Shown: positions 1-64,000 of the stretch, one piece after another
How the letters are laid out: the number at the start of each line of letters is the position of its first letter
How positions within the stretch are numbered: the stretch's first letter is position 1
NCBI GenBank assembly: GCA_017134395.1
Contig: CP070993.1
Location: 526,199 to 590,198 of the forward strand
DNA length: 64,000 nucleotides
DNA from: Candidatus Kaiserbacteria bacterium
GTDB lineage: Bacteria > Patescibacteriota > Minisyncoccia > Phycocordibacterales > UBA2100
Direction of reading: 5' to 3'
Position numbers and translations under genes: made by a program
The notes under the pieces: generated by a model
Told to the model about the DNA's origin: nothing
The model's input: the letters and a program-made list of their open reading frames with translations, nothing else
Database searches by the model: none

Positions 1-344
1 ACATTCTCCGTACGTGCCTTTTTTGATGCGTGCGAGAGCGTCTGTGATGTTATTAAAACGTGTTTCAAGTTCAGTAACAATACCGTTATTTGTTGTCTTT
101 TCTTCAAATCGGTCTGCAAGTATTGCAGCGTCGGCTGTACCTGTTTCGTAATCGCCGTTCGTACCTTCCCAATTTCGGGGGTTCGATTGATCAACCTTTC
201 CAATATCAGAAAGTTCAATCTCAAGAACCGCCTTTTCTTGGCTGAGGCGTTCTTCTAATTTCTTCATTGTTCGTGAATCTACCATAGTGGACTACTATAC
301 ACTATTTTCTAAATCTGCAACATATCTTGACGAAATCGGTTTAA

Positions 345-1400
345 TTAGCGGACACGAACTCTATCTGCAAGTTCTGTAAGCGTTCGAGAGTCAGTTGTGA
401 TAGCGATGGCGTCATGCCCGATAAAAGCATACATTATACGGGCTACACCGTCTTCGTCATACAATATACGCACATCGATGTTGTCTATGACGGTGTCTTC
501 AAAGATGTTTGCTCCTGCTGCGATTGCTGGTTTTACAAATGATGAACGAGGACTAAAGAGAGGAAGTAAATCTTCCTCAATACTTTTTTCCCACGCGAGC
601 ATGCCTGCAAAAGCATGTCCATATGAGCGAGTGGTAAGCAAAAGGAATGGTGTATTTTCGTCAAGAACGTGGATACCGAGTACATAGTCTTCCGCGAGTG
701 TCTGTAGGAAGGTTATTGGAACTCGTGCTTGAATGGTTTCTAAAAAGTCTCTAGAACCTAGTCGTTCTATCGTTTCCTGCTCATCCTCTTCAGAAATCTT
801 TTCGGTGAGGTACAGCTCTACCATTGAACCAAGTGAGAAAAAAGTATTTCTTCGTACTGACGCGAGCAATTCTATTACATTTCGAGCTCGTACTCCGGTT
901 ACATCAACTCGCTCTTGCGCTTCGATGAAGATAAAGGATGAGGTAATTTGCTGTGTTGTAGGAGGGGCTGTATTAAGACGGTACGCATAATATGAACCTA
1001 AGGCAAATAAAGATGCAATGATAACGAATAAAATAGCTAGGAAAACAATCACCATCGTTTTTTTTGGTTCCTCTTCTATTTCTTCTCTGGGGCCGTCTTT
1101 TGCGCGTCGGTTGCTCTCCATTGCTGCAATGCGCGTTAGAGATGTTTTTTGGTCGCGCACCAGGTGTTGTATGTCATCTTTAAATGTATGAACAATCGCT
1201 TTGTTTTTTGAGGGTGCTTGCGTACGTATGCTCTCAGATTTCTGCACATCTGGCGCAGCTTTTAGAGGCTCAGGTGTTCCTTGTGTAGGTTCACTAGCTT
1301 CGTTTTTCTCCGTCGGTTTTTGGTTTTGATTCTGAGGCATGACGTTCGTTTGAAGTTGGTGGCATAACGCCCTTGTTTGATGCAAATTTTGGATCAACAT
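345..1400 (-). CDS. hypothetical membrane-anchored protein (low-complexity N-terminus, one TM helix, C-terminal extracytoplasmic domain); start uncertain because the ORF overlaps the pnp 3' end
   Basis: 351-aa ORF with a hydrophobic segment VIVFLAILFVIIASLFALGSYYAY; no family recognised; no clear SD at the candidate starts. Confidence 0.4.
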   Translation of the reverse strand: MLIQNLHQTRALCHQLQTNVMPQNQNQKPTEKNEASEPTQGTPEPLKAAPDVQKSESIRTQAPSKNKAIVHTFKDDIQHLVRDQKTSLTRIAAMESNRRAKDGPREEIEEEPKKTMVIVFLAILFVIIASLFALGSYYAYRLNTAPPTTQQITSSFIFIEAQERVDVTGVRARNVIELLASVRRNTFFSLGSMVELYLTEKISEEDEQETIERLGSRDFLETIQARVPITFLQTLAEDYVLGIHVLDENTPFLLLTTRSYGHAFAGMLAWEKSIEEDLLPLFSPRSSFVKPAIAAGANIFEDTVIDNIDVRILYDEDGVARIMYAFIGHDAIAITTDSRTLTELADRVRVR

Positions 1401-3465
1401 CTTTTATAGATAGGTTGATACGTTTCTTATCATCAATCTCTTTGATTATAACAGGAACACGCTCACCTTCTGCTATTACATCAGCGACTGAGTTAATACG
1501 GAACGGAGCCAATTCTGATATATGCACCAAGCCTTCTGTGTTTGCCCCGATACGCACGAATGCCCCGAAGTCCATTATTCGTGTTACTTCTCCGTCGAAT
1601 TTCTCCCCTGCTACGTATTCATGCGTTAGTTCCTCAATCATTTTGGCAGCTTCTTCTGCAGCACCGTTTTGTCCTGTTATAAACACAGAACCGTCATCTT
1701 CAATAGATATTTCTGTTGTTCCCGTTTGGTCTTTGATACCATTGATTGTTTTTCCTCCTGGGCCGATAACAAGACCAATTTGGTCTTCCTTGATTCGTAA
1801 TGAAATTATTTTTGGTGCGCGTGGATTAATATCAGCACGTGGCTCCGAGATTGCTTTGAGCATAACATCCATGATTTGCATTCGTGCTACCTTTGCTTGA
1901 GCAAATGCCTCAGCAAGTACAGGTACTGTTACTCCTGCTACCTTTACATCCATTTGTACTGCAGTTACACCCTCACTTGTTCCAGCTACCTTGAAATCCA
2001 TATCGCCAAAGTGGTCTTCTGGTCCTTGTATATCAGTAAGTATTTTGTAGTTCCCTTTCGTGTCACTCATCATACCCATTGCAATACCTGCTACTGGACG
2101 TTTGATGGGAACACCTGCGTCCATCAGAGCTAAGGTAGAACCACACACACTTGCTTGCGAACTAGAACCATTACTTGCCATTGTTTCAGAGACTATTCTG
2201 ATGGTATAAGGGAAATCTTCTTTGCTTGGCAATACGGGAAGAAGTGCTTTTTCAGCGAGCGCACCGTGACCTATCATTCGACGATTAAATCCACCAACAC
2301 GCCCTGTTTCTCCAACAGAGAACGGCGCGAAGTTGTAATGATGCATGTATCGTTTCTTCGAGTCTGGGAATTCAATGGTATTCATAAGCTGTGCATCGTC
2401 GGGGCCGCCAAGAGTAAGTGCGGAAAGAACGTGAGTACCACCACGGTAGAAGATACCTGTTCCATGAATAAGATCAGATATTCCTCCAGCTTGTGCGTAA
2501 AGGTCACGAATTTCGTCCATCTTCCGTCCATCTTGTCGACGATCGTTTTCAAGAGCTTCTACGTGTACGAACTTGTCCACTTGTATTTCAAAGTATGCAG
2601 CAGCGTTAGCTGCTTCTTCGGGTAGTTGTTCTTTTACTAAAGTCATCCATTCACTCTTTAATGCGTATGCTCCCTTTTCACCGAATACGTATTCCCCCAT
2701 TTTTGGTTCAACTTCATTCGAAAATAATGTTGAAACTGCTCCACTTGCCTCTTGTGTAGGAATCTCTTGCTTTTCTTTTCCAATTTCTTTTATGATACTT
2801 TTCTGCCATTCTTGGAGTGTATTGTGTACTGCAACAGCAGCGTCGAGTCCCTTAACGAGACGTTCTTCAGGAACTTCTTTTGAGCTAACTTCTACCATGT
2901 TGATATTTCCATCTTGACCACATGCTAAGAGGTCGAGAATCTCAACATCCGAAGTTCGCTGTGCGTAGGAAGGATTAATAATGAATGTCTCGTCATTTGC
3001 TACTTGCCCGATACGAACTGCACTCACTGGGCCGTCCCATGGGATGTCGGATGTACTTAATGCAAGTGATGCAGCAATAACTCCTAGCACGTCAGGATCT
3101 TCTTCGTCGATTGCTAAGACAGTTACAATTACCTGAATATCACGACGTAATGTTTGATCAAACAGTGGGCGGATGGTTCGGTCTACAACACGCGCCGAAA
3201 GCACCGCCTCTTCTGAAGGTCGCCCTTCGCGGCGCTGGAAACGACTTCCTAGGATTGCACCAGCTGCGTAGAATTTTTCTTCAAATTCTACCGATAATGG
3301 AAACCAATCCTGGCCGTCACGTTGTCCACCCATAACAGCCGTTGCCATAACAGCAGTGCTGCCATACCGTAAAATCACTGAACCACTTGCTTGGTCTGCT
3401 AAGTCTGTAAATTGAGCAGTAAGGGTTTTGCCTCCTACCTCAATTGAGTATTCTTTTTTTTGCAT
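1294..3465 (-). CDS. pnp: polyribonucleotide nucleotidyltransferase (PNPase)
   Basis: 723-aa ORF with two RNase PH-like halves plus KH and S1 domains (…GEKFDGEVTRIMDFGAFVRIG…); typical PNPase length and N-terminus. Confidence 0.95.
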   Translation of the reverse strand: MQKKEYSIEVGGKTLTAQFTDLADQASGSVILRYGSTAVMATAVMGGQRDGQDWFPLSVEFEEKFYAAGAILGSRFQRREGRPSEEAVLSARVVDRTIRPLFDQTLRRDIQVIVTVLAIDEEDPDVLGVIAASLALSTSDIPWDGPVSAVRIGQVANDETFIINPSYAQRTSDVEILDLLACGQDGNINMVEVSSKEVPEERLVKGLDAAVAVHNTLQEWQKSIIKEIGKEKQEIPTQEASGAVSTLFSNEVEPKMGEYVFGEKGAYALKSEWMTLVKEQLPEEAANAAAYFEIQVDKFVHVEALENDRRQDGRKMDEIRDLYAQAGGISDLIHGTGIFYRGGTHVLSALTLGGPDDAQLMNTIEFPDSKKRYMHHYNFAPFSVGETGRVGGFNRRMIGHGALAEKALLPVLPSKEDFPYTIRIVSETMASNGSSSQASVCGSTLALMDAGVPIKRPVAGIAMGMMSDTKGNYKILTDIQGPEDHFGDMDFKVAGTSEGVTAVQMDVKVAGVTVPVLAEAFAQAKVARMQIMDVMLKAISEPRADINPRAPKIISLRIKEDQIGLVIGPGGKTINGIKDQTGTTEISIEDDGSVFITGQNGAAEEAAKMIEELTHEYVAGEKFDGEVTRIMDFGAFVRIGANTEGLVHISELAPFRINSVADVIAEGERVPVIIKEIDDKKRINLSIKDVDPKFASNKGVMPPTSNERHASESKPKTDGEKRS

Positions 3466-3618
3466 ACGTCATTATTGCGTGATGCCTAAATTTCAGTATT
3501 ACACAATGCTTGCTCGAAATATGTGTACCACTGTGATCTAAACACCACAATTATTTATAACTACTTCGAACTCTATCAAATTCTCACTGTAACTCAAACG
3601 GTGTGTTAGACTTTTTGT

Positions 3619-4200
3619 ATGAAACAACTGGTGCACATACACGGAGGTGAATGGTTTGATTCGTACGAGGAATACTTTAAGTATCTTGAGGCGTCTGAAA
3701 TAGATGATGTAAATGTGACACCCGTTCAAAAGTGGCGGGACCGGTATGAAGAATTTCTTGGTGCTGATTGGAGTATTATTCGCCCGCATATGCCTAGTCC
3801 CAAGAATGCAAAATACCTTGAATGGAAATTGTGGTTTGAAAAGTACATTCCTTATTTAGAAGACGGAGTTACTCTTGTTGGGCACTCACTTGGTGCTACA
3901 TTTTTAGCTCAGTATCTTTCAGAGAATACTCTCCTTAAAAATATACAGAGCCTTCACTTAGTAGCACCTGCTTTTGACGGGGCTGGAGGATTCGGATTAA
4001 CAGAGATGGTTAGTAACATACAAAAGCAAGTATCAAAGGTGTACCTATATCATTCTAAAGACGATTCACTTGTTCCCTACGAAGACTCTGTACATTTATA
4101 TGAATTGTTACCAGAGGCAGAATTTCTGCAGTTTGACGAAAGAGGTCATTTTCTGACGCCAGATTTCCCAGAGCTTTTTGAAAATGTTAAAAAAGCATAA
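3619..4200 (+). CDS. alpha/beta-fold serine hydrolase (YdeN/RBBP9-like esterase)
   Basis: 193 aa, nucleophile elbow GHSLGA, small-hydrolase size. Confidence 0.7.
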   Translation: MKQLVHIHGGEWFDSYEEYFKYLEASEIDDVNVTPVQKWRDRYEEFLGADWSIIRPHMPSPKNAKYLEWKLWFEKYIPYLEDGVTLVGHSLGATFLAQYLSENTLLKNIQSLHLVAPAFDGAGGFGLTEMVSNIQKQVSKVYLYHSKDDSLVPYEDSVHLYELLPEAEFLQFDERGHFLTPDFPELFENVKKA

Positions 4201-4228
4201 GAAAAAGCGGCCGTGAGGCCGCTTTTTC
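4201..4228. terminator. bidirectional intrinsic terminator between convergent genes
   Basis: aaaaagcggccgtgaggccgcttttt: GC stem flanked by A and T runs. Confidence 0.6.
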
Positions 4229-4243
4229 TATTGAACTAAACTG

Positions 4244-4783
4244 TTATCCGGTTATTCCGGGTATTTTCCAGTTGCGATGAGCAATGAGGTATTTCTTAGG
4301 GTCTTCATCCATATCTATAAAGTCGTCACAGACTTCACGGAGTTTTGATGATGAAGATTTACCAAAGCTAATAACCTCAACTTGCGTTCCTGAATGACGT
4401 TGGAGATATTCCACAAGTGGAATAAAGTCCCCGTCACCTGTTGCAAGTATGACGGCATCGAGCTTAGGTGCCATAGTAACGGCATCAATTGCCATGCCTA
4501 CGTCCCAATCGGCCTTCTTTGCACCACCAAAAAAGATTTGTAGATCTTTCGTAATGATTTCGATACCAAGCTTTTTCATAGCCTCAAAGAAGCTTTGTTC
4601 TTCGCCTGATTCCGTAGTAACCACATAGGCACGCGCTCGTATGAGCTGGCGTCCCGCAACACTTTCTTTCAAGACATTGTCGAAATTGACTTTCGCCTTG
4701 TAGATATTCTTTGCGCTGTGGTAGAGGTTTTGAGTGTCGATGAAAACACCGACACGTTGTTCTTTATGTTTAATAACTGACAT
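4244..4783 (-). CDS. NYN/LabA-like domain protein
   Basis: 179 aa; VGVFIDTQNLYHSAK … ILATGDGDFIPLV pattern of NYN/LabA PIN-like domains. Confidence 0.7.
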   Translation of the reverse strand: MSVIKHKEQRVGVFIDTQNLYHSAKNIYKAKVNFDNVLKESVAGRQLIRARAYVVTTESGEEQSFFEAMKKLGIEIITKDLQIFFGGAKKADWDVGMAIDAVTMAPKLDAVILATGDGDFIPLVEYLQRHSGTQVEVISFGKSSSSKLREVCDDFIDMDEDPKKYLIAHRNWKIPGITG

Positions 4784-5025
4784 AAAAATAGTTTCTTAAA
4801 AAATTACACTGAGTAAAAAATTCGACCAAACATATCAACAAAATCCATTCCGGAAGAAATGTATCCATTTTGCACAATTACTTGTTAAAAGTTTTTTAAT
4901 AATACATTGCATTATTTCGAAACTTTTAACTTCGTACTTGCACCAAAATTTTCATATTTCTTCTCGAAAGCAATTTTGCTGATATGTTGTGTATGTATCA
5001 TACAGTACGACTAACCAAGAATGCA

Positions 5026-5049
5026 AAAAGTGCACAAAAGTGCACTTTT
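5026..5049. terminator. intrinsic terminator downstream of rpsO
   Basis: perfect palindrome aaaagtgcac-aaaa-gtgcactttt. Confidence 0.6.
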
Positions 5050-5076
5050 ATAGGAGAGTTCTTTTTTATTTAAAAA

Positions 5077-5343
5077 TTACTTCTTTAATCCAAGTGCTTT
5101 TACGAGCTTGCCATATACTTTTGAGTCTTTGCTCTCAAGATACTTAAGGTGCTTGCGGCGATCCGCAACCATCTGTAGAAGACCTCGACGTGAGTGGTTA
5201 TCCTTATGGTTCTTTTTAAGGTGTGAAGCGAGTTCGTCGATACGTTTACTCAAAACTGCCACTTGTGCCTCTGGAGAACCAGTATCACCATCGTGTCGTT
5301 GTCCTTTTTTTAGAGCGTTAGCTTTTTGTCGTTTTGTAAGCAT
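5077..5343 (-). CDS. rpsO: 30S ribosomal protein S15
   Basis: MLTKRQKANALKK…GLLQMVADRRKHLKYL, 88 aa, canonical S15; pnp lies 1.6 kb away on the same strand with two genes between, a loose version of the usual rpsO-pnp linkage. Confidence 0.9.
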   Translation of the reverse strand: MLTKRQKANALKKGQRHDGDTGSPEAQVAVLSKRIDELASHLKKNHKDNHSRRGLLQMVADRRKHLKYLESKDSKVYGKLVKALGLKK

Positions 5344-5496
5344 GATATACACAAAATATGCCCGGTAATTGCTGTACGAGACAACATATCCGGACGTGAG
5401 ACAAATATAGCACAGTTTATATCTATTGGCAACCCCACCCCTCTCTTTTGCGGTTTGCGGGCATTATTACTCACTACTCATGATAAACTATGCATA

Positions 5497-6432
5497 ATGA
5501 GTTCTAGTCTCGAAAATAGTAAGCAAGAGTTCCTTGAATACCTAGAAATTGAGCGAGGGCGTGCTGTGAAGACAGTTGAAAACTATGATCGATACCTTGT
5601 TCGTTTTTTTGACCACACCAAAGTAAAGAACCCGAAAGATATAACTGAAACAAAAGTACGAGAATTCAGGCTTTGGCTTAACAGGCAAGTTACCCAAAAT
5701 GGAACAACAGTAAAGCGTAGAACACAAAACTATTATTTAATTGCTATTCGTGCATTTTTAAAGTTTTTACGAAAACGCGGTATCACGAGTCTTTCTCCTG
5801 AGCGTATTGAATTAGCAAAAGTTTCTCAGCGTGATCTTGATTTAATCACACGTAAAGAACTTCAGCGTCTTCTGGCTGCGCCAATGCGGGCGTATGAAGA
5901 GAGCGAAGATGAAGCAGTTAAATTACGGGCTATTCGTGACAATGCGATGTTACAACTCTTGTTTTCAACAGGCCTTCGTGTTTCAGAACTAACCTCACTA
6001 AATAGCGATATTGATCTTTCGAAAGATGAAATGTCAGTACGCGGTAAGGGTGACAAAGTGCGTGTTGTATTCTTTTCGCCCGAAGCAAAAAAAGCAGTTC
6101 AGAGATATTTAGATGAACGAAAAGATTTAGATGAAGCCCTGTTTGTAAATATGGGTCGCAACGCGAGCGAACACAATGATTTACGTCTTACTCCAAGAAG
6201 TGTGGAACGTGCAGTCAAACACTATGCAACTCGTGCTGGCATTACAAAAACAGTTACACCGCATGGCTTACGGCACAGTTTCGCAACCGATTTATTACAA
6301 AATGGAGCCGACATTCGTAGCGTGCAGGCACTACTTGGGCACGCTAATATTGCAACCACTCAAATATACACACACGTTACGGACAAACACCTTAAGGACA
6401 TTCACAGTAAGTTTCACAATAAAGGAAAGTAA
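5497..6432 (+). CDS. tyrosine site-specific recombinase, XerC/XerD type
   Basis: C-terminal catalytic motifs HGLRHSFATDLL … LLGHANIATTQIYTHV; N-terminal SAM-like domain (FLEYLEIERGRAVKTVENYDRYL). Confidence 0.85.
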   Translation: MSSSLENSKQEFLEYLEIERGRAVKTVENYDRYLVRFFDHTKVKNPKDITETKVREFRLWLNRQVTQNGTTVKRRTQNYYLIAIRAFLKFLRKRGITSLSPERIELAKVSQRDLDLITRKELQRLLAAPMRAYEESEDEAVKLRAIRDNAMLQLLFSTGLRVSELTSLNSDIDLSKDEMSVRGKGDKVRVVFFSPEAKKAVQRYLDERKDLDEALFVNMGRNASEHNDLRLTPRSVERAVKHYATRAGITKTVTPHGLRHSFATDLLQNGADIRSVQALLGHANIATTQIYTHVTDKHLKDIHSKFHNKGK

Positions 6433-6460
6433 AACGTCGAGGATGGTATCCTCGACGTTT

Positions 6461-6811
6461 TCATTTCTCGTCATGCAATAATTTTTGTAAGTGCTCGATC
6501 ACCTCTTGTGGGCACGTACGTACATCGTTTAAGAAAGTACTCAAAACCTTTTGAACTGTTTCTGGATCTCCAGGATATGCACTTTCAAATAGTGCTTTCT
6601 CGTGTACTCCGTAAAGGTGAGACACCTCATCAAACAGTGCGTTTATTTGCATGCATTTTTCTCGCTGACGTTTAGTTAGGGTTGGTCGCGGTTTTATACC
6701 AAAGACCTTCTCAAACTCCTTACGAGATAGACGCCCGTATTTCTTCATAAGGTCTCCTTTCTTCTGGTGCGAGTGTGCCATGAAACAGAAAGGTGCACAA
6801 TGTGATAGCAT
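6461..6811 (-). CDS. hypothetical protein
   Basis: ORF only; basic N-terminus; no family recognised. Confidence 0.3.
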   Translation of the reverse strand: MLSHCAPFCFMAHSHQKKGDLMKKYGRLSRKEFEKVFGIKPRPTLTKRQREKCMQINALFDEVSHLYGVHEKALFESAYPGDPETVQKVLSTFLNDVRTCPQEVIEHLQKLLHDEK

Positions 6812-6817
6812 TCTGAC

Positions 6818-7627
6818 ATGAGAATTGTTTCATGGAATGTAAACGGACTGCGAGCAGTGCATCGAAAAGGAAACTGGAATGACGTTTTTGCACTTAAGCC
6901 TGATGTTCTTTGTTTACAGGAAATAAAAGCACAAAAAGATCAGTTGCCTGATGATGTTACCGAAGTCGATGGGTTTCATGCGTACTTTAATTCATCACAA
7001 ACAAAGAAAGGTTATGCGGGTACAGCTTTGTACTCGAAAAGGAAACCGCTAAACGTTTCATATGGTTTACCAGACGATATAACTGAGAAACATAGTTTAC
7101 TTACTGATGGATATGGAGAGCCAAACAGAGAAGGGCGCGTGATAACAGCAGAGTTTCCTGAGGTTTTCGTAGTAACAGTGTATACACCTAACACCAAAGA
7201 TGATCTTTCGCGCCTTGAATTACGCCACAAACATTGGGACCCAGCGTTTCTCGAGTACTGTGTAACATTACAAAACAAGAAACCGGTCATATTCTGTGGT
7301 GATTTGAATGTTGCACACAAACCAATTGATCTCGCACGTCCTAAGGAAAATGAGGGGAATAAAGGCTTCACAGTACAAGAACGACAAGGAGTAGATAATA
7401 TGATAGAGGAGGGTTTCATAGACACACTGCGCATGTTTTTTGCTGATACCAAGGATTTATATACGTGGTGGAGTCCATGGAACGGTGCACGAGATCGTAA
7501 TGTTGGATGGCGCATTGATTACGTATTTGTGAGTGAGCAGTTAGAAGACATAGTGCAACATGCAGATATACATCCAGATATACACGGGTCTGACCACTGC
7601 CCGGTGTCGCTAGACGTAGAAATCTAA
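6818..7627 (+). CDS. xth: exodeoxyribonuclease III (AP endonuclease)
   Basis: MRIVSWNVNGLRA…LCLQE…; C-terminal GSDHCPV motif. Confidence 0.9.
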   Translation: MRIVSWNVNGLRAVHRKGNWNDVFALKPDVLCLQEIKAQKDQLPDDVTEVDGFHAYFNSSQTKKGYAGTALYSKRKPLNVSYGLPDDITEKHSLLTDGYGEPNREGRVITAEFPEVFVVTVYTPNTKDDLSRLELRHKHWDPAFLEYCVTLQNKKPVIFCGDLNVAHKPIDLARPKENEGNKGFTVQERQGVDNMIEEGFIDTLRMFFADTKDLYTWWSPWNGARDRNVGWRIDYVFVSEQLEDIVQHADIHPDIHGSDHCPVSLDVEI

Positions 7628-7725
7628 AGGACATTTTATAAAGGACAAATGTCCTTTAGCTCTAACGGACATTTATCCACAAGGACATAGAAAATGTCCT
7701 TTATACATTGTATAATGTCCGATAG
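7625..7725. repeat. GGACAT/ATGTCC palindromic repeat module, copy A
   Basis: taaaggacatttt / ataaaggacaaatgtcctttag / ctctaacggacattt / aaggacatagaaaatgtcctttat / taatgtccgat; same block as at 10410-10511 and 11930-11997. Confidence 0.7.
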
Positions 7726-7992
7726 ATCGTTCTTTAGGATAAAGTTAAGTTCTTTTCCGTTCTTTATAGTGTCTTCATGTGTTGTAAACAAAACAAAAAA
7801 CACACACAAACTCCGTACAATATGCGTACACACGATGTGAAATCGTTTACGTATAAACAAGGAACACTTTCCTTGTTAAAACAATCAGCACGGTAGGCAC
7901 AAAAAATAAGCAAAAACCACCTCTGGGAAGCCTTGAGGATTCGCACAGAAAAAACCGCGAATCAACAAATATAGCGTATCACCCACATTATC

Positions 7993-8016
7993 GAGACCGC
8001 CTTTAGGCGGTTTTTG
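7993..8016. terminator. intrinsic terminator-like hairpin
   Basis: gagaccgcctttaggcggtttttg. Confidence 0.5.
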
Positions 8017-8022
8017 CGTACT

Positions 8023-8060
8023 AAAAATCCTCCGCTTAGTTTTCTAAGTGGAGGATTTTT
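8023..8060. terminator. intrinsic terminator downstream of cca (bidirectional hairpin)
   Basis: aaaaatcctccgcttag-tttt-ctaagtggaggattttt. Confidence 0.6.
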
Positions 8061-8064
8061 AGAG

Positions 8065-9528
8065 CTAGGATACGTGATGCTTTTTTCGAAGCGCTTCTAT
8101 TTCTTTTTCGTCCTCTTCTTCCCTTCTGTCTTTTCCTTTTTCTCCAAGTTTTTGTAACTCGTTTATTGGCAATTGAGCTAATTCAGCAGCCCTGTCTTCA
8201 AGGTATTCAGGGGTGTTTTGTTTTGGCTCATCAAGAACCTCTTCAAGAAGTGCATGGAGTATCCATCCTACTTTTGGTCCTGGCCCGTCACCTAATATTT
8301 CAATAATTTTGTCGCCATTAATTTTGAGCATAGCAACTGAAATAGGATCACGAAGCGCTTCGTCAACCATGGATTTGTATTTGCGAAAACGAAATGGTTG
8401 TTCTTTTGGCCGGCCCGTACCAATGCGATCGCAGGTGCGTAATTCAAGCAGTTCCTGAATGTGGTCAACTCCAACATTTTGTATCATTCGACGAACTGCA
8501 CTGAGAGTTATTTGGTCAGGGTCGGAGAAAAACATATGCCAACGGACGAGCTTCTCTACGTTGTGTGCAGTATCTTTTGGAAATTTCAAGTCTCTTAATA
8601 TTTTGCGTGTCATACGCGCTCCAATAACTTCGTGCCCATAGAATGTGTAATCATTTTTTACTGTGTCACGACGTCGGCTTTCTGGTTTCCCTATGTCGTG
8701 TAGTAATGCAGCAAGGCGTACATCAAAAGAATAGTTTTTGTCTGCGGCATGCTGTAGGCTGCGCATAAGGTGTTCGAACACATCGTATGAATGCGCTTGG
8801 TTTTGCTCACATCCAATACCCTCTTTGAGTTCAGGAATGATGTATTCCATTAATCCTAAGCGTTGTGCAAAAAATACTGCCTGCATCGGCGTGTCTGATG
8901 CAACGATTCGCATGAGCTCGTCTCGTACGCGTTCTTGAGAAACTTTTTCAATAAGCTGCGCATGCTCTGCTATTGCCGAGGCAGTTTTTGATTCGATTGT
9001 GAAGTTGAGCTCAGCTGCAAGGCGTATTGCACGCATCATACGTAGTGCGTCCTCTGTAAAACGATCTGTAGCTTCCCCGACAGTAACAATACGTTTTAAT
9101 CGTATGTCCTCTACCCCTTTATATGGGTCTACAAGCTCGTCGCGCGTTGGATTGTATGCTATGGCATTCATCGTGAAATCACGTCGCTGTAGGTCGTCTG
9201 TGAGATTCTTGCTAAATGTTACTTCATCAGGATGGCGCGCGTTGCTGTATGTTGATTCGATTCTATAAGGGGTCACCTCGACCACTTTGAGCGTGGGGTC
9301 GTCAGACTCCGTTTTTACACCGACAGTCCCAAAATCATTTTCATAGAAAGAATCAGGAAATATTTTTTGAATTTCCTCAGGGTTAGCGTTTGTAGTAAGA
9401 TCCCAATCTTTAGGAATCTTGTTGCGTATAAGATCGCGCGTACAACCCCCTACGAGGTATGCTTCGAAACCAGCATTCTCTAATGTCGTAACAATGGTAA
9501 GAACTTCTTGCGGTACAGAGTGTCTCAT
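8065..9528 (-). CDS. cca: CCA-adding tRNA nucleotidyltransferase (pol-beta NTase head plus HD domain)
   Basis: N-terminal GGCTRDLI… NTase motif, HD motif LLHDIGK; 487 aa. Confidence 0.85.
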   Translation of the reverse strand: MRHSVPQEVLTIVTTLENAGFEAYLVGGCTRDLIRNKIPKDWDLTTNANPEEIQKIFPDSFYENDFGTVGVKTESDDPTLKVVEVTPYRIESTYSNARHPDEVTFSKNLTDDLQRRDFTMNAIAYNPTRDELVDPYKGVEDIRLKRIVTVGEATDRFTEDALRMMRAIRLAAELNFTIESKTASAIAEHAQLIEKVSQERVRDELMRIVASDTPMQAVFFAQRLGLMEYIIPELKEGIGCEQNQAHSYDVFEHLMRSLQHAADKNYSFDVRLAALLHDIGKPESRRRDTVKNDYTFYGHEVIGARMTRKILRDLKFPKDTAHNVEKLVRWHMFFSDPDQITLSAVRRMIQNVGVDHIQELLELRTCDRIGTGRPKEQPFRFRKYKSMVDEALRDPISVAMLKINGDKIIEILGDGPGPKVGWILHALLEEVLDEPKQNTPEYLEDRAAELAQLPINELQKLGEKGKDRREEEDEKEIEALRKKHHVS

Positions 9529-9586
9529 TGCTCAATTGTAGTACACCTATTGCTATGAAGCGAATATACCGTATGATTGCCAACAC

Positions 9587-9658
9587 GCACCCGTGGTGAA
9601 ATGGATATCATTACGGTCTTCGGAACCGTCGTTGGGGGTTCGAGTCCCTCCGGGTGCA
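9587..9658 (+). tRNA. tRNA-Arg (anticodon TCG), no encoded CCA
   Basis: hand-folded cloverleaf: acceptor GCACCCG/CGGGTGC, D-stem GTGA/TCAT, anticodon stem ACGGT/ACCGT with loop CTTCGGA, T-arm GGGGG-TTCGAGT-CCCTC. Confidence 0.8.
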
Positions 9659-9723
9659 CAAATGGCCGCCCACAAAGCATTGCTTTGTGGGCGTTTGCCA
9701 TTTCCACACCCGGAGGGACTCGA
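9639..9723. repeat. ~85-bp imperfect palindrome containing the tRNA-Arg 3' end and its inverted copy around an inner hairpin
   Basis: ttcgagtccctccgggtg…cgcccacaaagca|ttgctttgtgggcg…cacccggagggactcgaa; also makes mirrored artefact ORFs on both strands. Confidence 0.75.
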
Positions 9724-9948
9724 AAAGAGTCGTCGGTATACAAGATAATGAAGCGAAGCGAAATTAGGCTTGTCGGCGACGTCGGGGCAGCGAGTACTTA
9801 GCAAGGCCGCAGCCGAGCTTAGTACTGGCGCCGAGTCCCCACTTTGTAAGAGGTCATGAAGGCGTCAGGAAAATTATTCGTGACCGAGTCCCTCCCCCAC
9901 TTCACAAAATTGCACCACGCCTAATTTGATATATAATCACTCTCACTT

Positions 9949-9977
9949 GCGGCTATATGAAACAAGCATATAGCCGC
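9949..9977. repeat. hairpin formed by a copy of the first 9-11 nt of tRNA-Gly(GCC) and its complement
   Basis: gcggctatatg-aaacaag-catatagccgc; tcaCttgcggctata here versus tcaTttgcggctata at the real tRNA 5' end (10104-10118). Confidence 0.6.
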
Positions 9978-10109
9978 GGCGTTCAGACACAATGTCTACG
10001 CAAAGCGCATTGATGTCCCCCGATTTCACGTTCTTGTAAGCGAGCTTCCAGAAACATGAAATCGGAGCACATCTTTCTGCAAAATGCAGAAGCGCTCTGC
10101 TCTTCATTT

Positions 10110-10180
10110 GCGGCTATAGTTTAGTGGTATGACACGTCCTTGCCAAGGATGAGACGGGAGTTCGATTCTCCCTAGCCGCA
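10110..10180 (+). tRNA. tRNA-Gly (anticodon GCC), no encoded CCA
   Basis: acceptor GCGGCTA/TAGCCGC, anticodon stem CGTCC/GGATG with loop TTGCCAA, T-arm GGGAG-TTCGATT-CTCCC. Confidence 0.9.
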
Positions 10181-10181
10181 C

Positions 10182-10228
10182 AAATACACAGAAAGACTAG
10201 GTTCTCGCCTAGTCTTTCTGTGTATTTA
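10182..10228. terminator. hairpin immediately after tRNA-Gly
   Basis: aaatacacagaaagactagg-ttctcg-cctagtctttctgtgtattt (20-bp arms). Confidence 0.6.
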
Positions 10229-10350
10229 GGCATTGTGCATAGAGAATCGAAAGACGGAAGCCTGCGTGCCTAAGCACGAGTAAGGGCTGAGTCCGGCCTG
10301 GAGCACTTAGTAGAATTAAGCCTGAAAGGCGCAAATTATACTTAGTGACT

Positions 10351-10372
10351 GGAGGCGATTCTCCCTAGAAAA
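10351..10372. repeat. partial direct copy of the tRNA-Gly(GCC) T-arm and 3' end
   Basis: ggaggCGATTCTCCCTAGaaaa shares the 13-mer cgattctccctag with tRNA-Gly 10163-10175. Confidence 0.6.
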
Positions 10373-10409
10373 CTGACCAATTCTGGCCAGTTTATACTCG
10401 GAAGGTTTT

Positions 10410-10511
10410 TTAAAGGACAAAATTTGTTGATAACTCTGGGGATAGGTGGATAAAGGACATTTCTAACGGACATAAAAATGTCCGTTATCCCCAAAAATGT
10501 CCTTTATCAAC
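10410..10511. repeat. GGACAT/ATGTCC palindromic repeat module, copy B
   Basis: taaaggacaaaattt … ataaaggacatttctaacggacataaaaatgtccgttat … aaaaatgtcctttatc. Confidence 0.7.
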
Positions 10512-10608
10512 AGACTTATGAACAGTTTTATCTTATTTGTGCACATTTGTGTTTCATAAGAAACAATATGAACTTTTCCTAGTATTAGAGCCATTTAACT
10601 CTTCCACA

Positions 10609-10628
10609 TGTTTTCACGTGAAAACATA
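10609..10628. repeat. TTTCACGTGAAA palindromic unit (copy 1)
   Basis: atgttttcacgtgaaaacat, a 20-bp palindrome with a CACGTG core. Confidence 0.7.
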
Positions 10629-10747
10629 GAGAAGATTTAGGACAAGAATGGATGTTGAGGGTGTGAAACAAGCGGGTTCAAAATGACATATTTTCTCTAT
10701 TTTTGCACGTTTGGCCCTAGTTAGTGTGACTTACTGTACTTATTAGT

Positions 10748-10764
10748 ATTTCACGTGAAACTAT
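10748..10764. repeat. TTTCACGTGAAA palindromic unit (copy 2), abutting the 3' end of the K+ channel gene
   Basis: atttcacgtgaaactatg. Confidence 0.7.
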
Positions 10765-11549
10765 GAAGTGAGTGAAGAATGCTTGTGTTTAACTGGCTCA
10801 CCACAGTGTTTACATCGGATTGCGTCGATATCATGAGCGCTTAAGCCACAATTTGGGCATGTATAGTGCACTTTTGCCCCATGAAATATAGTTCTCGTAA
10901 GTTGCAAAAAGAGGGTAATACCTATAAGCATAGCCACCACAGAGAGCATTTTGCCCCACGGTCCTGCAGCTGTGACGTCACCATAGCCAGTTGTTGTAAG
11001 GGTGGAAACAGTGAAGTATAGTGCATCAAGGTAGGAATTTATATGTGGATTGAATTGTGCTTCAGCAACAAAGACTATGGCTGTCATTATTGCGAGAAAC
11101 ACAAAGAAGTTGAGTAGACTTTCAAGAGTTGCGCTGTATTGGTAGATAGTTTTGCTCTCTTTTTTGGCTAAATTCACCAAGTAGTAGGTGCGAAGGATCT
11201 TGAGTGAGCGCAAAACTCGCAAAAGTGCCAAGTTTCCTACCAAAAGTGGTGCAAAGAGTGAGACAATGACTAAAATATCTATTACGCTAAAGACGTTAAA
11301 GACAAACGAGAGCCTTCGGGGTGAAATCCATAAGCGCGCAAGATACTCTAAGAGGAAAAGAGTACCAAATACAATTTCCAGCACCTTCGTGAAAGAATGT
11401 CCTGGATTTGCAGCTTCTAATAGGAAAATGCCAAAAACTGCTACGTTTAAGAGGATAAGCACCCGGTTAAAGATAATGCTTTTACGAGTGCGCTTGTGAA
11501 AGAGAGTAGTGAGTTGCTTTTTTACTTTGGGAAAAGAACTTTTCTTCAT
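10761..11549 (-). CDS. voltage-gated-type (6TM) potassium channel with C-terminal zinc-ribbon
   Basis: K+ selectivity filter TLTTTGYGDVT; S4-like LALLRVLRSLKILR with arginines at every third position; C-terminal CPNCG…CKHCG. Confidence 0.85.
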   Translation of the reverse strand: MKKSSFPKVKKQLTTLFHKRTRKSIIFNRVLILLNVAVFGIFLLEAANPGHSFTKVLEIVFGTLFLLEYLARLWISPRRLSFVFNVFSVIDILVIVSLFAPLLVGNLALLRVLRSLKILRTYYLVNLAKKESKTIYQYSATLESLLNFFVFLAIMTAIVFVAEAQFNPHINSYLDALYFTVSTLTTTGYGDVTAAGPWGKMLSVVAMLIGITLFLQLTRTIFHGAKVHYTCPNCGLSAHDIDAIRCKHCGEPVKHKHSSLTS

Positions 11550-11562
11550 TACAATATGCTAG

Positions 11563-11580
11563 CATAGTTTCACGTGAAAT
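11563..11580. repeat. TTTCACGTGAAA palindromic unit (copy 3) in the 32-bp divergent intergenic region
   Basis: catagtttcacgtgaaat directly upstream of the yraN ATG, next to palindrome atgctagcat. Confidence 0.7.
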
Positions 11581-11581
11581 C

Positions 11582-11968
11582 ATGAGTAGAAACAAAGATA
11601 TTGGGAATACTGGAGAGCACATAGCCGCACGTTTTTTAGAGACGAAGGGGTTTTCTATTTTAGGTAAGAATTACAGCAAGAAATGGGGTGAACTCGACAT
11701 TATTGCTAAGAAAGAAGGAGTAGTGCATTTTGTGGAAGTAAAAACAATTTCACGTGAAACTCAAAACATAGTTTCACGTGAAAATAATTCTGCGTATAGA
11801 GCGGAAGAGAATATGCATAAGAAAAAGATAGAGCGTTTACATAGGGCTATTCAGAGTTATATAGAGGAGTTCAATGTAAAAGAGGATTGGCAGTTAGATT
11901 TAGTGACTGTAGTTCTTTTTATAAAGGACAAAAAAGCTGAGTGTCGATTTGTAGAAAATGTCCTTTAG
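11582..11968 (+). CDS. yraN: YraN-family (UPF0102) endonuclease-like protein
   Basis: EHIAARFLETKGFSILGKNY…GELDIIAKKEGVVHFVEVK; contains an in-frame tandem insertion of the palindromic unit. Confidence 0.75.
   Translation: MSRNKDIGNTGEHIAARFLETKGFSILGKNYSKKWGELDIIAKKEGVVHFVEVKTISRETQNIVSRENNSAYRAEENMHKKKIERLHRAIQSYIEEFNVKEDWQLDLVTVVLFIKDKKAECRFVENVL
11747..11785. repeat. two tandem TTTCACGTGAAA units (copies 4 and 5) inside the yraN coding sequence
   Basis: atttcacgtgaaactcaaaacatagtttcacgtgaaaat, translated in frame as ISRETQNIVSREN. Confidence 0.75.
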
Positions 11969-11997
11969 ATTATAAAGGACATTCTTACGGACATTTT
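11930..11997. repeat. GGACAT/ATGTCC palindromic repeat module, copy C (overlaps the yraN 3' end)
   Basis: ataaaggacaaaaaa … gaaaatgtcctttagattataaaggacattcttacggacatttta. Confidence 0.7.
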
Positions 11998-12150
11998 AAA
12001 TAGAGAATTCAGTGCTGCACAAGATAATAAAGAGACTCAGACCTATGATCTAATATATTGGAAGAATGAAGAAATGTGTGCAATAATGCCCCCGACCCAA
12101 AAGCACTCATTGTTTCATTAGTGTTCGTAACTGAATGGGTCATACGCTAT

Positions 12151-12224
12151 CGGGGCGTAGCATAGTGGTAGTGTACTCGCTTTGGGAGCGAGCGGTCCGA
12201 GTTCGATTCTCGGCGCCCCGACCA
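12151..12224 (+). tRNA. tRNA-Pro (anticodon TGG) with encoded CCA
   Basis: acceptor CGGGGCG/CGCCCCG, anticodon stem CTCGC/GCGAG with loop TTTGGGA, T-arm CCGAG-TTCGATT-CTCGG, 3' ACCA. Confidence 0.9.
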
Positions 12225-12236
12225 AAATCTTAAAGT

Positions 12237-12260
12237 CCATGCGCAGCATGGGCTTTTTAG
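12237..12260. terminator. intrinsic terminator after tRNA-Pro
   Basis: cccatgcgcagcatggg followed by cttttt. Confidence 0.6.
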
Positions 12261-12535
12261 ATTCTAATTTGTATATCTGCAGTAGAGAAACTTGACAGTA
12301 TTATGGCTGGCAGTATCTTATATATATGCACGTGAACATACATAAGATTATATTTCTGAATCTGATTGGTCTCAGCGAGGCATCTGTGTGGGTACGAGTA
12401 TAAATATAAAAAATTTTAAACTCAAGCACCCGCACAAAGCGGGCTTTTTGTTTGGTTTTTCAGTCAGTGTATATAACGTTTTGGTATGTACTGACTGGGG
12501 AAGCAATGAGGCTTTTTCAGAAAAAGGAGGTCAAT

Positions 12536-12721
12536 ATGACCGAAAGAGAACGACATTCGGAGGACCCCGTCCTAACCACCAATGGGATTGATGGTATGAG
12601 TGAGGGGGATGAATTGGACAAACCCAACGAAAATACTGCGCCTGTAGTACATAAATTGGGATGGGATCCGGAAGAGCCGGGTGAGAATCTTTCAGACAAA
12701 CGCTGTCGTTTAGGCGGCTGA
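12536..12721 (+). CDS. small acidic hypothetical protein (61 aa)
   Basis: strong SD AAAGGAGG 6 nt before the ATG; followed by a terminator at 12730-12768; sequence MTERERHSEDPVLTT…. Confidence 0.45.
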   Translation: MTERERHSEDPVLTTNGIDGMSEGDELDKPNENTAPVVHKLGWDPEEPGENLSDKRCRLGG

Positions 12722-12729
12722 ACCTTCTG

Positions 12730-12768
12730 CGAGCGTGGCGGAGACATCTCTGTCACGCTCGTTTTATA
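12730..12768. terminator. intrinsic terminator
   Basis: gcgagcgtg-gcggagacatctctgtc-acgctcg plus tttt. Confidence 0.6.
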
Positions 12769-13945
12769 TTGGGAAGTAGGGGAGTAGGTTTGGTACAGTA
12801 GTTTCTCCAAACTCCTGTACACGATTTTCAAAGTCACCGATATTTAGAAAGGATAAGAGAGTATTTCCGGTGTGTATTTGCAGACTTCTATCAATATGCG
12901 AAAGAGTGAGCGCACGCAAGTCGCGCTCTGCTGTAGTATTTCCTACACTGCTGGTCACAATAATTCCAACCAATTTGTTCCATTGGTTCATTACTGCTCC
13001 GCCTGAGGACCCACCTTGAGCAACGATTGTCCCACCAAGTGATAGAATATCGATGAGAGCTTCTGAGAACGTATACACTTTCTGTATTTCTACTGTTGTC
13101 GATACCGGCCAGAGGCCTCGTTGTAAGAGCGCGCTACCTAGAAAGCCTGCTGGATAACTAGCGAGTAATACAGGATCATTCATTGTGGTAACTGCTTCTC
13201 GTGTGTCGAACGATACGAAAGGAAAAGTGAGCGGCTTTTCAGTCCCGTCTGTAGTACCAGTTATGTAGAGAAGCGCCCAATCATGTTCTCCAGTTCCTGT
13301 TGGTGTCTCCAATTGTAAATCTTTGCCATGATTTTGTGCCCACATATACGGGAAAGTAAGTATCTCAGCAGTGTATTTTGTTTTGGCGGGGGATCCAGAG
13401 CGTATAACACACGAAATAATGGCGTTAGGGTGCTCTTTCACTAGCAAATATTGTGCCACATGTGCGTTGGTAAGAATTACTCCTCGTGGATCGATTATAA
13501 TCCCGCTACCTATTGCGCCAGATACAGACGAACCAGGTGTGCTAGCACAGAGTATGTTTACTAAGGCAGGGGAGGAGACAGTATTTACAACTTCTAAAGG
13601 AAGCGGTGGAGTTTCGTAAAATGAAGGTGTCGGAGTCGGTGCCTCTATGATTGGCGAAGTGACTATAATTTCTGATTCGATAATTATTTCGGGAGTGATC
13701 TCTACGCCAGCTGGCAGATTTATATGCTCCGACTCTATTTGTGGCTCTTGTAATACAGCAGGTTCTTCAATTAGCTCTTCATCAACTACAAGAGTCGCAC
13801 TTTGCTCTATTGAGCTTATTACGGCACCTTGTTGCGTGTATCCAGGTATAAACGTAGAAACGGCTAATAACGTAGCAGTGGCTACACTGGCTAGGAATAG
13901 ATAGATTGTAGTAATAAGGCTCTCTAACATGCCGATAGCATACAC
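12764..13945 (-). CDS. trypsin-like (S1 family) serine protease with N-terminal membrane anchor
   Basis: catalytic His context ILTNAHV, serine motif GGSSGGAV, N-terminal TM/signal segment. Confidence 0.75.
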   Translation of the reverse strand: MYAIGMLESLITTIYLFLASVATATLLAVSTFIPGYTQQGAVISSIEQSATLVVDEELIEEPAVLQEPQIESEHINLPAGVEITPEIIIESEIIVTSPIIEAPTPTPSFYETPPLPLEVVNTVSSPALVNILCASTPGSSVSGAIGSGIIIDPRGVILTNAHVAQYLLVKEHPNAIISCVIRSGSPAKTKYTAEILTFPYMWAQNHGKDLQLETPTGTGEHDWALLYITGTTDGTEKPLTFPFVSFDTREAVTTMNDPVLLASYPAGFLGSALLQRGLWPVSTTVEIQKVYTFSEALIDILSLGGTIVAQGGSSGGAVMNQWNKLVGIIVTSSVGNTTAERDLRALTLSHIDRSLQIHTGNTLLSFLNIGDFENRVQEFGETTVPNLLPYFPI

Positions 13946-14090
13946 GTGCTTGAGCTTGAGAGCCAGTCTGGTAGTATGTGCCTTGTCCTAATAAGACATG
14001 TGGGCGTAGTTACGTGCAAAATAACTATCCCACAACAGCCTTGCTGTTGTAGATTCGGGTAGTGGACACAGTAGAAGGGTAGAGATAATT

Positions 14091-14161
14091 GCGGGTGTAG
14101 TTAAGTGGTATAACAACAGCCTTCCAAGCTGTGGTCGGGAGTTCGATTCTCCCCACCCGCA
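14091..14161 (+). tRNA. tRNA-Gly (anticodon TCC), no encoded CCA
   Basis: acceptor GCGGGTG/CACCCGC, anticodon stem ACAGC/GCTGT with loop CTTCCAA, T-arm GGGAG-TTCGATT-CTCCC. Confidence 0.9.
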
Positions 14162-14571
14162 CATTAGAAGACAGCTACATTGATTTCAGAGAAGACCCTT
14201 GTAACTAGCGGTGGATTTCACTGGAATGTTCGAGTGTATAAGACAGTACGTACGTGGTGCTCGTAATATGTAGAGCTAGAGCCTTTTGAAAGTTCGAGAA
14301 GTTGCCAACTCTTGGGGGCATTGCTGTTCGTATACTGCTATTCCAATGGTAGCTCGTTCTCATCTTTGTCTTTCCACGGCCACGAATTCTCTCGTTCCAT
14401 GCGTTCATATTCACGCGTACACAGCAAAAAGTACTGTTCAAGTTCTGGTGGCAAGTTGCTCTCATTTTCCATAGAGACATGATACCGCATTAATTCTATT
14501 TCGATATTTTTCAGCAACTAATAAAGAAAACCCAGTCACCGTTAAGTGTCTGGGTTTTATGGCGGAGCCAA

Positions 14572-14808
14572 TTAGGATTGGCTTTTCGAGCCGCGTTCAA
14601 TGCCGAGCAGAGTGATTGCATCGCACACTGATGACTCATCGTACATCTCGCAAGCGTCATTGATTGCTGAGACGTGAATGAAGCCATTCGGACTAACTTC
14701 CAAGACGAGCTTTTGGTAAGCAGGACTCGTCCTGACTTCAGCGTCCCAACCATCCTTGAATTTTTTGAGATTTTGCAACGCTTGCTCCGGTGAAACCGAG
14801 CATGTCAT
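14572..14808 (-). CDS. small hypothetical protein (78 aa)
   Basis: internal Met with SD AAAGGAGAA 6 nt upstream; terminator hairpin 14527-14558 downstream; no family recognised. Confidence 0.45.
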   Translation of the reverse strand: MTCSVSPEQALQNLKKFKDGWDAEVRTSPAYQKLVLEVSPNGFIHVSAINDACEMYDESSVCDAITLLGIERGSKSQS

Positions 14809-15132
14809 GACATTCTCCTTTTGGTTGCTGATAGCAAGTGCCGAGCGTTCAATCAGCAGCGGCTGGCAACAACCAAATAAATGCGTGTAGAGACTACCAT
14901 ATAACCCAAAAAAATACCATGTTTTACATACCAACTGCCTCTGTTCCCTATGTTTTGGTTCGGGGTTTGTGGATGAGCCTTGAAACAGCATCAATGGCTT
15001 CCGATGAAGTAACCGCAGCCACTAATTCCTCGAAGTCTAAATTTGTCACCTGCTGTGGTCTTCGAGAAGTGGCTCGACCTTGTGCACATATATAACAAAA
15101 GACTGGGCAAAAATCCAGTCTTTTGTTATATA

Positions 15133-15160
15133 AAAACCCCCGCTCGTGCGGGGGTTTTTA
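15133..15160. terminator. bidirectional intrinsic terminator downstream of hup
   Basis: aaaaacccccgctcgtgcgggggttttt. Confidence 0.8.
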
Positions 15161-15177
15161 TTTAAATAGGAAGAAAA

Positions 15178-15456
15178 TTATGCTCCCTTAACTGCGTCCT
15201 TAAGTGCCTTAGCTGCGCGGAACTTAGGTACTCGCATTGCTGCGATCTGGATAGATTCACCAGTTCGCGGGTTGCGTCCTGTTCGTGCTGCTCGCATCTT
15301 AGCTTCGAAGATACCCAATCCTGCGATTGATACTTCGTCACCGCTCTTAAGACCATCTACGATACCGTCGATGATAGCTTCAACAGCGCGTTCTGCGTCT
15401 GCTTTTGTACCTCCGAGTACATCGTGTACTTTGTCTGCAAGTGCTGCTTTATTCAT
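15178..15456 (-). CDS. hup: DNA-binding protein HU
   Basis: MNKAALADKV…GLGIFEAKMRAARTGRNPRTGESIQIAAMRVPKFRAAKALKDAV, canonical HU arm. Confidence 0.92.
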   Translation of the reverse strand: MNKAALADKVHDVLGGTKADAERAVEAIIDGIVDGLKSGDEVSIAGLGIFEAKMRAARTGRNPRTGESIQIAAMRVPKFRAAKALKDAVKGA

Positions 15457-15545
15457 AGTATTTTTATTATTGTGATAAAAGCGACCTTATGTCTCAAAGC
15501 ATTATATAGAGCGGTCTATTTTGTGCAATAGGAAGAGGGTACTTA

Positions 15546-16394
15546 CTATTTATCAAAATTCTTTCGATATAAACTTTTTTTGTACGTTCCGAGCACAGAA
15601 ATATGCTTGGTGTGGTCTTCTAATTCCTCAAGAGCCTCTTTAAGAGGTGACTCGTCTGCCTTTCCAAGACATTCAAGGTAGAAGTGAGCTTCTTTATGGC
15701 GTTGCATAGGAACAAAGCTTTCTAGCTTTATGATGTTTATTTCATGTTTAGCAAAAGAACCGAGAGATTCGTATAGTGCTGCTGGATTGTCTAGCACGTC
15801 GTATACAATACTGGTTATGCAATCACCATTTAGTGGCTTATCTACAGGGTTTTTTGTCAGTATAAGAAATCGCGTGACGTTATCGTTGGAATCTTGCATA
15901 TTCTCTTGCAGAACATGGACTGTGTCATATAGGGTTGCTGCGTATACTGAAGCAAGTGCTGCATAGGCCTTATTTCCAGTATCAGAAATGAAGGAAACAG
16001 CTTTAGCGGTGTCCCCATACGGAACTGGCTCTATATTAAGAGATCGTAAATTTTTTGTACATTGTGAAAGCGCTTCACGATGACTATACACTTGTTTTAC
16101 GTCTTTGAGCGAAGTTCCCTTTAAAGCTATAAGAGCATGACGAATAGGTAGAAAATGCTCAGCGATGACTGTCAAGCCGCTTTTTGGCAACAAATGATGT
16201 AAATCTGCAACACGCCCTGCTGTTGAATTTTCAATAGGAAGAAGCGCGTGAGTCGCTTCCGCGTTCTTAACTGCTTCGATAACTGCATCAAACGTAGGGT
16301 AGCCAACACGCCCTGCTGTAGGGTCATATTCTGCAGCAGCAATACTCGAATAGGAACCTTCGACACCTTGATAGGCTATTTTTAGGTTCTGCAT
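15546..16394 (-). CDS. pheA: prephenate dehydratase (PDT plus ACT domains)
   Basis: IAYQGVEGSYS N-terminus, ESRP-like motif (FLILTKNPVD), C-terminal ACT-like segment. Confidence 0.8.
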   Translation of the reverse strand: MQNLKIAYQGVEGSYSSIAAAEYDPTAGRVGYPTFDAVIEAVKNAEATHALLPIENSTAGRVADLHHLLPKSGLTVIAEHFLPIRHALIALKGTSLKDVKQVYSHREALSQCTKNLRSLNIEPVPYGDTAKAVSFISDTGNKAYAALASVYAATLYDTVHVLQENMQDSNDNVTRFLILTKNPVDKPLNGDCITSIVYDVLDNPAALYESLGSFAKHEINIIKLESFVPMQRHKEAHFYLECLGKADESPLKEALEELEDHTKHISVLGTYKKSLYRKNFDK

Positions 16395-16403
16395 ACAGTG
16401 GAA

Positions 16404-17933
16404 TTAACGCGCAAACTCGATTGAGCGACTTTCACGGATAACGTTGATCTTCACTTCTCCTGGATAATTGAGTTCGTTCTCTATTTTTAGCGCGATATCT
16501 CGGGCTAGTGTCCGTGCTTCCGTGTCAGTAACTTCTTCTGGTTTCACAAAGATACGTACTTCACGCCCAGCGGATATAGCATAACTTTTATCAATACCTG
16601 GGAAGCTATTTGCAACAGCCTCAAGTTCTTCCAGTCGTTTTATGTAGTTTTCTACCGTATCACGTCGTGCTCCAGGGCGTCCAGCTGAGATAGCATCGGC
16701 AACTTGTACGATGTAGCTTTCAGGGTTTGAGTACGGATACTCTTCGTGATGCGCTTCCATTGCTTTTATAACTTCTGGGTCAACATTAAACTTGGCAAGA
16801 ATACGTCGTCCAATTTCTACGTGGGTACCGGTTACTTCATGGTCAACTGCCTTGCCAATATCGTGTAAAAGGGCACCGGCGCGTGCGACTTGTACATCTG
16901 CACCAACTTCTTCTGCGATGATAGCAGCAATATGTGCCATTTCAGTTGAGTGAATAAGTACGTTTTGCCCGTAACTTGTACGGAAATGTAGTCGTCCTAA
17001 TACAATAAGTAGTTTTGGATCAAGATTATGTACTCCTACTTCGTAGGCTGCTTCTTCACCACGTTTTTTGATGATGACGTTGATTTCTTCACGTGCTTTT
17101 TCAACAGTATCTTCAATTTTTGCAGGCTGAATACGTCCATCAATCATGAGATTTTCAAGAGCAACGCGAGCAACTTGCCGACGTATTGGATCGAATGATG
17201 AAATCGTGATAGCACCAGGTGTGTCATCAACAATAACGTCTACTCCAGTTGCTCGTTCAAATGCGCGGATGTTTCGTCCTTCCTTGCCAATGATTTTACC
17301 CTTAATTTCCTCATTAGGAAGCATAACCGTGGTTGAAAGCACGTCTGCTTGCAGGTTATTACCTACACGATGGATGGCTGTGGTGATAATATCTTGCGCT
17401 TTTCGTTCGTATTTTTCTATACCTTCCCGTTCCAGTTTTTGTAGACGAACATGTAAATCTTCCTCGTGAGTCGATTCAACTTGCTTTAACAATTCGCTTT
17501 TTGCTTCTTCTACTGAGAGTCCAGCAGTTTTTTGAAGAGCATCTTCCCGTTCAGCAAGCTTTTTTTCAGCTTCTTCACGTAATTCTTTTACGCGTTCAGC
17601 CTTCGTTTTCATTTCTTCGTGATCTTCATCGAGATCACCTTGCCGTTTATCAAGGAGTTCTTCTTTGCGAATAAGGCGATCTTCAGTTTTCTTAAGATCA
17701 CCTTCCTTTTCTTTTAATTCACCTGTACGTTCAGCGATTATTTTATCGGATTTTTTCTCCGCGTCTTCCGTGATGCGCTTGGCATCTTCTTTAGCCTCAA
17801 GCATCATTTGCTTGATTTGTAGCTCCATTGAGCCACGTTTACCGAGGGATACTATCCAACGTAGAAAGTATCCGAACCCAGTACCGAATGCTGCTGCGAG
17901 GAGCAACAGCATGAGTATTACTTTTAATGACAT
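16404..17933 (-). CDS. rny: ribonuclease Y
   Basis: N-terminal TM helix, long coiled-coil, KH domain, HD domain (LLHDIGKAVDHE), 509 aa. Confidence 0.92.
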   Translation of the reverse strand: MSLKVILMLLLLAAAFGTGFGYFLRWIVSLGKRGSMELQIKQMMLEAKEDAKRITEDAEKKSDKIIAERTGELKEKEGDLKKTEDRLIRKEELLDKRQGDLDEDHEEMKTKAERVKELREEAEKKLAEREDALQKTAGLSVEEAKSELLKQVESTHEEDLHVRLQKLEREGIEKYERKAQDIITTAIHRVGNNLQADVLSTTVMLPNEEIKGKIIGKEGRNIRAFERATGVDVIVDDTPGAITISSFDPIRRQVARVALENLMIDGRIQPAKIEDTVEKAREEINVIIKKRGEEAAYEVGVHNLDPKLLIVLGRLHFRTSYGQNVLIHSTEMAHIAAIIAEEVGADVQVARAGALLHDIGKAVDHEVTGTHVEIGRRILAKFNVDPEVIKAMEAHHEEYPYSNPESYIVQVADAISAGRPGARRDTVENYIKRLEELEAVANSFPGIDKSYAISAGREVRIFVKPEEVTDTEARTLARDIALKIENELNYPGEVKINVIRESRSIEFAR

Positions 17934-18145
17934 ATGTTTTTATGCCCACTTATCTTACTTGTATGCTTTTTTGTTGGAGTGCTTCGGTTCTTGTAGAGAG
18001 GAATTACGGGAGGTTCACTTGCACAAAAGAGTCAAAACGCGTCAGAAAGCGGGGAAATTTACTGAAAATGATTAAATTACAACCAGTACGTATGAGAATA
18101 CCAGAAATTTGACAATACGCAAAAAGAAAAGCATATCGTACATAT

Positions 18146-18174
18146 AAAAACGGCGACCAAAGGTCGCCGTTTTT
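18146..18174. terminator. intrinsic terminator downstream of clpP
   Basis: aaaaacggcgaccaaaggtcgccgttttt. Confidence 0.8.
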
Positions 18175-18191
18175 ATAAGAGGTAAAGAAAC

Positions 18192-18794
18192 TTACGCAAG
18201 TACTTTATCGATTATCCCGTACTTCTTTGCTTCGTCTGCAGTCATAAAGAAGTCACGGTCGACGTCTTTATCAATTTGTGCAAGTTTTTGCCCAGTGTTT
18301 TTCGCAAGGATTTTATTTAGAGATTCACGAAGACGTAAAATGTGACGTGCGCTAATTTCAATGTCAGTTGCTTGTCCTTGTGCACCTCCCATTGGTTGGT
18401 GAATCATTACTTCTGAGTTTGGTAGCGCAAAACGTTTACCTTTCGCTCCGGCACTGAGTAATACTGATCCCATTGAAGCTGCCATTCCAACACAGATAGT
18501 CGAGACATCTGGCTTGATGTGTTTCATGGTGTCGAGAATAGCAAGTCCTGCACTTACATGACCTCCGGGAGAGTTTATGTAGAGTGCGATGTCTGCCTTC
18601 GGGTCTTCAGATTGCAGAAAAAGAAGTTGCGCAATAATTAAGTTGGCAACATGGTCGTCGATACCACCACCTAGAAAGATTATACGTTCCTTAAGTAGAC
18701 GAGAGTATATATCGTATGCACGTTCACCGTATTGGCCTTTCTCTATAACCATCGGTACGAGTTGTGCGCTTGGTGTGTTATTTTCATTGTTCAT
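18192..18794 (-). CDS. clpP: ATP-dependent Clp protease proteolytic subunit
   Basis: [29 protein letters not shown] … active-site [11 protein letters not shown]…. Confidence 0.93.
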
Positions 18795-18887
18795 ATTCGC
18801 GAAATATACCACGAGTCGGGCACAACTCAAACAAATACTCAATAAAGTAAACGCCTCAGTGACTGAGGCGTTTACTATTTCTGTGGC

Positions 18888-19973
18888 TTATTTACTGCTC
18901 CCAAAGGATTCAAAGTATTTGAATACCATTTCGTTGCGTTTTGTTGTTTCGGTGTAGATTCTAATGTTCTGTTCGTCTGCTTGTGGGTACGCCTGCTTTA
19001 TGTGATCGACTTCTTTTTGAACGTCTTCTTCATCTGGAGTTATTTTTTGTTCTTTAGAGATGGTATTTAGTATGAGCTGCAATTTTCCGCGTTTTTCTGC
19101 CTCAGGTTCCCAGTCCTTATGCAGTTCTTCAATAGTTTTACCAACGTTCTTTAGGTAATCTTCAAGTTTTGTTCCAGTTTGTGCAACTTCTGACTCCATC
19201 TGCATTTGAATACGTTGTATTTCTTGGTCAACCAACAGTTTTGGCAATTCTATCTTTGAATCAGCAATAATTTTCTCAACAGTTTCGATACGTTTCTTTT
19301 CGATTCCGCGAAGTTTCTTTTCTTCGAGGATGTTTTCCTTAACTTTTGCTTCGAAGTCTGCGACAGTTTTAAAGTCACCAAGTTTCTGTACAAATTCTTC
19401 GTTTAATTCAGGTAGGTCTTCATCTTTTATTTCTTCTGGAACTTTTGGTTGATCAGTACCGTCACTTTTTTGTTTTTCGTACGCATCTACCTGTGCTCGC
19501 TGGCGACGGATATGATTAAGAGTCTCCGTTAACTCTTTATCGGTAACTTCAAACTTTTCTTCCTTACTGAATATACTTTTAGCTATTTTTGTATAATCAG
19601 CGAGCTTAATCTCAGGCATAACGGCAGTAGTGGCAGTAAATTCAAGGGGGTTACCAACTGCTAGTTTTGTAATCTGTATTTGAGGAGAACCAATAGCATC
19701 TATTTTTTCTTCAACTACAATTTGAGGGTATACATCAGCAAGCGCCATGTTTGCGGCTTTCTCCATAACTTTACTGTCTCCAATGTGCCCTACAAGCATA
19801 TCTTCAGGTACATGACCCTTACGAAAACCAGGAACCTCTACGTTTGCGCCCAATTTCTTGAGGGCCTTCTTTCGATACTCTGCGATTACTTCAGCGGGTA
19901 CGGTAGCTGATATTTCATATTCAGAGCCGTCTAATTTTTTAGTTTTTACATCTGTATATTGTGTGTTTGTCAT
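18888..19973 (-). CDS. tig: trigger factor
   Basis: ribosome-binding N-domain, PPIase-like middle and C-terminal domain; tig-clpP adjacency as in many bacteria. Confidence 0.9.
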   Translation of the reverse strand: MTNTQYTDVKTKKLDGSEYEISATVPAEVIAEYRKKALKKLGANVEVPGFRKGHVPEDMLVGHIGDSKVMEKAANMALADVYPQIVVEEKIDAIGSPQIQITKLAVGNPLEFTATTAVMPEIKLADYTKIAKSIFSKEEKFEVTDKELTETLNHIRRQRAQVDAYEKQKSDGTDQPKVPEEIKDEDLPELNEEFVQKLGDFKTVADFEAKVKENILEEKKLRGIEKKRIETVEKIIADSKIELPKLLVDQEIQRIQMQMESEVAQTGTKLEDYLKNVGKTIEELHKDWEPEAEKRGKLQLILNTISKEQKITPDEEDVQKEVDHIKQAYPQADEQNIRIYTETTKRNEMVFKYFESFGSSK

Positions 19974-20006
19974 GCGCGTGAGTGTATCAGCTGTTAAACG
20001 ACAATG

Positions 20007-20075
20007 CAAAACCGCCCAGTCGTAGTTTTGGTCGATAGAAATCTCTATTTCTCAAAACTACGACTGGGCGGTTTT
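20007..20075. terminator. long hairpin (22-bp arms) between tig and the upstream gene
   Basis: aaaaccgcccagtcgtagtttt … aaaactacgactgggcggttttt. Confidence 0.6.
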
Positions 20076-20099
20076 TACCTCACTCAGATACTCTTATAT

Positions 20100-20453
20100 C
20101 TAGAGTTCTAACTCGAGTGATTCGAGATCAGCTTCGAGTTGCGCTTCGAATGCAGCGGTATCAAATGTACCTAAATCATTCTCAATTTGCACTGGTTCGT
20201 CGCTTGGTGCCGCTATATCTTCATTAAGGTTCTCTTCAAGAATTGCATCTTCGTTGGGTGCAGTATCTATACCTCTAAGAGAATCCCAGAAGTACAAACC
20301 GCCAAATACAAGGAGGATAACGATTATGATGATACCTACAAGAGGGCCAGTGCCACCTGATTTACCAGGTGTTTCTGTAACTGGCACATCTGTTTGCACT
20401 GGTTGTTCGGTTGGCTTCTGTGCTGGGGGAGTGTTGTTGTATTGTTCTTCCAT
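20100..20453 (-). CDS. hypothetical single-pass membrane protein with acidic C-terminal tail
   Basis: TM segment LVGIIIIVILLVFGGLYFW; no family recognised. Confidence 0.4.
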   Translation of the reverse strand: MEEQYNNTPPAQKPTEQPVQTDVPVTETPGKSGGTGPLVGIIIIVILLVFGGLYFWDSLRGIDTAPNEDAILEENLNEDIAAPSDEPVQIENDLGTFDTAAFEAQLEADLESLELEL

Positions 20454-20474
20454 ACGTTACGTTTATTAGAGTGA

Positions 20475-21419
20475 TTATTCAGTTTCGTCTGAATCATCAG
20501 CTGGGTTAGTAATGTCTTTTATTGCTCGTGTAGCATCTTTAAGTGCACTGTGCGCTTCTTTTACCAATTCTGTTGCACCACGCACTGCTTCCTTCATTGA
20601 ATCGAGGTGGTCCCGTGGAGTATCTGACTCAAGTGCCTCGGTAAATATAGTTCGAGCATTAGCTACTGCACTCGATGCTTCGCTAATTGCTTGCTCTGCT
20701 TCTACAGCGGCAGTCGTTGCAAATGCCGTATCAACTCCATCTGCATCTAGTTGTGCAAGTTTGTTGTGTATACGGTCTAGGATGCCGGTAAAACTATCCA
20801 GTGCCCCCCCAAGGCGTCCGAGGATGCCTTCTAGTTGACCTTTGATTCGGTTTCCAGCTTCACTTTTAATCTCGGCCTTTAATTCGCCACGTTGTTCGCG
20901 GATTTCTTCACGGAGATTTGCTGCACGTCCACGGAATTCGTCTCGTTTTTGTAATGCCTCTTCTCGCATTGTCTCTCGTTCTGCGCGCGCTGCTTCCAAT
21001 ATTGTTTGTCGTTCCTCTGGTGTATCAGCTGCATCAAGCGCTTCTTTTATTTCGCTTTTGCGTGCCTCGAATTCTTCTTTCGCACCATCTCGCATTTCTT
21101 TGCCTTCATTAGTAAGTTCTTTACGCGTTTCAATAACGCGATTTTGAAATGCGTCTCTCTTTTCCTCAATTATATTGCGTATATCCTCGTTCTCTTCTTT
21201 TACTTCCTCCCTGTTTGCACGAAACGCTTCTCGTGCCTCTTTGGTGTCAGCTTGTAGTGATCTGAATGGAATGGGTTTTCCATCTGGGCTATTTATTCTA
21301 TCTGTTGCAGGAGCAGGGAAAGCCTCTTGCGCCGAAACAACTTGTACACCAGCAACAAATGCCAATGTAACAATTATTGCAAGCGTAACAGCAACCGATA
21401 ATGAATGAGTGTTTGTCAT
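20475..21419 (-). CDS. hypothetical secreted coiled-coil protein (E/K/R-rich)
   Basis: signal-peptide-like N-terminus LSVAVTLAIIVTLAFVAGVQVVSAQE; heptad-like charged repeats. Confidence 0.45.
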   Translation of the reverse strand: MTNTHSLSVAVTLAIIVTLAFVAGVQVVSAQEAFPAPATDRINSPDGKPIPFRSLQADTKEAREAFRANREEVKEENEDIRNIIEEKRDAFQNRVIETRKELTNEGKEMRDGAKEEFEARKSEIKEALDAADTPEERQTILEAARAERETMREEALQKRDEFRGRAANLREEIREQRGELKAEIKSEAGNRIKGQLEGILGRLGGALDSFTGILDRIHNKLAQLDADGVDTAFATTAAVEAEQAISEASSAVANARTIFTEALESDTPRDHLDSMKEAVRGATELVKEAHSALKDATRAIKDITNPADDSDETE

Positions 21420-21492
21420 AAGATGTATATATTAATAATTTGTAACGTACAGAAAATATGCGACGGGAGCCGCTTTTCTTACTGTATATGGT

Positions 21493-21527
21493 AACACCCC
21501 CTGCTCGCGTAGCGAGCAGGGGGTGTT
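21493..21527. terminator. intrinsic terminator downstream of ppa
   Basis: aacaccccctgctcgc-gtag-cgagcagggggtgtt. Confidence 0.8.
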
Positions 21528-21558
21528 AATTGAGCTTTGATAAGCGTTTTATTGTTAT

Positions 21559-22089
21559 CTACTTCTCAAACTTCTCTTTATAGAGAGCAATTCCTTCAGT
21601 AATTGCTTTTTTCGCGGCTTTCGCTCCTTCAATACCGTTCACTTCTACCTCTTTATCTTGGAGTTTCTTGTATGTTCCAAAAAAGTGTTCGATTTCTTTC
21701 AAGGTATGTGGATTAACGTCAGCTTTGTCTTGCACGGCGTCCCAGCGCGGGTCTTCTGTTGGCACTGCGATAACTTTGTCATCGTTGTCACCACCATCAA
21801 TCATCTTCAGGAGTGCTACTGGCCGTACGCGAGCTAATATTCCCGGGTATAGAGGATGTGTTGTAAGGACGATAACGTCAAGTGCATCGTCGTCGTGCCA
21901 ATATGTTTGCGGTACGAACCCGTAATCAAATGGGTAGTCTTGTGCTGTGTGCATGACTCGATCGAGTGCAATCATGCCTGTCTCTTTGTCGATTTCGTAC
22001 TTATTTTTTGAACCGCGGTTGATCTCAATAATAACGTTTGCTTCATTAGGAGTGTTTTCACCTGCGGATACATCGTGCTGAAGGTTCAT
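21559..22089 (-). CDS. ppa: inorganic pyrophosphatase (family I)
   Basis: DYPFDYGFVPQTYWHDDDALDVIVL…, 176 aa. Confidence 0.92.
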   Translation of the reverse strand: MNLQHDVSAGENTPNEANVIIEINRGSKNKYEIDKETGMIALDRVMHTAQDYPFDYGFVPQTYWHDDDALDVIVLTTHPLYPGILARVRPVALLKMIDGGDNDDKVIAVPTEDPRWDAVQDKADVNPHTLKEIEHFFGTYKKLQDKEVEVNGIEGAKAAKKAITEGIALYKEKFEK

Positions 22090-22138
22090 AGTAGTAGTTT
22101 AGTTAGTTTTGTTAAAGATATTTACTAGAATAACGTAC

Positions 22139-23455
22139 TTATTCCTTTCCTGCTTCCTTTTCTGTGTCAGTATCTGCTTCTTCGTTTACTTCTTCTGTTT
22201 CGTCTTCTGGAGCTTCTTTTTTCTCCTCCTGTTCCTCAACTGCCTCTTCCTTGTGATTTTCAACTTCTTCCACTGCTTCTTTTGTTTCGGCTGGGGCTGG
22301 TATTTCAACTTCTCCGTCCTCATCAGTTTCAGCGAGTGCTTCTCCTTTGGCTGATTTAATATCAATACCCCAACCAGTAAGTTTAGCGGCAAGACGTACG
22401 TTTTGCCCACCACGACCGATTGCAAGTGATTGCTGGTCCTCGGTTACTTCAACAGCAGCACGTTTCTCTTCTTCAGAAATCTCTACTGAAAGAATTTCTG
22501 CTGGTGAGAGTGCGCGCTCGATAAATTCACGCGTGTCTTCTGCCCATTCAATGATGTCTATTTTTTCTCCGCCGAGTTCACTTGTTACGGTAGAAACACG
22601 CACTCCTCTTTGTCCAACAAGTGAACCAACAGGATCAATGTGATCATCGTGCGTTACTACGGCAATCTTAGAGCGAGAACCAGCTTCACGTGCAACTTCT
22701 TTTATTTCTATTGTTCCATTTGCAAGTTCTGGAGACTCAAGTTCGAATAAACGTACTAAGAACTGCGGGTGGGAACGTGACAACTTTAAGAATGTCCCGC
22801 GAGGGCTTTCATCTACTTTGTATAAAAGAGCGCGAATCCGCTCACCTTGACGGTATCGCTCACCGGGGATTTGTTCTTCGTACGGTAAGATGCCAGTTGC
22901 GCGCCCGAGGTCTACATAGAGGTTTCCACGTTCAAATCGTTGTACGTGTCCTGAAACTACCTGACCTTCATGTTCACCAAACTCTTCTATAATAGATACT
23001 TTTTCAGCTTCACGAATCTTCTGCATAATGACCTGCTTAGCTGTTTGTGCTGCAATGCGGCCAAAGTCTTCTTGTGCTTCAAGAGGGAAATCTACTTCGT
23101 CATCAAGTTCAACTCCTTTCTTAATGAGGCGAGCATCTTCAATCATGATGTGATGTTCTGGATTGAAACGAGTTCGGTCGTCGTCTGCCGCCACTTCTTC
23201 TGGCTCTTCTCCCTCCACATCTTCTGGGCGAACAAGCGTTTCGTCTACGACGATCTTTATCTGCTTAAATTCCACATCTCCAACTTCAGTGTTGAATGCA
23301 GCACGAATAATCTGACCACGTTTTCCGTACTCTTTTTTATATGCCGCCGCAAGAGCCATCTCGATAGCGCTAATGACCTTCTCGCGTGGAATGCCTCGGT
23401 CTTCTTCTAGCTCACCAAGGACTGAATTAATTACTTTTAAATCAAATAAACTCAT
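22139..23455 (-). CDS. nusA: transcription termination/antitermination factor NusA with acidic C-terminal extension
   Basis: N-terminal domain MSLFDLKVINSVLGELEE…, S1 and two KH domains, C-terminal E-rich tail. Confidence 0.92.
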   Translation of the reverse strand: MSLFDLKVINSVLGELEEDRGIPREKVISAIEMALAAAYKKEYGKRGQIIRAAFNTEVGDVEFKQIKIVVDETLVRPEDVEGEEPEEVAADDDRTRFNPEHHIMIEDARLIKKGVELDDEVDFPLEAQEDFGRIAAQTAKQVIMQKIREAEKVSIIEEFGEHEGQVVSGHVQRFERGNLYVDLGRATGILPYEEQIPGERYRQGERIRALLYKVDESPRGTFLKLSRSHPQFLVRLFELESPELANGTIEIKEVAREAGSRSKIAVVTHDDHIDPVGSLVGQRGVRVSTVTSELGGEKIDIIEWAEDTREFIERALSPAEILSVEISEEEKRAAVEVTEDQQSLAIGRGGQNVRLAAKLTGWGIDIKSAKGEALAETDEDGEVEIPAPAETKEAVEEVENHKEEAVEEQEEKKEAPEDETEEVNEEADTDTEKEAGKE

Positions 23456-23676
23456 AGTTTTTTAGGTTACCACACTGATTTTTGTAAAAAGAAAGACCGG
23501 CACAAGCCGGACTATTCATAAACAGTATGTGCTACGCAGTATACCTACTGCTTGTAATCAAGTCAATACTACTGAGGTCTTGCATAAAGGTGCTTCTACA
23601 CAGTAAAAAAGGGCTTTAAATGCGGCATTTGGTATACTTACATACAAGAGGGTGCAGTAAGCACTCGTGTTATCAC

Positions 23677-25422
23677 ATGTACATTAATGACGAACAACTT
23701 CGTGAATTTTTAAGCGACTCAGGACTTGTTTCGCAGAAAAAATTCGATAACGCTGTAAAAACAGCGACAGAAAAAAGCATTACGGTGAGTGAAGTGTTGG
23801 TTTCAGAAGGAGAGATTTCTGAAGACGATTTGCGACGCTCGCACGCGTACGTACTTGGTATTCCTTTTGTTAATTTGTCTGATTCAAAACCAGATCTTAA
23901 TACTCTGGCTCTTATTCCAGAACCTATTGCGCGACGTAATAATATTGTTGCGTTTAGGCAAGAAGAGAACAATTTGGAAGTTGCCATGCTTGATACGGAT
24001 GATTTGGCAGCGATTGATTTCGTAAAGAAGAAGACGCAGCTTAAGATTCTGCCGCGACTTACTGACGCTGCATCAATTAAACAGATGCTTCGCTTGTACC
24101 AAAAGACACTTCGCGACGAATTGGGAGATGTAATTACGCGTGAATCACAAACGCTTGAAAAGTTTGGAAAATTACAACCAGAGAACGAAAAGGATTTACG
24201 AAAACTTGCAGAAGGAGTTCCTGCTGTACGAGTGCTTGATTCATTACTGCGCCACGCAATTGTACAAAATGCATCTGACATACATATAGAGCCACAAGAA
24301 GACGCGCTGTTAGTTCGCTATCGTATTGATGGAATTTTGCATGACGCTATGTCACTGCCAAGTAGTGCCACTGCTTCGATTACTGCACGTGTAAAAATTT
24401 TGGCCAACTTACGGTTGGATGAAAAAAGACTCCCTCAAGATGGGCGGTTCAGAATGGAGACAGATGGCGATAGGGTGTCATTCCGTGTTTCAGTGCTACC
24501 GACGTATCATGGAGAAAAAACAGTTATGCGATTGTTGCGCGAAGACGTTTCTGGATTCACATTAGAATCTCTTGGCTTTCATGGTGAGGGGCTTGAACGC
24601 TCACATGATGCTACTAGAAAGAAAACTGGGTTGATTCTTGTTACAGGCCCAACCGGTTCTGGTAAGTCAACAACTCTCTATACTATGTTGGATATTTTAA
24701 ATACTGCAGACGTCAATATTTCAACAGTTGAAGATCCGATTGAGTATCAGATGAAGCGCATAAACCAAACACAAGTTCGACCAGACATTGGATTCACATT
24801 CTCTACAGGGCTTCGGTCACTCGTCCGGCAAGACCCTGATATTATTATGGTTGGTGAAATTCGAGACCGCGAAACTGCGGCGTTAGCCATTAATGCAGCA
24901 CTTACTGGCCACCTTGTGCTTTCAACGCTTCACACCAATTCAGCAGCTGGCGCAGTGCCACGTCTTATTGATATGGGGGTAGAGCCTTTTTTACTTGCAT
25001 CAACATTGCAAGTAGTTATTGGCCAACGACTTGTTCGTACACTGTGTAACGATAGAGAAGAATACAAACTATCCGCCGCCGAAATTAGGGGTCTGGAAGA
25101 GATGGCCGACTTAGGGGCCGTACTGAAGGCATTAAAAGAAGAAGACATTGTTTCCCAAAAAAGTACATTTAAAAATGTTTCTCTTTCAAAAGAAAAGCCA
25201 ACAAAAGAATGTGAGACGGGTTACAGTGGACGAAAGGGAATTCAAGAAGTACTGCCGGTGACAGAAGGAATTAAAAAAATGATTCTTTCAGGGTCTTCAG
25301 CTGATGCTATTGAAGATCAGGCACGAAAAGAGGGGATGCTTACCATGCTTGAGGATGGTATTTACAAAAGCGCATCAGGAACGACGAGTCTTGCCGAAGT
25401 ACTTCGTGTGGTAAGTGAATAA
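23677..25422 (+). CDS. pilB: type IV pilus assembly / type II secretion ATPase (PilB/GspE family)
   Basis: Walker A GPTGSGKST, GspE N-domain, Asp and His boxes; 581 aa from the Met at 23677. Confidence 0.9.
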   Translation: MYINDEQLREFLSDSGLVSQKKFDNAVKTATEKSITVSEVLVSEGEISEDDLRRSHAYVLGIPFVNLSDSKPDLNTLALIPEPIARRNNIVAFRQEENNLEVAMLDTDDLAAIDFVKKKTQLKILPRLTDAASIKQMLRLYQKTLRDELGDVITRESQTLEKFGKLQPENEKDLRKLAEGVPAVRVLDSLLRHAIVQNASDIHIEPQEDALLVRYRIDGILHDAMSLPSSATASITARVKILANLRLDEKRLPQDGRFRMETDGDRVSFRVSVLPTYHGEKTVMRLLREDVSGFTLESLGFHGEGLERSHDATRKKTGLILVTGPTGSGKSTTLYTMLDILNTADVNISTVEDPIEYQMKRINQTQVRPDIGFTFSTGLRSLVRQDPDIIMVGEIRDRETAALAINAALTGHLVLSTLHTNSAAGAVPRLIDMGVEPFLLASTLQVVIGQRLVRTLCNDREEYKLSAAEIRGLEEMADLGAVLKALKEEDIVSQKSTFKNVSLSKEKPTKECETGYSGRKGIQEVLPVTEGIKKMILSGSSADAIEDQARKEGMLTMLEDGIYKSASGTTSLAEVLRVVSE

Positions 25423-25425
25423 TAT

Positions 25426-26634
25426 ATGAAGTTCACCTACAAAGCAGAACGAGATGGGGAGACGTACACTGACACTATTGAAGCAACTGATAGGTTTGAG
25501 GTGTATAGACATGTGAGAGCAGAGGGGGGAACGGTGATTTCGGTTACCTCGGAAGCACAAAACAACTGGAGTCTTACGTATTGGAATTCTAAATTTTCGA
25601 CAGTAAAAGAGCACGACAAAATTGTGTTCGCATCAAACCTTGCAGCCATGATTTCAGCCGGACTTCCGATATCGCGTGCGCTTTCAGTTGCAGAGAGACA
25701 GGCAAAAAACCCCAAACTAAAAAGCGTTATCTTGCATGTGCGTGGGGATATTCAAAAGGGCGGCACGTTTCATGAGGCGCTTGGTAGATTTCCTAATATA
25801 TTTTCTAAATTATTTGTCGCAATGGTTCGCGCAGGTGAAGAGTCAGGAACACTCGATGAGGCACTTACGACAGTTGGAAACCAACTTCAACGCTCATACG
25901 AACTGAAGAAAAAAATTAAAGGAGCACTTATTTATCCAAGTATTATTGTAGTGGCTATTGTTGGTATTGGTTTTCTGATGATGACTGAAGTAGTACCAAC
26001 ACTTTCGAAGACATTTACAGAATTAGGAGCTGATCTCCCCAAGGCAACGCAGGCGATTATTAATGTGAGTGATTTTTTGGTGAATTACACACTCCTTGTA
26101 CTACTTGGCGTTTTGGGTTCTGTTGCAGGGGTATATGGAATTTTACGAACAGCTGGTGGTCAGCGTGGCAGAGATAAGATTCTCCTAACGACTCCTTTAA
26201 TTGGTGAGCTTGTGAAAGAAATTAATGCAGCACGAACTGCACGGACATTTGCTTCGCTCCTAGCGGCTGGGGTAGATATTCTTACTGCACTTCAAATTAC
26301 TGGCGAAGTTGTACAAAACCACTATCACAAAGATGTGCTTAAAGCAGCAGCAGAAAAAGTTCAAAAGGGAGGGCAGCTTTCGGATACATTTATGAAACGA
26401 GAAGATCTCTACCCGCCGCTTATGGGTGAGATGATAGCAGTAGGTGAAGAGACAGGTGCACTTGCTGACATGCTTTTACGTGTAGCTACTTTTTACGAAG
26501 GCGAGGTTGAACAAAAAACAAAAAATATGTCGACAATTATTGAACCATTTCTCATGTTAATCATTGGTGTGACTGTCGGGTTCTTCGCAGTTGCGATGAT
26601 AGGACCTATTTACTCTCTCTCTGAGGCTTTCTAA
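25426..26634 (+). CDS. pilC: type IV pilus inner-membrane platform protein (PilC/GspF family)
   Basis: two GspF repeats, 3 TM helices, 402 aa, immediately downstream of pilB. Confidence 0.9.
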   Translation: MKFTYKAERDGETYTDTIEATDRFEVYRHVRAEGGTVISVTSEAQNNWSLTYWNSKFSTVKEHDKIVFASNLAAMISAGLPISRALSVAERQAKNPKLKSVILHVRGDIQKGGTFHEALGRFPNIFSKLFVAMVRAGEESGTLDEALTTVGNQLQRSYELKKKIKGALIYPSIIVVAIVGIGFLMMTEVVPTLSKTFTELGADLPKATQAIINVSDFLVNYTLLVLLGVLGSVAGVYGILRTAGGQRGRDKILLTTPLIGELVKEINAARTARTFASLLAAGVDILTALQITGEVVQNHYHKDVLKAAAEKVQKGGQLSDTFMKREDLYPPLMGEMIAVGEETGALADMLLRVATFYEGEVEQKTKNMSTIIEPFLMLIIGVTVGFFAVAMIGPIYSLSEAF

Positions 26635-26656
26635 CCCAAAAAATAATATTGATTGG

Positions 26657-26680
26657 TAACATACTGATGCATCAGTATGT
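26657..26680. promoter_or_regulatory. perfect 24-bp palindrome (candidate operator) between pilC and the pilin genes
   Basis: aacatactgatg|catcagtatgtt; core ACTGATGCATCAGT shared with 37029-37049 and 37498-37518. Confidence 0.55.
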
Positions 26681-26738
26681 TTGAGTTCTCAGCAACGAGT
26701 GTACACGTGTATTCAACAGTACGGTACAATACTAAGTA

Positions 26739-27200
26739 ATGAAGTCGAATGTTCTTTATATACGAGGGGTAGGACTGCTAGAGATTGTAGTAGGAGTATC
26801 ACTCCTTACCACGGTTTTTGTAGGAATGTTTGGCGTGTTACAGCTCGGAACTCGGCTTGCGACAGATAATAAATCTCGTACCGGAGCACTCGCACTTGCG
26901 ATTGAGAGAATGGAATACATACGTAGCCTCGATTACGATGATATCGGGACGGTTGGTGGAGACCCTTCAGGTGCCCTCTTGGTGAGTGTACCAATTACAC
27001 TGAATAACATTGCGTACACACAACGCACGTATATTGTATATGTAGATGATCCCAAAGATGGTTCCGGTGGCTCAGATTCAAATGGTATAACCGATGACTA
27101 CAAGAGGGTAAAAGTTGAGGTGTCATGGGTGGGTCCAAAAAATAATGTACGAGAGACTACGTTAGTGAGTGATATTTCATCGCTATTAATAGAATCATAG
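26739..27200 (+). CDS. prepilin-type (pseudopilin-like) protein
   Basis: N-terminus MKSNVLYIRGVGLLEIVVGVSLL resembles a class III signal with Glu at +5; 153 aa. Confidence 0.6.
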   Translation: MKSNVLYIRGVGLLEIVVGVSLLTTVFVGMFGVLQLGTRLATDNKSRTGALALAIERMEYIRSLDYDDIGTVGGDPSGALLVSVPITLNNIAYTQRTYIVYVDDPKDGSGGSDSNGITDDYKRVKVEVSWVGPKNNVRETTLVSDISSLLIES

Positions 27201-27201
27201 T

Positions 27202-27798
27202 ATGAAATATTACGCATCACAGCGCGGATTTACTTTATTAGAAGCAGTTGTATTACTGGGCGTGTTTGTTTTGATTGTCGGCGCTATTGTTTCTTCACTA
27301 CGGTATGTCTATCGAGGTCAGCGGTTTGCTTTTGAACAAGCTGATGCGACGCGTTCAGCTCGAACTGGTATTGAACGCGCGGTGCAAGATTTACGCGAAG
27401 CATCAGATGCAGACAATGGCGCGTATCCTATTGTATCGATGGCAACAAGCAGCGTTTCTTTCTATAGTGACTACGACAATGACAATAAAATTGAACAGAT
27501 TCGGTATTTTATAGATGGGACAGATTTCAAAAAAGGAATTATAGAATCTAGTGGAGACCCTCCTGTGTACAATGGGGGAAGTGAGGTGGTGACAACTATT
27601 GCAACTGAGGTTCGTAATAATGTAATCGGTACACCTATGTTTACTTACTATGATAAGAGTGGGGTATTTATGAATGACTATACTGATATCGACCAACTGG
27701 CTTTTGTGACGCTACGACTTGTTGTTAATCTGCACCCAGAACGCGCGCCTGATGATTTTGAGCTCAGAAGTAGCGCCGCACTCCGTAACATTAGATAA
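27202..27798 (+). CDS. type IV pilin-like protein
   Basis: canonical prepilin signal RGFTLLEAVVLLGVFVLIVGAI. Confidence 0.75.
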   Translation: MKYYASQRGFTLLEAVVLLGVFVLIVGAIVSSLRYVYRGQRFAFEQADATRSARTGIERAVQDLREASDADNGAYPIVSMATSSVSFYSDYDNDNKIEQIRYFIDGTDFKKGIIESSGDPPVYNGGSEVVTTIATEVRNNVIGTPMFTYYDKSGVFMNDYTDIDQLAFVTLRLVVNLHPERAPDDFELRSSAALRNIR

Positions 27799-27799
27799 T

Positions 27800-29218
27800 A
27801 TGAAACATTCTTCACAAAAGGGAATCGTAATTATTTTAGTGCTGGTGTTTGCAGCAGTATTTGGATTGTCAGTTTCTGCTCTCACAAGTTTTATATTTAG
27901 CCAGGCGCAATTAGGGGCTGGAAAAGAAGTGCGCGAACAGGCGCTGAATATAGCCGAAGCAGGTCTTGAATACTATCATTGGTTCCTTACTCACAACCCT
28001 GGAGATACCCAAGACGGAACTGGAGGCCTCGGGCCGTATGTACACACCTATTCTGATCCAGAAACCGGTGAAATAGGTTCGTTTAGTTTAGATATTGTTG
28101 GAAATGAGTCTTGTGGAATACTGCAGTCAATAGACGTCACATCAACTGGCACCGTGAATTCCGACCCCAAATTTACTCGAACTGTTTTTGGGAGACATGC
28201 TGCTCCTTCTGTTGCTGAATACTCGTACATTATCGGGGACGACGTATGGGCTGGTGCTGATCGTGAAATTACCGGACCCTATCATTCAAATGGAGGCATA
28301 CGGATGGATGGGACCAACAACTCAGTGGTAACGAGTGCTGTCTCAACGTGGTCTCAGAGTTTCAACTGCAACGGTGGGAGTGCATCCCCGGGCGTGTGTG
28401 GTGACGGGCCAAATTCTACGCTCTGGCGATACCCTGCTTCTGAGTTGAGCTTTAGTGATATAGAGGCTAATTTCTCGAGTATAAAAACAGCAGCAATTGC
28501 GGATGGTATTTATCTTGCGCCATACGGCTCAACTGAAACCTACATCTTTAATCCTTACGGAGGTCCAACAGACACTGCGGCTGATGGGTACCACTTGATT
28601 TTTAATGCAGATGGAACAGTTGATATATATCAAGTTACCAGCACGACAGGATATTGGGGGTATCTTTCGGGCATTGGGTACACAGCCGATTACCATATTA
28701 TAAGTGGAGAGTCTTTTATAGAGCGACGTACAGTACCTACAGATTGTTCAGTTATCTTTGTTGAAGATAAAGTATGGATTGAAGGAACAGTAAAAGGAAA
28801 AGTAACAGTCATAGCAGCAGATTTGGTGAATTCTGGATATGATCCAGATGTAATTATCTCTGGTGATATTGATTACTCTGTACAAGATGGTTCAGATGGC
28901 CTTACTGTCATCAGTGAATTTGGTATCTACCTACCGAGAGACTCCGCTGATACACTTTCAATACACGGTATTTTTGTCGCACAAGGAGATAGATTTGGTC
29001 GACCATATTATAGCGGTAGTTTAAAGACGCAATTAACAATAAAAGGATCTATTGTGTCGAGTCAACGAGTAGGAACTTCTTGGTCATCAGGATCTACTAT
29101 TATTTCAGGTTACCAGAATCGGGATAGCATATATGATCGACTACAGACAACAAACCCGCCTCCATTTACGCCATCGAGGACGCTCATTCCTGAATATATT
29201 CTTTGGCAAGAACTGTAG
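27800..29218 (+). CDS. large pilus-associated protein (minor pilin/PilX-like N-terminus, big C-terminal domain)
   Basis: N-terminal hydrophobic helix QKGIVIILVLVFAAVFGLSV; pilin-operon context; Gly/Ser/Thr-rich C-terminal domain. Confidence 0.5.
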   Translation: MKHSSQKGIVIILVLVFAAVFGLSVSALTSFIFSQAQLGAGKEVREQALNIAEAGLEYYHWFLTHNPGDTQDGTGGLGPYVHTYSDPETGEIGSFSLDIVGNESCGILQSIDVTSTGTVNSDPKFTRTVFGRHAAPSVAEYSYIIGDDVWAGADREITGPYHSNGGIRMDGTNNSVVTSAVSTWSQSFNCNGGSASPGVCGDGPNSTLWRYPASELSFSDIEANFSSIKTAAIADGIYLAPYGSTETYIFNPYGGPTDTAADGYHLIFNADGTVDIYQVTSTTGYWGYLSGIGYTADYHIISGESFIERRTVPTDCSVIFVEDKVWIEGTVKGKVTVIAADLVNSGYDPDVIISGDIDYSVQDGSDGLTVISEFGIYLPRDSADTLSIHGIFVAQGDRFGRPYYSGSLKTQLTIKGSIVSSQRVGTSWSSGSTIISGYQNRDSIYDRLQTTNPPPFTPSRTLIPEYILWQEL

Positions 29219-29236
29219 CGTGGTACAATCATTTCT

Positions 29237-29989
29237 ATGAAATCGGTGATTTGTAATTGGAAAATGAATCCTGCAACTTTTGCTGAGGCGAAGAAACTCT
29301 TTGATGCAACGAAAACACTTGCAGCTTCTGTAAAGAAAGTAGATATCGTTGTCGCCCCACCTGTTGTTTTCTTACGAGAGCTTGCAAAAGGGTACAGAGG
29401 CACTCGTGTGGAATTTGGAGCACAGAATATTTCAACCGAAAGTGAAGGGTCGCATACTGGTGAAACCGCTGCTGCACAAGTACGAGATGCTGGGGCAACG
29501 CATGTGATTATAGGTCATGCAGAGCGCCGTGCACTGGGCGAGACTGATGAACAAGTTGGCAAAAAAGTACTCACGGCACTTGAAAATAAAATGGATGCCA
29601 TAATTGCAGTCGGCGAAAGTGAACGCGACATACATGGGGAGTACGTACAGGTAGTTCGGAATCAAATCGTCACTGCACTACGAGAAATTCCTGCAGCGAG
29701 ATTTAAAAATGTAACCATAGCATATGAACCTATATGGGCAATTGGGGCGCCAACTGCACCTGACGCAAACGAAGTGCATCAAATGATGTTATTAGTTCGA
29801 AAGACGGTACGCGATGCGTTTGGAGATAAAGCACTTAAAGCAGTACGTGTTGTGTACGGAGGGGCGGTAAATGAAGATAATGCTGAGGGCATATTACGTG
29901 TTCCAGATCTCGACGGTGTATTAGTGGGTCGGGCAAGCCTTGATCCAGCACGGTTGAAAGTTATAGTACAAGCGGCACAAAGCGCATGA
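29237..29989 (+). CDS. tpiA: triosephosphate isomerase
   Basis: CNWKMN…, IIGHAERR, YEPIWAIG…. Confidence 0.92.
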   Translation: MKSVICNWKMNPATFAEAKKLFDATKTLAASVKKVDIVVAPPVVFLRELAKGYRGTRVEFGAQNISTESEGSHTGETAAAQVRDAGATHVIIGHAERRALGETDEQVGKKVLTALENKMDAIIAVGESERDIHGEYVQVVRNQIVTALREIPAARFKNVTIAYEPIWAIGAPTAPDANEVHQMMLLVRKTVRDAFGDKALKAVRVVYGGAVNEDNAEGILRVPDLDGVLVGRASLDPARLKVIVQAAQSA

Positions 29990-31092
29990 ATGTAGAATGG
30001 ATAGATGAACAGAATGATTTAGCTGGCAAAGTGGTGCTAGTCCGTGCTGGGCTAAATACTCCTATAGAAAAAGGAGTGGTTCGGACTGATTTTCGAATAC
30101 GAAAAGCTATCCCGACACTACGTTTTCTTAGAGACCAGGGTGCTCGGGTAATTGTAATTGCACACATTGGGCGCGATAAAAACGAAACACTCCAGCCTGT
30201 TGCAGATGCGCTTAATGAATATTTTCCAGTAAGGTTTCAAGAAAGAAAAGATCTAGATGTTTCTACATTACAAAATGGTGACATCACGTTGCTTGAAAAC
30301 CTACGACAAGATAATCGTGAAGTAGCTGGTGATGAAACTCTCGCACAGGAACTCGCAGCGCTTGCTGATGTTTTTGTACAAGATGCATTTTCAGTGTGTC
30401 ATCGGAACCATGCGAGTATTGTTGGGATACCAAAATACATCAAAAGTTATGGTGGTTTGTTAGTGAGGGAAGAAACTGAGAAATTAGCGAGTGTTCTCCA
30501 ACCAGAACATCCTGCACTTTTCATTTTAGGAGGTGCGAAGTTTGGGACAAAAGAACCACTCATTCGGAAATTTATGGGAGTCTATGATTCTGTCTTTATC
30601 GGTGGTGCACTACAAAACGAGCTACTCGCTGCGCGCGGAATAGAGGTAGGGGCGTCGGTTATCGATGATGGTGAAGTTGCCAAAGATATTTTAGAAAATG
30701 AAAAAGTAGCTGATGTGCACGATGTTATTGTTGAGCATGTTGATGGAAGTTCTGAAACGCTTTCAATAAACCAAATAGGTAACGAAGACACGATTGTTGA
30801 TATAGGAGAGGGCACGATGCAGAATTTTGTTGCAACGTTTAATACATACAAAACTATTGTGTGGAACGGACCACTTGGCTGGTACGAAAAGGGGTACATC
30901 AGTGCGACAAAAACATGTGCACAGACACTTGCATTAAGTAGCGCAACGACAGTTGTTGGAGGTGGAGACACCATCGCACTTATTCAAAAAGAAAAGTTAG
31001 AAAATGAGTTTGACTTTGTTTCAACAGGAGGTGGGGCAATGTTGGAGTTTTTGCTCAAAGGAACGCTTCCCGGGCTTGAAGTACTGAAATAA
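29986..31092 (+). CDS. pgk: phosphoglycerate kinase
   Basis: VRAGLNTP…, two-lobe PGK with GGGA…; 4-bp overlap with tpiA. Confidence 0.9.
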   Translation: MNVEWIDEQNDLAGKVVLVRAGLNTPIEKGVVRTDFRIRKAIPTLRFLRDQGARVIVIAHIGRDKNETLQPVADALNEYFPVRFQERKDLDVSTLQNGDITLLENLRQDNREVAGDETLAQELAALADVFVQDAFSVCHRNHASIVGIPKYIKSYGGLLVREETEKLASVLQPEHPALFILGGAKFGTKEPLIRKFMGVYDSVFIGGALQNELLAARGIEVGASVIDDGEVAKDILENEKVADVHDVIVEHVDGSSETLSINQIGNEDTIVDIGEGTMQNFVATFNTYKTIVWNGPLGWYEKGYISATKTCAQTLALSSATTVVGGGDTIALIQKEKLENEFDFVSTGGGAMLEFLLKGTLPGLEVLK

Positions 31093-31102
31093 GAAACACT
31101 CT

Positions 31103-31522
31103 TTACAGAGAGTCTTTTATTTTTGCTGCGATTTTCTCGGCGATAGTGGTCAATGTTTCGCTACTTGGATTTCCCTCTTTTCCTTCGAGTAATATTTTTG
31201 AAGTGATGTCTTCGTGATCTTCTGTTGGTATAAGATGTACGTGTGTATGTGGTACGTCCCATCCTGCGATGACCAGACCCATCTTTTTTGGTTTCAGCGC
31301 ATTTTCGATTGCTCCAGCAAGAATGTGTGTAGCTTGCATGACATGCATATATACTTCGATCGGGAGTTTTTCAAAATTTGGCTCGTGTACTTTTGGTACA
31401 ACAAGTAAGTGACCTGGGCGGATTGGATGGATATCCATAAATGCCAATACGGTTTCATTTTCGTACACTTTATACGAGGGCAGTTCATCTCTAACTATTT
31501 TACAAAAAATACATTCTTCCAT
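31103..31522 (-). CDS. HIT-family (histidine triad) hydrolase
   Basis: CIFCKIV…; histidine triad HTHVHLIP. Confidence 0.85.
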   Translation of the reverse strand: MEECIFCKIVRDELPSYKVYENETVLAFMDIHPIRPGHLLVVPKVHEPNFEKLPIEVYMHVMQATHILAGAIENALKPKKMGLVIAGWDVPHTHVHLIPTEDHEDITSKILLEGKEGNPSSETLTTIAEKIAAKIKDSL

Positions 31523-31544
31523 TAGTGCAGTATAATCCAAACAC

Positions 31545-33272
31545 ATGACTAAATCCAAAGCATACACAGTACGAAAAAAACCGAGCGAAACAGTACGGAA
31601 AGCACTCAAAGAATTTCCAGATTTTGTACAGGAAATTTTGGCAGCTCGGGGTATAAAAACACATAAAGCTGCACAAGATTTTTTTAATCCAAACTACGAT
31701 GAACAAGTATATGATCCATTCCTTTTGCACGACATGGATGTTGCTGTTACACGGATCATAAAAGCAATCGATAATAACGAACATATTGCTATCTACAGCG
31801 ATTTTGACGCAGACGGTATTCCCGGTGGTGCGCTGTTACACGACGTATTCAAAAAGATTGGCTACGAGCGTTTCACAAACTATATCCCACACAGAGACAC
31901 AGAAGGGTATGGTTTTCATAAGGAGGCAGTCGATACTCTCTTAAAGAAGGAAGTATCGCTTATTATAACGGTGGATGTCGGCATTACGAATGGTGAAACG
32001 GTTACGCATGCCAATACATTAGGAGTCGATGTTATTGTTACTGACCATCATATTCCTAGTAAAACACTGCCTGATGCAGTTGCTGTTGTGAACCCGCAAC
32101 GCGAAGATGAAACATACCCATTTCGGTTTTTTTGCGGGACAGGTGTGGCGTTCAAATTAACTCAGGCACTTTTTATTCGGGCGCGAGAGCAAGACAAAGA
32201 CTGGGTTAAAGATGTTCCGGAAGGGTGGGAAAAATGGTTGCTCGATTTAGTTGCTATCGCGACTGTTGGTGACATGGTTCCGCTTGTCGGTGAAAACAGA
32301 ACATTGGTGCACTACGGACTGACTGTGTTGCACAAATCACGACGACCAGGAATTACTGCACTATGTCGTAAGTTGGGTATCGGGCAGGCGTACATTACAG
32401 AAGATGACATCGGATTTTCTATTGCGCCACGAATTAATGCAGCTTCGAGAATGGGAACTCCTGAATTAGGATTTCGATTGCTTACGACTGTTGATGGTGC
32501 AGAAGCCGCAGACGTCGCGCGCGAGTTAGAATCTCTTAACAATAAACGTAAAGGAAGTGTTGCGAGTATTACGAAAGAGTTAAAGAAACGTTTTGAAGAA
32601 AATTCAGATGGAGCAGTTCTTGTTGCAGGAAATCCAAATTGGAATCCAGCATTACTTGGGCTTGCTGCTAACTCTCTTGTAGATACGTATGGAAAGACGG
32701 CGTGCTTATGGGGACGGGAAGGCACCGGAAGTATCAAAGGGTCATGTCGTGGGAACGGAAACGTAAATGTCGTAGATATGTTTAATCACGCAAGTCATAC
32801 TCTTGTACAATTTGGCGGACACGAACATGCGGGAGGTTTTTCTGTTGATGCAGACAAAGTGCACATTATGGAGGATGCTTTTAACAGTGCGTACAAGGAA
32901 CTTTCAAAAGGGGTCAAACTGTTAGTGCCAGAAGCTGATGCTGTTTTGCCGCATGCGTCATTACGCGAAACGCATAAAGTACTTTCACAATTTGCTCCGT
33001 TTGGTATGGGGAATTCCAAACCAGTATTTGTATATAAAAGTGCTCTTGTACGTTCGTTGAAACAATTTGGAAAAGAAGAGGCACATATAGAATTACATCT
33101 GGCAGCTGATGAATTTGAGAATACTGTTCGAGCGATTGCGTTCTTTAAAAACCCACAATCATTTTCACGAACCCCAGAACAAGATCGTGTCGTTGACGTT
33201 CTGTGCACTATAGAGCTCTCACGTTTTGCTGGTCGCGTAAATCTTGAGCTACGCATTGTGGATATTGTGTAA
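31545..33272 (+). CDS. recJ: single-stranded-DNA-specific exonuclease RecJ (DHH/DHHA1)
   Basis: IAIYSDFDADGIPGGALL, DHH motif VIVTDHH, DHHA1 GGHEHAGG. Confidence 0.85.
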   Translation: MTKSKAYTVRKKPSETVRKALKEFPDFVQEILAARGIKTHKAAQDFFNPNYDEQVYDPFLLHDMDVAVTRIIKAIDNNEHIAIYSDFDADGIPGGALLHDVFKKIGYERFTNYIPHRDTEGYGFHKEAVDTLLKKEVSLIITVDVGITNGETVTHANTLGVDVIVTDHHIPSKTLPDAVAVVNPQREDETYPFRFFCGTGVAFKLTQALFIRAREQDKDWVKDVPEGWEKWLLDLVAIATVGDMVPLVGENRTLVHYGLTVLHKSRRPGITALCRKLGIGQAYITEDDIGFSIAPRINAASRMGTPELGFRLLTTVDGAEAADVARELESLNNKRKGSVASITKELKKRFEENSDGAVLVAGNPNWNPALLGLAANSLVDTYGKTACLWGREGTGSIKGSCRGNGNVNVVDMFNHASHTLVQFGGHEHAGGFSVDADKVHIMEDAFNSAYKELSKGVKLLVPEADAVLPHASLRETHKVLSQFAPFGMGNSKPVFVYKSALVRSLKQFGKEEAHIELHLAADEFENTVRAIAFFKNPQSFSRTPEQDRVVDVLCTIELSRFAGRVNLELRIVDIV

Positions 33273-33309
33273 GTACTATCAGTACTAAGTGAGGTACTAT
33301 AATTCGTAT

Positions 33310-34311
33310 ATGAAAAGTTTTTCTAAAAAAGAAGCGTTTGTAGCTGGGTGGGAAAGTTTTAAGGAGCGTCCATTTTTTATCATTGGGTTATTTCTTATTA
33401 CTACTATCATTTCTATTATTACTGGCCTCATTGCTGACGAAGTTTCAGATGGTGTTATTGGTGCCACAGTAAATGTCGCTGACTTTGCAATACAAACCAT
33501 TATTGGAATGGGCTCAACCCTGATACTTTTGCGATTATATGACAGAGTTGAAACTGACTATACAGACTTACTAGAGCCGCTTCACTTATTTTGGAAATAT
33601 CTCGTCGCATCAATTCTTGTATTGTTAGTTGTGGCGTTTGGACTCATTCTCTTTATTGTTCCAGGTATTGTTGCCGGTGTTGCACTTTTGTTTGCATCGT
33701 ACCTTATTATTGATCGCGATCTTGGACCTGTTGAGGCAATGAAAGAAAGCCTTCGCATCACCAATGGACACCGTTGGAATATCGTACTTTTCTTATTGCT
33801 CGCATTGGGACTTAATATTCTCGGGGCACTTTTCTTTGGAGTTGGTTTGCTCGTAACCATTCCTGTTTCAGCACTTGCAATGGTGCATGTGTATCGATGG
33901 TTGCTTAACCCGCCAACTGAAATAGGAATTGAAGTTTCACTTTTGGTTAAGATCGTTACCGTTCTTTCTATTACAGTTATCTTTATTGGAACGGCCCTTT
34001 TGATTTTTGGGATTGTGGATGGGTTTCTGAACGATTCGGAGTTACGAGATACACAACGTCGTTCAGATTTGTCGCAAATTAAATTAGCATCCGAAATGTA
34101 CTTTGGTACATACAATACGTTCCCAGAATCAGTAGAAGTATTAGTGCCCGACTTTATGTCTCAAGTTCCTGTTGACCCAATCACAGGTATACCGTACGAA
34201 TATGTTCTTCGTGAAGGAGGTGCAGATTTTGAAGCATGCACTATTTTAGAAAATGATGAATCTGGAGGGATACATTGTGAATTCGGTTTAGAATTTGGAG
34301 CTAATAAATAG
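33310..34311 (+). CDS. polytopic membrane protein with C-terminal pseudopilin (GspG-like) domain
   Basis: ~6 TM helices followed by …FLNDSELRDTQRRSDLSQIKLASEMYF…PVDPITGIPYEYV, the GspG/pilin signature, without a prepilin cleavage motif. Confidence 0.5.
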   Translation: MKSFSKKEAFVAGWESFKERPFFIIGLFLITTIISIITGLIADEVSDGVIGATVNVADFAIQTIIGMGSTLILLRLYDRVETDYTDLLEPLHLFWKYLVASILVLLVVAFGLILFIVPGIVAGVALLFASYLIIDRDLGPVEAMKESLRITNGHRWNIVLFLLLALGLNILGALFFGVGLLVTIPVSALAMVHVYRWLLNPPTEIGIEVSLLVKIVTVLSITVIFIGTALLIFGIVDGFLNDSELRDTQRRSDLSQIKLASEMYFGTYNTFPESVEVLVPDFMSQVPVDPITGIPYEYVLREGGADFEACTILENDESGGIHCEFGLEFGANK

Positions 34312-34374
34312 CACGCACTTGCGAGTGTAGTGAGACGTTCGACAGTGCAAAGAGCACTGGGTATACTTATCCGC

Positions 34375-34782
34375 ATGGATAAAATCATTTGCTATACAGA
34401 CGGTGCTTCACGCGGAAACCCAGGACTGGCTTCAGCAGGGGCCGTTATTTTCCAGGGAGAGAAAGTAGTAGCAGAGATTCGTTCACCTCTTGGTGTGCGG
34501 ACAAATAACTGGGCTGAGTACGAGGCGGTGGTACAAGTATTACAGAAAATTAAAGACTTAGACCTTTCAGACAGAAGTATAGAAATACGAATGGATAGTA
34601 AACTTGTTGCCGAACAACTCTCAGGTAATTGGAAGATTAAGAAAGATACGCTCCGTGAGCAATACAACAAAATTCAAGATATTTTACAGAGCGGATTTGG
34701 CGACGTTGCATACACTCATGTTCGACGAGAAAAAAACACCTACGCAGACAGATTGGCAAACGAAGCGCTAGATGCGCAGTAA
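34375..34782 (+). CDS. rnhA: ribonuclease HI
   Basis: ICYTDGASRGNPGLASAGAVI … YTHVRREKNTYADRLANEA. Confidence 0.85.
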   Translation: MDKIICYTDGASRGNPGLASAGAVIFQGEKVVAEIRSPLGVRTNNWAEYEAVVQVLQKIKDLDLSDRSIEIRMDSKLVAEQLSGNWKIKKDTLREQYNKIQDILQSGFGDVAYTHVRREKNTYADRLANEALDAQ

Positions 34783-34784
34783 GT

Positions 34785-36224
34785 ATGCATCGATTTCTCC
34801 CCGTACTCTTCGGGGCGTTTGCCTTAGGAATTGCAGTCAGATCATTTTATGAATTTGGATTGACTTTCGTAGGGCTCTTTGTTTTGAGTGCTCTTAGCCT
34901 ATTGTTTGTTTCACGGCGCAGACTCTTCGTGGTATGTGCAATAGCCCTTTTGTTCTTTGCGCTTGGTGTTGGACGTATGCACGTTGCGGTACCGGTTACG
35001 ATTACGAACATAGAGGTACACACAGAAGACATTGTTGTATTTGAAGGAGTGGTTATAAAAGAACCAGATATTCGAGATACCTACACCAATATAGTTGTCG
35101 CACGCACTGATACAAAACAAAAAGTACTTGTACGGATAACTCCATTTGAAGAGGTTCACTACAAAGACGAAGTCGCGATACGAGGAATCCTTGAAGCACC
35201 TGAAAATTTTGAGGGCGAAGGAGGCAGGATTTTTAATTACAGAGCGTATTTAGCAAAGGATGCTATTTACAGCATCGCTCCGTTTCCTGAATTTGAAGTA
35301 CTTACGAGTAATTCAACACCAACAGGTTTACTTCTCACGCTCAAAGGGGCGTACTTAGCATCTCTCAAGAGTGTTCTTCCCGAGCCTTCAGCGGCACTCG
35401 CTGGTGGAATTACTGTAGGTGAGAGGCGTTCATTAGGCGATGAGCTCACGCAAGATTTTCGCGATACGGGGCTCATACATATTGTAGTGCTCTCTGGTTA
35501 CAATATTGCCATTGTGGTGCTGTTCATTGTAGCGATGCTTTCGTTTCTACCGCCCAAGCCGAGACATCTCGTTGCTATAGGTGGTATTTTTGTATTTACT
35601 ATCCTCGTCGGTGCTTCAGCGACTGTCGTGCGTGCCGCAATAATGGGAAGCATCGCGTCGTTGGGGGTTGTCGCGGGTCGTACCTATGCGGCACTCTACA
35701 CGCTCGTGCTTGCCGGATTTGCTATGCTGCTGTGGAATCCGTATCTATTAATATATGACCCATCATTTCAGCTCAGTTTCGTAGCAACTGCTGGGCTGTT
35801 ACTTGGAGTTCCGATACTTTTACCGTATCTCCATTTCGTACCCGAAAACTATGCATTGAAGGACATTTTTGCAGCTACCATTGCAACGCAAATCGCCGTA
35901 CTTCCGTTACTGGTGTACATGATAGGGGATGTTTCATTGGTAGCAGTACTCGTTAATCTTCTCGTACTTCCTACAATACCGTTGGCGATGCTCTTTGTGT
36001 TTTTAACTGGTGTAGTAGGAATGGTATACCAACCATTTGCACTTTTGTTTGGGTTTATCGCCCATGCGTTCTTATCGTATGTCATTTTACTCGTAGAGTT
36101 TTTTGCTGACGTTCCATTTGCGGTTGTTAGTCTGCCGACTTTTTCTTTTGTATTTGTGCTTGCTGCATACGGGCTACTGACTGCACTCGTGTGGTATATA
36201 CAAAGAAAAAACGACCCAGCATAG
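34785..36224 (+). CDS. comEC: ComEC/Rec2 competence channel protein, membrane (N-terminal/competence) part only
   Basis: ~10 TM helices, competence-domain motif GLIHIVVLSGYNIAIV; no metallo-beta-lactamase domain in this ORF. Confidence 0.75.
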   Translation: MHRFLPVLFGAFALGIAVRSFYEFGLTFVGLFVLSALSLLFVSRRRLFVVCAIALLFFALGVGRMHVAVPVTITNIEVHTEDIVVFEGVVIKEPDIRDTYTNIVVARTDTKQKVLVRITPFEEVHYKDEVAIRGILEAPENFEGEGGRIFNYRAYLAKDAIYSIAPFPEFEVLTSNSTPTGLLLTLKGAYLASLKSVLPEPSAALAGGITVGERRSLGDELTQDFRDTGLIHIVVLSGYNIAIVVLFIVAMLSFLPPKPRHLVAIGGIFVFTILVGASATVVRAAIMGSIASLGVVAGRTYAALYTLVLAGFAMLLWNPYLLIYDPSFQLSFVATAGLLLGVPILLPYLHFVPENYALKDIFAATIATQIAVLPLLVYMIGDVSLVAVLVNLLVLPTIPLAMLFVFLTGVVGMVYQPFALLFGFIAHAFLSYVILLVEFFADVPFAVVSLPTFSFVFVLAAYGLLTALVWYIQRKNDPA

Positions 36225-36299
36225 AATTAACTACACTGAGCCACTTCGTCTACCTGATACTTTTTGCACGATAAAGTTGACGCGCGTTCCTGTATTTAA

Positions 36300-36893
36300 T
36301 TATGTATTTGCAAAACGTTGTGTTGCAACATCCCAATTGAGATTTTTGAGGAACGCCTCAACATGTTGAGCCTTTTCTGCAGGTAAATAATCAATCATGT
36401 ATGCGTGTTCCCACATGTCTGCAGTAAGAAGTATATCTACGTCCGCGAGCATGCCAAGCTCGTGGTCTGCCGTCCACCATACATGAGGAGTATTACTACT
36501 TTTGTCCCACCCGAGTGTTGTCCATCCAGAACCGCGGCTCATGGCAACACTCTTAAAGTGTGTAATGAAGTCCTCCCAACTTCCGTATTTTTCGGCAACT
36601 GCTGTTTCAAGTGCAGTGCCACGGGGTTCATCTGTTTTTCCACCTACCCACTGTGAAAAGTAGAGTTCGTGCATGCGCATACCATTAAATTCGAATCCTA
36701 AACGACGACGGACTGACTCAATAGCAAATGCATATTTTTCAGAATCTTCTTTAGTAAGATCTGCTATTTGTTCTCGTAGAAGGTTGATGTGTTTCACATA
36801 CCCATTGTACAAGCCAACATGCACTTCTAATTGTTTTTCTGAGATCCCTTCCATTTCTGGGAAATTAAATGTTTGAGTTTCGTATGCGTGCAT
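36300..36893 (-). CDS. sodA: Fe/Mn superoxide dismutase
   Basis: C-terminal DMWEHAYMIDY metal-ligand motif, N-terminal helical-hairpin His region, ~197 aa. Confidence 0.85.
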   Translation of the reverse strand: MHAYETQTFNFPEMEGISEKQLEVHVGLYNGYVKHINLLREQIADLTKEDSEKYAFAIESVRRRLGFEFNGMRMHELYFSQWVGGKTDEPRGTALETAVAEKYGSWEDFITHFKSVAMSRGSGWTTLGWDKSSNTPHVWWTADHELGMLADVDILLTADMWEHAYMIDYLPAEKAQHVEAFLKNLNWDVATQRFANT

Positions 36894-37020
36894 ATAAGTA
36901 TAACTAAGTGCTAATTGCACGCATCATACCACGCACTTCTTGATACACCATCATAGAACGGATGAGCGCAGTGACCTCATCCCTCGTCTTTTATTAAGTT
37001 TTTTTGTGCACACGTATATA

Positions 37021-37049
37021 TTGCAAATGTGCTGATGCATCAGTACATT
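37021..37049 (+). promoter_or_regulatory. sigma70-like promoter (TTGCAA-17-TACATT) with a near-perfect 26-bp palindrome (candidate operator) spanning the spacer and -10; the ATG of the downstream regulator is at the predicted +1
   Basis: ttgcaa atgtgctgatgcatcag tacatt; palindrome aaatgtgctgatg|catcagtacattt. Confidence 0.5.
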
Positions 37050-37055
37050 TAGTTC

Positions 37056-37493
37056 ATGGCGCTTGTATCGAAAAAAGTTTTTTCTGCAGAAACGCGAAAA
37101 CGTATTCGCCGGCAATTTATCGAGTTGTTTGCACGACAGAAAACGCGTAAAGATATAGCTACTGTTCTTGACCAACTTTTGACCGACACCGAGCGCTTGA
37201 TGCTGGCAAAACGCATTGTGCTTATACTTATGCTACAAAACAAAAGTTCGTACTACGAGATACGTGAAGCACTTGGCGTCAGTACCGACACGTCTGCACG
37301 ATGGCATGCATTACTTGAGGAAGGCGAGCTCGATGCGATTGTTAAAACACTCAAGCAGAAAAAAGCTCGCGAACACTTGCTCGATACGGTAGAAATTATT
37401 TTGCGCAGTGGTATGCCACCTATTGCAGGAAGAAATCGGTACTCACGGACATTTCAACTTATAGCTGAAGTAAAGCAGGAGAAGCGTTGGTAA
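37056..37493 (+). CDS. TrpR/YerC-YecD-like helix-turn-helix DNA-binding protein
   Basis: 145 aa; LLTDTERLMLAKRIVLILMLQNKSSYYEIREALGVSTDTSARW resembles TrpR-family HTH proteins. Confidence 0.55.
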   Translation: MALVSKKVFSAETRKRIRRQFIELFARQKTRKDIATVLDQLLTDTERLMLAKRIVLILMLQNKSSYYEIREALGVSTDTSARWHALLEEGELDAIVKTLKQKKAREHLLDTVEIILRSGMPPIAGRNRYSRTFQLIAEVKQEKRW

Positions 37494-37497
37494 TAAC

Positions 37498-38373
37498 ATG
37501 CTGATGCATCAGTACATTCGGGAATATAGGAAAAAAATTACCGTTGCACTTATCGGTGTACTTTTTGTGGGCGTAGTGAGTATTTGGTATCCGATTCTTA
37601 GCACCGAAAGCAAAAGAATTCTGACTGTTTCATTTCTTGATGTGGGGCAGGGTGATGCTATTTTTATTGAAACTCCAAGTGGGCGGCAAATTCTGGTTGA
37701 TGGAGGAAAAGATAATAGAGTATTGCATCAACTCAATGACGCTATGCCATTTTGGGATAGGTCGATTGATGTTGTTGTTGCGACACATCCTGATGCCGAC
37801 CACATAGGCGGACTAATAGAAGTACTTAAACGTTACCGTGTTGATACGTTTGTTCACTCAGGTGTGGCACACGATACAGAAGAGAATACGGCACTGGCAT
37901 CTTTGGTTGCCGAAAAAGATGTCCGCTCTGTTCTTGCAAAGAGAGGTCAAGTTTACGATTTCGGAGACGGAACTACTATTACCATATTGTTTCCTGACAG
38001 ACCGGTAAGTGCTCTTGAATCAAATGCAGCATCTATTATTGCACAGGTCACCTTTGGCAAGCATTCGTTCCTGCTTACGGGGGACTCCCCAAAAATGATA
38101 GAAGAGTACCTACTTTCTTTAGGAGGCGATCAATTGCAGAGTACTGTACTTAAAGTAGGGCACCATGGTTCCAAGACATCAAGTTCTCCTCTGTTTGTTG
38201 GGTTTGTAGCACCAGAGTATGCGGTGCTGTCCCGTGGCTGTGATAATAGGTACGGACATCCGCATGAAGAAGTTATAGCTGTATTGAATAGTTTTGAGAT
38301 TGCCACATTCGATACCTGTGATGATGGACGAGTTACGTTTACCAGTAACGGGCAGATCCTACAGATCAAGTGA
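37498..38373 (+). CDS. ComEC C-terminal metallo-beta-lactamase domain as a separate ORF with one N-terminal TM helix
   Basis: SFLDVGQGDAIFIETP…HPDADHIGG…VGHHGSKTSSS (MBL motifs); the first 21 nt of the ORF are the shared palindrome atgctgatgcatcagtacatt. Confidence 0.8.
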   Translation: MLMHQYIREYRKKITVALIGVLFVGVVSIWYPILSTESKRILTVSFLDVGQGDAIFIETPSGRQILVDGGKDNRVLHQLNDAMPFWDRSIDVVVATHPDADHIGGLIEVLKRYRVDTFVHSGVAHDTEENTALASLVAEKDVRSVLAKRGQVYDFGDGTTITILFPDRPVSALESNAASIIAQVTFGKHSFLLTGDSPKMIEEYLLSLGGDQLQSTVLKVGHHGSKTSSSPLFVGFVAPEYAVLSRGCDNRYGHPHEEVIAVLNSFEIATFDTCDDGRVTFTSNGQILQIK

Positions 38374-38374
38374 T

Positions 38375-38403
38375 TTGACAAATTGTACTTTCGTGCAATA
38401 ATC
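38375..38403 (+). promoter_or_regulatory. near-consensus sigma70 promoter TTGACA-17-ATAATC
   Basis: ttgaca aattgtactttcgtgca ataatc, 26 nt upstream of the SD/ATG of the 38429 gene. Confidence 0.6.
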
Positions 38404-38428
38404 TTTCTGTCTGAACAAGGAGAAGCAG

Positions 38429-38824
38429 ATGAAAGTTCTTTTTTTCGTTATCGGTATGCTTTTGAGCATCTCAACAGTGTTTGCTGAGGAGTTTGGGTGG
38501 GTAGAAACAGCCGATGATTTCTGGGTGAATGAAATCGGGTGCAGCGTTTCGCTCAATCCAATCAGTTATCGCTGGGAATTTGGCTATGAGCAAACCTTGA
38601 TTACCCGAGAAATTAACTCCGGAAGATTCCAGTATGGGGATGAAGAATCTTTTCAAGAGTTTCTTAGCCAATGCGGAACATTTGATGTCCTGCAGCAGCT
38701 CCAGGAGGATTGGAAGAAGGAAAATCAAAAGCCACCTGATTCACCGCACCAACAAAAAAGGCCGGAACGTTACGTTCCGGCCTTCTTCTTTTTCAATTTG
38801 CTTAAATCAATCCAGCGGCTTTGA
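38429..38824 (+). CDS. small secreted hypothetical protein
   Basis: signal peptide MKVLFFVIGMLLSISTVFAEE; SD AAGGAG; the ORF tail reads through the shared terminator. Confidence 0.5.
   Translation: MKVLFFVIGMLLSISTVFAEEFGWVETADDFWVNEIGCSVSLNPISYRWEFGYEQTLITREINSGRFQYGDEESFQEFLSQCGTFDVLQQLQEDWKKENQKPPDSPHQQKRPERYVPAFFFFNLLKSIQRL
38755..38794. terminator. bidirectional intrinsic terminator shared by the convergent rpmB and 38429 genes
   Basis: aaaaaaggccggaacg-ttac-gttccggccttcttcttttt. Confidence 0.75.
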
Positions 38825-39044
38825 GTGTTTTGTACACACCATTTTTGTTGATAGTTTTGATTGCTTTGGTTGAGATAACCGCGGTTACCTTTTTGCCAAG
38901 TTCGGGTACGAAGAAAGTTTTCTTTTGCAGGTTAACAAATCGACGTTTCTTTCCGCCATGGTTAAATTGCGTCGCACGCGTACGGTTACTGTAGCGTCCG
39001 CCTACTTGAGATTTCTTTCCTGTCACCACACATTCCTTTGCCAT
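38802..39044 (-). CDS. rpmB: 50S ribosomal protein L28
   Basis: MAKECVVTGKKSQVGGRYSNRTRATQFNHGGKKRRF…, ~80 aa. Confidence 0.85.
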   Translation of the reverse strand: MAKECVVTGKKSQVGGRYSNRTRATQFNHGGKKRRFVNLQKKTFFVPELGKKVTAVISTKAIKTINKNGVYKTLKAAGLI

Positions 39045-39087
39045 ATTGGTCGCCATGCTACCATAGGGGTACTTAATAGGCAATGAT

Positions 39088-39714
39088 ATGGGAGCAGATA
39101 TACTTTTTCTTATAGCGATTTTAATTGTGTCGGTGGTTATTCATGAGGTGTCTCATGGGTTTGTTGCTAATTGGCTTGGGGATCCAACTGCGCGATTAGA
39201 AGGGCGACTTACGCTTAACCCGGTGAGTCACATCGATCCTATGGGTTCAATAGTCCTTCCCGCGATTCTGGCACTTTCTAGTTCGCCATTTCTTTTTGGA
39301 TGGGCAAAGCCAGTACCGTATAATCCCTACAACTTACAGCGCGGAGGTAGGTGGGCTGAGGCGTTAGTTGCAGGCGCGGGTCCAGCAGCGAACGTACTCA
39401 TTGCATTACTGTTTTCAGTACTCATTAGACTAGACGTATTACCTGCTGCTGCAGCGAGTCTTGCTGTGTCAATAGTGTTTCTCAATATACTTCTTGCACT
39501 ATTTAATTTGCTCCCTATCCCACCACTTGATGGATCTAAGGTGTTTCCTCAGTTATTGCCGCCTAGTCTCGCCTTTCAATACCACCGTCTACGCATGGTT
39601 CTTGAGCAGAACCTCTTTCTTGGGTTTGGTGTGGTGATTGTGTTTATTTTGCTGTTCGGTTCGTGGTTGGCATCGCTAATCACTGTCATTACTCGATTTT
39701 TAATTGGCGCTTAG
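39088..39714 (+). CDS. membrane zinc metalloprotease, site-2-protease/M50-like (COG1994 type)
   Basis: HEVSHG (HExxH) in TM1, NPVSHIDP motif, 5-6 TM helices, 208 aa. Confidence 0.65.
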   Translation: MGADILFLIAILIVSVVIHEVSHGFVANWLGDPTARLEGRLTLNPVSHIDPMGSIVLPAILALSSSPFLFGWAKPVPYNPYNLQRGGRWAEALVAGAGPAANVLIALLFSVLIRLDVLPAAAASLAVSIVFLNILLALFNLLPIPPLDGSKVFPQLLPPSLAFQYHRLRMVLEQNLFLGFGVVIVFILLFGSWLASLITVITRFLIGA

Positions 39715-39715
39715 T

Positions 39716-40969
39716 ATGTTTGAAAAAATAAAAGGGATGTTCAATGAACCTTCGGTGCAAGAAGAAGAGCCCCTTATTGTTGTTGACGAAAATACTGGAG
39801 AAATTCCTGTGGCGAGCTCACCGACGGGGGATAGTTTGAATGCTGTGCGAGAACGTATTGCAGCGTCACAAACTGCAGAGCTGCCCCAAACAATGAATCG
39901 AACAACACCAGAAGATGACCCAGTTGCTGCAGCTATGGCGAGTATTACAAATGACAATAGAGAGGCTGAGGTAAGCGGACCGATTGTTCCAGAAATTCCA
40001 CCAAGTGAAACAACATTACCGAAGAATTTTGAGATGCATACTCCACCAGCTTCACCTCGACAACCAATACGCGTCCAGTCAGTTGAAGCAGAGCCTTTGG
40101 CAAGTGACAAGCCAAAAGAAGCTGGAGACCATGAGCACCTTGCAGCAATGGCTGGTATGCGTGAGGGGGCTGCACAAAATGTAGGTGTAGGAGCATCTCG
40201 GCTCAGTATTGATTTGGGTTCATTAGACGCACCATTGTCAATACCTACCAAAGAGACGATTGGCGCAAATGGTGCAGAACCAATAAAGGAAGAACTAACC
40301 ATTAAAAAAGCAATAAAAGAAGAGGAATCAGTTAATCAACGAGGCACTTCTGAGATTGAAGCAACATTAGCTGCTATTAGAGGGGGAGGTGTCCATGAAA
40401 AAACTCCTGCGAACGAGAACATTCCTGACCTGCCAGTTGCAGAAGTTTCTACTGAAACGATAGAAACACCAATAGCAAAGAAAAATACACAAGTAACTTC
40501 AATATCTGTGGAAGAAGTTGCCCCTGTTGAGAGTAACGATGCAAAAAAACCAGTAGCAGAGGAAGCTGAAGAAGAGGTTGTGCTGAACCATCTTGAAACA
40601 AAACAAGAAGAAACTGCAAAGGCAGAGAGTTCACCAGCTGGCGGAGAAGAAGATAACCTCACTGTAATTGAAATACCAACAGCTGAGGAGACAACAACGA
40701 TAGAATCGGGATTGCTACCACCTACAGAGCAAGAGGTAGATCGCATATTAGGGGAGGCACAAGAGGAAATTGATGATAAAAGAAAAGAGGAAATCAAAGA
40801 AGCGTTAGCACTCTATATAGCAAGCGATATTAAGCTAAGAGAGCTTTTAGATGGCGTGGTAACAGAGGATAAAAGACCATTGATTGAAATAGTAAAAGGA
40901 GCTGGCCATGCATCGGCACAAAAACAAGGACTTGCGAAGGCACTTAATCAAATGCGAAAAGCTGCTTAA
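39716..40969 (+). CDS. hypothetical acidic, low-complexity protein (E/T/P/A-rich) with a conserved-looking C-terminal ~60 aa
   Basis: ORF only; compositionally biased. Confidence 0.4.
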   Translation: MFEKIKGMFNEPSVQEEEPLIVVDENTGEIPVASSPTGDSLNAVRERIAASQTAELPQTMNRTTPEDDPVAAAMASITNDNREAEVSGPIVPEIPPSETTLPKNFEMHTPPASPRQPIRVQSVEAEPLASDKPKEAGDHEHLAAMAGMREGAAQNVGVGASRLSIDLGSLDAPLSIPTKETIGANGAEPIKEELTIKKAIKEEESVNQRGTSEIEATLAAIRGGGVHEKTPANENIPDLPVAEVSTETIETPIAKKNTQVTSISVEEVAPVESNDAKKPVAEEAEEEVVLNHLETKQEETAKAESSPAGGEEDNLTVIEIPTAEETTTIESGLLPPTEQEVDRILGEAQEEIDDKRKEEIKEALALYIASDIKLRELLDGVVTEDKRPLIEIVKGAGHASAQKQGLAKALNQMRKAA

Positions 40970-41045
40970 ACACTAAAGAGCTGTTGCATTTAAGAGGTCA
41001 GCGTAGTATATTTTGCGCACTGCCTATTCGGGCGGCTTTCAATAT

Positions 41046-41462
41046 ATGTCAACAATTAACCAATTGGTTCGAAAGAAACGAAAAAGTGTTGCTCGAAAGA
41101 GCAAGACTGTGGCTCTTCGACGTGGGTTTAACAGTTTGAAAAATAAGCCATCTCGATACGCGTCTCCATTCAAGCGAGGAGTGTGTACTAAGGTAACAAC
41201 AAAAACTCCACGTAAGCCAAACTCAGCTATTCGTAAAATTGCTCGTGTACGTCTTACAAACGGAATGGAAGTTACTGCATACATCCCTGGTGAAGGACAC
41301 AACCTACAAGAACACTCCGTAGTAATGATTCGTGGTGGTCGTGTGAAGGATATTGGTGTACGGTACACCGTTGTTCGTGGGCGACTTGATGCCGAAGGTG
41401 TTGGAAAGCGACGAAGCGGACGATCAAAGTACGGTAATAAGAAACCGAGAGACAACGAATAA
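41046..41462 (+). CDS. rpsL: 30S ribosomal protein S12
   Basis: [13 protein letters not shown]…[16 protein letters not shown]…. Confidence 0.95.
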
Positions 41463-41465
41463 TAT

Positions 41466-41936
41466 ATGCGACGACCACTAAAGAAAAAGCACGTTATTGT
41501 AGAGGACTCTGTATATGGGTCAGTTAAAGTAACCAAGCTCATTAACTACATTATGGAGCGAGGGAAGAAGGATACTGCACGAAAGATTGTGTACTCAGCC
41601 TTTGAAGAACTAAAAGGAAAGGACGGGAAAGAAGATCCGATAGCACTTTTTGAGACTGCTATTAAAAACGTTGCACCACTTATGGAAGTGCGCTCACGCA
41701 GGGTTGGTGGTGCAAACTACCAGGTTCCACGCGAAGTTCGTCCAGAGCGACGTCTTGCACTTGCACTTCGATGGATTGTGGAAGCAGCTCGCGCAGGAAA
41801 AGGAAACGATATGTACCAACGTCTTGCTGATGAAATCCGCAAAGCTGCTACTGAAGAAGGAGAAGCAGTGAAGAAGCGTGAAAACACACACAAGATGGCA
41901 GATGCTAACAAGGCTTTTGCTCACTTTGCTTGGTAG
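41466..41936 (+). CDS. rpsG: 30S ribosomal protein S7
   Basis: MRRPLKKKHVI…RRVGGANYQVPREVRPERR…. Confidence 0.95.
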   Translation: MRRPLKKKHVIVEDSVYGSVKVTKLINYIMERGKKDTARKIVYSAFEELKGKDGKEDPIALFETAIKNVAPLMEVRSRRVGGANYQVPREVRPERRLALALRWIVEAARAGKGNDMYQRLADEIRKAATEEGEAVKKRENTHKMADANKAFAHFAW

Positions 41937-41969
41937 CATCTCTCTATTCTCGGCACATTGCTTTGTCGA

Positions 41970-42028
41970 AAGCCCAAAAGTTTTATTTACCGTATGCTCG
42001 ATACGGCTCACAAAACTTTTGGGCTTTC
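41970..42028. terminator. long hairpin right after rpsG (16-bp outer arms, inner hairpin)
   Basis: aaagcccaaaagtttt…ccgtatgctcgatacgg…aaaacttttgggcttt. Confidence 0.55.
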
Positions 42029-42262
42029 TTCGTGCACTGCACTCAAGAATAGCAAGATGCACTGTATCATTTTATTTTTCACGCGCGCCTTGTATTGCAT
42101 TTCATTTGAGAAACTTTTTACTTACATCTACTAGAGGAGATCAAAATTAGAGTCCACCAAAAACAAAAACATCCAATTAATCGGATGTTTCTAAGGACTT
42201 GTCTATTTTTTTGTGATACATTGTTCGCAGTTGTATAGAATTCCAATGAAAGGAAGGGAAAT

Positions 42263-42625
42263 ATGTTCGGAAGAAAGCAGCAAAAGGTTTCCGAAGTACC
42301 CAATGTTTGGGGAGGGTATATTTCTATGTTTCGTCCTGAAATCATGGAAGTTGCTTCGCAAATGAGCAGAAAGCTTTACCCACGAATCAAACAAGGGTTT
42401 AGTATTCAAACTCGATACATCTCCTGGAATGGCAAAGTGGAGCTTTACATCGGAGATGAAGTACTTGCGCGTGTCGTTGTGGAGGGAGAATGCAGCACTC
42501 CATCTACAATGATCGTAGAGACCAATCTGTCTTCAGAATACGAGGCCTTATTTCGTGAAGCAATGAGATTTCGGGGACCGAAACTTGTATTCTGTCTGAA
42601 GAAAAGATTGGATGAGCTGTCCTGA
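42263..42625 (+). CDS. hypothetical protein (120 aa) inserted between rpsG and fusA
   Basis: SD AGGAAGGG before the ATG; own terminator 42626-42660; no family recognised. Confidence 0.5.
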   Translation: MFGRKQQKVSEVPNVWGGYISMFRPEIMEVASQMSRKLYPRIKQGFSIQTRYISWNGKVELYIGDEVLARVVVEGECSTPSTMIVETNLSSEYEALFREAMRFRGPKLVFCLKKRLDELS

Positions 42626-42660
42626 AAAGAGGCGACACTTCGGTGTCGCCTCTTCACTTT
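42626..42660. terminator. intrinsic terminator
   Basis: aaagaggcgacac-ttcg-gtgtcgcctcttcactttt. Confidence 0.75.
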
Positions 42661-42764
42661 TAGTTCATTTTAAGGTACTCTTGTGCCACGCCGTTTTTGG
42701 GCGTTTTTATTTTATTGTAGATTTCTACAACGTATACAACTATTAATTATTTAACTTATAAAGT

Positions 42765-44906
42765 ATGGCTCGTAAACTTCCACTAGATAAACTCCGAAAC
42801 TTCGGAATCGTTGCTCACGTTGACGCTGGTAAAACAACAACCAGTGAGCGTGTTCTCTTTTACACAGGAATGAGCCACAAGATTGGTGAAGTGCACGATG
42901 GAGAGACGGTCACTGACTGGATGGAGCAAGAACGAGAACGTGGTATCACTATTACTGCAGCCGCTATTTCATGTGACTGGCAGCCTACCTACGACAGAGA
43001 AGACGAAAGCAAGAAGCACGCATTTAACATCATCGACACTCCAGGTCACATCGACTTCACCGCAGAAGTAAAGCGTTCTATGCGCGTGCTCGACGGAGCA
43101 GTTGTTGTGTTCGATGCTGTTGCCGGAGTTGAACCACAGTCAGAAACAAACTGGCGATATGCTGAGGAAGCAAACGTGCCACGTATTTGTTTTATTAACA
43201 AACTAGACCGAACAGGCGCTTCATTCGAACGTTCATACCAGAGTGTTCTCGACAGACTTTCAAATAAGGCAATTCGTGCACAGCTCCCTATTGGAGAAGA
43301 AGAAAACCACGAAGGGGTTGTCGACCTCCTTTCAATGAAATCATTCCGTTTCGAAGGGAACATGGGCATGGACATCATAGAAGGAGACGTGCCAGAAAAT
43401 ATGGTTGCAGATGCTGAAAAGTATCGAGGCGAATTAATCGAAAAAATTGTTGAGCAAGACGAGGAAGCGATGAACGCATACCTTGAAGGTAACGAACCAT
43501 CGTACGAAGAACTGAAAGCATTGCTCCGTAAGGCAGTTATCGCAAACGAAGTATTTCTTGTGTACTGTGGGTCAGCTTTGAAGAATAAAGGAGTACAATT
43601 GGTACTTGATGCCGTTGTCGACTACCTCCCGTCACCACTTGATCTTCCTCCAGTAACTGGAACAGACCCAAAAACAGGAGAAGAGGTAAGCCGAGCACCA
43701 AGTGATGAAGAACCGCTTGCTGCGCTGGCTTTCAAGCTACAAACAGACCCGTTCGTCGGGCAACTTACATTCTTCCGAGTGTATTCAGGAGTATTTAAAT
43801 CTGGTTCATACGTATATAACGCATCAACTGGAAGCAAGGAGCGTGTGGGACGTATTGTGCGTCTTCAGGCTGACAAGCGAGAAGAAGTTGAAGAAGTATA
43901 CACGGGAGAAATTGCAGCCGCTGTTGGTCTAAAGGACACAAAAACAAGCCATACACTCTGTGATGAGGCGAATCCTATTGTTCTTGAAGAAATGACATTC
44001 CCAGAACCTGTGGTTGCCGCAAGAATTGAACCAAAGACGAAACAAGACCAAGAGAAGATGGGTATTGCCCTTAACAAACTCTCAGATGAAGACCCGACTT
44101 TTAAAGTGTCGACTGACACAGAAACAATGGAAACAATTATTGCTGGAATGGGTGAGCTTCACCTAGAAATTCTTGTAGACCGTATGAAGCGAGAATTCAA
44201 CGTTGAAGCAGATCTTGGTAAGCCACAGGTTGCTTACCGAGAAACAATCCAGGGAACAAACGAAGCAGAAGTGAAATACATCAAGCAAACTGGTGGTCGC
44301 GGACAGTACGGACACGTTAAGTTGCGCATCAAGCCACTTGAGGCGGTTGATCCTGAAGCAAAAGTACCTAAGAACATTGACCGAGAAGACCACTTCGAAT
44401 TTGTTAACAACATTAAGGGGGGTGTTATTCCAAGCGAGTACATACCTGCTATTAAGAAGGGTATTAAAGAGGCTATGGAACGAGGAATCGTTGCAGGATA
44501 TGCAATGGTAGATATCTCGATAGATCTATTCGATGGCTCGTTCCATGATGTTGACTCATCAGAAATTGCCTTCAAAATTGCTGCATCACAAGCATTTCAA
44601 GAAGTTGCCAAAGGAGCACAGCCAGTATTGCTCGAACCTATTATGAAGGTCGAAGTCACCACACCAGAGCAGTTTATGGGAGATGTAAACGGAAATCTGA
44701 ACTCTATGCGGGGACAGGTAGAGGGTATGGATGATCGTGGTAATGCAAAAGTTATTACAGCAAAAGTGCCACTTTCTGAGATGTTTGGGTACACAACCAC
44801 ACTGCGGTCTATGACCGAAGGACGAGCGAATGCAACTATGGAGTTCTCACACTACGCTGTGGTTCCACACAACGTAGCAGAAGAAATCAAAACTGCTCGT
44901 TCGTAG
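42765..44906 (+). CDS. fusA: elongation factor G
   Basis: [20 protein letters not shown]…, 713 aa, five-domain EF-G. Confidence 0.96.
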
Positions 44907-44928
44907 AACAAATAGTATATAATCAAAT

Positions 44929-44969
44929 TAAAAGGCCCAGAAAGAAAGTTTCTTTCTGGGCCTTTTGCA
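44929..44969. terminator. bidirectional intrinsic terminator between fusA and the convergent lipoprotein gene
   Basis: aaaaggcccagaaagaaa-gttt-ctttctgggcctttt. Confidence 0.8.
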
Positions 44970-44984
44970 ACGTGCTTAGCAGCC

Positions 44985-45518
44985 TTAGAGCGGGCTGCCT
45001 GGCGGTGTTGTTGTGCCACCGCTGACCGTATTGTTGATGGTTGTCGTTGGTCCGGTAACTGTTGGGTTTGCCGTCGCGGCCCCGCCAGCACCACCGGTTG
45101 CAGTGTTTGTGTTGGTGTTTGAGCCGCCAGTGCCAGTCGCCGTAGCGTTACCGCCTTCGGCCGAAGCATTGGAGTTGACGACAGTGTTATCGCTCTGACT
45201 CGATATTGCGTTACCGATGATCTTCGCTGCAACAACTGGCGTTACAATCGTACCGACGCCTTCAATGACCTGACCAACAACAGATTTACCACCGAATGAT
45301 GCCGTATAGACCGGCTTACACGGGCCTGATGTTCTGGTCCTGCAGACCCAGACGGTTGCCGTTGTCACCGTGGGCGATGCACCGCTGCCAGGTGACGTAC
45401 TGTACCTGTCGATTTGTTGCTGCCCATCCGGTGCTGGTGGGTGCCAGACCTCATGGGTGCCTGCAGAACATGCTGCAAGAAATCCCGTAAGAACAGCAAT
45501 CAAAAGAGCATTTCTCAT
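44985..45518 (-). CDS. putative lipoprotein, low-complexity (G/T/N/A-rich) secreted protein
   Basis: lipobox-like LTGFLAACSAG; locally GC-rich relative to flanks; sits antisense between fusA and tuf. Confidence 0.5.
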   Translation of the reverse strand: MRNALLIAVLTGFLAACSAGTHEVWHPPAPDGQQQIDRYSTSPGSGASPTVTTATVWVCRTRTSGPCKPVYTASFGGKSVVGQVIEGVGTIVTPVVAAKIIGNAISSQSDNTVVNSNASAEGGNATATGTGGSNTNTNTATGGAGGAATANPTVTGPTTTINNTVSGGTTTPPGSPL

Positions 45519-45882
45519 ATCTTATCCCTTTTTCTGTACAGATCGGAATTAATCTGTAGAACTCTAATTTTTACGAACTATGACCACAATGCTATATAAG
45601 CGGAGATATGTCAATAATTTGCAATTAAACTGCCCATATCGAATATCGCACATATATGTGATACTTATACGAAGTAGTGTGAGGTGGTGTTTTATAGAGC
45701 GGCTTTTCTGCTTGACTCGACACATGGTTTTGCTACCATGTGCCCACGCGTGTTGCGCGCTTTTTTATATTGCGTGCAGAGTGTGTAATTAATAATGCGA
45801 TTGCACAATGTAGGGAAGCTTCTCGCGCCTCTACATTGGGTAATCGTCGGGATATATTCCCACTAATAATAAACGTAATTTT

Positions 45883-47079
45883 ATGGCAGAAGCATTTGAC
45901 CGTTCAAAGCCTCACCTAAACGTTGGAACAATTGGTCACGTCGACCACGGAAAGACAACGCTTACCGCGGCTATTTTGAACTCACTTCATCTTTCAGGTC
46001 AGACTGTAAAGATGAAGAAAATCGATGAAATCGATAACGCTCCAGAAGAAAAGGAGCGAGGTATTACAATCGCTCTATCTCACAACGAGTACGAGACAGC
46101 AGATCGTCACTATGCGCACATTGACGCGCCTGGTCACGCCGACTACATTAAAAACATGATCACTGGTGCCGCACAGATGGACGGTGCTATTCTTGTGGTA
46201 GCCGCAACTGACGGTTTGATGCCACAGACACGTGAGCACATTCTTCTTGCAAAGCAGGTAGGTGTTCCACGAATCATTGTCTTCTTGAACAAGACAGACA
46301 TGCCTGATGTTGACGAAGAAATGATTGAACTCGTTGAAGAGGAAATCCGCGAAGACCTTACAAAGTACGGTTTTGATGGTGAGAACACACCATTCATCCG
46401 TGGTTCAGCTCTTAAGGGATCTGAAGCGACTGATGTAAACGACGAATGGGTACAAAAGATCCTTGAGCTTACAAAGTCTATGGACGAGTACTTTGAAGTA
46501 CCAAAGCGAGAGACTGACAAGCCATTCCTTATGCCTATTGAGGACGTATTCTCAATCGAAGGACGCGGTACAGTTGTTACCGGTCGTATCGAACAAGGTA
46601 AAGTGAAAATTGGTGAAGAAGTTGAAATCGTTGGTATTAAAGAGACTACAAAGACAACAATCACTGGTATTGAAATGTTTAACAAGCAACTTGAAGAGGG
46701 TCTTGCAGGAGACAACGCAGGAATCCTACTTCGTGGTACAAAGAAAGAAGATGTACACCGAGGGCAAGTTCTTGCAGCAAGCGGTTCGATTACACCCCAC
46801 ACAGAGTTTGAAGCGGAAGTATACGTACTTTCAAAGGAAGAAGGTGGACGTCACACTCCATTCTTCTCAGGGTACAAGCCGCAATTCTACATGCGAACCA
46901 CAGACGTAACTGGAGAGGTAACACTTCCAGACGGAACTGAAATGGTTATGCCAGGAGACACTGCAACCTTTAAAGTGAAGCTTGTAGGACCTATTGCTCT
47001 TGACGAACAAATGAAGTTCACTGTTCGTGAAGGTGGACGTACAGTTGGTGCTGGTGTACTAACAAAGATAGTTGCCTAA
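45883..47079 (+). CDS. tuf: elongation factor Tu
   Basis: [14 protein letters not shown]…, 398 aa. Confidence 0.97.
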
Positions 47080-47141
47080 CAACTAACGTAGCTAAAAACT
47101 TGCAATAAACACAACTACACAGTATTGTGTGCGAACGTTCT

Positions 47142-47495
47142 ATGACAGTAACAGAGAAAAAAACAAAAAAAGCAGCAGCAAAGGGAGGCGCAGAGCGTCT
47201 TCGAATACGGGTTCGTGCATACGAACACAAGCTGCTGGATGTATCAGTGAAACAAATCATCGATACCGCATTTCGTTTTGAGGCTGAAGTTCGAGGTCCT
47301 GTGCCACTTCCTACAGAAATTAAGAAGTACACAGTAAACCGTTCAACTTTTGTCCACAAAGACGCGCGAGAACAATTCGAGATGCGCGTACATAAACGAT
47401 TGATTGAAATCCTACATCCAAATCCTAAAGTTATTGAGGCGCTTACAAACATCAGTTTGCCAGCAGGAGTCTCAATTGACGTTAAGATGGTGTAA
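47142..47495 (+). CDS. rpsJ: 30S ribosomal protein S10
   Basis: RLRIRVRAYEHKLLDVSVKQII…PLPTEIKKYTV. Confidence 0.9.
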   Translation: MTVTEKKTKKAAAKGGAERLRIRVRAYEHKLLDVSVKQIIDTAFRFEAEVRGPVPLPTEIKKYTVNRSTFVHKDAREQFEMRVHKRLIEILHPNPKVIEALTNISLPAGVSIDVKMV

Positions 47496-47520
47496 TAATT
47501 CTCTGCGAAAGCTACTATAC

Positions 47521-47548
47521 AAAAAACCGCCCCCAGGGGCGGTTTTTT
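47521..47548. terminator. intrinsic terminator immediately after rpsJ
   Basis: aaaaaaccgcccc-cagg-ggcggtttttt. Confidence 0.75.
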
Positions 47549-47591
47549 GTATGCAACATATTAATCCCGTAAATTTCTGTAGTTAAAGCGA

Positions 47592-47627
47592 TTAAACCAC
47601 CAAAACGCATGCGTTTTGGTGGTTTAA
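47592..47627. repeat. perfect 36-bp palindrome between rpsJ and rplC
   Basis: ttaaaccaccaaaacgca|tgcgttttggtggtttaa. Confidence 0.7.
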
Positions 47628-47761
47628 CTTGCATCATAAAAATCTTCATGTATACTCTTTGAGTCTTAAAAGACGGCTACGTCCCCTTGAGAGTGTTCTC
47701 ATGAGGAACCAATGGCACTAAGCGAGCTGCTCAGTGTTATTGAGTAGCATTTTTTATACCC

Positions 47762-48370
47762 ATGAAATTCATTCTTGCAACAAAACAGAAGATGACTCAG
47801 ATATTCGATGAAACAGGAAAGGTATTTCCTGCAACTGTTGTAAGTGCTGGTCCGGTTACCGTTACTCAAGTAAAGAACGCAGACGTAGATGGTTACGAAT
47901 CTGTACAGATCGGTTTTGGTGAAGAAAAAGAAAAGAATTTAAAGAAGGCACAAAAAGGACACTTTGGAGATCTTGGATCTTTCAAAACACTTCGTGAGTT
48001 CCGCGTACCAAATGGTGAAGTACAAAAAGGAGATGTTATTGACGCTACTGCTTTTGAAATAGGCGACAAGGTTACGGTCAGTGCTATCAGTAAAGGTAAG
48101 GGAAACCAAGGTGTGGTAAAGCGCCATAACTTTGCAGGAGGAAACCGAACTCATGGTAACAAGCACTCAGAGCGACGTCCTGGTTCTATTGGTTCTACTG
48201 GTCCTCAGCGCGTGTTGAAGGGTCTAAAAATGATGGGGCGCATGGGTAGCGATCGTGTTACCGTGAAGAACTTGAAGGTTCTACAAATCGACAAAGATAC
48301 CAACACATTGGTAATTTCAGGGGCAATTCCTGGTCGCCCTGGAACATTAATTGAGATTCATCACGCATAG
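47762..48370 (+). CDS. rplC: 50S ribosomal protein L3
   Basis: canonical L3. Confidence 0.95.
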   Translation: MKFILATKQKMTQIFDETGKVFPATVVSAGPVTVTQVKNADVDGYESVQIGFGEEKEKNLKKAQKGHFGDLGSFKTLREFRVPNGEVQKGDVIDATAFEIGDKVTVSAISKGKGNQGVVKRHNFAGGNRTHGNKHSERRPGSIGSTGPQRVLKGLKMMGRMGSDRVTVKNLKVLQIDKDTNTLVISGAIPGRPGTLIEIHHA

Positions 48371-48373
48371 CCT

Positions 48374-49060
48374 ATGAAATCAGATATTTACACACAAGAA
48401 GGAAAGAAGAAGGGCAGTGTTGAATTACCAGCATCAGTATTTGAAGCTGCATGGAAGAGTTCACTTGTACACCAAGTGGTAGTAGGAATGCAGGCAAACG
48501 CACGTACTCCAATTGCTCACACAAAGATTCGTAGTGAAGTAAAAGGTGGTGGAAAGAAACCTTGGAAACAAAAAGGAACTGGACGAGCACGACATGGTTC
48601 AAGCCGAAGTCCTATTTGGAGGGGTGGTGGAGCAACATTTGGTCCACGAAACGATAAGATTTTCGCAAAGAAGATCAACCGAAAGATGCGAACACAGGCA
48701 CTCTACAGCGTGCTTTCTCGAAAAGTTAAGGAAGGACAAGTGCTTTTTGTAGACTCACTTACTTTTGAGGCGCCAAAGGCATCACAAGCACATACGGTGA
48801 TTGCTAACCTTGCAGGTGTATCAGGGTTTGAAACTTTAGCATCAAAGAAGCACAATACAGCACTGATTGTTCTTGCAGAAAAGAACGTAAACATACAAAA
48901 GAGCTTCAGTAACTTTGGTAACATAAAGGTTGGACTTACAGAAAACCTCAACACAGTAGATGCGTTGAAGTACAAGAGTTTGATTATCGTTTCACCAGAG
49001 GAAAGTATTAAAGCACTTGAGGAGCGAGCAGAAATATCTCGTATAAATGAAACAGAATAG
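48374..49060 (+). CDS. rplD: 50S ribosomal protein L4
   Basis: canonical L4. Confidence 0.93.
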   Translation: MKSDIYTQEGKKKGSVELPASVFEAAWKSSLVHQVVVGMQANARTPIAHTKIRSEVKGGGKKPWKQKGTGRARHGSSRSPIWRGGGATFGPRNDKIFAKKINRKMRTQALYSVLSRKVKEGQVLFVDSLTFEAPKASQAHTVIANLAGVSGFETLASKKHNTALIVLAEKNVNIQKSFSNFGNIKVGLTENLNTVDALKYKSLIIVSPEESIKALEERAEISRINETE

Positions 49061-49063
49061 CGT

Positions 49064-49477
49064 ATGGCATCATTATTTGGAAAAAAAGAAGAAGAAAAGA
49101 ATCCGCCAGCTGGCGGAGAGGAAGCTACACCGGTAGTTGAGGCAACCAAAAAAGAAACAAAGGCTGTAACGCACAAGGCTGTTGTTGATGGAAAAGAAGA
49201 CATTGCACGTGTATTGGCTCAACCACGTATGACAGAGAAAGCTACGCTTGGTATCGATAAGGGCGTATACGTATTCAATGTTGCACCTGATACAAACAAG
49301 AAGCAGATTAAGGAAGCCATCAAACTTGTATACAAGGTTGATCCGGTTAAGATTCATGTGACTACAATCCGTCGTAAGAGTGTTCGAAATTCACGCACTG
49401 GAATGAAGGGAGTAAAATCAGGAGGCAAAAAAGCCTACGTGTACCTTAAAAAGGGTGACACAATTTCACTAATGTAA
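49064..49477 (+). CDS. rplW: 50S ribosomal protein L23 (with N-terminal extension)
   Basis: …VLAQPRMTEKATLG…VYVFNVAPDTNKKQIKEAI…. Confidence 0.9.
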   Translation: MASLFGKKEEEKNPPAGGEEATPVVEATKKETKAVTHKAVVDGKEDIARVLAQPRMTEKATLGIDKGVYVFNVAPDTNKKQIKEAIKLVYKVDPVKIHVTTIRRKSVRNSRTGMKGVKSGGKKAYVYLKKGDTISLM

Positions 49478-49479
49478 GT

Positions 49480-50322
49480 ATGAAAAAGCATAAGCCAATA
49501 ACACCAGGTCGTCGCGGGATGACACGAGTTTCATACAAAGCTAAAGTTACGGTAAGTAAGCCTCTAAAGGCACTTACTAAAGGAATGAAGCGTGGAGTAG
49601 GACGAAACTCAGCAGGACGCATTACTACTCGACACAAAGGTGGTGGACACAAGCGCCGATGGCGAGAGATTGACTTCAGGTACGATAAGATTGGAATTCC
49701 AGCTAAAATCGAGACTGTTGAATACGATCCAAACCGAACTGCATACATTGGTCTCGCACTTTACGCAGATGGAGAACGACGTTACGTTGTTATCCCCAAG
49801 TCTGTAGAGGTAGGACACGAGTTCCTTATCGCAGAAGATGCACCGGTAAAGCCTGCAGGACGTCTACCATTAGGAAAGATTCCAATTGGAACATTCATCT
49901 ATAATATTGAAATAAAGCCAAATGGCGGTGCAAAATTGGCACGTTCTGCTGGAAACTATGCAGAAGTTATTGCTCACGACGCAGGATACACTCAAATCAA
50001 GATGCCTTCGTCAGAAGTTCGAAAAATATTGAGTACGGCATGGGCATGCATTGGTGAAGTTTCAAACGATGAACACAAGCTTGTAACTATCGGAAAAGCT
50101 GGGCGTGCACGACACATGGGACGCCGTCCAACAGTTCGTGGTGCTGCCATGAACGCCGTAGATCACCCACATGGTGGTGGTGAAGGTAAAGCAGGACGTG
50201 GACACCGTCGCGCACGAAGTAAGTGGGGTAAGCCTACAGGAAAGGGGCAGAAGACTCGAAAAGCAAAGAAATACTCAAACACACTTATTGTTCGTCGCCG
50301 AAAGGTTGGCAAAAAGCGATAA
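49480..50322 (+). CDS. rplB: 50S ribosomal protein L2
   Basis: canonical L2 (…HPHGGGEGK…). Confidence 0.95.
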   Translation: MKKHKPITPGRRGMTRVSYKAKVTVSKPLKALTKGMKRGVGRNSAGRITTRHKGGGHKRRWREIDFRYDKIGIPAKIETVEYDPNRTAYIGLALYADGERRYVVIPKSVEVGHEFLIAEDAPVKPAGRLPLGKIPIGTFIYNIEIKPNGGAKLARSAGNYAEVIAHDAGYTQIKMPSSEVRKILSTAWACIGEVSNDEHKLVTIGKAGRARHMGRRPTVRGAAMNAVDHPHGGGEGKAGRGHRRARSKWGKPTGKGQKTRKAKKYSNTLIVRRRKVGKKR

Positions 50323-50323
50323 T

Positions 50324-50357
50324 AAAAAAACCGACAGCTCTGCTGTCGGTTTTTTTA
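50324..50357. terminator. intrinsic terminator directly after rplB
   Basis: aaaaaaaccgacagc-tctg-ctgtcggttttttt. Confidence 0.8.
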
Positions 50358-50360
50358 TTC

Positions 50361-50407
50361 AGATAAAGTAAAAGGCCTCACGAATACATTCGCGAGGCCT
50401 TTTTTAG
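50361..50407. repeat. direct repeat unit 1 (contains a terminator hairpin)
   Basis: agataaagtaaaaggcctcacgaatacattcgcgaggccttttttag; ~90% identical to 51069-51116. Confidence 0.8.
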
Positions 50408-50429
50408 CGCTTAGGAACTTTTGAGATAG

Positions 50430-50990
50430 TTACCAATACGCGAACGGATCTTGCCATTCGGGGTATTTCTCATCAAGCCAAGCCAGAGCTTGTTTCCAAC
50501 ACCCACTCTCTTTGTGCTTACCTATATCTTCGTAAGTACCTGGAATTGAACGTATGACCTTTGCGCTTTCGGTATTTTGAATTGCAAAAAGGTCATTGGT
50601 CGGCAAGGTCCGATCTATAATTATTGTCGAACAGGGGACACCTTCATCTCCGCCAAGCATGTTATTGTATGGGCGAAAGCGTGTCAGTAATGTCGTGTGA
50701 TATTCTGGTGAACGATCACCGACATTTACATTAACTTCACCTCGACAACGATGCTGGTCGTCGAAGAGGCCTTTGGTTTCCCACCCTTTTTCCTCATGAG
50801 GTATCGTACCTATTGTCCAGCCATGAGGCAGAGAATGGCAATAAACATGACCGCCTGCTTTTTCGAGAACAAAACCCGCAGCCTGCATTTTTTTGAAATG
50901 TTCGTCAGGAAAACGATACGGTTCTCTTTCAGCTCGCCGTGGGGCAAGTTCGAAATAGACATAGTTAAGATCAATGTACTCATTAGGCAT
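50430..50990 (-). CDS. hypothetical protein (186 aa, His/Cys/Trp-containing, enzyme-like) antisense inside the S10 operon
   Basis: strong SD AGGAGG 6 nt before the ATG; no family recognised. Confidence 0.55.
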   Translation of the reverse strand: MPNEYIDLNYVYFELAPRRAEREPYRFPDEHFKKMQAAGFVLEKAGGHVYCHSLPHGWTIGTIPHEEKGWETKGLFDDQHRCRGEVNVNVGDRSPEYHTTLLTRFRPYNNMLGGDEGVPCSTIIIDRTLPTNDLFAIQNTESAKVIRSIPGTYEDIGKHKESGCWKQALAWLDEKYPEWQDPFAYW

Positions 50991-51068
50991 AGTAACCTCC
51001 TGTGGTTATTTCCTAAAATTAGAGTACAGCTTTTGACTATTTTAAGCAATGCTATTTCGAATTTAAGA

Positions 51069-51116
51069 AGATAAAAAGTAAAAGGCCTCACGAATACATC
51101 CGTGAGGCCTTTTGGA
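51069..51116. repeat. direct repeat unit 2 (contains a terminator hairpin)
   Basis: agataaaaagtaaaaggcctcacgaatacatccgtgaggccttttgg. Confidence 0.8.
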
Positions 51117-51128
51117 GTTTGAAGGTGT

Positions 51129-51344
51129 TTATTTATTTAGAGACTTAAGCTCTGCGCGATACTCATTCAAACGTTCTTGCAGCTCAATTTCTTGTTGCCC
51201 TGCAGCCTCTTCGATAGCTTCTTCAACCCGACCGATTGCGAGTAGAACCGCAAATTTGCAATCGAAAAGATCACGTTCATGGTCGCCTGCTTTTTCGGGT
51301 TCAATGGTGGTACCATCTCTAGAAACAGTGTAGCGAGTTTCCAT
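51129..51344 (-). CDS. small acidic hypothetical protein (71 aa)
   Basis: SD AAAGGAG 7 nt before the ATG; METRYTVSRDGTTIEPEKAGDHERDLFDCKF…; ends just before repeat unit 2. Confidence 0.5.
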   Translation of the reverse strand: METRYTVSRDGTTIEPEKAGDHERDLFDCKFAVLLAIGRVEEAIEEAAGQQEIELQERLNEYRAELKSLNK

Positions 51345-51440
51345 GTACAAGCTCCTTTCTGTACAAGGCACATTCAAGGTACCAAAACTCATAGTATGCT
51401 GCATATATATTTCCGCAAGGGGCGCAGGAGCACAATAAGA

Positions 51441-51469
51441 TTGACTTATCGGCCAATTTCGCATAGTAT
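51441..51469 (+). promoter_or_regulatory. sigma70-like promoter TTGACT-17-TAGTAT upstream of rpsS
   Basis: ttgact tatcggccaatttcgca tagtat; restarts rightward transcription after the antisense cassette. Confidence 0.5.
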
Positions 51470-51553
51470 ATGCGGCACGCCACTGAGGCGGCTTTTTATT
51501 GCAAAGCGAGAGGAGCTCACAAGCCTCTCTGTACAGGCAATATATCCAACAAT

Positions 51554-51883
51554 ATGACACGATCAATAAAAAAAGGACCTTACGTCGACGCTAAGTTGAT
51601 GAAAAAAATTACCGGAAAAACTCCAGAAGATAGTGGGGTAATTAACACGTGGGCACGTGGAAGTGATATCGCACCAGAAATGGTAGGGTTTACATTTGGT
51701 GTACACAACGGACGAAAGCACATTGATGTGCTCGTTACTGACGATATGGTAGGACACAAACTTGGTGAATTTTCACCAACTAAGACGTTCCACCGACATG
51801 GAGGTAAGATGCAGAAGGAGCTTGAGGTAAAGAAGAAAGAAGCTGAAGTAACTGCAGCAAAAGCTGCGAAAGCAGCAGCATAA
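51554..51883 (+). CDS. rpsS: 30S ribosomal protein S19 (with C-terminal K/A-rich extension)
   Basis: [12 protein letters not shown]…[17 protein letters not shown]. Confidence 0.93.
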
Positions 51884-51891
51884 TACGTAGT

Positions 51892-52221
51892 ATGAAAGCA
51901 TTTTTGAAAAATTACTCACAATCACCACGCAAGGTACGCCTTGTAGCTGATTTGATACGTGGAAAAGATGCGCAACACGCACGTGCTATTTTGTCATTTA
52001 TGGACAAAAAATCAGCACCTGACCTTAAAAAGCTTCTTGAATCAGCACTTGCAAACGCTGTAGACCAAAAAAAGAATACAGAAGATTTGATAGTAAAAGA
52101 AATATTTGTTGATTCAGCAGGAGGAGCACTACGTCGTTGGCGTCCACGTGCTTTCGGCCGCGCTGCACCATTTCGCCGTCGTTCAAGTAAAATAACCCTT
52201 CAATTAGGGGAAAAAGAATAA
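51892..52221 (+). CDS. rplV: 50S ribosomal protein L22
   Basis: canonical L22. Confidence 0.93.
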   Translation: MKAFLKNYSQSPRKVRLVADLIRGKDAQHARAILSFMDKKSAPDLKKLLESALANAVDQKKNTEDLIVKEIFVDSAGGALRRWRPRAFGRAAPFRRRSSKITLQLGEKE

Positions 52222-52222
52222 T

Positions 52223-52891
52223 ATGACACACACTGTACATCCATATGCCCACCGTTTAGGAATTATTCGCGACTGGAAGTCACGATGGTTTGGAACAAGT
52301 GCGAAACAATACCGCGAGAATCTTCGTGTAGACACATTGGTACGTACATATCTTACAAAGCGACTACGTGGGCTCTATGTAACTGCTCTTGAAATTGAGC
52401 GAGGCGAAAAAGAGCTTCGTCTAAACATCAAAACGTCACGTCCTGGTATGGTTATCGGACGCTCAGGAGAGGGTACACAGAAGCTTCTTGTTGATATTAC
52501 CAAGCAACTACGAAAACTTCGCCTCGGTGATGATATGCCAAAGGTAAAGATTGACGTTGAAGAAGTACGTTCGCCAGAATCTCACGCTGCTATCGTTGCG
52601 TACATGGTTGCTGAAGGGCTCGAAAAACGAATGCCGCATCGTCGTATCTTAAAGCAAACAGTTGAAAAGGTTATGGCTAACCGAGACGTTAAAGGAGTAC
52701 GTATTGCACTTGCCGGACGACTTGGAGGAGCTGAAATGGCACGTCGTGAAGAAATTAAGCGCGGACGAATTCCACTGCAGACATTCCGAGCAGACATCGA
52801 TTACGCAAAAGAAAAGGCCTATCTTCCATACGGTATCGTTGGAATTAAGGTGTGGGTATACCGCGGAGATATTTTCGAAGACACTAAATAG
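52223..52891 (+). CDS. rpsC: 30S ribosomal protein S3
   Basis: canonical S3 (KH domain). Confidence 0.95.
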   Translation: MTHTVHPYAHRLGIIRDWKSRWFGTSAKQYRENLRVDTLVRTYLTKRLRGLYVTALEIERGEKELRLNIKTSRPGMVIGRSGEGTQKLLVDITKQLRKLRLGDDMPKVKIDVEEVRSPESHAAIVAYMVAEGLEKRMPHRRILKQTVEKVMANRDVKGVRIALAGRLGGAEMARREEIKRGRIPLQTFRADIDYAKEKAYLPYGIVGIKVWVYRGDIFEDTK

Positions 52892-52902
52892 ATTGAGCGC
52901 GT

Positions 52903-53322
52903 ATGTTATTTCCTAAAAAAGCAAAATACCGAAAGTGGCAAACTGGCCGCAAAAATGCCAAGAAACTTGCACGTCCTGAAACACGTGGAGTAGAGGTAGC
53001 TTTTGGTGCATACGGCCTTAAGGCAATGGGGCAAGCACGTATTACCTCAAACCAAATCGAGGCATCACGAAAGGTCATTACACGTACTATTGGAAAGCTT
53101 GGAAAGATGTGGATTCGCATCTTCCCAGATCGACCGTTTACTCAAAAAGCGGCTGAAGTAGGTATGGGTAAGGGAAAGGGTGACCCACAAGGGTACGTGA
53201 CTGATGTTCGAGCTGGACGAATTTTGTTTGAAGTTGATGGTGTCTCAGAAGAAGTGGCACGCGTTGCTCTGCGTAAGGCGAGCATGAAGATGCCAATCAA
53301 AACTAAGATTGTGGCCCGATAA
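52903..53322 (+). CDS. rplP: 50S ribosomal protein L16
   Basis: MLFPKKAKYRKWQTGR…. Confidence 0.95.
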   Translation: MLFPKKAKYRKWQTGRKNAKKLARPETRGVEVAFGAYGLKAMGQARITSNQIEASRKVITRTIGKLGKMWIRIFPDRPFTQKAAEVGMGKGKGDPQGYVTDVRAGRILFEVDGVSEEVARVALRKASMKMPIKTKIVAR

Positions 53323-53327
53323 TTTGT

Positions 53328-53519
53328 ATGAAAGATTTAAAGAAAAAAAGTGATAAAGATTTAGAGAAGCTTATACGTGAAAAGCGTGAGGAGTTACGTG
53401 AGTTCCGCTTTAAGAGTGCTGGCTCACGTACACGGAATGTCCGGGAAGGGCGCAATACACGAAAAGAAATTGCACAAATTTTGACTGAACTTACACTTCG
53501 GACTAAAGTAGCAAAATAA
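53328..53519 (+). CDS. rpmC: 50S ribosomal protein L29
   Basis: MKDLKKKSDKDLEKLIREKREELREFRFK. Confidence 0.9.
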   Translation: MKDLKKKSDKDLEKLIREKREELREFRFKSAGSRTRNVREGRNTRKEIAQILTELTLRTKVAK

Positions 53520-53521
53520 TT

Positions 53522-53788
53522 ATGGAAGATACAAACACACAAAAAGCAGGAAAGACATTGCGCGGCACCGTAGTAGGTGTTGAGATGAAAGATACTGCGA
53601 AAGTAGCCGTTGCTCGATACGTAAAGCATCCTAAGTACAAGAAGTTCATCAAGCAGGTGAAGAAGTTCTTGGTGCATGATCCAGAAAATACTGCTTCAGT
53701 GGGGGACAAGGTAGTTATTCGTGAATCACGACCAATATCAAAGCGTAAAAACTTTGTGCTCGAGAGCAACGAAAGCACAACTAAGTAA
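53522..53788 (+). CDS. rpsQ: 30S ribosomal protein S17
   Basis: …LRGTVVGVEMKDTAKVAV…. Confidence 0.93.
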   Translation: MEDTNTQKAGKTLRGTVVGVEMKDTAKVAVARYVKHPKYKKFIKQVKKFLVHDPENTASVGDKVVIRESRPISKRKNFVLESNESTTK

Positions 53789-53793
53789 CATAT

Positions 53794-54165
53794 ATGATTC
53801 AACCGCAAACAATAGTAAAAATCACCGATAACTCAGGAGGTAAAATTGCCCGCGTTTTCAAAGTACTCGGTGGATCAAAACGACGGTACGCACGTATTGG
53901 AGATGAGGTGGTTATTGCTGTACAAAGTGCAGAACCACGAAAGCAGGTAAAGAAGAAAGATGTACTGCGCGCTGTTGTAGTACGACAAGTACAGCCGTTT
54001 CGTCGTCGCGATGGTTCATACATTCGCTTTGACGAAAACGCTGTAGTGATTGTTGAAAAAGGAAAGAAAGAACCAAAGGCAAACCGTGTATTTGGTCCTA
54101 TTCCTCGAGAGATTTCAGAACGTGGTTATCAGAAAATCGTGTCGCTTGCACCTGAAGTAGTATAG
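53794..54165 (+). CDS. rplN: 50S ribosomal protein L14
   Basis: MIQPQTIVKITDNSGGK…. Confidence 0.95.
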   Translation: MIQPQTIVKITDNSGGKIARVFKVLGGSKRRYARIGDEVVIAVQSAEPRKQVKKKDVLRAVVVRQVQPFRRRDGSYIRFDENAVVIVEKGKKEPKANRVFGPIPREISERGYQKIVSLAPEVV

Positions 54166-54168
54166 ATT

Positions 54169-54483
54169 TTGAATATGAAGATTAAAAAAGGAGACAAAGT
54201 AATAGTTATCGCAGGGAAAGACAAAGGAAAGTCTGGGGCGGTACTTCGCGCACTTCCACGAGAAGACAAGGTGATTGTTGAGGGTGTAAACGTTGCTAAG
54301 CGTCACCAAAAAGCACGTCGCGGAGGAGAAAGTGGACAAATTATCGACAAAACACTTCCCGTACACATTTCAAACGTTGCGCTCGCCGACCCTAAGGGTG
54401 GAAAGCCAACTCGAATTGGCATTGAACGCAAAGACGGAAAGCGTGTACGAGTTGCTAAGAAGAGTGGAACAGTAATAAAGTAA
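54169..54483 (+). CDS. rplX: 50S ribosomal protein L24 (start may be the Met at 54175)
   Basis: [19 protein letters not shown]…. Confidence 0.92.
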
Positions 54484-54484
54484 T

Positions 54485-55027
54485 ATGGAAACACTAGCTG
54501 AAAAACAAACAAATATGTTCAAAGCGCTTAAAGAGCGTTTTGGATACAAGAGCATTATGCAAACACCAAAGCTCGATAAAATCGTTATCTCTGCAAAGGT
54601 TGGTTCAATGAACGACAAAAACAAGATTGCACTTGTCGTTGATCGTCTTGCAAAAATTACCGGACAGCAGCCAAAAGCAAACCCTGCTAAGAAGTCAATT
54701 GCTACGTTCAAATTACGAGAAGGAACTATTATTGGGTACTCTGTAACGCTGCGAGGACAACGAATGCGTAATTTCCTCGACAAACTCATTCATGTTGCAC
54801 TTCCTCGAACACGTGACTTCCGCGGATTAGAGGTAACTGCAATTGATGAGATGGGCAATTACACTATTGGTATTAAAGAACACACTATTTTCCCAGAAAC
54901 TTCTGATGAAGATCTTCGAGACGTATTTGGACTTGGTGTGACACTTGTCACAACCGCAAAAACAAAAGAAGAAGCAGAAGCATTCTTGCGAGAAATCGGA
55001 CTTCCTCTAAAGAAAACAGCAGAATAA
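54485..55027 (+). CDS. rplE: 50S ribosomal protein L5
   Basis: canonical L5. Confidence 0.95.
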   Translation: METLAEKQTNMFKALKERFGYKSIMQTPKLDKIVISAKVGSMNDKNKIALVVDRLAKITGQQPKANPAKKSIATFKLREGTIIGYSVTLRGQRMRNFLDKLIHVALPRTRDFRGLEVTAIDEMGNYTIGIKEHTIFPETSDEDLRDVFGLGVTLVTTAKTKEEAEAFLREIGLPLKKTAE

Positions 55028-55097
55028 ACTAAAAACCGACTCTTAGGGTCGATTTTTTATATCTACGTAGGTACTTAGCGCTGATTACATACAAGAG

Positions 55098-55137
55098 TCA
55101 TAAACCATCAGAATGCAGGCATTCTGATGGTTTATGA
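55098..55137. repeat. near-perfect 40-bp palindrome in the rplE-rpsZ gap
   Basis: gtcataaaccatcagaatgc-ag-gcattctgatggtttatgag (17-bp perfect arms). Confidence 0.7.
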
Positions 55138-55190
55138 GACACTGTCGTGCTTAATCATTAAGGCGTGTATTTCCACTCTCGTTACCTTTA

Positions 55191-55219
55191 TTGACTTTGT
55201 ATACCACCTCAGGTAATAT
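55191..55219 (+). promoter_or_regulatory. sigma70-like promoter TTGACT-17-TAATAT inside the spc cluster, ~220 nt upstream of rpsZ
   Basis: ttgact ttgtataccacctcagg taatat; the leader has several small hairpins (tgacctttaatcaaaaggtca, ctacaaagactctttgtag, cgtttaggaacg). Confidence 0.5.
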
Positions 55220-55444
55220 GCTCGCACCTGAAGAAGGTCACAGTTTCATGCGTGCAAGAAGGATTGCACAAAACACAGCTACAAAGACTCTTTGTAGCCA
55301 ACATGAGTGACCTTTAATCAAAAGGTCAATTTTAAATAAGGAACAGAGTTTTACGAAGTAAAACGACAATTCCGAATTTATGCCGCGCACTTCGTGACGT
55401 TTAGGAACGTTAGTGCAGCCGGCTAAAAAGAACATATCAATATT

Positions 55445-55631
55445 TATGGCAAAGAAATCAATGATTGCGCGAGCACAAAAGACACCGAAATTCCTTTCGC
55501 GTGTTGTTCGCCGTTGTTTCAAGTGTGGACGCCCACGAGGCTACATGCGTGCTTTTGACCTGTGTCGTATCTGCTTCCGAGAAGAGGCACTAGAAGGACA
55601 CATCCCCGGAATTAAGAAATCATCATGGTAG
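55445..55631 (+). CDS. rpsZ: 30S ribosomal protein S14 type Z (zinc-binding)
   Basis: [12 protein letters not shown]…[23 protein letters not shown] (C-x-x-C … C-x-x-C), 61 aa. Confidence 0.93.
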
Positions 55632-56020
55632 GCGACCCGATAGGAGACTTCATAGTGCGTTTAAAGAACGCCGGCGCAGTAAAGCACGAAGGTGTGGCAC
55701 TTCCGCATTCTAAGATGAAAATGGCTGTTGCTGAAGTTCTTAAGAATGCTGGATTCATCAAGTCTGTTGAAAAGCAAGGAAAGAAGATTCGAAAGACTAT
55801 TCATGTTGAACTTATGTATAAAGAAGATGGAACACCACGTATTACAGAAGTGAAGCGTGTTTCAAAGCCGGGACGTCGTGTATACAAAGGAGCAGATGAA
55901 ATTTTTCCTGTGCGTTACGGTAAAGGAATGCTCGTGCTCTCAACACCAAAAGGTATTTTGACAGATTCACAGGCACGAAAGGAGCGAGTTGGAGGAGAGG
56001 CGTTATTTGAAATTTGGTAA
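55625..56020 (+). CDS. rpsH: 30S ribosomal protein S8
   Basis: canonical S8. Confidence 0.95.
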
Positions 56021-56021
56021 T

Positions 56022-56558
56022 ATGAGTCGAATTGGTAAACAAGCTATTGTTATTCCTGCGGGAGTCGAAGTATCTATCACAGATAATGTTATTTCAGTGA
56101 AGGGTAAAGGAGGAGAACTGCAAAAAAATCTTCACGATGACGTTTCTATTGTGGTAGATGGAGAGGCAGTTGTGGTGACTCCCAAGAACGAGACACGAGC
56201 TGCTCAAGCTCTCTGGGGAACATTCTCTTCTCATATGCGAAACATGATTGACGGTGTGAACACACCTTTTGAAAAAAAGCTCCTCGTAGAAGGAGTTGGT
56301 TTCAAGGTAGATTTGAGCGGTTCAAAACTTGTACTGAACGTTGGATTCTCGCATCCAATAGAAATGATAGTTCCTGATGGGTTAGACGTGTCTGTTGAAA
56401 AGAACGAAATAACTATCAAAGGAGCAAACAAAGAAACTGTTGGTCAGTTCGCTGCTAACGTGCGAGCAAACAAAAAGCCAGAACCGTACAAAGGGAAAGG
56501 TATTCGTTACCATGATGAAGTGGTTCGTCGAAAGGAAGGTAAGCGCGCAACCGCATAG
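56022..56558 (+). CDS. rplF: 50S ribosomal protein L6
   Basis: MSRIGKQAIVIPAGVEVS…. Confidence 0.95.
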   Translation: MSRIGKQAIVIPAGVEVSITDNVISVKGKGGELQKNLHDDVSIVVDGEAVVVTPKNETRAAQALWGTFSSHMRNMIDGVNTPFEKKLLVEGVGFKVDLSGSKLVLNVGFSHPIEMIVPDGLDVSVEKNEITIKGANKETVGQFAANVRANKKPEPYKGKGIRYHDEVVRRKEGKRATA

Positions 56559-56571
56559 AGCATAATTACGT

Positions 56572-56919
56572 ATGGATACTCAAATTAAAACATTACGACG
56601 AACACGACGAAAGAATCGCATCCGAGCGAAGGTTGTAGGAACTGCAACTCGTCCACGTCTTGCAATGTACCGTTCAAACCGACAGGTAACTGCACAACTC
56701 ATTGATGACGAAGCCAACGTAACAATCGCTTCAGTGAGCACAGCAAACCAAAAAGGCGCTACTCCAAAGGAAAAGTGTGTTGCAGCAGCTGGTGCGTTAG
56801 CTGAGGCAGCAAAAGCAAAGAAAATTACTTCAGTAGTTTTTGACCGAGGAGGGTATCTTTACACTGGTAACATTAAAGCCTTTGCTGACGCGGCACGTGA
56901 GGCAGGCCTTACATTTTAA
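56572..56919 (+). CDS. rplR: 50S ribosomal protein L18
   Basis: canonical L18. Confidence 0.93.
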   Translation: MDTQIKTLRRTRRKNRIRAKVVGTATRPRLAMYRSNRQVTAQLIDDEANVTIASVSTANQKGATPKEKCVAAAGALAEAAKAKKITSVVFDRGGYLYTGNIKAFADAAREAGLTF

Positions 56920-56924
56920 ATAGT

Positions 56925-57539
56925 ATGACTGACGATATTAAAAAAACAGAAGAAGGTGAAGCAGTAGTTGCAAAGACTGATGCAGCACCAGCTACAGATC
57001 CAAAAGCTGCAGCGCCAACAGCACGTACTGGAGGAGCACCTCGAGGAGGTCGCGGACCACAGCGTAGCGGTGGACGCCGCCCACAACGTGGAGAGAGAGG
57101 AGACAGAACTCCAGAATTCGCACAGAAGATTATTGGTATTCGTCGAGTAACTCGTGTTATGGGTGGAGGTCGCCGATTTAGTTTCTCTGTAGCTATGGTT
57201 ATAGGAGATAAAAAGGGACGTGTTGGTGTTGGAACTGGTAAAGCAGGAGACACAGCATTGGCAATTGAAAAAGCTATACGAGATGCCAAGAAGAACATGA
57301 TTACTATTGCACGTACTGAAACAAATAGTCTTCCACATAATACAGAAGCAAAATATGGTTCAACAGTAATCGAAATTCGTCCAGCGCAGGGTCGCGGACT
57401 CGTTGCAGGAGCTTCTGTTCGAACAGTACTTGAGCTCGGTGGTGTCACAGATGTTACAACAAAGATTCTTTCACGAAGTAAAAACAAGACAAACATTGCA
57501 CGAGCTGCAGTAGTTGCGCTTCTAAAGCTAGAAAAATAA
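56925..57539 (+). CDS. rpsE: 30S ribosomal protein S5 with N-terminal low-complexity extension
   Basis: …GGRRFSFSVAMVIGDKKGRVGVGTGKAGD…. Confidence 0.93.
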   Translation: MTDDIKKTEEGEAVVAKTDAAPATDPKAAAPTARTGGAPRGGRGPQRSGGRRPQRGERGDRTPEFAQKIIGIRRVTRVMGGGRRFSFSVAMVIGDKKGRVGVGTGKAGDTALAIEKAIRDAKKNMITIARTETNSLPHNTEAKYGSTVIEIRPAQGRGLVAGASVRTVLELGGVTDVTTKILSRSKNKTNIARAAVVALLKLEK

Positions 57540-57543
57540 GCAT

Positions 57544-57999
57544 ATGACTGGATTACATTCACTTACAAAAAGTACAAGCCAAAAAACAAAGCAACGAATC
57601 GGTCGCGGTGGTAAACGTGGTAAAACAAGTGGTCACGGACACAAGGGGCAAAAGCAACACGGACGTCACGGTATTCGACCAGAGATGCGTGACATGATTA
57701 AGAAGCTTCCAAAGTTGCGTGGACACGGTGTAAACCGCTCTCGCACTGTAAACAGTAGTCGTGTTTCTAATACTCCTGTAAACCTTTCACAGCTTGAAGA
57801 AGTATTTGCAGCAGGCGATACAGTCACTCCAACTACTCTTGTAGAAAAGAAAGTAGTTTCAAACCGCGCTGGGAAAGCACCGCAAATAAAGATTCTTGGA
57901 CGAGGAACACTTTCTAAAAAACTTACAATCGAAAACTGTACAGCTTCTGAGACAGCAATAAAGGCAATCGAAGCTGCAGGGGGGAGCATAAAAGCCTAA
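57544..57999 (+). CDS. rplO: 50S ribosomal protein L15; no L30 gene between rpsE and rplO
   Basis: …GRGGKRGKTSGHGHKGQKQ…. Confidence 0.93.
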   Translation: MTGLHSLTKSTSQKTKQRIGRGGKRGKTSGHGHKGQKQHGRHGIRPEMRDMIKKLPKLRGHGVNRSRTVNSSRVSNTPVNLSQLEEVFAAGDTVTPTTLVEKKVVSNRAGKAPQIKILGRGTLSKKLTIENCTASETAIKAIEAAGGSIKA

Positions 58000-58005
58000 C
58001 CGCGT

Positions 58006-59280
58006 ATGATTGGAGTATTTTTCCAAAAACTAAAACTTATAGTCAGAGACGAATCGCTACGGAATCGCGTTTTGTTTATGCTTGGTGCGTTGATTCTCTT
58101 TCGTATTCTTGCAACTATCCCGATTCCGGGAGTGGACATTGCACGTCTTGATCAATTTTTTGCAAACAACCAATTCCTAGGCCTATTGAACATTTTCTCA
58201 GGAGGTGGGCTTTCTAACCTTTCCATTGTAATGCTTGGTGTAGGTCCATTTATTACTGCATCAATCATAATGCAGCTTATGACTGTGCTTTCGCCAAAAA
58301 TGAAGGCAATGTACCAAGAAGAAGGAGAAGCAGGGCGTGTTAAGTTTACACAGTTCTCACGATATCTCACTGTTCCTCTTGCTTTCATGCAAGGATTCGC
58401 TTTCCTTACCTTGCTCCAGCAAAACGGTATCGTACCTCCGTTGGAGTTCGCTGCGATGATGACGAACGTTATGGTTATCGCAACTGGATCACTTCTTCTT
58501 ATGTGGCTCGGAGAACTTATCACCGAATTTGGTATCGGCAACGGAGTTTCATTGATTATTTTCGCGGGTATCGTTGCAACTCTACCAAGTACAGTAAGTC
58601 AACTTATTTTTACATTCGATATTTCACAAATACCATTGTACTTAGGATTTGCAGTTGCTGCTGTTGCAGTGGTTGCTGGAGTAGTATTTATTACTGAGGC
58701 AGAACGGCCAATTCCTATCACCTATGCACGGCAGACTCGTGGTGCAAAACAGTCAGGTGGTATTTCTACTTACTTACCATTACGAGTAAACCAAGCAGGT
58801 GTTATCCCAATTATTTTCGCACTTTCGATTCTTCTGTTCCCACAGGTGCTCGCGGCATTCTTTGTGAATAGCGCATTCCCAATTATTGCAACCATTGCAA
58901 CAGCCATTACAAACGGACTTACAAACCAGATTATTTACGGAAGTCTGTACTTTGCTATGGTCTTCTTCTTCACCTACTTCTACACTGCAATGACATTCGA
59001 CCCGAATCGAATTGCTGACAACCTTCAAAAAAGTGGCGCATTTATCCCAGGAGTTCGACCAGGAAGTCATACGTCAGAGCACGTAGGGAACATTTTGACG
59101 CGAATTACCCTTGTTGGAGCGCTCTTTCTTGGTGGTATTGCCGTACTTCCTATTGTTATGCAAGGAATCACTGGTATCACGACACTAACTATCGGTGGAA
59201 CCGCACTTCTTATTGCGGTATCTGTAGTTCTTGATATCGTGAAGCGTGTTGAGGCACAGGTTTCTGTCCGCGAATACTAA
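58006..59280 (+). CDS. secY: preprotein translocase subunit SecY
   Basis: 10 TM helices, 424 aa, follows rplO. Confidence 0.95.
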   Translation: MIGVFFQKLKLIVRDESLRNRVLFMLGALILFRILATIPIPGVDIARLDQFFANNQFLGLLNIFSGGGLSNLSIVMLGVGPFITASIIMQLMTVLSPKMKAMYQEEGEAGRVKFTQFSRYLTVPLAFMQGFAFLTLLQQNGIVPPLEFAAMMTNVMVIATGSLLLMWLGELITEFGIGNGVSLIIFAGIVATLPSTVSQLIFTFDISQIPLYLGFAVAAVAVVAGVVFITEAERPIPITYARQTRGAKQSGGISTYLPLRVNQAGVIPIIFALSILLFPQVLAAFFVNSAFPIIATIATAITNGLTNQIIYGSLYFAMVFFFTYFYTAMTFDPNRIADNLQKSGAFIPGVRPGSHTSEHVGNILTRITLVGALFLGGIAVLPIVMQGITGITTLTIGGTALLIAVSVVLDIVKRVEAQVSVREY

Positions 59281-59398
59281 TCTCTTTTATATTTTTCAAA
59301 ACGCCCGGTTGCTAGCAGCTGGGCGTTTTGAGTTATGTAGACCTGTGGTGTAGAAAAAATAAGCTGGATTCTAGCGTTTGCTTTGATACACTCTTTGC

Positions 59399-59989
59399 AT
59401 GTATGGAAAGAAACAGGTGCTTGTTATTGCAGGTCCCACGGCAAGCGGAGAGAGTACATTTACTCGCGAGCTCATAGATTCTTTTGATAATTTTACTAAG
59501 TTGATTTCAGCAACTACGCGAAAACCGCGTTTAAATGAACAACATGGTGTTGATTATTATTTCTTTACTAAAGAGGAATTCTTTAAGGAGGTTGAGGCTG
59601 GCAATATCATTGAGCACACGCATGTAGCAAACAGAGATGCCTATTACGGTGCGTATAAACCAGACCTCGACGCGAAACTCATTAAACATCTCAATGTCAT
59701 AGCAAATACTGATCCGAAGGGCGCTAAATTCTTTAAAGATAATTACGGGGCTACAACAATTTTTTTACGACCAAAATCTTTAGAAGTTATTGAGGACAGG
59801 TTACGACGGCGTGATCCAGATATTACCGAAGAGGAAGTACAGAAGCGTGTTTTGAGTGCCAAAAAAGAAATAGAGGAAGCAGAGGGGCGTTTCGACCATA
59901 TTGTATGGAATACAGACGGGGAGTTTGCTGACACCATATTTAATGTGGTTGAGATTTTGAAGCAAGAAGGCTATAGTGTCCCGGAATAA
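59399..59989 (+). CDS. guanylate kinase-family protein with non-canonical P-loop (GPTASGES)
   Basis: GMK signatures ATTRKPRLNEQHGVDYYF; Walker-A Lys replaced by Glu. Confidence 0.7.
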   Translation: MYGKKQVLVIAGPTASGESTFTRELIDSFDNFTKLISATTRKPRLNEQHGVDYYFFTKEEFFKEVEAGNIIEHTHVANRDAYYGAYKPDLDAKLIKHLNVIANTDPKGAKFFKDNYGATTIFLRPKSLEVIEDRLRRRDPDITEEEVQKRVLSAKKEIEEAEGRFDHIVWNTDGEFADTIFNVVEILKQEGYSVPE

Positions 59990-59994
59990 CTAAT

Positions 59995-60564
59995 ATGCAT
60001 CTGAAAAATATAGTAATTATTTCTGGGCCATCTGGTGCTGGCGAGGACTCTGTTATTGAAGGTCTGAGTGAGCACGTAACAGTGAATCGAGTAATAACTA
60101 CTACGACACGAAGTCCAAGAGAGGGAGAGAGTGATGGCGAGGATCATTACTTTATTTCGAAAGAGGATTTTGAGGAACGTATCGAAAGTGGCTCAATGAT
60201 AGAATGGGCAAAACAATACAATGGGAACTTTTATGGTGTTACAAAAGAAGAGCTGCAACGAGTAAATGATCTAGATGGAGTTGGAGTATGGAAAATTGAA
60301 TATCAAGGAGTTATTACTGCAAAGAAACTTTTCCCAGACATAATATCCATATTTCTCATGGCGGAGTCACTTGAGGTGTTAGAAGACCGTATAAGGGCCC
60401 GTTCTGATGTTTCAGAAGAGTTTATAGCTGAGCGTATGAAATATACGCAAGAGTGGCTCAAACACGCTGATATATACGATTATTCACTTATTAATAAACA
60501 AGGACTGTTACACGAGACTATACAGGAGGTCGTGGACATTCTTCGTAAAGAACAGTATCTTTAA
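59995..60564 (+). CDS. guanylate kinase-family protein, second paralog, with non-canonical P-loop (GPSGAGED)
   Basis: TTTRSPREGESDGEDHYF; Walker-A Lys replaced by Glu and Ser/Thr by Asp. Confidence 0.7.
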   Translation: MHLKNIVIISGPSGAGEDSVIEGLSEHVTVNRVITTTTRSPREGESDGEDHYFISKEDFEERIESGSMIEWAKQYNGNFYGVTKEELQRVNDLDGVGVWKIEYQGVITAKKLFPDIISIFLMAESLEVLEDRIRARSDVSEEFIAERMKYTQEWLKHADIYDYSLINKQGLLHETIQEVVDILRKEQYL

Positions 60565-60571
60565 GCACGTT

Positions 60572-61168
60572 ATGAATGAAACAAAAGCAAAGACAGTTCT
60601 TTTTTTCGGACCTTCAGGTGCAGGAAAAGGGACACAGGTAGAACTATTAAAAGAGCATCTTGCAAAAAAGTCAGACAGAAAAATTGTGTACATTGAAATG
60701 GGAGGGCTGTTGCGTGCAATGGTTGCCCGAGGTGACCTAACTGGCAAGTTAACACATGAAATTATTTCAAACGGTAAACTCATGCCCAGTTTTATGCCGA
60801 TATACTTACTAACTCAGTACCTCGTAGATAACTTTACTGGCGAAGAACATATTGTTGCAGATGGCGTTACGAGACGAGAAGGACAGGCAAAGGCGTTTGA
60901 TGACGCGATGGCATTTTACGGACGTGAAGATTACGAAGTTGTTTTGATGGAACTTTCTCCTGAGGTGGCACTTGAGCGATTGCTTGCCCGCGGACGTAAC
61001 GATGATTCTGAAGAAAAGATACAGCGGCGAATTGATTGGTACAATAAAGATGTACTTCCCGCACTTGATGTAATGAAAGAAAGAGGACGTACAATTCACA
61101 GAATTGACGGTGCTCCAGAAGTTGAGGAAGTACATAAAGAAATTTTAAAAGCATTACAGCTTGCATGA
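60572..61168 (+). CDS. adk: adenylate kinase (short, no zinc lid)
   Basis: FFGPSGAGKGTQ canonical P-loop; position after secY as in spc operons. Confidence 0.85.
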   Translation: MNETKAKTVLFFGPSGAGKGTQVELLKEHLAKKSDRKIVYIEMGGLLRAMVARGDLTGKLTHEIISNGKLMPSFMPIYLLTQYLVDNFTGEEHIVADGVTRREGQAKAFDDAMAFYGREDYEVVLMELSPEVALERLLARGRNDDSEEKIQRRIDWYNKDVLPALDVMKERGRTIHRIDGAPEVEEVHKEILKALQLA

Positions 61169-61920
61169 TAATCCGAACGGAAACAGATCGAGATAACTTA
61201 CGAGAAGGAGGGCGACGCCTTGCTACTATATTACGCAAAGCGTCAGAAAAAGCTGTAGCAGGTGTATCCTTAAAAGATATTGACTCATATATTCTCTCTC
61301 TTATAGAAGAATACGGTGACACACCGTCATTTACTGGTTACGGAGAGCCGCCATTTTCTGGCGTATTTTGTTTGTCAGTAAACGATGGGATTGTGCATGG
61401 TATTGCGAACGAATACGAACTTATTGAAGGGGATCTGCTAAAAATCGATGGAGGTATTTGGCACGAAGGATTGTGTACTGATTCAGCGATTACTATTGGA
61501 ATCGGTACTATCGCAAAAGAAGATCAGGAACTTATATGGGCAACGAAAGAAGCACTTAATGCACAAATTAGAGTTGCGGTAGCAGGAAATACCATTGGAG
61601 ATATCGGTCATGCCGCTGAGGAGATAGCAAAAAAGCACGGATACGGATTTCCAAAAGAGTTAGGTGGTCACGGCGTTGGCCTTCAAGTACATGAGCCTCC
61701 GTTTATTGCAAACTACGGAAAGAAGGGTACTGGCGAAGTATTAAAAGCAGGTGATGTGCTTGCACTCGAGCCGATGTTTGCCAGAGGTTCTGGAAAGATA
61801 CGTCTTGCCAACGACGGATGGTTGTATGAAATGGTAGACGGTTCACAAAGTGCTCACTTTGAACATTCAATTATTGTTGGGGAAATAGAGGCAGAAGTGT
61901 TGACAGTCGAAAACGAATAA
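61165..61920 (+). CDS. map: methionine aminopeptidase type I
   Basis: pita-bread fold metal ligands (D…D…H…E…E pattern), 251 aa, follows adk. Confidence 0.9.
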   Translation: MIIRTETDRDNLREGGRRLATILRKASEKAVAGVSLKDIDSYILSLIEEYGDTPSFTGYGEPPFSGVFCLSVNDGIVHGIANEYELIEGDLLKIDGGIWHEGLCTDSAITIGIGTIAKEDQELIWATKEALNAQIRVAVAGNTIGDIGHAAEEIAKKHGYGFPKELGGHGVGLQVHEPPFIANYGKKGTGEVLKAGDVLALEPMFARGSGKIRLANDGWLYEMVDGSQSAHFEHSIIVGEIEAEVLTVENE

Positions 61921-61945
61921 ACGTACAGCGCGGTATAATATCGAT

Positions 61946-64000
61946 ATGCCGCACATGGAAGGGTCAACACCTGATGTATCCTCAACAGAACCCGTTGAGC
62001 GTTTTCGCACACCAGAGGAAGAACTTGCGTACTTACGCGAACGGGTGCGTATAAAAGAAACTGAACTTGAAGGAGAAAAGTCAGGCTTCGAGAAAGACAG
62101 AATTGCAAAAAGAGAAATTATTAAATATCACGATACCCCGGCCGAAGATGTTCTACACGAACGATACCAAACGTCAGAAAGTCATATATTACGCGAAAAA
62201 CTACGTCTCGAACCCGAAGAGCATGATGTACAGATTGATGAGCTTTTGAAAATGGTGGCAGATAAGGGTATTAAAAATACTCTCGCAGTGGTAAGTAAGA
62301 TGGGTAGTGCACATCTTGAAGATGATTTACATCGAGCGCTTGTTCAGTATGTTGCTGAAGGATTTTCAACACAGGGAGTACGGAAAGGCTCTGAAGACTG
62401 GAAAGCGTTACACATGGTCCTCTATGAGGTTTCGCTTCCAGCCCAAACTGCAAACGACAAAAATAATCAAAACCAAGATCTCGAAAAACTTCTTGCATCC
62501 ATGGAGCAATTTTATGCTGGGATGCTGAGTGTTATGGGAAAGGGAAAACTCCAGAAAAAAGATATTTTTTCTGTTGAGATTGCAGTGCATCAAGGAAGCG
62601 AAGAGGCGATTTTTTATGTTGGGGTACCACGCAAAAAAAGAGATTTGTTTGAACGACACCTTATTTCCATATTTCCTAACGCTCAAATCGAAGAAGTGCG
62701 CAGTGATTACAATATTTTCAGTTATGGAGGAGTTCACGCTGGGGCATATGGTGTTCTCGAAAGAAGTCCGGTGTATCCAATAAAAGAATACAAAGAATTT
62801 GTGCACGATCCACTAAACATCGTACTTTCAGCATTCAGCAAGCTTAAAAAACATGGAGAAGGAGCGGCTATTCAATTTATTATTGGCGACGACGGAGATT
62901 CATATAACCGCCAATATAAAAAGGTAGTTGATTATCTTCGCGATGGAAAAGAAGCAAAAAAGGCAATACGTCATGGAACATCACCATTTCGTGAAGCAGT
63001 AGACGCGCTTGGTGAGAATCTTGTTGATATAGCGATGAATCGCTCAAAGAATACGATAAACGATAAAGCAGTTGATCAAATGACTCTCGAGACAATCACT
63101 AAGAAGGTTAATAGTCGTATTGTTCCAGTAAACATTCGTATACTTGCTTCAGCACAAGAAGAGGGTCGTGCGGAGGACATTATTGAAAACATTGCATCAA
63201 CATTTAACCAATTCGAAGAAGCGCAGGGTAATGCAATCAAATTTATCCACGAACGTGGCGCAGCATTACGGAAATTCATGCACGCATTCACTTTCCGGAC
63301 ACTCAACTTTAAAAGACTACAGCCGCTTTCTCTTACGGAACTGACATCCATGTACCATCTTACGGGACAAGGAGTTTCAACATCGCGTGAACTTAAACAA
63401 ACACGTGCAAAACATGTTTCAGCTCCTATTGAAGTATCTGCAGACGAAGACGACGAAGAGCCAGTACAAAAGGCACCTTACGTACCAACTCCTGCACCTG
63501 TTGACCAACATAAAGAAGAAGTAGTTGCCCCAGCCCCAATGGCGAATACACAAAAAAGACGTGGTGTAATACTCGGAAAGAACACGTTTGGCGGTACTGA
63601 TACGATGGTCAAGTTCTTAGCGGAAGACCGTATGCGTCACTTCTACGAAATTGGACAAACGGGAACAGGTAAAACAAACCTGATGAAGAATATGATCATT
63701 CAAGATATTAAGAACGGAGAGGGGTGCTGTTACATTGATCCACATGGTTCAGATATTGTTGATATTTTGGCAGCTATTCCACCTGAAAGACACGACGATG
63801 TTATCTATTTCGACCCAAGTTACACAGAACGCCCGATGGGTCTTAACATAATGGAATATAATCCAGATTTTCCTGAGCAGAAAACGTTTGTAGTAAACGA
63901 AATATTCAGTATTTTTGAAAAACTTTTCTTGGCAAAATCACCTGAGTCGCTTGGCCCGATGTTTGAGCAGTACTTCCGTAACGCTGCACTTTTGGTGCTT
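61946..64000 (+). CDS. large P-loop NTPase (TraD/VirD4/HerA-like ATPase domain) with ~550-aa unique N-terminal region; 3'-truncated by the window edge
   Basis: open frame from the ATG at 61946 to the window end with no stop; Walker A YEIGQTGTGKTN followed by CCYIDPHGSDIV…VIYFDPS; absent from the ORF track only because it is incomplete. Confidence 0.6.
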   Translation, partial: MPHMEGSTPDVSSTEPVERFRTPEEELAYLRERVRIKETELEGEKSGFEKDRIAKREIIKYHDTPAEDVLHERYQTSESHILREKLRLEPEEHDVQIDELLKMVADKGIKNTLAVVSKMGSAHLEDDLHRALVQYVAEGFSTQGVRKGSEDWKALHMVLYEVSLPAQTANDKNNQNQDLEKLLASMEQFYAGMLSVMGKGKLQKKDIFSVEIAVHQGSEEAIFYVGVPRKKRDLFERHLISIFPNAQIEEVRSDYNIFSYGGVHAGAYGVLERSPVYPIKEYKEFVHDPLNIVLSAFSKLKKHGEGAAIQFIIGDDGDSYNRQYKKVVDYLRDGKEAKKAIRHGTSPFREAVDALGENLVDIAMNRSKNTINDKAVDQMTLETITKKVNSRIVPVNIRILASAQEEGRAEDIIENIASTFNQFEEAQGNAIKFIHERGAALRKFMHAFTFRTLNFKRLQPLSLTELTSMYHLTGQGVSTSRELKQTRAKHVSAPIEVSADEDDEEPVQKAPYVPTPAPVDQHKEEVVAPAPMANTQKRRGVILGKNTFGGTDTMVKFLAEDRMRHFYEIGQTGTGKTNLMKNMIIQDIKNGEGCCYIDPHGSDIVDILAAIPPERHDDVIYFDPSYTERPMGLNIMEYNPDFPEQKTFVVNEIFSIFEKLFLAKSPESLGPMFEQYFRNAALLVL

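Follow-up and report, generated by a model that had tools for sequence, protein, structure and literature searches.

The window, i.e. the whole 64,000-nt stretch of DNA analysed here, comes from a Kaiserbacteria-like member of the class Paceibacteria (Patescibacteria). In it, rplE and rpsN, which encode ribosomal proteins L5 and S14, are separated by 418 nt (55028-55445). The earlier note had rightly pointed to this gap but had made it 415 nt long, and had placed the S14 start at 55445, one base ahead of the actual ATG. The features found at the junction are the following.

54485-55027, forward strand: rplE (L5; ORF list, Pfam Ribosomal_L5 and L5_C), which closes the upstream transcription unit
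55037-55058, forward strand: predicted intrinsic terminator of the S19...L5 unit, with stem CGACTC/GGGTCG, loop TTA, then ATTTTTT
55098-55137, no strand: perfect hairpin or palindrome, located 3' of the terminator and 5' of the promoter and not part of the predicted S14 transcript
55191-55219, forward strand: sigma-70-type promoter TTGACT-17-TAATAT (pattern match; position conserved in relatives)
55220-55225, forward strand: discriminator GCTCGC, rich in GC, which separates the -10 hexamer from the putative start at about 55226
55226-55337, forward strand: domain 1 (D1), which belongs to a 19-member family
55333-55380, forward strand: domain 2a (D2a), a stem-loop whose hairpin (55348-55364) covaries and whose 4x5 internal loop, CAGA/GACAA, is conserved
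55382-55423, forward strand: domain 2b (D2b), stem GCCGCGCAC.../...GUGCAGCCGGC with a variable inner hairpin
55424-55445, forward strand: A/U-rich unstructured tract without Shine-Dalgarno sequence, immediately 5' of the rpsN start codon
55446-55631, forward strand: rpsN (S14, 61 aa, Zn-ribbon type; ORF list and Pfam S14), ATG at 55446
55238-55522, reverse strand: 94-aa ORF with a TTG start, judged spurious

The rpsN gene is the first of an S14-S8-L6-L18-S5-L15-SecY... unit, the order of which is the same in relatives; rpsH starts at 55625, directly 3' of rpsN and downstream of the leader. No tRNA or tmRNA was detected within the gap, and no entry identical to the L5 protein of the window turned up. 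(At the far end of the window, an apparently ORF-free 2 kb at 61.9-64 kb was an artefact, the long ORF there running past the window end.) The rplE|rpsN junction is nearly always split in the class Paceibacteria: the distance between the L5 and S14 genes varied from 1 to 2253 nt among relatives (S14 was found for 63 of the 73 relative loci), and the 84 ORFs filling these gaps are unrelated, 72 of them being singletons.

As judged from its sequence, the gap is a true boundary between two transcription units. The hairpin and T-run that the earlier note had seen right after rplE lie at 55037-55058 (stem 55037-55051, ATTTTTT directly 3'), and a GC-rich hairpin followed by a T-run occupies the same place, directly after rplE, in all the relatives of the D1 clade. 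The case of the promoter is different, because a single match to such a pattern is not above chance: a 10-kb stretch contained 11 promoter-like sites, where 15.6 would be expected. What bears out the promoter proposed at 55191-55219 is its position, TTGAC[AT]-17-TAnnAT recurring, with identical spacing, at the corresponding place of all 19 related loci; the arrangement is that of a sigma-70 promoter (-35 and -10 hexamers 17 ± 1 nt apart, position conserved among relatives). The discriminator is GCTCGC or GCGCGC in most family members, and transcription of the S14 operon is predicted to start at about 55226. The three components announced for the gap, i.e. terminator, internal promoter and structured leader, were thus all located, and they are conserved in relatives.

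The 223-nt leader stretch folds with an energy of -64.7 kcal/mol (z = -5.8 versus shuffles) and holds five hairpin elements distributed over two conserved structured domains; the length of about 220 nt given previously stands, while the count of 'at least three' hairpins becomes five. Conservation in relatives, the absence of which would have spoken against the earlier reading, was found at 19 loci. Compared with the relative L081, the promoter plus D1 are 81% identical, D2 91.7% and the spacer 63%, against 81% for rplE, or 81-85% for rplE and rpsH; the leader is therefore at least as conserved as its flanking genes. A covariance model of domain 1 (R1) found 19 members, each of them immediately 5' of rpsN and in the same orientation. 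No credible copy was found elsewhere in the >500 kb searched, the sole other match being a fragment in L081 (15.8 bits, E = 1.2), and in 7 of 7 metagenome contigs showing the core pattern it was located between rplE and rpsN. The family is restricted to one clade of Patescibacteria. In the structure of D1, 92% of the cells are paired, versus 26-43% for slid controls, and 15 of the 20 base pairs are changed on both sides in a compensatory manner, these pair counts being taken from alignments fitted to the model and from related sequences. The covariation analysis suggested in the earlier note was thus positive, both for D1 and for the D2a hairpin (55348-55364), which has 5 compensatory pairs. 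The Rfam/Infernal scan proposed along with it was not: with Rfam 15, the only gathering-level matches in the whole window were four tRNAs, the region 54000-56500 gave chance matches only at E <= 10, and nothing relevant turned up in 20 relatives. On this comparative evidence, domain 1 is a new RNA family, a previously undescribed conserved leader RNA. Domain 2 (55333-55423), which is confined to the sub-clade of the window, is by the same kind of evidence a second conserved structured module.

Three reading frames overlapping the leader were considered. The 94-aa minus-strand ORF was held to be spurious in the earlier note, and so it appears: it gave no match in Pfam, and its frame contains stop codons in 6 of 7 relatives (L081, L002, L075, L003, L006, L007), L001 alone keeping an open, shorter one. 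Conservation of this frame would have contradicted the earlier reading. A 39-aa ORF with a TTG start (55191-55310), which has no Pfam match and begins inside the promoter, was rejected, and so was the mini-ORF ATGCCGCGCACTTCGTGA, its length ranging from 5 to more than 20 codons among relatives.

Domain 1 can be broken down into the following parts, all on the forward strand.

55226-55238, forward strand: P0, a small 5' hairpin ACCU-GAAGA-AGGU formed in fold B only (constrained folds)
55233-55241, forward strand: 5' strand of P1a (GAAGGUCAC), the antiterminator strand, which pairs with 55307-55315 in fold A (RNAalifold consensus)
55242-55245, forward strand: conserved bulge (C)ACAGUU, family consensus ACAR(Y)U in the alignments
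55246-55306, forward strand: constant three-way core of D1, made of P1b, P2 and P3
55246-55250 with 55302-55306, forward strand: P1b, 97.8% paired, 5 pairs changed on both sides
55252-55269, forward strand: P2, a hairpin with invariant loop GNAGGA, 98.2% paired, 5 pairs changed on both sides
55278-55298, forward strand: P3, a variable hairpin present in most members, with unrelated sequences
55307-55315, forward strand: 3' strand of P1a and 5' arm of T, the switching segment, which pairs upstream or downstream
55308-55337, forward strand: T, a terminator-like hairpin UGACCUUU-AAUCA-AAAGGUCA (55308-55328) followed by the U-rich tract AUUUUAAAU

The hairpin and U-rich tail of T are kept in 18 of the 19 members. 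The RNAalifold consensus picks the long-range P1a helix, 5 of the 9 pairs of which show double changes; P0, the CCU/AGG core of which is invariant, draws for that reason no support from covariation. In 18 members the switching segment can pair upstream or downstream at similar energy, so that either fold is possible: in absolute terms, the energies of the two folds differ by no more than 3 kcal/mol in 15 of the 18 members, and by no more than 1.5 kcal/mol in 11 of the 18. The segment and both of its partners co-vary three ways (L003, L087). When the 5' segment was shuffled, fold A became weaker in every one of the 18 members; as an energy control taken sequence by sequence, this is modest (median z = -1.7). 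Comparison of the loci thus shows, at the level of sequence, that promoter, terminators, helices and two alternative folds are conserved and that the helices co-vary. A hairpin with a U-run lies between the promoter and the first start codon, and one arm of this terminator-like element has a mutually exclusive partner, with covariation. In the folding models, the two-fold layout of D1 is therefore the design of a transcription attenuator, from which we infer termination itself. With its conservation, its covariation and the conserved terminator/antiterminator arrangement, the regulatory role ascribed to the leader in the earlier note is well backed.

Whether the leader contains a recognizable site for S8 was considered separately. 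An S8 site is defined by an asymmetric 4x5 internal loop, the G597-C643 pair and its N641 triple partner, as well as by an invariant bulged A642, the U598-A640 pair and the A595-(A596-U644) triple (PMC4176348). In 23 more distant relatives, a hairpin located 15-180 nt upstream of rpsN displays the core AAGUC...GAUACU, i.e. that of E. coli 16S rRNA (595-599/639-644). A model of this helix-21-like S8 hairpin (R2), built from the hairpins of 20 relatives, matched 23 relatives with E values from 1e-10 to 1e-5. It did not find helix 21 in E. coli 16S rRNA, because the distal part of the rRNA helix is about 35 nt longer; the equivalence of the cores was accordingly read directly from the sequences. 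No significant R2 match was obtained in the window or in the 19 loci of its clade. No register of D1 threads onto the core (manual check). D2a is the best, non-significant, plus-strand match in the gap (4.3 bits, E = 2.5); it shares with the S8 site the size of the 4x5 loop and the letters G...GAC only, which makes it a weak lead. The idea of a recognizable S8 or L5 binding site in the leader thus found no backing, either from R2 or from Rfam. Absence of the motif does not exclude binding, since S8 has been found, with an aptamer, to bind non-canonical loops (PMC4176348). The leader does lie in the transcript that encodes S8, and its position still lends the idea some merit, since an S8 mimic is clearly in use at this spot in sister lineages: S8 feedback at this leader is plausible but unproven.

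Two other resemblances to rRNA were considered. The 7- to 9-mers of the leader cluster on E. coli 16S rRNA 363-548 (10 in 190 nt, a figure reached by 6 of 1000 shuffles). Mimicry was rejected: the words in D1 are not conserved in the family, and the two D2b words are located on one strand in 16S rRNA, whereas in the leader they pair with one another. As to a resemblance to helix II/III of 5S rRNA, the leader and E. coli 5S rRNA share a single 7-mer only.

We consider it moderately probable that the leader is a two-state attenuator at an operon break; as such it would probably act as a throttle on the S14-S8-L6 operon. The S19...L5 unit would cease to be transcribed at the terminator at 55037-55058; past a spacer that contains the stand-alone perfect hairpin, the strong conserved sigma-70-type promoter (55191-55219) would start the S14-S8-L6-L18-S5-L15-SecY unit at about 55226, with the leader of about 220 nt acting as a cis-regulatory RNA. 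In fold A, the switching segment (55307-55315) would pair with the 5' end of the leader, forming an antiterminator and allowing read-through; in fold B, together with P0, it would be engaged in the hairpin with the U-run and cause termination before rpsN. A factor that senses surplus free ribosomal protein may bind the conserved single-stranded parts and shift the leader to fold B. This factor is most likely encoded downstream, S8 being the leading candidate because of the S8-site mimic that sister lineages carry at this position. From this layout we infer where transcription starts, that it ends prematurely, in which direction regulation goes and which ligand is involved. Against this reading, T is weaker than the bona fide terminators of this genome, its U-tract being short and starting after one or two A's (AAUUUU), and in the window T is separated from the ATG by 117 nt, with domain 2 in between. 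In this genome without Shine-Dalgarno sequences and in its relatives, a hairpin followed by a U-rich tract also stands before the ATG in very short leaders (L009, the L037 group), where constitutive termination would be senseless; T might for that reason serve translation or stability rather than termination.

Among the other readings, an unlikely one is that the leader is a constitutive 5' UTR without ligand, in which hairpins protect against decay, U/A tracts serve ribosome loading that is independent of a Shine-Dalgarno sequence, and the alternative pairing is incidental. Such tracts could matter in this genome, where 25 gene starts of the window were inspected and all lack a Shine-Dalgarno sequence; leaders reduced to a hairpin and a U-rich stretch precede rpsN in L009, L013 and the L037 group, and the same arrangement is found before rplC in the window (47726-47748). 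Stability, however, requires neither an invariant GNAGGA loop and ACAGUU bulge across 19 species, nor a complementarity to two partners with three-way covariation and near-equal energies.

It is also quite improbable, in our estimate, that the switch controls translation or mRNA processing (ribosome access, RNase cleavage) rather than transcription termination. The known mechanism of S8 is translational, in the E. coli spc operon (PMC3616713), and in the 13 short-form leaders T and its U-tract directly abut the S14 ATG or lie within about 15 nt of it. Moreover, the U-tract of T is suboptimal for termination. Against a translational switch, the start codon and the A/U-rich tract are equally unpaired in folds A and B, T lies 117 nt upstream of the ATG in the window, with domain 2 in between, and the geometry of a hairpin with a U-run is kept though there is no Shine-Dalgarno sequence to mask.

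The palindrome at 55098-55137 is a case apart. It had been described as a 40-bp palindrome with 17-bp arms and a 2-nt centre; total length and centre are correct, but the arms (55098-55116 and 55119-55137) are 19 nt long and 100% complementary, with a chance expectation of 0.04 for the arm sequence. Counterparts are present at the equivalent position in L081 and L085, and in L001 the palindrome is truncated and the leader intact. On sequence similarity, it can be grouped with a few other perfect hairpins of the TAAAC...GTTTA type, which form a small family situated at operon boundaries. Only three related copies exist in the 64 kb (55098-55137, 47592-47627 and 18848-18874), one of which is as follows.

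47592-47627, no strand: second hairpin copy (TTAAACCACCAAAACGCA/TGCGTTTTGGTGGTTTAA) in the S10|L3 gap, with a terminator on one side and a promoter-like site on the other

We regard it as improbable that the palindrome is the regulatory element, be it as an S8-binding RNA or as the operator at which a dimer represses or activates the S14 promoter. At both 55098-55137 and 47592-47627 it stands upstream of a promoter, and the sequences that flank it in the window (AGAGUC...GAGAC) agree with the invariant positions of the S8 core. The core is not conserved in orthologous elements, however: these flanks differ in L081 and L085, and this, with a score of only 2.5 bits for the palindrome in the S8 covariance model, led to its rejection as an S8 mimic. 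Being upstream of the promoter, it is also outside the S14 mRNA. As for an operator, the distance between hairpin and -35 hexamer varies from 1 to 65 nt among the copies, the leader of L001 does without an intact palindrome, and the arms of the window and L081 differ at 5 positions, all mirrored in both arms, as is usual for a hairpin but not for a protein half-site. This symmetry favours selection on a nucleic-acid hairpin, RNA and DNA being indistinguishable here, over a sequence-specific operator; of the two natures first proposed, protein site or cruciform, the former is thus disfavoured.

Among known palindromes, integron attC sites are characterized by RYYYAAC/GTTRRRY ends and extrahelical bases; the present hairpins have other ends and are perfect, without extrahelical bases, and this reading was rejected. 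REP-like elements and bidirectional terminators are closer, being likewise (near-)perfect intergenic hairpins placed after terminators, with several related copies per genome, and the TAAAC...GTTTA stem ends (A-rich/U-rich) resemble the long palindromic terminators of this genome. The window hairpins differ from them by the lack of a proper U-tract and by their three copies only in 64 kb.

That the promoter, domain 1 and T form an independent small RNA gene of about 110 nt, with rpsN expressed by read-through only, is very improbable: a complete promoter-to-terminator unit of that size is conserved, but it is directly upstream of rpsN on the same strand in 19 of 19 cases, is without copy elsewhere in the >500 kb searched, and, with a terminator after rplE and no other promoter before the essential S14-S8-L6 genes, read-through of T is obligatory and the element is a leader by definition.

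To return to the attenuator reading, the S10 leader of E. coli, with L4, is a ribosomal-protein leader acting by transcription attenuation. The infC-rpmI-rplT leader of B. subtilis, with L20, is another (PMC1865079). As in these two systems, the window has a long leader behind a promoter and before a ribosomal-protein operon, and a terminator hairpin with a U-run before the first gene, with a competing upstream pairing; unlike theirs, its sequence and fold are unrelated and limited to one Patescibacteria clade. The S8-binding RNA of the E. coli spc operon (PMC3616713, PMC4176348) shares the neighbourhood rplE-rpsN-rpsH... with the window, and both RNAs presumably match ribosomal-protein synthesis to rRNA. 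The spc site, which extends over the start of rplE, regulates translation within a single operon (PMC3616713, PMC4176348), whereas the window element is a separate leader with its own promoter, upstream of rpsN. It is in the sister lineages that a textbook helix-21 core, like that of the spc site, is found upstream of rpsN; the window leader lacks the (G597-C643)-N641 triple, A642 and the A595-(A596-U644) triple of the E. coli core. The candidates of Eckert and Weinberg (2020; PMC7247131) rest on the same type of evidence, a conserved structure with covariation that precedes ribosomal-protein genes within a narrow lineage. None of their families covers rpsN, the spc region or Patescibacteria, and the text mentions neither rpsN nor Patescibacteria (PMC7247131). 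A literature search on leaders and riboswitches of ribosomal-protein genes in Patescibacteria turned up no comparable system from the candidate phyla radiation; its best-ranked papers do not mention Patescibacteria.

Most of what is known of ribosomal-protein feedback RNAs comes from E. coli and Bacillus. Attenuator-type ribosomal leaders being a well-known kind, the result is incremental rather than surprising; what it adds is a new family of conserved leaders, whose two-state design is clear and whose termination point can be tested. It also appears that, in these reduced genomes, the otherwise ultra-conserved S10-spc cluster has been divided into units under separate control, and that the L5|S14 junction is a hotspot of insertions. 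We tentatively raise the possibility that the feedback RNA before rpsN-rpsH was replaced within Paceibacteria, most lineages having a helix-21 S8 copy and the clade of the window an unrelated, riboswitch-like two-state attenuator (D1, supplemented by D2 in the sub-clade of the window). If this is true, then either S8 recognizes a non-canonical site or another ribosomal protein took over control, and the candidate phyla radiation would offer a documented case in which one autoregulatory RNA for ribosomal proteins gave way to another while the genomic position stayed fixed. The helix-21 mimic and D1, found at one and the same position, make a natural comparison set for the gain and replacement of such regulators.

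The gap between rplE (L5) and rpsN (S14), the first gene of the S14-S8-L6-L18-S5-L15-SecY unit, is laid out as follows (window positions):

54485-55027, rplE, the upstream gene bordering the gap
55028-55445, rplE-rpsN gap, 418 nt
55037-55051, hairpin after rplE, followed by ATTTTTT
55098-55116 and 55119-55137, the 19-nt arms of a perfect palindrome
55191-55219, promoter TTGACT-17-TAATAT
55226-55337, leader domain 1 (D1), a block whose conservation extends from the promoter as far as a hairpin with its T-run in an alignment of the window and eight relatives
55308-55328, second terminator-like hairpin (T), followed by ATTTTAAAT
55333-55423, leader domain 2 (D2), present only in the window and four relatives' loci (L001, L081, L002 and L075)
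55446, ATG of rpsN, encoding a zinc-type S14 of 61 aa

The limits that the earlier note gave for this gap were correct within one base, and the hairpin and T-run that it placed after rplE are real; the palindrome, which it described as near-perfect with 17-nt arms, is perfect and has arms of 19 nt. The proposed structured leader before rpsN folded far better than shuffled sequences (-64.7 kcal/mol, z = -5.8) and was conserved among relatives. The suggested search for ribosomal-protein leader families came back empty, no Rfam family matching any part of the gap, and neither tRNA nor tmRNA was found there. The 94-aa antisense ORF is spurious, as already suspected: it had no Pfam match and its frame is broken by stops in six relatives (L081, L002, L075, L003, L006 and L007).

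The relatives of L5 among species-representative genomes were all Patescibacteria (Paceibacteria, Kaiserbacteria and 'UBA' MAGs), the nearest being UBA2100 (99%). Across 73 relative loci the L5-S14 distance ranged from 1 to 2253 nt and was almost never small; for 10 of them S14 and S8 were not found downstream of rplE in the fetched locus (up to 3 kb). The larger gaps contained ORFs on either strand, 84 in total, 72 being unrelated singletons. Taken together, the rarity of short distances and the mostly unrelated ORFs indicate that operons regularly break at the rplE/rpsN junction in this class and that it is a hotspot for insertions. The inserted cassettes carry their own terminators and promoters (L004-L073; L085:813-2160; L092:1456-2136; L094:1413-2066); one ORF, with the motif ...WD..RGP.NRN.RR.. 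and no Pfam family, is homologous between L092 and L094. All close relatives have a GC-rich hairpin and T-run after rplE and a promoter of their own before rpsN.

Promoter-like hexamer pairs were no more frequent than expected (11 found versus 15.6), and a single match is not above chance. The internal promoter that had been read from the sequence was nevertheless kept, as TTGAC[AT], exactly 17 nt and TAnnAT, at 19/19 leader-bearing loci, usually with a GC-rich GCTCGC directly 3' of TAnnAT. There was no conservation upstream of the -35 hexamer, spacer identity to L001 and L081 being 62-63% versus 81-93% for rplE. On this pattern we take the promoter to be real, with a probable start near 55226. 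It appears highly probable that the rplE/rpsN junction separates two operons, that its internal promoter is real, and that the structured leader acts in cis and is under selection. In another group of relatives (L037, L041, L043, L046, L048, L049, L052-L059, L064, L069 and L073) S14 is longer and differs at its N-terminus; their minimal leader consists of a promoter (TTGACA...TGATACATT), a 5-bp GC hairpin (GCUCC-CCGG-GGAGC type) and UAUUUUU, then ATG, and looks like a terminator set right after a promoter.

The palindrome lies between terminator and promoter, hence outside the predicted rpsN transcript. At the equivalent site L081, whose S14 protein is the same as that of the window, has AGCTAAACCACCAAAATGC-ggt-GCATTTTGGTGGTTTAGCT, with perfect arms of 19 nt; the five positions at which these differ from the window are all mirrored. 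Such changes argue for selection on a hairpin (RNA or single-stranded DNA) over a protein half-site; the earlier note had read the element as more like a protein-binding site or cruciform. In L085 the core is preserved between two inserted cassettes, in L001 a 6-bp remnant is left, and L003 and L008 carry related hairpins (TAAACGGCTCA...TGAGCCGTTTA). All three matches to TAAAC-N14-34-GTTTA in the window are perfect palindromes. One copy (47592-47627), 13/16 identical to the arm at 55101-55116, lies in the S10/L3 gap, likewise flanked by an intrinsic terminator and a promoter-like site; the third (18848-18874, TAAACGCCTCAG-tga-CTGAGGCGTTTA), related to the L003 and L008 hairpins, lies in a 45-nt gap between two minus-strand ORFs. 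Since long perfect palindromes whose ends are A-rich and U-rich also make up the ordinary terminators of this genome, the most economical reading is a second terminator, either weak or bidirectional, or a 3'-end hairpin, though one without a proper U-tract. S8-core-like flanks of the palindrome in the window were not conserved and were judged coincidental.

The S10/L3 junction (47496-47761) is also split and repeats the layout of the L5/S14 gap, in an arrangement that may recall the L4-controlled S10 leader:

47522-47549, terminator
47592-47627, TAAACC perfect hairpin
TTGCAT-16-TATACT, promoter-like site
leader of ~100 nt, whose terminal hairpin and T-run (47726-47748) adjoin the rplC ATG

Two minus-strand ORFs (50430-50990 and 51129-51566) are interposed at the L2/S19 junction (50321-51566), each followed by a near-identical long palindromic terminator (50403-50370 and 51113-51080, respectively). 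A promoter-like TTGACT-17-TAGTAT (51441-51469) ends exactly at the ATG of a 137-aa ORF at 51470, pointing to a leaderless or a mis-set S19 start. Downstream of map (61946-64000) the cluster lacks the infA-rpmJ-rpsM-rpsK-rpsD-rpoA continuation; in its place a long ORF, which contains a P-loop motif (GQTGTGKT), extends beyond the window end.

A covariance model of D1, built from four sequences, picked up 9 loci of the initial set, and 19 in total after context look-ups of S8 relatives, always immediately upstream of rpsN. Elsewhere in >500 kb nothing credible was found, the sole other match being a fragment in L081 (15.8 bits, E = 1.2). An exact-pattern metagenome scan returned seven contigs, 7/7 between rplE and rpsN. 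D1 was confined to loci with an S8 of about 76% identity or more to that of the window; L093 (73%) and every relative more distant than it lacked the element. In the covariation check 92% of cells were paired and 15 of 20 pairs had changed on both sides, counts that are biased towards structure because the model itself guided the alignments and the members share ancestry; slid alignments gave 26-43% paired cells and 0/500 shuffles attained the observed values. Helices P2 and P1b showed many independent pair types, and hairpin P3 was retained in most members with unrelated sequences. Two unpaired stretches do not vary: GNAGGA, the loop of P2, and ACAR(Y)U, a bulge adjoining P1b.

Segment 55307-55315 (GUGACCUUU) is both the 3' strand of a long-range helix, P1a (partner 55233-55241), and the 5' arm of T. 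The RNAalifold consensus selects P1a, and so does the minimum-energy structure of the window (fold A), where both T arms are paired to the leader 5' end. Forcing the downstream pairing gave fold B, with a small 5' hairpin (P0), an unchanged core and T with its U-run, at -34.7 versus -35.9 kcal/mol for fold A. The two folds differed by <=3 kcal/mol in 15/18 members and by <=1.5 in 11/18. Partners of the switching segment change together (in L003 and L087, GACC to GGCC or GGUC along with U to C in both partners), and shuffling the 5' segment weakened fold A in 18/18 members, modestly per sequence (median z = -1.7). In 13 short-form members the U-tract of T runs directly into the rpsN ATG. As modelled, the anatomy of D1 is that of a terminator/antiterminator attenuator.

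Within D2, the stem-loop D2a has a covarying hairpin (GUUUUAC/GUAAAAC in the window, GCUUUAC/GUAAAGC in L002, GUCCGCC/GGCGGGC in L075) and a conserved internal loop, CAGA/GACAA; D2b is a stem, GCCGCGCAC/GUGCAGCCGGC, of variable interior. D2 identity between the window and L081 is 92%, above that of the flanking genes. The nearest relative has a 57-nt insertion in D2b (L001:3862-3918, aligned to window 55397) that looks like a partial tandem duplication, ...GCACTTCGTG... being repeated.

More distant relatives have, upstream of rpsN, a compact hairpin, GGnAAGUC-helix-loop-helix-GAUACUnCC (variants GAGAC and GAAAC). Its core, AAGUC...GAUACU, equals E. coli 16S 595-599/639-644, as read from rrsH, and agrees with the published definition of the S8 site, i.e. 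a G597-C643 pair with N641, invariant A642 and a 595-596-644 triple (PMC4176348). Among 20 aligned hairpins 85% of cells were paired and 10/12 pairs had changed on both sides. The corresponding covariance model, R2, matched 23 loci, in each of them 15-180 nt before rpsN (L011:3681-3724; L026:3750-3794; L020:4029-4072; L015:4505-4548; and 19 further loci). This hairpin is not represented in Rfam and looks like an undescribed S8 autoregulatory leader; from these covarying helix-21 cores, S8 feedback through a mimic before rpsN seems to be the common state in Paceibacteria. In E. coli, by contrast, the S8 site overlaps the rplE start (PMC3616713).

Neither the window nor any D1-clade locus contained a significant R2 match. 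The top plus-strand match in the gap was D2a (4.3 bits, E = 2.5), which resembles the S8 core in its 4x5 loop size and in the letters G...GAC, but has neither the U598-A640 pair nor Watson-Crick pairing of 596 with 644. The D1 sequence could not be threaded onto that core. S8 binds non-canonical loops too (PMC4176348), and would be the leading candidate ligand solely by position and precedent. The earlier proposal of an S8 or L5 autoregulatory element thus seems right in spirit, ribosomal-protein feedback at an internal promoter being plausible; S8 was not confirmed and nothing indicated L5.

Whether the leader acts as a two-state transcription attenuator we put at even chances. The U-tract of T is short, which casts doubt on attenuation, and T could serve translation or stability, not termination: none of the 25 gene starts examined in the window (45883 to 61165) is preceded by a Shine-Dalgarno-like sequence, A/U-rich tracts preceding the start codons, and in relatives, even in minimal leaders, a plain hairpin plus U-rich tract stands immediately before start codons. 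By analogy, our guess at the signal is one of the operon's own ribosomal proteins, S8 being the first, though tentative, candidate, at somewhat worse than even odds. The D1 leader is, in our reading, a new, narrowly distributed ribosomal-protein leader RNA of a known class, with an S8-mimic sister element at the same position in related lineages.

Follow-up and report, generated by a model that had tools for sequence, protein, structure and literature searches.

To our knowledge, the Walker A lysine is regarded as indispensable in P-loop kinases, and its presence is a routine criterion for telling an active kinase from a dead one. Human guanylate kinase (GMPK) has no detectable activity as K17A or S18A, and its ATP binding falls only about 3-fold when the Walker A lysine, and with it all activity, is lost (PMC12297293). 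In the same enzyme S18 ligates Mg2+ and D101 ligates K+ and Mg2+ waters; S37, R41, R44, E72, R133, R137, R148 and N171 either abolish activity when mutated or bind substrate, and the T83A and D103A changes barely affect activity (PMC12297293). For the Parcubacteria, gmk has been reported to be 'poorly represented', as have cmk and tmk, and adk to be present (PMC4508563). In the searchable literature we found no description of guanylate kinases without the P-loop lysine in Parcubacteria, Patescibacteria or CPR bacteria.

The window analysed here, a stretch of 64,000 nucleotides from a Candidatus Kaiserbacteria bacterium, contains two adjacent genes, P1 and P2, whose products have the guanylate kinase (GMK) fold and carry Glu in place of the Walker A lysine (Table 1). 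Both reading frames are intact and full length and lie between secY and a canonical adk, which is itself the gene of another NMP kinase. With secY as a phmmer anchor, GMK-like genes were found downstream of it in relatives too, and in one related locus (L084) the genes at the secY and map positions have Pfam SecY and Peptidase_M24 matches, respectively.

Table 1. Features of the secY–map region, in coordinates of the window.
Feature	Position	Strand	Details
secY	58006..59280	+	424-aa ORF; upstream neighbour of P1
Terminator-like hairpin, then UUUUGAG	59295..59331	+	3' of secY; RNA fold
Extended -10-like box TGATACACT	59384..59392	+	ends 6 nt before the P1 ATG; read from sequence
P1, guanylate-kinase-fold protein, 196 aa	59399..59989	+	Pfam PF00625, E 1.6e-27
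P1 Walker A GPTASGES (GPTASG-E18-S-T), residues 12-19	Glu18 codon GAG, 59450-59452	+	
P1 Walker-B position, Asn103	59705-59707	+	
P2, guanylate-kinase-fold protein, 189 aa	59995..60564	+	Pfam PF00625, E 3.9e-34
P2 Walker A GPSGAGED (GPSGAG-E17-D18-S), residues 11-18	Glu17 codon GAG, 60043-60045; E17-D18, 60043-60048	+	
P2 Walker-B position, Lys100	60292-60294	+	
adk, canonical GPSGAGKGTQ loop	60572..61168	+	Pfam ADK, E 1e-21; 7 nt after P2
map (methionine aminopeptidase)	61165..61920	+	4-nt overlap with adk stop; last gene of the tight unit

A reading made from the sequence alone (hereafter the sequence-only reading) had assigned both proteins to the guanylate kinase family and had noted the normal loop of the adjoining adk. 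The loop is plain in the sequence, and family membership is borne out by end-to-end PF00625 matches, the only Pfam matches in these single-domain proteins of 189-196 aa, and by structure. Searched against solved structures, both give true guanylate kinases as their best matches (E 1e-23 to 1e-29), and their AF2 models superpose on solved GMKs with TM scores of 0.8-0.9. The P1 model (pLDDT 92.0) has GMK enzymes as its closest PDB folds, and the P2 model (pLDDT 95.3) matches Pseudomonas aeruginosa GMK with bound GMP and ADP at a TM score of 0.89 and an rmsd of 1.9 Å. A protein identical to P2 is annotated 'guanylate kinase [Candidatus Kaiserbacteria bacterium]'. The PhnN ribose 1,5-bisphosphokinase model TIGR02322 gave P2 57.8 bits against a cut-off of 156 and did not list P1, the PADLOC anti-phage defence models matched neither protein, and in PHROGs the generic guanylate kinase family alone was matched. 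Against the NCBIfam guanylate kinase model TIGR03263, P1 and P2 score 135.0 and 154.6 bits, just under the equivalog cut-off of 160.45 bits. Such near misses fit the description of gmk as 'poorly represented', which divergence of the P1 and P2 type may explain, and because of them GDP and GTP synthesis may be misjudged in metabolic reconstructions and completeness estimates of Parcubacteria.

The loss of the lysine, which the sequence-only reading had pointed out in both proteins, holds across relatives. Glu occupies the position in 120/120 P1 homologues and 120/120 P2 homologues, the closest listed in each family, down to approximately 50% identity; together these are 240 sequences from independent assemblies and sources. 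All true orthologues carry Glu, and none has the canonical GK[ST] loop that would have indicated sequencing errors. The Glu codon at this position in orthologues is GAA in 54 cases and GAG in 28, and dN/dS for the two families is 0.05-0.09; P1 and P2 are under strong purifying selection. Genes of the P2 type occur in at least 240 GTDB species genomes. We also considered an alternative genetic code, but GAG specifies ordinary, conserved Glu elsewhere in both genes (for example in the PREGE motif) and the orthologues use GAA as well as GAG, and recoding was therefore ruled out.

Alignment with known guanylate kinases, as the sequence-only reading had proposed, placed further substitutions in the metal site. 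P1 keeps a Ser after the Glu (Ser19; Ser or Thr in the family) and has Asn103 in place of the Walker-B-like Asp (human D101). P2 has Asp18 in place of the Mg2+-ligand Ser, and Lys100 in place of the Walker-B-like Asp. These states are conserved family-wide. The active sites of P1 and P2 each carry one more unit of negative charge than that of a canonical GMK.

The remaining catalytic and GMP-binding residues are kept. The GMP-site motifs read ATTRKPR...GVDYYF in P1 and TTTRSPR...GEDHYF in P2. With human S37, R41, R44, Y53, E72, Y81 and D103 as the reference, the GMP site consists of S/T37, R41, R44, Y53, E72, Y83 and D105 in P1 and of T35, R39, R42, E70, Y80 and E102 in P2, with 88-100% conservation among 120 homologues per family. 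At the human Y53 position 117/120 P2 homologues have Tyr; P2 of the window has His51, then Tyr52. Two of the guanine contacts of canonical GMKs are altered in P2, one from Thr/Ser to Val and the other from Asp to Glu. In the P1 family E18, N103, R41, R44, Y53, E72, Y83, R134 and R138 are invariant (54-120 homologues), the last two arginines, on the ATP side, in 120/120; D105 is Asp in 119/120, R150 is Arg in 113/120, and the equivalent of human N171 is kept in 118/120. In the P2 family E17, D18, K100, R39, R42, E70, Y80, R132, R136, R147 and N167 are each found in 120/120, as are all ATP-side residues other than the lysine (the P-loop glycines and the equivalents of human R133, R137, R148 and N171). 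The P-loop pattern GPxxxG is invariant in both families, the hinge residue is Ser or Thr in 119/120 P1 and Thr in 115/120 P2 homologues, and the adenine contacts (R133 and N171 equivalents) are present in at least 98% of homologues of both. Overall, the equivalents of human S37, R41, R44, E72, R133, R137, R148 and N171 are 94-100% conserved (120 homologues per family), as expected of a site that still binds an adenine nucleotide and GMP. P1 and P2 thus share with canonical guanylate kinase (Gmk/GUK1/GMPK, EC 2.7.4.8) the fold, length, single-domain architecture, GMP-binding residues, hinge Ser/Thr, adenine contacts and LID arginines, and differ from it in the Lys-to-Glu change in both, the Asp-to-Asn or Asp-to-Lys change in P1 and P2, respectively, and the Ser-to-Asp change in P2.

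Judged by the canonical mechanism, P1 and P2 should both be dead, since human K17A and S18A are inactive. The reading that we favour, with a probability of roughly 45%, is that P1 and P2 still bind GMP and ATP and that at least P2 still phosphorylates GMP by means of a rebuilt cation centre; of the options raised by the sequence-only reading, kinases using an unusual mechanism best fit the evidence. In P2, the canonical trio of Lys (transferred phosphate), Ser (Mg2+) and Walker-B Asp (Mg2+-water and K+) would be replaced by Glu17, Asp18 and Lys100. Asp18 would be a direct Mg2+ ligand, and the ammonium group of Lys100 would reach from the neighbouring strand into the canonical K+ site, where the Mg2+ waters are positioned, supplying positive charge beside the reacting phosphates as a relocated lysine. 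The modelled geometry fits this placement: the equivalent of human D101 is K100, which ends strand 96-99, E17 caps helix 17-24, and the model superposes on the closed, ligand-bound GMK. In P1, with Glu18-Ser19-Thr20 and Asn103, no relocated lysine is visible; either Glu may hold a metal or ammonium ion that replaces lysine, or P1 may be a non-catalytic partner that binds GMP and ATP. The lack of an obvious compensating lysine counts against P1 as a kinase. The fold, the residues at each position with their conservation and selection, the phyletic distribution and the genomic contexts are what the data show; the binding of ATP and GMP, the replacement of Lys17 by Lys100 or a bound cation, and a role as the GMP kinase of the cell are what we infer. 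The wider proposal, that Parcubacteria phosphorylate GMP with P-loop kinases without the Walker A lysine, the charge coming from a Walker-B-strand lysine in the K+ site in P2 and from a Glu-held cation in P1, we put forward tentatively.

The two proteins are only 32% identical. In a bootstrapped neighbour-joining tree with the three key columns masked, in which family-level groups were supported and deeper nodes were not, P1 (bootstrap 0.80) groups at 0.62 with a lysine-bearing family, here called GKN (0.95). The nearest relatives of P2, by profile-score ranking and an unsupported neighbour-joining topology, are forms with a GKD loop and a Walker-B Lys. From these sequence comparisons P1 and P2 are anciently diverged paralogues characteristic of Parcubacteria and belong to different subfamilies; the Walker A lysine was probably lost independently in the two lines. 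A recent tandem duplication was rejected on the same identity and subfamily placement. Asp18 and Lys100 place P2 in the GKD/Walker-B-Lys subgroup (Chloroflexota/Patescibacteria type), and P1 is without this pair. Among 164 aligned domains, taken from the 150 representative proteins nearest to the P2 profile, a Walker-B Lys or Arg accompanies Asp after the Walker A position in 50/74 against 0/90, and Glu or Gln at the lysine position in 22/26 against 27/136, in raw counts that ignore phylogeny. The intermediate forms GKD+K, GQD+K and GED+K all exist, and in SAR202 Chloroflexota the annotated gmk is of a GKDT+K form. Parcubacteria genomes show a radiation of three GMK-like families. The GKN family, found in the same slot in relatives, is mostly without the guanine-binding Glu in register; this lysine-bearing paralogue therefore looks less suited to GMP, which we counted in favour of a GMP-kinase role for P1 and P2.

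The genomic contexts of the two genes vary. In relatives the slot between secY and adk holds P1+P2, P2+GKN, P1+GKN or a single P1, P2 or GKN gene, and elsewhere P1 or P2 can stand alone, as in the arrangements rpsA-P2-tilS and rluD-P1-rplS. An obligate P1/P2 heteromer was rejected, because of the varied contents of the slot and these single occurrences; a facultative interaction may occur. No canonical gmk, for which the sequence-only reading had advised a search elsewhere in the genome, was found in the 64-kb window or within +/-6 kb in 69/80 related loci, and in many genomes P2, or separately P1, is the sole GMK-like gene within +/-6 kb. An exact-sequence query with P2 retrieved no gene record. 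A metagenome scan with the P1 profile returned mostly canonical GMKs, the first approximately 13 loci being informative. P2-type domains are in some cases joined to a transmembrane helix and an extracytoplasmic domain, and in one P2-type protein the fusion partner is a NUDIX hydrolase. The membrane-fused domains look more like a sensor or scaffold than like a housekeeping enzyme.

The sequence-only reading had also suggested co-expression with translation and secretion genes. For secY this is doubtful, and P1-P2-adk-map is likely to be one transcription unit, because there is a strong terminator-like hairpin behind secY and a -10-like box directly before P1. The hairpin has a folding energy of -31.3 kcal/mol (z = -8.1; 0/200 shuffles fold as well) and was missed by a simple terminator scan; similar A-tract/GC-stem/T-tract hairpins lie 3' of secY in eight related loci (L001-L006, L009 and L088). 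The box TGATACACT is a candidate promoter for a leaderless mRNA starting at P1, and in most of 14 related loci a similar TGnTAnnnT box lies in front of the first GMK-like gene, ending 5-10 nt short of its start codon.

Three other explanations were weighed against a kinase with a rebuilt cation centre. The strongest, which we consider somewhat less likely, is that P1 and P2 are pseudoenzymes that bind ATP or ADP together with GMP or another guanine nucleotide related to it, (p)ppGpp for example, and close without transferring phosphate. They could then act as sensors or regulators of nucleotide state, for instance of the adk or map products, of translation or of a lysine-bearing paralogue. Binding without turnover is the default expectation, because this is how human GMPK without its Walker A lysine behaves, and the tolerance of Glu, and in some relatives Gln, at the lysine site, the frequent pairing with another GMK-like gene, the membrane-anchored fusions and the translation-rich neighbourhoods (secY/adk/map, rpsA/tilS and rluD/rplS) all suit such a role. 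Pseudoenzymes, however, usually drift at several catalytic positions, whereas both families keep the rest of the catalytic apparatus, including the three phosphate-contacting arginines and P-loop glycines, and in P2 the loss of lysine is tied to a specific compensating Lys. The genomes in which P2 or P1 is the only GMK-like gene nearby also argue against it, as does the reported scarcity of gmk in organisms that need GDP and GTP.

It is improbable that the two proteins are active but have changed their reaction or substrate, whether as another (d)NMP kinase covering for cmk or tmk, as a kinase with another phosphate donor, or as a GMP-dependent nucleotide hydrolase with Glu as the general base. 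The scarcity of cmk and tmk, the radiation of three GMK-like families, the two altered guanine contacts of P2 and the NUDIX fusion are in favour of such a change. Against this, Ser/Thr37, Glu72, both Tyr and both Arg are kept, the altered contacts correspond to positions that barely matter in human GMPK (T83A and D103A), and the conserved adenine contacts favour an adenine-nucleotide donor. Sequencing or assembly error, or fresh duplicates turning into pseudogenes, can be dismissed, and with it the sequence-only suggestion of recently duplicated decaying genes: only the prior expectation that a working kinase never loses its Walker A lysine speaks for it, and against it stand the intact reading frames, the confident models (AF2 pLDDT 92-95), the Glu in all 240 listed homologues with both of its codons in use, the dN/dS values, and the low identity of P1 and P2 with their separate subfamilies.

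The Lys-to-Glu change in two adjacent guanylate kinases points either to a new way of running the reaction or to a new class of nucleotide-sensing 'dead' kinase. The lysine has been lost lineage-wide, under purifying selection, in what appear to be the main guanylate kinase genes of a large bacterial group; either the lysine rule has an exception, with the lysine relocated or a metal taking its place, or there is a bacterial counterpart of the MAGUK-style conversion of an enzyme into a sensor. If a kinase with a rebuilt cation centre is the true explanation, a natural P-loop phosphotransferase would for the first time have been shown to dispense with the Walker lysine. That lysine appears to have been lost on two occasions, probably independently, within a single bacterial radiation. 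For tests of its loss, the naturally occurring series GKD+K, GQD+K and GED+K provides a ready mutational path.

Among known systems, the GK domains of MAGUKs (PSD-95/DLG, CASK and MPP) are non-catalytic GMK descendants that have lost the GxxGxGK loop, have a hinge proline that blocks closure (a position for which there are S37P data from human GMPK, PMC12297293), and bind phosphopeptides within SH3-GK/PDZ scaffolds. They share with P1 and P2 descent from GMK, a P-loop that has lost its catalytic chemistry and a GMP pocket that is retained in part. Their P-loop is degenerate, whereas P1 and P2 are single-domain proteins that keep the P-loop glycines, hinge Ser/Thr, adenine contacts and LID arginines, and match MAGUKs far more weakly (E 1e-5 to 1e-8) than they match the enzymes; binding modules of the MAGUK kind, another option of the sequence-only reading, are therefore unlikely. 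The presumed guanylate kinases of the GKD[STA]/Walker-B-Lys type (for example the annotated gmk of SAR202 Chloroflexota, P0509 cluster) are the top-scoring lysine-bearing relatives of P2 and have in common with it the Ser-to-Asp and Asp-to-Lys/Arg swap; they retain the Walker A lysine, where P2 has Glu and some relatives have Gln. In the WNK ('with no lysine') protein kinases, once presumed inactive, the catalytic lysine is absent from its motif and a lysine of a neighbouring strand gives the charge. Their protein-kinase fold is unrelated to the P-loop fold, and the likeness to P2 is one of mechanism, in which the relocation in P2 is inferred. Pyruvate kinase, likewise of a different enzyme family, offers a precedent; there Glu117 or Lys117 separates K+-dependent from K+-independent forms, the charge of the lysine substituting for K+ (PMC4374775), which is the same exchange of an acid for a lysine at a monovalent-cation site as we propose for K100 of P2, where human GMPK binds K+ at D101.

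Two open reading frames, P1 and P2, follow the end of the ribosomal-protein/secY cluster and form with adk and map a run of four closely packed genes, in a window with a G+C content of 43%. Both are single-domain proteins matched over their full length by Pfam Guanylate_kin (E 1.6e-27 for P1, 3.9e-34 for P2), and their scores against the NCBIfam guanylate kinase equivalog model (135 and 154.6) fall just under its cut-off of 160.45. The top matches among solved structures are true guanylate kinases (E 1e-23 to 1e-29), with MAGUK GK domains matching much less well (1e-5 to 1e-8), and an NCBI protein identical to P2 is annotated 'guanylate kinase [Candidatus Kaiserbacteria bacterium]'. In place of the guanylate kinase P-loop GxxGxGK[ST], P1 has GPTASGEST and P2 has GPSGAGEDS; that of adk is a normal GPSGAGKGT. 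The sequence-only reading, which had described two guanylate-kinase-family genes with glutamate P-loops beside a normal adk loop, was right in all of these details.

Features of the P1-P2-adk-map region, other features of the window, and related genes and proteins
Feature	Position or identifier	Strand	Detail
Four tRNA genes	9587-14162	+	Arg-TCG, Gly-GCC, Pro-TGG, Gly-TCC, over 4.6 kb
secY-P1 spacer	59281-59398
Terminator-like hairpin and U-run, 3' of secY	59295-59331	+	-31.3 kcal/mol, z -8.1
Extended -10-like box TGATACACT	59384-59392	+	ends 6 nt before P1 ATG
P1	59399-59989	+	5 nt to P2
P2	59995-60564	+	7 nt to adk
adk	60572-61168	+	4-nt overlap with map
map	61165-61920	+	last of the four genes
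Region 3' of map	61946-64000		large ORF from 61946
GKN genes in secY-adk slot	L004:6414-7157, L005, L006, L009, L084:2233-2817, L090, L096-L098
P2-type fusion proteins	P0363, P0364, P0366		423-450 aa
P2-type fusion protein	P0365		334 aa
P2-type fusion protein	P0368		327 aa

The change from lysine to glutamate is solidly conserved. All 120 P2 homologues listed, down to about 55% identity, read G-E-D, and all 120 P1 homologues listed, down to about 48%, read G-E-[ST]; these homologues belong to Kaiser-, Pacei-, Moran- and Magasanikbacteria, and several data sources, independent of one another, supply them. Both glutamate codons are used in the fetched loci (GAA 54 times and GAG 28 times in P2; GAG five times and GAA three times in P1). 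The window genes and their nearest orthologues give a dN/dS of 0.05-0.09, with dS saturated in most comparisons, and when each GTDB species was represented by one genome, P2-type genes were present in at least 240 genomes. AlphaFold models are confident (pLDDT 95.3 for P2, 92.0 for P1) and superpose on ligand-bound guanylate kinases (e.g. 8EGL, TM 0.89, rmsd 1.9 Å). Together these observations rule out sequencing error, recoding and pseudogenisation. The orthologues with a GK[ST] loop that had been envisaged earlier do not occur in either set of 120, and the suggestion of decaying genes does not fit the purifying dN/dS or the unbroken glutamate.

Both families were aligned with the guanylate kinases of human, yeast and E. 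coli, and the alignment was interpreted with a study of the structure and mutants of human GMPK from 2025 (PMC12297293). Homologues of both families keep, at 94-100%, the P-loop glycines and, in human numbering, the hinge/K+-ligand Ser/Thr (S37), the GMP site (R41, R44, Y53, E72, Y81), the adenine contacts (R133, N171) and the phosphate/transition-state arginines (R137, R148); mutation of most of these leaves the human enzyme with no detectable activity (PMC12297293). The P2 of the window has His51 where its family has Tyr (117/120), and Tyr52 comes next. The altered residues are as conserved as the kept ones. Human K17, which hydrogen-bonds the gamma-phosphate and AlF4- (K17A is inactive), is Glu in both proteins; S18, a Mg2+ ligand (S18A is inactive), is kept as Ser/Thr in P1 and is Asp in P2; and the Walker-B-like D101, which holds Mg2+ waters and ligates K+ directly, is Asn103 in P1 and Lys100 in P2 (human data from PMC12297293). 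In the AlphaFold model of P2, Lys100 lies at the end of beta-strand 96-99 and Glu17 caps helix 17-24.

P1 and P2 are only 32% identical, a distance similar to that separating either of them from the E. coli or yeast enzyme, and belong to two old, separate paralogue families, which disposes of the recent duplication proposed earlier. Relatives carry a third, lysine-bearing family, GKN, with the P-loop GPSGSGKN[TA], in which Asn replaces the Mg2+-ligand Ser and the Walker-B position is variable. GKN appears to be the sister of P1: it has many of the motifs specific to P1, YGxYxPDL and a C-terminal EGY among them, and a bootstrapped neighbour-joining tree built with the three key columns masked gives supports of 0.80 for P1, 0.95 for GKN and 0.62 for P1 plus GKN. 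In a profile search of 1.8 billion representative proteins, the top-scoring lysine-bearing relatives of P2 were unlike GKN and had GKD[STA] with a Walker-B Lys or Arg, one such cluster being the annotated gmk of SAR202 Chloroflexota. With P1 grouping with GKN and P2 nearest to these GKD+K forms, there were probably two losses of the lysine, one in each of these old paralogues; the basis for this is grouping at family level together with the ranking of profile scores, since nodes deeper than the families had no bootstrap support. A widespread GMK subtype (P0509/P0517 of SAR202 Chloroflexota, P0386, P0392, P0429, P0431) keeps the Walker lysine and has Asp for the Mg2+-ligand Ser and Lys/Arg for the Walker-B Asp, the K+ ligand of human GMPK; the subtype may work independently of K+, and no description of it was found in the literature.

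Among 164 domains, aligned from the 150 representatives closest to the P2 profile (raw counts, kinship ignored), a Walker-B Lys/Arg occurred in 50 of 74 with Asp after the Walker A position and in 0 of 90 without it, and in 22 of 26 with Glu/Gln at the lysine position as against 27 of 136 with Lys. These coupled counts, together with the existence of GKD+K, GQD+K and GED+K forms, suggest that the Ser/Asp-to-Asp/Lys swap came first, still with the Walker lysine in Chloroflexota, and that the lysine was lost later in Patescibacteria.

The closest relatives, L001-L003 and L088, share the order secY-P1-P2-adk-map. At the same slot stand P2 and GKN in L004-L006 and L009, P1 and GKN in L084 and L090, P1 alone in L095, GKN alone in L096-L097 and P2 alone in other lineages, while P2 lies between rpsA and tilS/ftsH in Moranbacteria and P1 between rluD and rplS in other Parcubacteria. 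Since, in addition, P2 is the sole GMK-like gene within ±6 kb in 69/80 species loci, pairing is common and not obligatory; as a rule the adjacent genes serve translation or encode nucleotide kinases. No third GMK-like gene was found in the 64-kb window. About two thirds of GKN proteins have no guanine-binding Glu in register, suggesting that their substrate may not be GMP; to judge from sequence, the guanine pocket in these genomes is kept by the paralogues without the lysine. The secY-P1 spacer holds a strong hairpin and a -10-like box, with similar elements in most related loci, and P1-P2-adk-map is likely a leaderless transcript and not mere read-through from secY.

Some P2-type genes encode larger proteins (P0363-P0366 and P0368). 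In Patescibacteria, GED domains are joined to a transmembrane helix and a C-terminal stretch of some 220 aa that has no domain annotation; one GED domain is fused to a NUDIX hydrolase, and in Moranbacteria a GQD variant carries an S1 RNA-binding domain. P2-type genes also turn up in GTDB records whose titles name Saccharibacteria, Bdellovibrionales, Gammaproteobacteria, Micavibrio or Lysobacteraceae (L004, L005, L007, L012, L015, L017, L018, L053, L067, L076), probably mislabelled metagenome bins; L004, L005 and L007 have the secY-GMK-like-adk-map order of Parcubacteria. The usual infA-rpmJ-rpsM-rpsK are absent 3' of map, where a large ORF continues past the end of the window; it has a GQTGTGKT P-loop and matches DUF87/HerA only weakly, below threshold. 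In L084 a GARS gene, a small reverse-strand ORF and a gene with a TraG-D_C domain follow map. The four tRNA genes look ordinary, and no other Rfam family exceeded threshold in the window.

We favour, at a probability of about 45%, the reading that P1 and P2 still act as nucleotide-monophosphate kinases on GMP. In P2, Mg2+ would be bound directly by Asp18, and Lys100 would tether its ammonium group at the canonical K+ site, where the Mg2+ waters are ordered, and would stand in for the charge of the missing Walker lysine. In P1 the Glu might recruit a cation in place of lysine, or P1 could be a non-catalytic partner. In Parcubacteria gmk is reported to be 'poorly represented' and adk present (PMC4508563), a scarcity that supports the divergent genes being the lineage's gmk. 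The chief rival reading, to us less likely, is that both are pseudoenzymes still binding ATP and GMP: human K17A keeps most of its ATP affinity while losing activity (PMC12297293), and the fusions to a transmembrane helix with an extracytoplasmic domain, to NUDIX and to S1 point the same way. A changed substrate or reaction, while possible, is improbable and finds little support, as the residues that determine guanine and adenine recognition are retained and the two altered guanine contacts of P2 hardly affect the human enzyme when mutated (PMC12297293).

The conservation of P1 and P2 is firm, and a function for them is argued from sequence and model comparison; full-text literature searches found no description of lysine-less GMKs or their motif strings. 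By fold both belong to the guanylate kinase family, but of the catalytic features that define it the Walker lysine and Walker-B Asp are missing, in P2 also the Mg2+-ligand Ser, and on these residues they are not to be filed as ordinary Gmk. They also differ from MAGUK GK domains, the binding modules to which they had been likened, in being single-domain proteins with P-loop glycines, hinge Ser/Thr and LID arginines intact. The role proposed for Lys100 of P2 follows the same logic as that of the WNK protein kinases. It likewise matches the Glu117/Lys117 exchange of pyruvate kinase, which decides K+ dependence (PMC4374775).

Follow-up and report, generated by a model that had tools for sequence, protein, structure and literature searches.

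A DUF8128 protein with a VirD4/VirB4-class ATPase domain encoded downstream of map in a Candidatus Kaiserbacteria genome

What kind of ATPase is encoded by the long reading frame that follows map and runs off the end of the window (the 64,000-nt stretch of Candidatus Kaiserbacteria contig CP070993.1 analyzed here), and what might it serve? The first-pass annotation, made from the sequence alone, described a large P-loop ATPase, TraD/VirD4/HerA-like, with a novel, motif-free N-terminal half, possibly linked to DNA uptake or export, conjugation or defence. Translation of nt 61946-64000 (+ strand) gave 685 stop-free codons, open from an ATG up to the window edge, and the start lies 25 nt past the map stop codon, in agreement with the described frame and its position directly after map. 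Every motif that had been quoted was present in the translation: Walker A (GQTGTGKT) at residues 570-577 (nt 63653-63676), CCYIDPHGSDIV at residues 594-605 and VIYFDPS at residues 619-625 of the 685-codon fragment. The frame was indeed absent from the ORF list, for the sole reason that ORFs running off the source go unlisted. It is far beyond chance, since the fragment has more than 980 homologues, of which the best shares 93% identity with it along 100% of its length. The GC content (0.417) and GC3 (0.33) of the ORF are like those of neighbouring genes. Table 1 lists the features.

Table 1. Parts of the DUF8128/T4CP-like reading frame and other genes referred to in the window
Feature	Position (nt)	Strand	Remarks
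PilB/PilC	23620-26634		competence genes, far upstream of the ATPase ORF
ComEC	34785-36224		competence gene, far upstream of the ATPase ORF
map (methionine aminopeptidase)	61165-61920	+	Pfam Peptidase_M24, E 9e-39; upstream neighbour, context only, not part of the ATPase protein
map-to-ATG spacer, 25 nt, ACGTACAGCGCGGTATAATATCGAT	61921-61945	+	TATAAT 7 nt before the start codon
First 685 codons of the ~985-aa DUF8128/T4CP-like ATPase	61946-64000	+	translation; ~300 codons missing past the window edge
Helical N-terminal extension, residues ~18-150	61997-62395	+	invariant His/Asp cluster; all-helical in the AF2 model
EEHD, residues 91-94	62216-62227	+	within the helical extension
HLEDDLHR, residues 123-130	62312-62335	+	within the helical extension
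Alpha/beta core of DUF8128, residues ~151-490	62396-63415	+	predicted by AF2, Foldseek and HMM
Variable acidic/Pro-rich linker, residues ~491-540	63416-63565	+	column conservation 0.06-0.33, pLDDT <50
Start of predicted VirD4/VirB4-class ATPase domain, residues ~541-685	63566-64000	+	Pfam and NCBIfam matches over residues 544-634

Searches of Pfam, NCBIfam and PDB sequences with the 685-aa fragment gave only sub-threshold P-loop matches, and a full-length relative was therefore needed. The 987-aa protein P0001 is 93% identical over 100% of the window fragment, which by this comparison makes up the first ~70% of a protein of ~985 aa. Homologues are patescibacterial wherever the source names an organism, mostly Paceibacteria/Parcubacteria, and they form a large family spread over many Paceibacteria lineages. 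NCBI names the family "TraM recognition domain-containing protein". Its Pfam assignment is DUF8128 (PF26449) at the N-terminus plus TraG-D_C (PF12696); nearly all of the best 120 homologues carry both annotations, as does the gene of locus L001. Membership in DUF8128 rests on these precomputed annotations and on homology, the local Pfam copy being without a PF26449 model, and the order and size typical of the family (PF26449, then a T4CP-type ATPase, ~900-990 aa) were found. In all 104 members scanned, no hydrophobic helix was detected in the N-terminal ~750 residues; the maximum of a 19-residue Kyte-Doolittle window stayed below 1.6 in 103 of them, and the sole exception lies inside the ATPase domain. 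We concluded that the gene very likely encodes a ~985-aa DUF8128 plus VirD4/VirB4-class ATPase protein without a predicted membrane helix. The family is already catalogued and is a conserved core gene of one CPR bacterial group, and orphan T4CP homologues in Patescibacteria are likewise known; our literature search on DUF8128 and SPO1 gp27.4 found no publication. The novelty first ascribed to the N-terminal half thus holds in part: the region has no match in the local Pfam copy, but the precomputed PF26449 assignment covers it. It is not free of motifs (38 positions are invariant across 105 sequences), and it has the phage homologues and the VirB4-like fold described below.

The assignment of the C-terminal domain to the TraD/VirD4/HerA superfamily was borne out in P0001, where TraG-D_C (29.7 bits; cutoff 22), TrwB_AAD_bind (22.4 bits; cutoff 20.5) and DUF87 all pass their Pfam gathering cutoffs, the DUF87 match spanning only ~40-75 residues around the P-loop. 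Past the window edge, P0001 has the Walker B motif YIDEFQNF, the invariant residues R850 and K851 and a motif with H860/Q861; the family shows no variation in Walker A, Walker B or the Arg/Gln motifs that follow. In the full-length AF2 model (mean pLDDT 85.4), the ATPase domain, helical insertion included, aligned with TrwB over 420-450 columns (Foldseek TMt 0.62-0.68) at only ~17% sequence identity. The ATPase-domain profile matched TrwB (E 6e-8) and ranked the T4CP ahead of the VirB4 in three reference systems out of four (TrwK, PrgJ and Orf16 gave E 0.067, 0.019 and 0.24); for pGO1, E was 8e-8 for TrsE/VirB4 and 5e-7 for TrsK/T4CP. Scores were far below the curated NCBIfam cutoffs, including those for the T4CPs TraD and VirD4-like CD1115: 39.6 bits (cutoff 366) for TIGR03743, 37.2 (250) for NF045973, 24.8 (648) for TIGR03754 and 15.8 (643) for the VirB4 model TIGR00929. 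When the full-length model was compared with the PDB by Foldseek, the best matches were TrwK/VirB4 over both domains (~950 columns, E 3e-14); HerA ranked below VirB4 and TrwB. FtsK_SpoIIIE gave sub-threshold P-loop matches only, in a few members. No well-characterised housekeeping ATPase was matched, a result that would have argued against the first-pass claim. By motifs and fold, the C-terminal domain is predicted to be a catalytically intact VirD4/VirB4-class ATPase of the FtsK-HerA superfamily.

The region in front of it consists of a helical extension, an alpha/beta core and a variable linker (N-terminal-region AF2 model, pLDDT 81.2). Seven residues of the extension, all-helical in the model over residues ~18-150, are invariant in 105 sequences (H93, D94, H123, D126, D127, H129 and R130). 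Our guess from this pattern is that the His/Asp cluster may form an HD-like metal-binding or catalytic site. The extension is absent from some ~800-aa family members (P0252, P0264 and P0234); its HMM found no match in the phage proteins, and PDB sequences gave no match to it either. The pLDDT of the modelled alpha/beta core is mostly 84-97 and drops around residues ~160-180 and ~350-380. Compared with the PDB by Foldseek, the N-terminal model gave 14 matches at E<=1e-3, all of them TrwK/VirB4 chains, among them the 457-residue chain 8rtd_h. The best E was 9e-7, and the matches had 411-434 aligned columns and TMq 0.31-0.36. TM-scores for the N-terminal resemblance were modest (0.31-0.39), and those to VirB4/TrwK as a whole were low (0.25-0.39). 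On the sequence level, HMM and hhalign comparisons with TrwK, PrgJ, Orf16, TrsD, TrsE and a VirB4 profile were all negative, and the VirB4 N-terminal families PF03135 and PF27097 of the local Pfam copy matched no member scanned. The hhalign probability against a 25-sequence VirB4 N-terminal profile was 0.5%, in a test of low power by its own control, as the profile also misses the genuine Gram-positive TrsD/TrsE N-termini. In the Foldseek comparison alone, then, the predicted DUF8128 core resembles the N-terminal domain of VirB4 (TrwK).

Homology by sequence was detected elsewhere, in Bacillus phage proteins of PHROG 5156. The alpha/beta-core HMM matched phage G gp156 (3.6e-13; hhalign 87%) and SPO1 gp27.4 (2.9e-9), the ATPase-domain HMM matched the phage relatives at 1e-40 and 7e-28, and a single tblastn HSP to a phage relative spans residues 150-935. 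The family model also matched phage G gp156 in BFVD (Foldseek, 1.9e-16). Against the 824-position PHROG 5156 profile, P0001 scored 9e-74 in two stretches, the best over positions 383-813, whereas the phage members match positions 1-818. We take the sequence matches to mean that the DUF8128 core is homologous to these proteins, and that the Kaiserbacteria protein is a relative of PHROG 5156 and not a typical member. Outside Patescibacteria, no closer two-domain relatives were found; the phage proteins differ in having no helical His/Asp extension, in identity (~21-26%) and in being encoded in phage replication regions. SPO1 gp27.4 adjoins genes annotated 'replication initiation by nicking' and 'partition protein', phage G gp156 adjoins a second ATPase (gp155), and no T4SS channel is annotated near the two-domain homologues of SPO1-type phages and phage G. 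For the ATPase domain, the nearest cellular relatives mostly reside on non-mobilizable plasmids (426/588). With the type represented by Bradyrhizobium WP_247904195.1, the family shares 33-35% identity in the ATPase domain (profile E 1.7e-93; hhalign 100%); the N-terminus of the Bradyrhizobium relative was rejected as a DUF8128 homologue, both HMM and hhalign being negative. Such plasmid and conflict-island T4CP-like ATPases, to which the mad8 component also belongs, share the ATPase domain and have unrelated N-terminal regions. One of these closest relatives sits in a CHAT/TPR island, a neighbourhood unlike that of DUF8128 loci.

The genes around the family bear directly on its possible role. 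Upstream in the window we found secY, two guanylate-kinase-like genes, adk and map, in line with the secY-adk-map block that had been described, with map as the last recognised gene of an rp-secY-gmk-gmk-adk-map block. A promoter/terminator scan detected no terminator-like hairpin between map and the ATPase ORF, with site counts at chance level; the lack of such a hairpin suggests that the ATPase gene may be co-transcribed with the upstream operon. The order rp-secY-gmk-adk-map-X-ndk is kept in annotated loci of relatives at 46-93% identity, where the neighbours also include an RNase J-like gene, VanY, rplT and infC. In reduced genomes, genes may keep their order without being functionally coupled. 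In 80 species-level loci, examined by ORF clustering and by tblastn with a small set of non-T4SS query proteins, only housekeeping neighbours were found: ndk, the RNase J-like gene and map are near in many, with map within 3 kb upstream in 27/65 and ndk downstream in 33/67. A split of the family by context into two paralogous subfamilies was rejected; clustering gave one orthologue group with one relocated sub-lineage, in which the ORF downstream encodes a single-pass coiled-coil protein that is poorly conserved and has neither a Pfam match nor a homologue in the window. Horizontal acquisition was also rejected by the native GC and GC3.

Within 10 kb on each side in 3-4 annotated loci (L001-L004), no VirB4, VirB6, relaxase, other T4SS gene or obvious effector nuclease was present among the called genes, and the called genes of annotated loci included no integrase or other defence gene. 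A downstream nuclease or VirB4-like partner, which the first-pass annotation had suggested looking for, was thus not found there; housekeeping genes occupy these places. Since relatives have such neighbours and no VirB4, VirB6, relaxase or effector nuclease, a conjugation or defence island is unlikely. Membership in a defence system was rejected as well: the best PADLOC match, mad8 (2e-13), falls on the ATPase domain, and the gene is not set in an island. The competence genes thought to be adjacent, ComEC and PilB/PilC, lie 25-38 kb upstream, and a role of the family in DNA uptake or export would be speculation. Neither HerA nor FtsK/SpoIIIE offers a better fit: a HAS-barrel with a NurA partner, as for HerA, was not found, no nuclease adjoins DUF8128 genes in the annotated loci, and the protein lacks a transmembrane segment, in contrast to FtsK/SpoIIIE with its membrane domain, motor and gamma (KOPS-binding) domain.

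Orphan T4CP homologues in Patescibacteria have been published (Quinonero-Coronel et al., 2025; PMC12102498). According to the passages of that paper used here, T4CP homologues occur in 2,918/3,035 genomes and VirB4 in 2,417/3,035, a difference (96% vs 80%) to which MAG incompleteness may contribute and which also takes in other T4CP-like families (t4cp2). The same passages report that only 148/5,713 T4CP homologues are near virB4, T4CP genes being often encoded away from it; that the distant homologues may be exapted; that several genomes have a t4cp1 hit without VirB4; and that in S. epibionticum the T4CP homologue is non-essential and the T4SS essential. For the genome of locus L029 they list exactly one t4cp1 hit, which covers 87% of the profile and lies away from virB4, together with t4cp2 (TcpA/FtsK-type) hits and a separate cluster of VirB3/VirB4. 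Matched indirectly through this genome, the DUF8128 family is very probably the single 't4cp1' hit per genome of that study, as far as those passages go. Domain architecture, absence of an anchor, the N-terminal domain, phage relatives and map-ndk synteny do not appear in them. A Saccharibacteria T4SS cluster without a recognisable coupling protein has also been published, and was essential in the one species tested.

By analogy, the most likely role of the protein would be that of a soluble ring translocase. By extrapolation from TrwB (17% identity), VirB4 and HerA, all of them distant relatives, the family protein would assemble into a ring. ATP would serve to thread a polymer through the central pore, most likely DNA, a substrate extrapolated in the same way. 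The N-terminal alpha/beta module would act in assembly and docking, in the place that a membrane anchor has in canonical coupling proteins, and the helical His/Asp module might add a further binding or catalytic site. We favour a role independent of a conjugation-type channel, as a housekeeping DNA-handling motor, because the phage and plasmid relatives appear to work without an evident T4SS and because, among Patescibacteria, T4CP homologues are spread more widely than VirB4. This T4SS-independent translocase role is put forward tentatively, at somewhat less than an even chance; as a whole, identity and mechanism together make the best explanation, at a nearly even chance.

The soluble translocase could nevertheless be tied to a channel. 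It may supply the chromosomal T4SS of Patescibacteria with its missing coupling ATPase, as a soluble T4CP that docks onto the VirB3/VirB4/VirB6/TrsD complex in the membrane through its VirB4-like N-terminal domain and not through a transmembrane anchor, and that would recruit or energise substrates (proteins or DNA) to or from the host cell. The ATPase is of T4CP type by Pfam and in the ranking of three of the four reference systems, and it shares with VirD4/TrwB/TraD/TraG the nucleotide-binding fold and the invariant motifs; the N-terminal fold matches VirB4 alone in the PDB. In the R388 structure, the VirB4 N-terminal domain reportedly contacts VirB3 and VirB8. This reading is a serious alternative because the L029 genome has a separate VirB3/VirB4 cluster besides its one t4cp1 hit, to judge from the passages cited above, and because the Saccharibacteria cluster lacks a recognisable coupling protein; a gene away from virB4 would be nothing unusual for a T4CP by the same source. 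Canonical T4CPs have their own N-terminal transmembrane anchor in place of the ~490-aa soluble region and are linked to relaxase and mating-pair-formation genes. We nevertheless regard this reading as rather unlikely. In L001-L004 the called genes within 10 kb include none of the T4SS. T4CP homologues outnumber VirB4 by genomes, some of which list t4cp1 without VirB4, and the S. epibionticum homologue, a possible DUF8128 member, is dispensable, all but the DUF8128 link as given in those passages. The two-domain phage homologues, moreover, have no T4SS channel annotated nearby.

Two further explanations seem improbable to about the same degree. VirB4 proteins have about this length, usually with no membrane anchor, and the protein might be a divergent VirB4 paralogue that uses this two-domain chassis to assemble or energise a pilus or T4SS-like structure. 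The alpha/beta-plus-ATPase layout without a predicted membrane helix, the full-length and N-terminal structural matches, and an ATPase profile as near to pGO1 TrsE as to TrsK would fit; but TIGR00929 fails, no VirB4-type N-terminal family of the local Pfam copy was found on any member scanned, the ATPase profile barely registers TrwK, PrgJ and Orf16 (E 0.02-0.24), the N-terminal profile comparison gave 0.5%, and the TM-scores are low. The gene is not beside VirB3, VirB6 or VirB8, and the L029 genome already has a distinct bona fide VirB4, as listed in the passages used. The protein might otherwise be a domesticated phage- or plasmid-derived ATPase for conflict (defence or anti-defence) or for extrachromosomal replication or partition. 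Homology to PHROG 5156, the nicking and partition genes beside SPO1 gp27.4, the relative in a CHAT/TPR island and the mad8 match point in this direction; native base composition, a position in the housekeeping block kept across species at 46-93% identity, a context without deep paralogue clades, the annotated loci with no integrase, nuclease effector or defence gene among their called genes, and the large family over many Paceibacteria lineages argue for a housekeeping gene.

A bolder proposal, which we consider doubtful, is that DUF8128 and PHROG 5156 form a third, so far undescribed lineage of T4SS-type ATPases, with a VirB4-like soluble chassis and a T4CP-like motor, as an evolutionary intermediate of VirB4 and coupling proteins. 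It would have been fixed in Paceibacteria as a core, ribosomal-operon-linked housekeeping translocase without a secretion channel, and in the helical His/Asp module there would be a novel site, active or regulatory, that depends on a metal. The divergence of the two T4SS ATPase families is a question on which the VirB4-like front half bears. Because patescibacterial genomes are tiny, a ~1,000-residue protein conserved class-wide is likely important, in a phylum whose published T4SS is without a recognisable coupling protein and in which orphan T4CP homologues are nearly universal. A soluble coupling ATPase would bear on epibiont-host material exchange; a channel-independent motor would be the other outcome of interest. 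For annotation, we suggest the name TM-less DUF8128/T4CP-like ATPase and would not read the gene as a sign of conjugation or defence. Because of the link to SPO1 gp27.4, Bacillus subtilis and its phage provide a proxy that is genetically tractable.

The ATPase gene opens at an ATG 25 nt after the map stop codon and runs for 685 codons without a stop to the window edge, as the first-pass annotation had described, and each of the motifs quoted there was found in the translation: GQTGTGKT at residues 570-577, CCYIDPHGSDIV at 594-605 and VIYFDPS at 619-625. The ORF is absent from the ORF list because the list omits ORFs running off the source. On its 5' side lie the genes for ribosomal proteins S5 and L15, secY, two tandem guanylate-kinase-like genes, adk and map. 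The competence genes had been placed next to it; they proved to be distant, the competence and pilus genes lying 25-38 kb away, and housekeeping genes (PNPase, CCA-adding enzyme, RNase Y, NusA, EF-G) occupy the remaining window. GC (0.417) and GC3 (0.33) of the ATPase gene are like those of neighbouring genes. No terminator-like hairpin was found between map and the ATPase gene, the signal counts being at chance.

Coordinates of features in the window (unless a locus is named) and segments of the protein in the alignment of full-length members
Feature	Position	Size	Remark
PilB	23620-25422		pilus gene
PilC	25426-26634		pilus gene
ORF 3' of PilB/PilC	27719-29218 (+)	499 aa	
RecJ	31545-33272		
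ComEC	34785-36224		competence gene
Guanylate-kinase-family gene 1	59399-59989	196 aa	between secY and adk
Guanylate-kinase-family gene 2	59995-60564	189 aa	between secY and adk
map	61165-61920		
map-ATPase spacer	61921-61945	25 nt	
ATPase gene	61946-64000 (+)	685 codons	runs off 3' edge
Protein directly 3' of ATPase gene	L023 8742-11330; L084 8760-11612; L024 5863-8721; L053 8780-11098	770-950 aa	relocated sub-lineage
map-ATPase junction of 93%-identical relative	L001 9251-10000	~750 bp	AT-rich; stops in all three forward frames
Inverted repeat in that junction	L001 9787-9823	17 bp, 3-nt loop	perfect
Phage G gp155-gp156	L090 2193-6335		
SPO1 gp27.4-gp27.3	L091 3744-7281		
Plasmid p131_1 relative	L085 6053-8179	708 aa	Bradyrhizobium sp. 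131
Protein segment 1	tip		weakly conserved
Protein segment 2	N-terminal region to ~490		conserved
Protein segment 3	linker ~491-540		hypervariable, acidic/Pro-rich
Protein segment 4	ATPase domain		high conservation

With the 685-aa fragment alone, Pfam and NCBIfam gave only P-loop matches below threshold (DUF87, TrwB_AAD_bind, TraD), and PDB sequences gave no match. A search of 5.8 billion proteins with the fragment returned >980 homologues of ~915-990 aa, headed by P0001 (987 aa; 93% identity across the entire fragment), whose 90% cluster includes QSH39275.1 (Kaiserbacteria) and marine (Tara) copies. Nearly all of the best 120 of the >980 were pre-annotated with PF26449 (DUF8128) and PF12696. 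Those that the source names are called 'TraM recognition domain-containing protein' and are assigned to Kaiserbacteria, Parcubacteria, Minisyncoccia or Patescibacteria. On P0001, TraG-D_C, DUF87 and TrwB_AAD_bind passed the Pfam gathering cutoffs, so the earlier broad call of a T4CP/HerA-type P-loop ATPase was right; all curated NCBIfam T4CP/VirB4 models missed widely (e.g., 39.6 bits vs a cutoff of 366). The N-terminal region, taken at first to be novel, is already catalogued as DUF8128, of which we found no mention in the literature. Exhaustive phmmer against 1.84 billion representatives matched the N-terminal 495 residues to 897 proteins (125 at E<=1e-30); full-length carriers measure ~800-1,120 aa, and those that are shorter have the look of contig fragments. 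Scanning the GTDB species representatives gave 424 confirmed loci; the 80 kept bear the labels Kaiser-, Nomura-, Zambryski-, Taylor-, Campbell-, Adler- and Niyogibacteria, Paceibacteria or those of further patescibacterial groups. We concluded that the gene, conserved across Paceibacteria lineages, is real and native.

In an alignment of 104 full-length members (mean column identity 54%), Walker A (G-Q-T-G-x-G-K) and Walker B (D832-E833 within YIDEFQNF) are invariant, as are R850-K851 and H860-Q861 of the ATPase domain; the protein belongs to the VirD4/VirB4 class and is predicted from its sequence to be catalytically intact. None of the 104 members has a convincing transmembrane helix, the sole above-threshold window falling inside the ATPase domain. 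AlphaFold2 models built with this alignment were confident, with pLDDT 85.4 and pTM 0.67 for the full length, and 81.2 and 0.74 for the N-terminal 495 residues. In the distinctive N-terminal region, residues ~18-150 are helical and residues ~151-490 form an alpha/beta core. H93, D94, H123, D126, D127, H129 and R130 (window numbering) are invariant in the helical segment, which has the motifs EEHD and HLEDDLHR and is an add-on to the core because some ~800-aa members (P0252, P0264, P0234) do without it. In P0149, a 690-aa protein found among the representatives, the place of the helical extension is taken by a Peptidase_M16_C domain (208-362), directly N-terminal to an alpha/beta core (358-689) that shares 41% identity with the window; this reflects either a genuine swap of domains or an artefact of gene calling or assembly. 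The bc1 core protein 2 has an M16-type fold; its profile match was non-significant (E 0.9).

The top PDB match of the full-length model was VirB4 (TrwK of R388; ~950 columns, E 3e-14, with low TM-scores of 0.25/0.31). The coupling protein TrwB came second, with a good fit to the C-terminal domain over 420-450 columns (TMt 0.62-0.68); Cag-beta and HerA ranked below it. For the N-terminal model, all 14 PDB matches at E<=1e-3 were TrwK/VirB4 chains (best E 9e-7, 411-434 columns, TMq 0.31-0.36; TMt 0.39 for the 457-residue chain 8rtd_h), the next fold being ~100-fold weaker. The predicted N-terminal fold resembles that of VirB4. HMM and hhalign comparison of DUF8128 with VirB4 N-terminal regions gave no signal: the probability was 0.5% with a profile of 25 sequences, which also misses the true N-termini of TrsD and TrsE from Gram-positive bacteria. 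Positive controls on the ATPase domain succeeded (92%). At the sequence level, the ATPase-domain profile favours the T4CPs TrwB (6e-8), PcfC (3e-5) and Tn916 Orf21 (5e-6) over the VirB4s TrwK (0.067), PrgJ (0.019) and Orf16 (0.24); on pGO1 it is equally near TrsE/VirB4 (8e-8) and TrsK/T4CP (5e-7).

Among predicted viral structures, the N-terminal model matched gp156 of Bacillus phage G (E 1.9e-16, TMq 0.45), phage G gp155, proteins of phages JL and Slash, and one labelled 'Component of type IV transporter system'. Of the 45 phage records found by tblastn, 38 are from Bacillus phages; in phage Nachito a single continuous alignment extends across residues 150-935. The N-terminal core profile matched gp156 at 3.6e-13 (hhalign 87%, 265 columns) and SPO1 gp27.4 at 2.9e-9, and the ATPase-domain profile matched them at 1e-40 and 7e-28; both halves are therefore homologous to the phage proteins. 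The helical extension has no counterpart in them by domain-specific profile. P0001 matched PHROG 5156, of which gp27.4 and gp156 are full-length members, at 9e-74. The neighbours of SPO1 gp27.4 include a gene annotated 'replication initiation by nicking' and another annotated 'partition protein'; gp27.4 overlaps the start of the nicking gene, an arrangement like that of a T4CP-relaxase pair. In phage G, another ATPase, gp155, immediately precedes gp156, reminiscent of a VirB4/VirD4 pair. Both gp155 and gp156 fold-match the DUF8128 model; the PHROGs label of the gp155 family, 'terminase large subunit', looks doubtful. For the ATPase domain alone, 33-35%-identical relatives occur on 588 bacterial and archaeal plasmids, of which 426 are non-mobilizable. 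One of these relatives, the closest cellular one of the domain (on p131_1), has a ~315-aa N-terminus unrelated to DUF8128 and lies in an island of CHAT-domain and TPR proteins, which suggests a conflict or defence system employing a T4CP-like motor.

Relatives sharing 93%, 73% and 46% identity keep the order rp operon-secY-gmk-adk-map-X-ndk; an RNase J-like gene, VanY, rplT/rpmI/infC and the like come next. Among species-level loci, 27/65 have map <=3 kb upstream and 33/67 have ndk <=3 kb downstream; most remaining loci fall in one sub-lineage, not a deep paralogue clade, in which the gene precedes a single-pass coiled-coil protein of poor conservation and, beyond it, FKBP and TGT. Among called genes <=10 kb away in the fully annotated relative loci there was no VirB4, VirB6, relaxase, integrase or effector nuclease; the nuclease or VirB4-like partners sought downstream were not found, and the proposed links to conjugation, defence or DNA uptake or export are unsupported. 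Neighbours pointing to conjugation, defence or competence are absent from these loci.

The gene is an orphan T4CP-like ATPase of a kind already noticed but uncharacterised; new here are the lack of a membrane anchor, the VirB4-like predicted N-terminal fold, the phage homologues with both domains (PHROG 5156) and the conserved place between map and ndk. We infer that the ATPase would assemble as a ring moving a polymer, probably DNA, through it, and that the alpha/beta module may stand in for the membrane anchor as a docking and assembly element. A housekeeping, channel-independent role is favoured, if tentatively, because phages and non-mobilizable plasmids use homologues and because genomes with T4CP homologues outnumber VirB4-positive ones: Quinonero-Coronel et al. 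(2025; PMC12102498) reported VirB4 in 2,417/3,035 Patescibacteria genomes and 5,713 T4CP homologues in 2,918 genomes, only 148 near virB4. Those authors note that the S. epibionticum T4CP homologue proved non-essential, and exaptation is something they cannot exclude.

Somewhat less probable is the main rival, that the patescibacterial T4SS uses this protein as its missing soluble coupling ATPase; the essential T4SS cluster of Saccharibacteria is without recognisable coupling or relaxase proteins (Wang et al., 2023; PMC10633639). Among the matches listed in Table S3 of PMC12102498, the genome of one relative (L029) has one 't4cp1' (87% coverage) not near virB4, two 't4cp2' matches and a separate VirB3/VirB4 cluster, and t4cp1 occurs without VirB4 in several other genomes. 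Two further readings are improbable beside these leading ones: a divergent VirB4 paralogue, to which the fold comparison points and from which the ATPase-domain profile leads away except on pGO1, and a domesticated mobile-element or defence ATPase, which the phage and CHAT/TPR relatives recall and the gene's neighbourhood speaks against.

The tandem guanylate-kinase pair is kept in the close relatives L001 and L002 and is a single copy in the more distant L003; with adk, and ndk 3' in relatives, it forms a nucleotide-kinase cluster around the ATPase gene. The 499-aa ORF has no Pfam match at E<=1e-5 and may be an uncharacterised pilus-associated protein. In the relocated sub-lineage the N-terminus of the 3' neighbour is coiled-coil-like and of low complexity; this protein, with one or two hydrophobic segments and no Pfam match, could be a lineage-specific membrane partner. 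The map-ATPase spacer has a perfect TATAAT 7 nt 5' of the ATG, no evident Shine-Dalgarno-like purine run and no promoter called by consensus scan; the hexamer could be chance or hint at an internal or leaderless start. In L001 the junction (~750 bp vs 25 nt in the window) contains the repeat CCATCTGTGACCAAGGT-CGA-ACCTTGGTCACAGATGG, found neither in the window nor in other loci, and could be a small insertion or MITE-like element.
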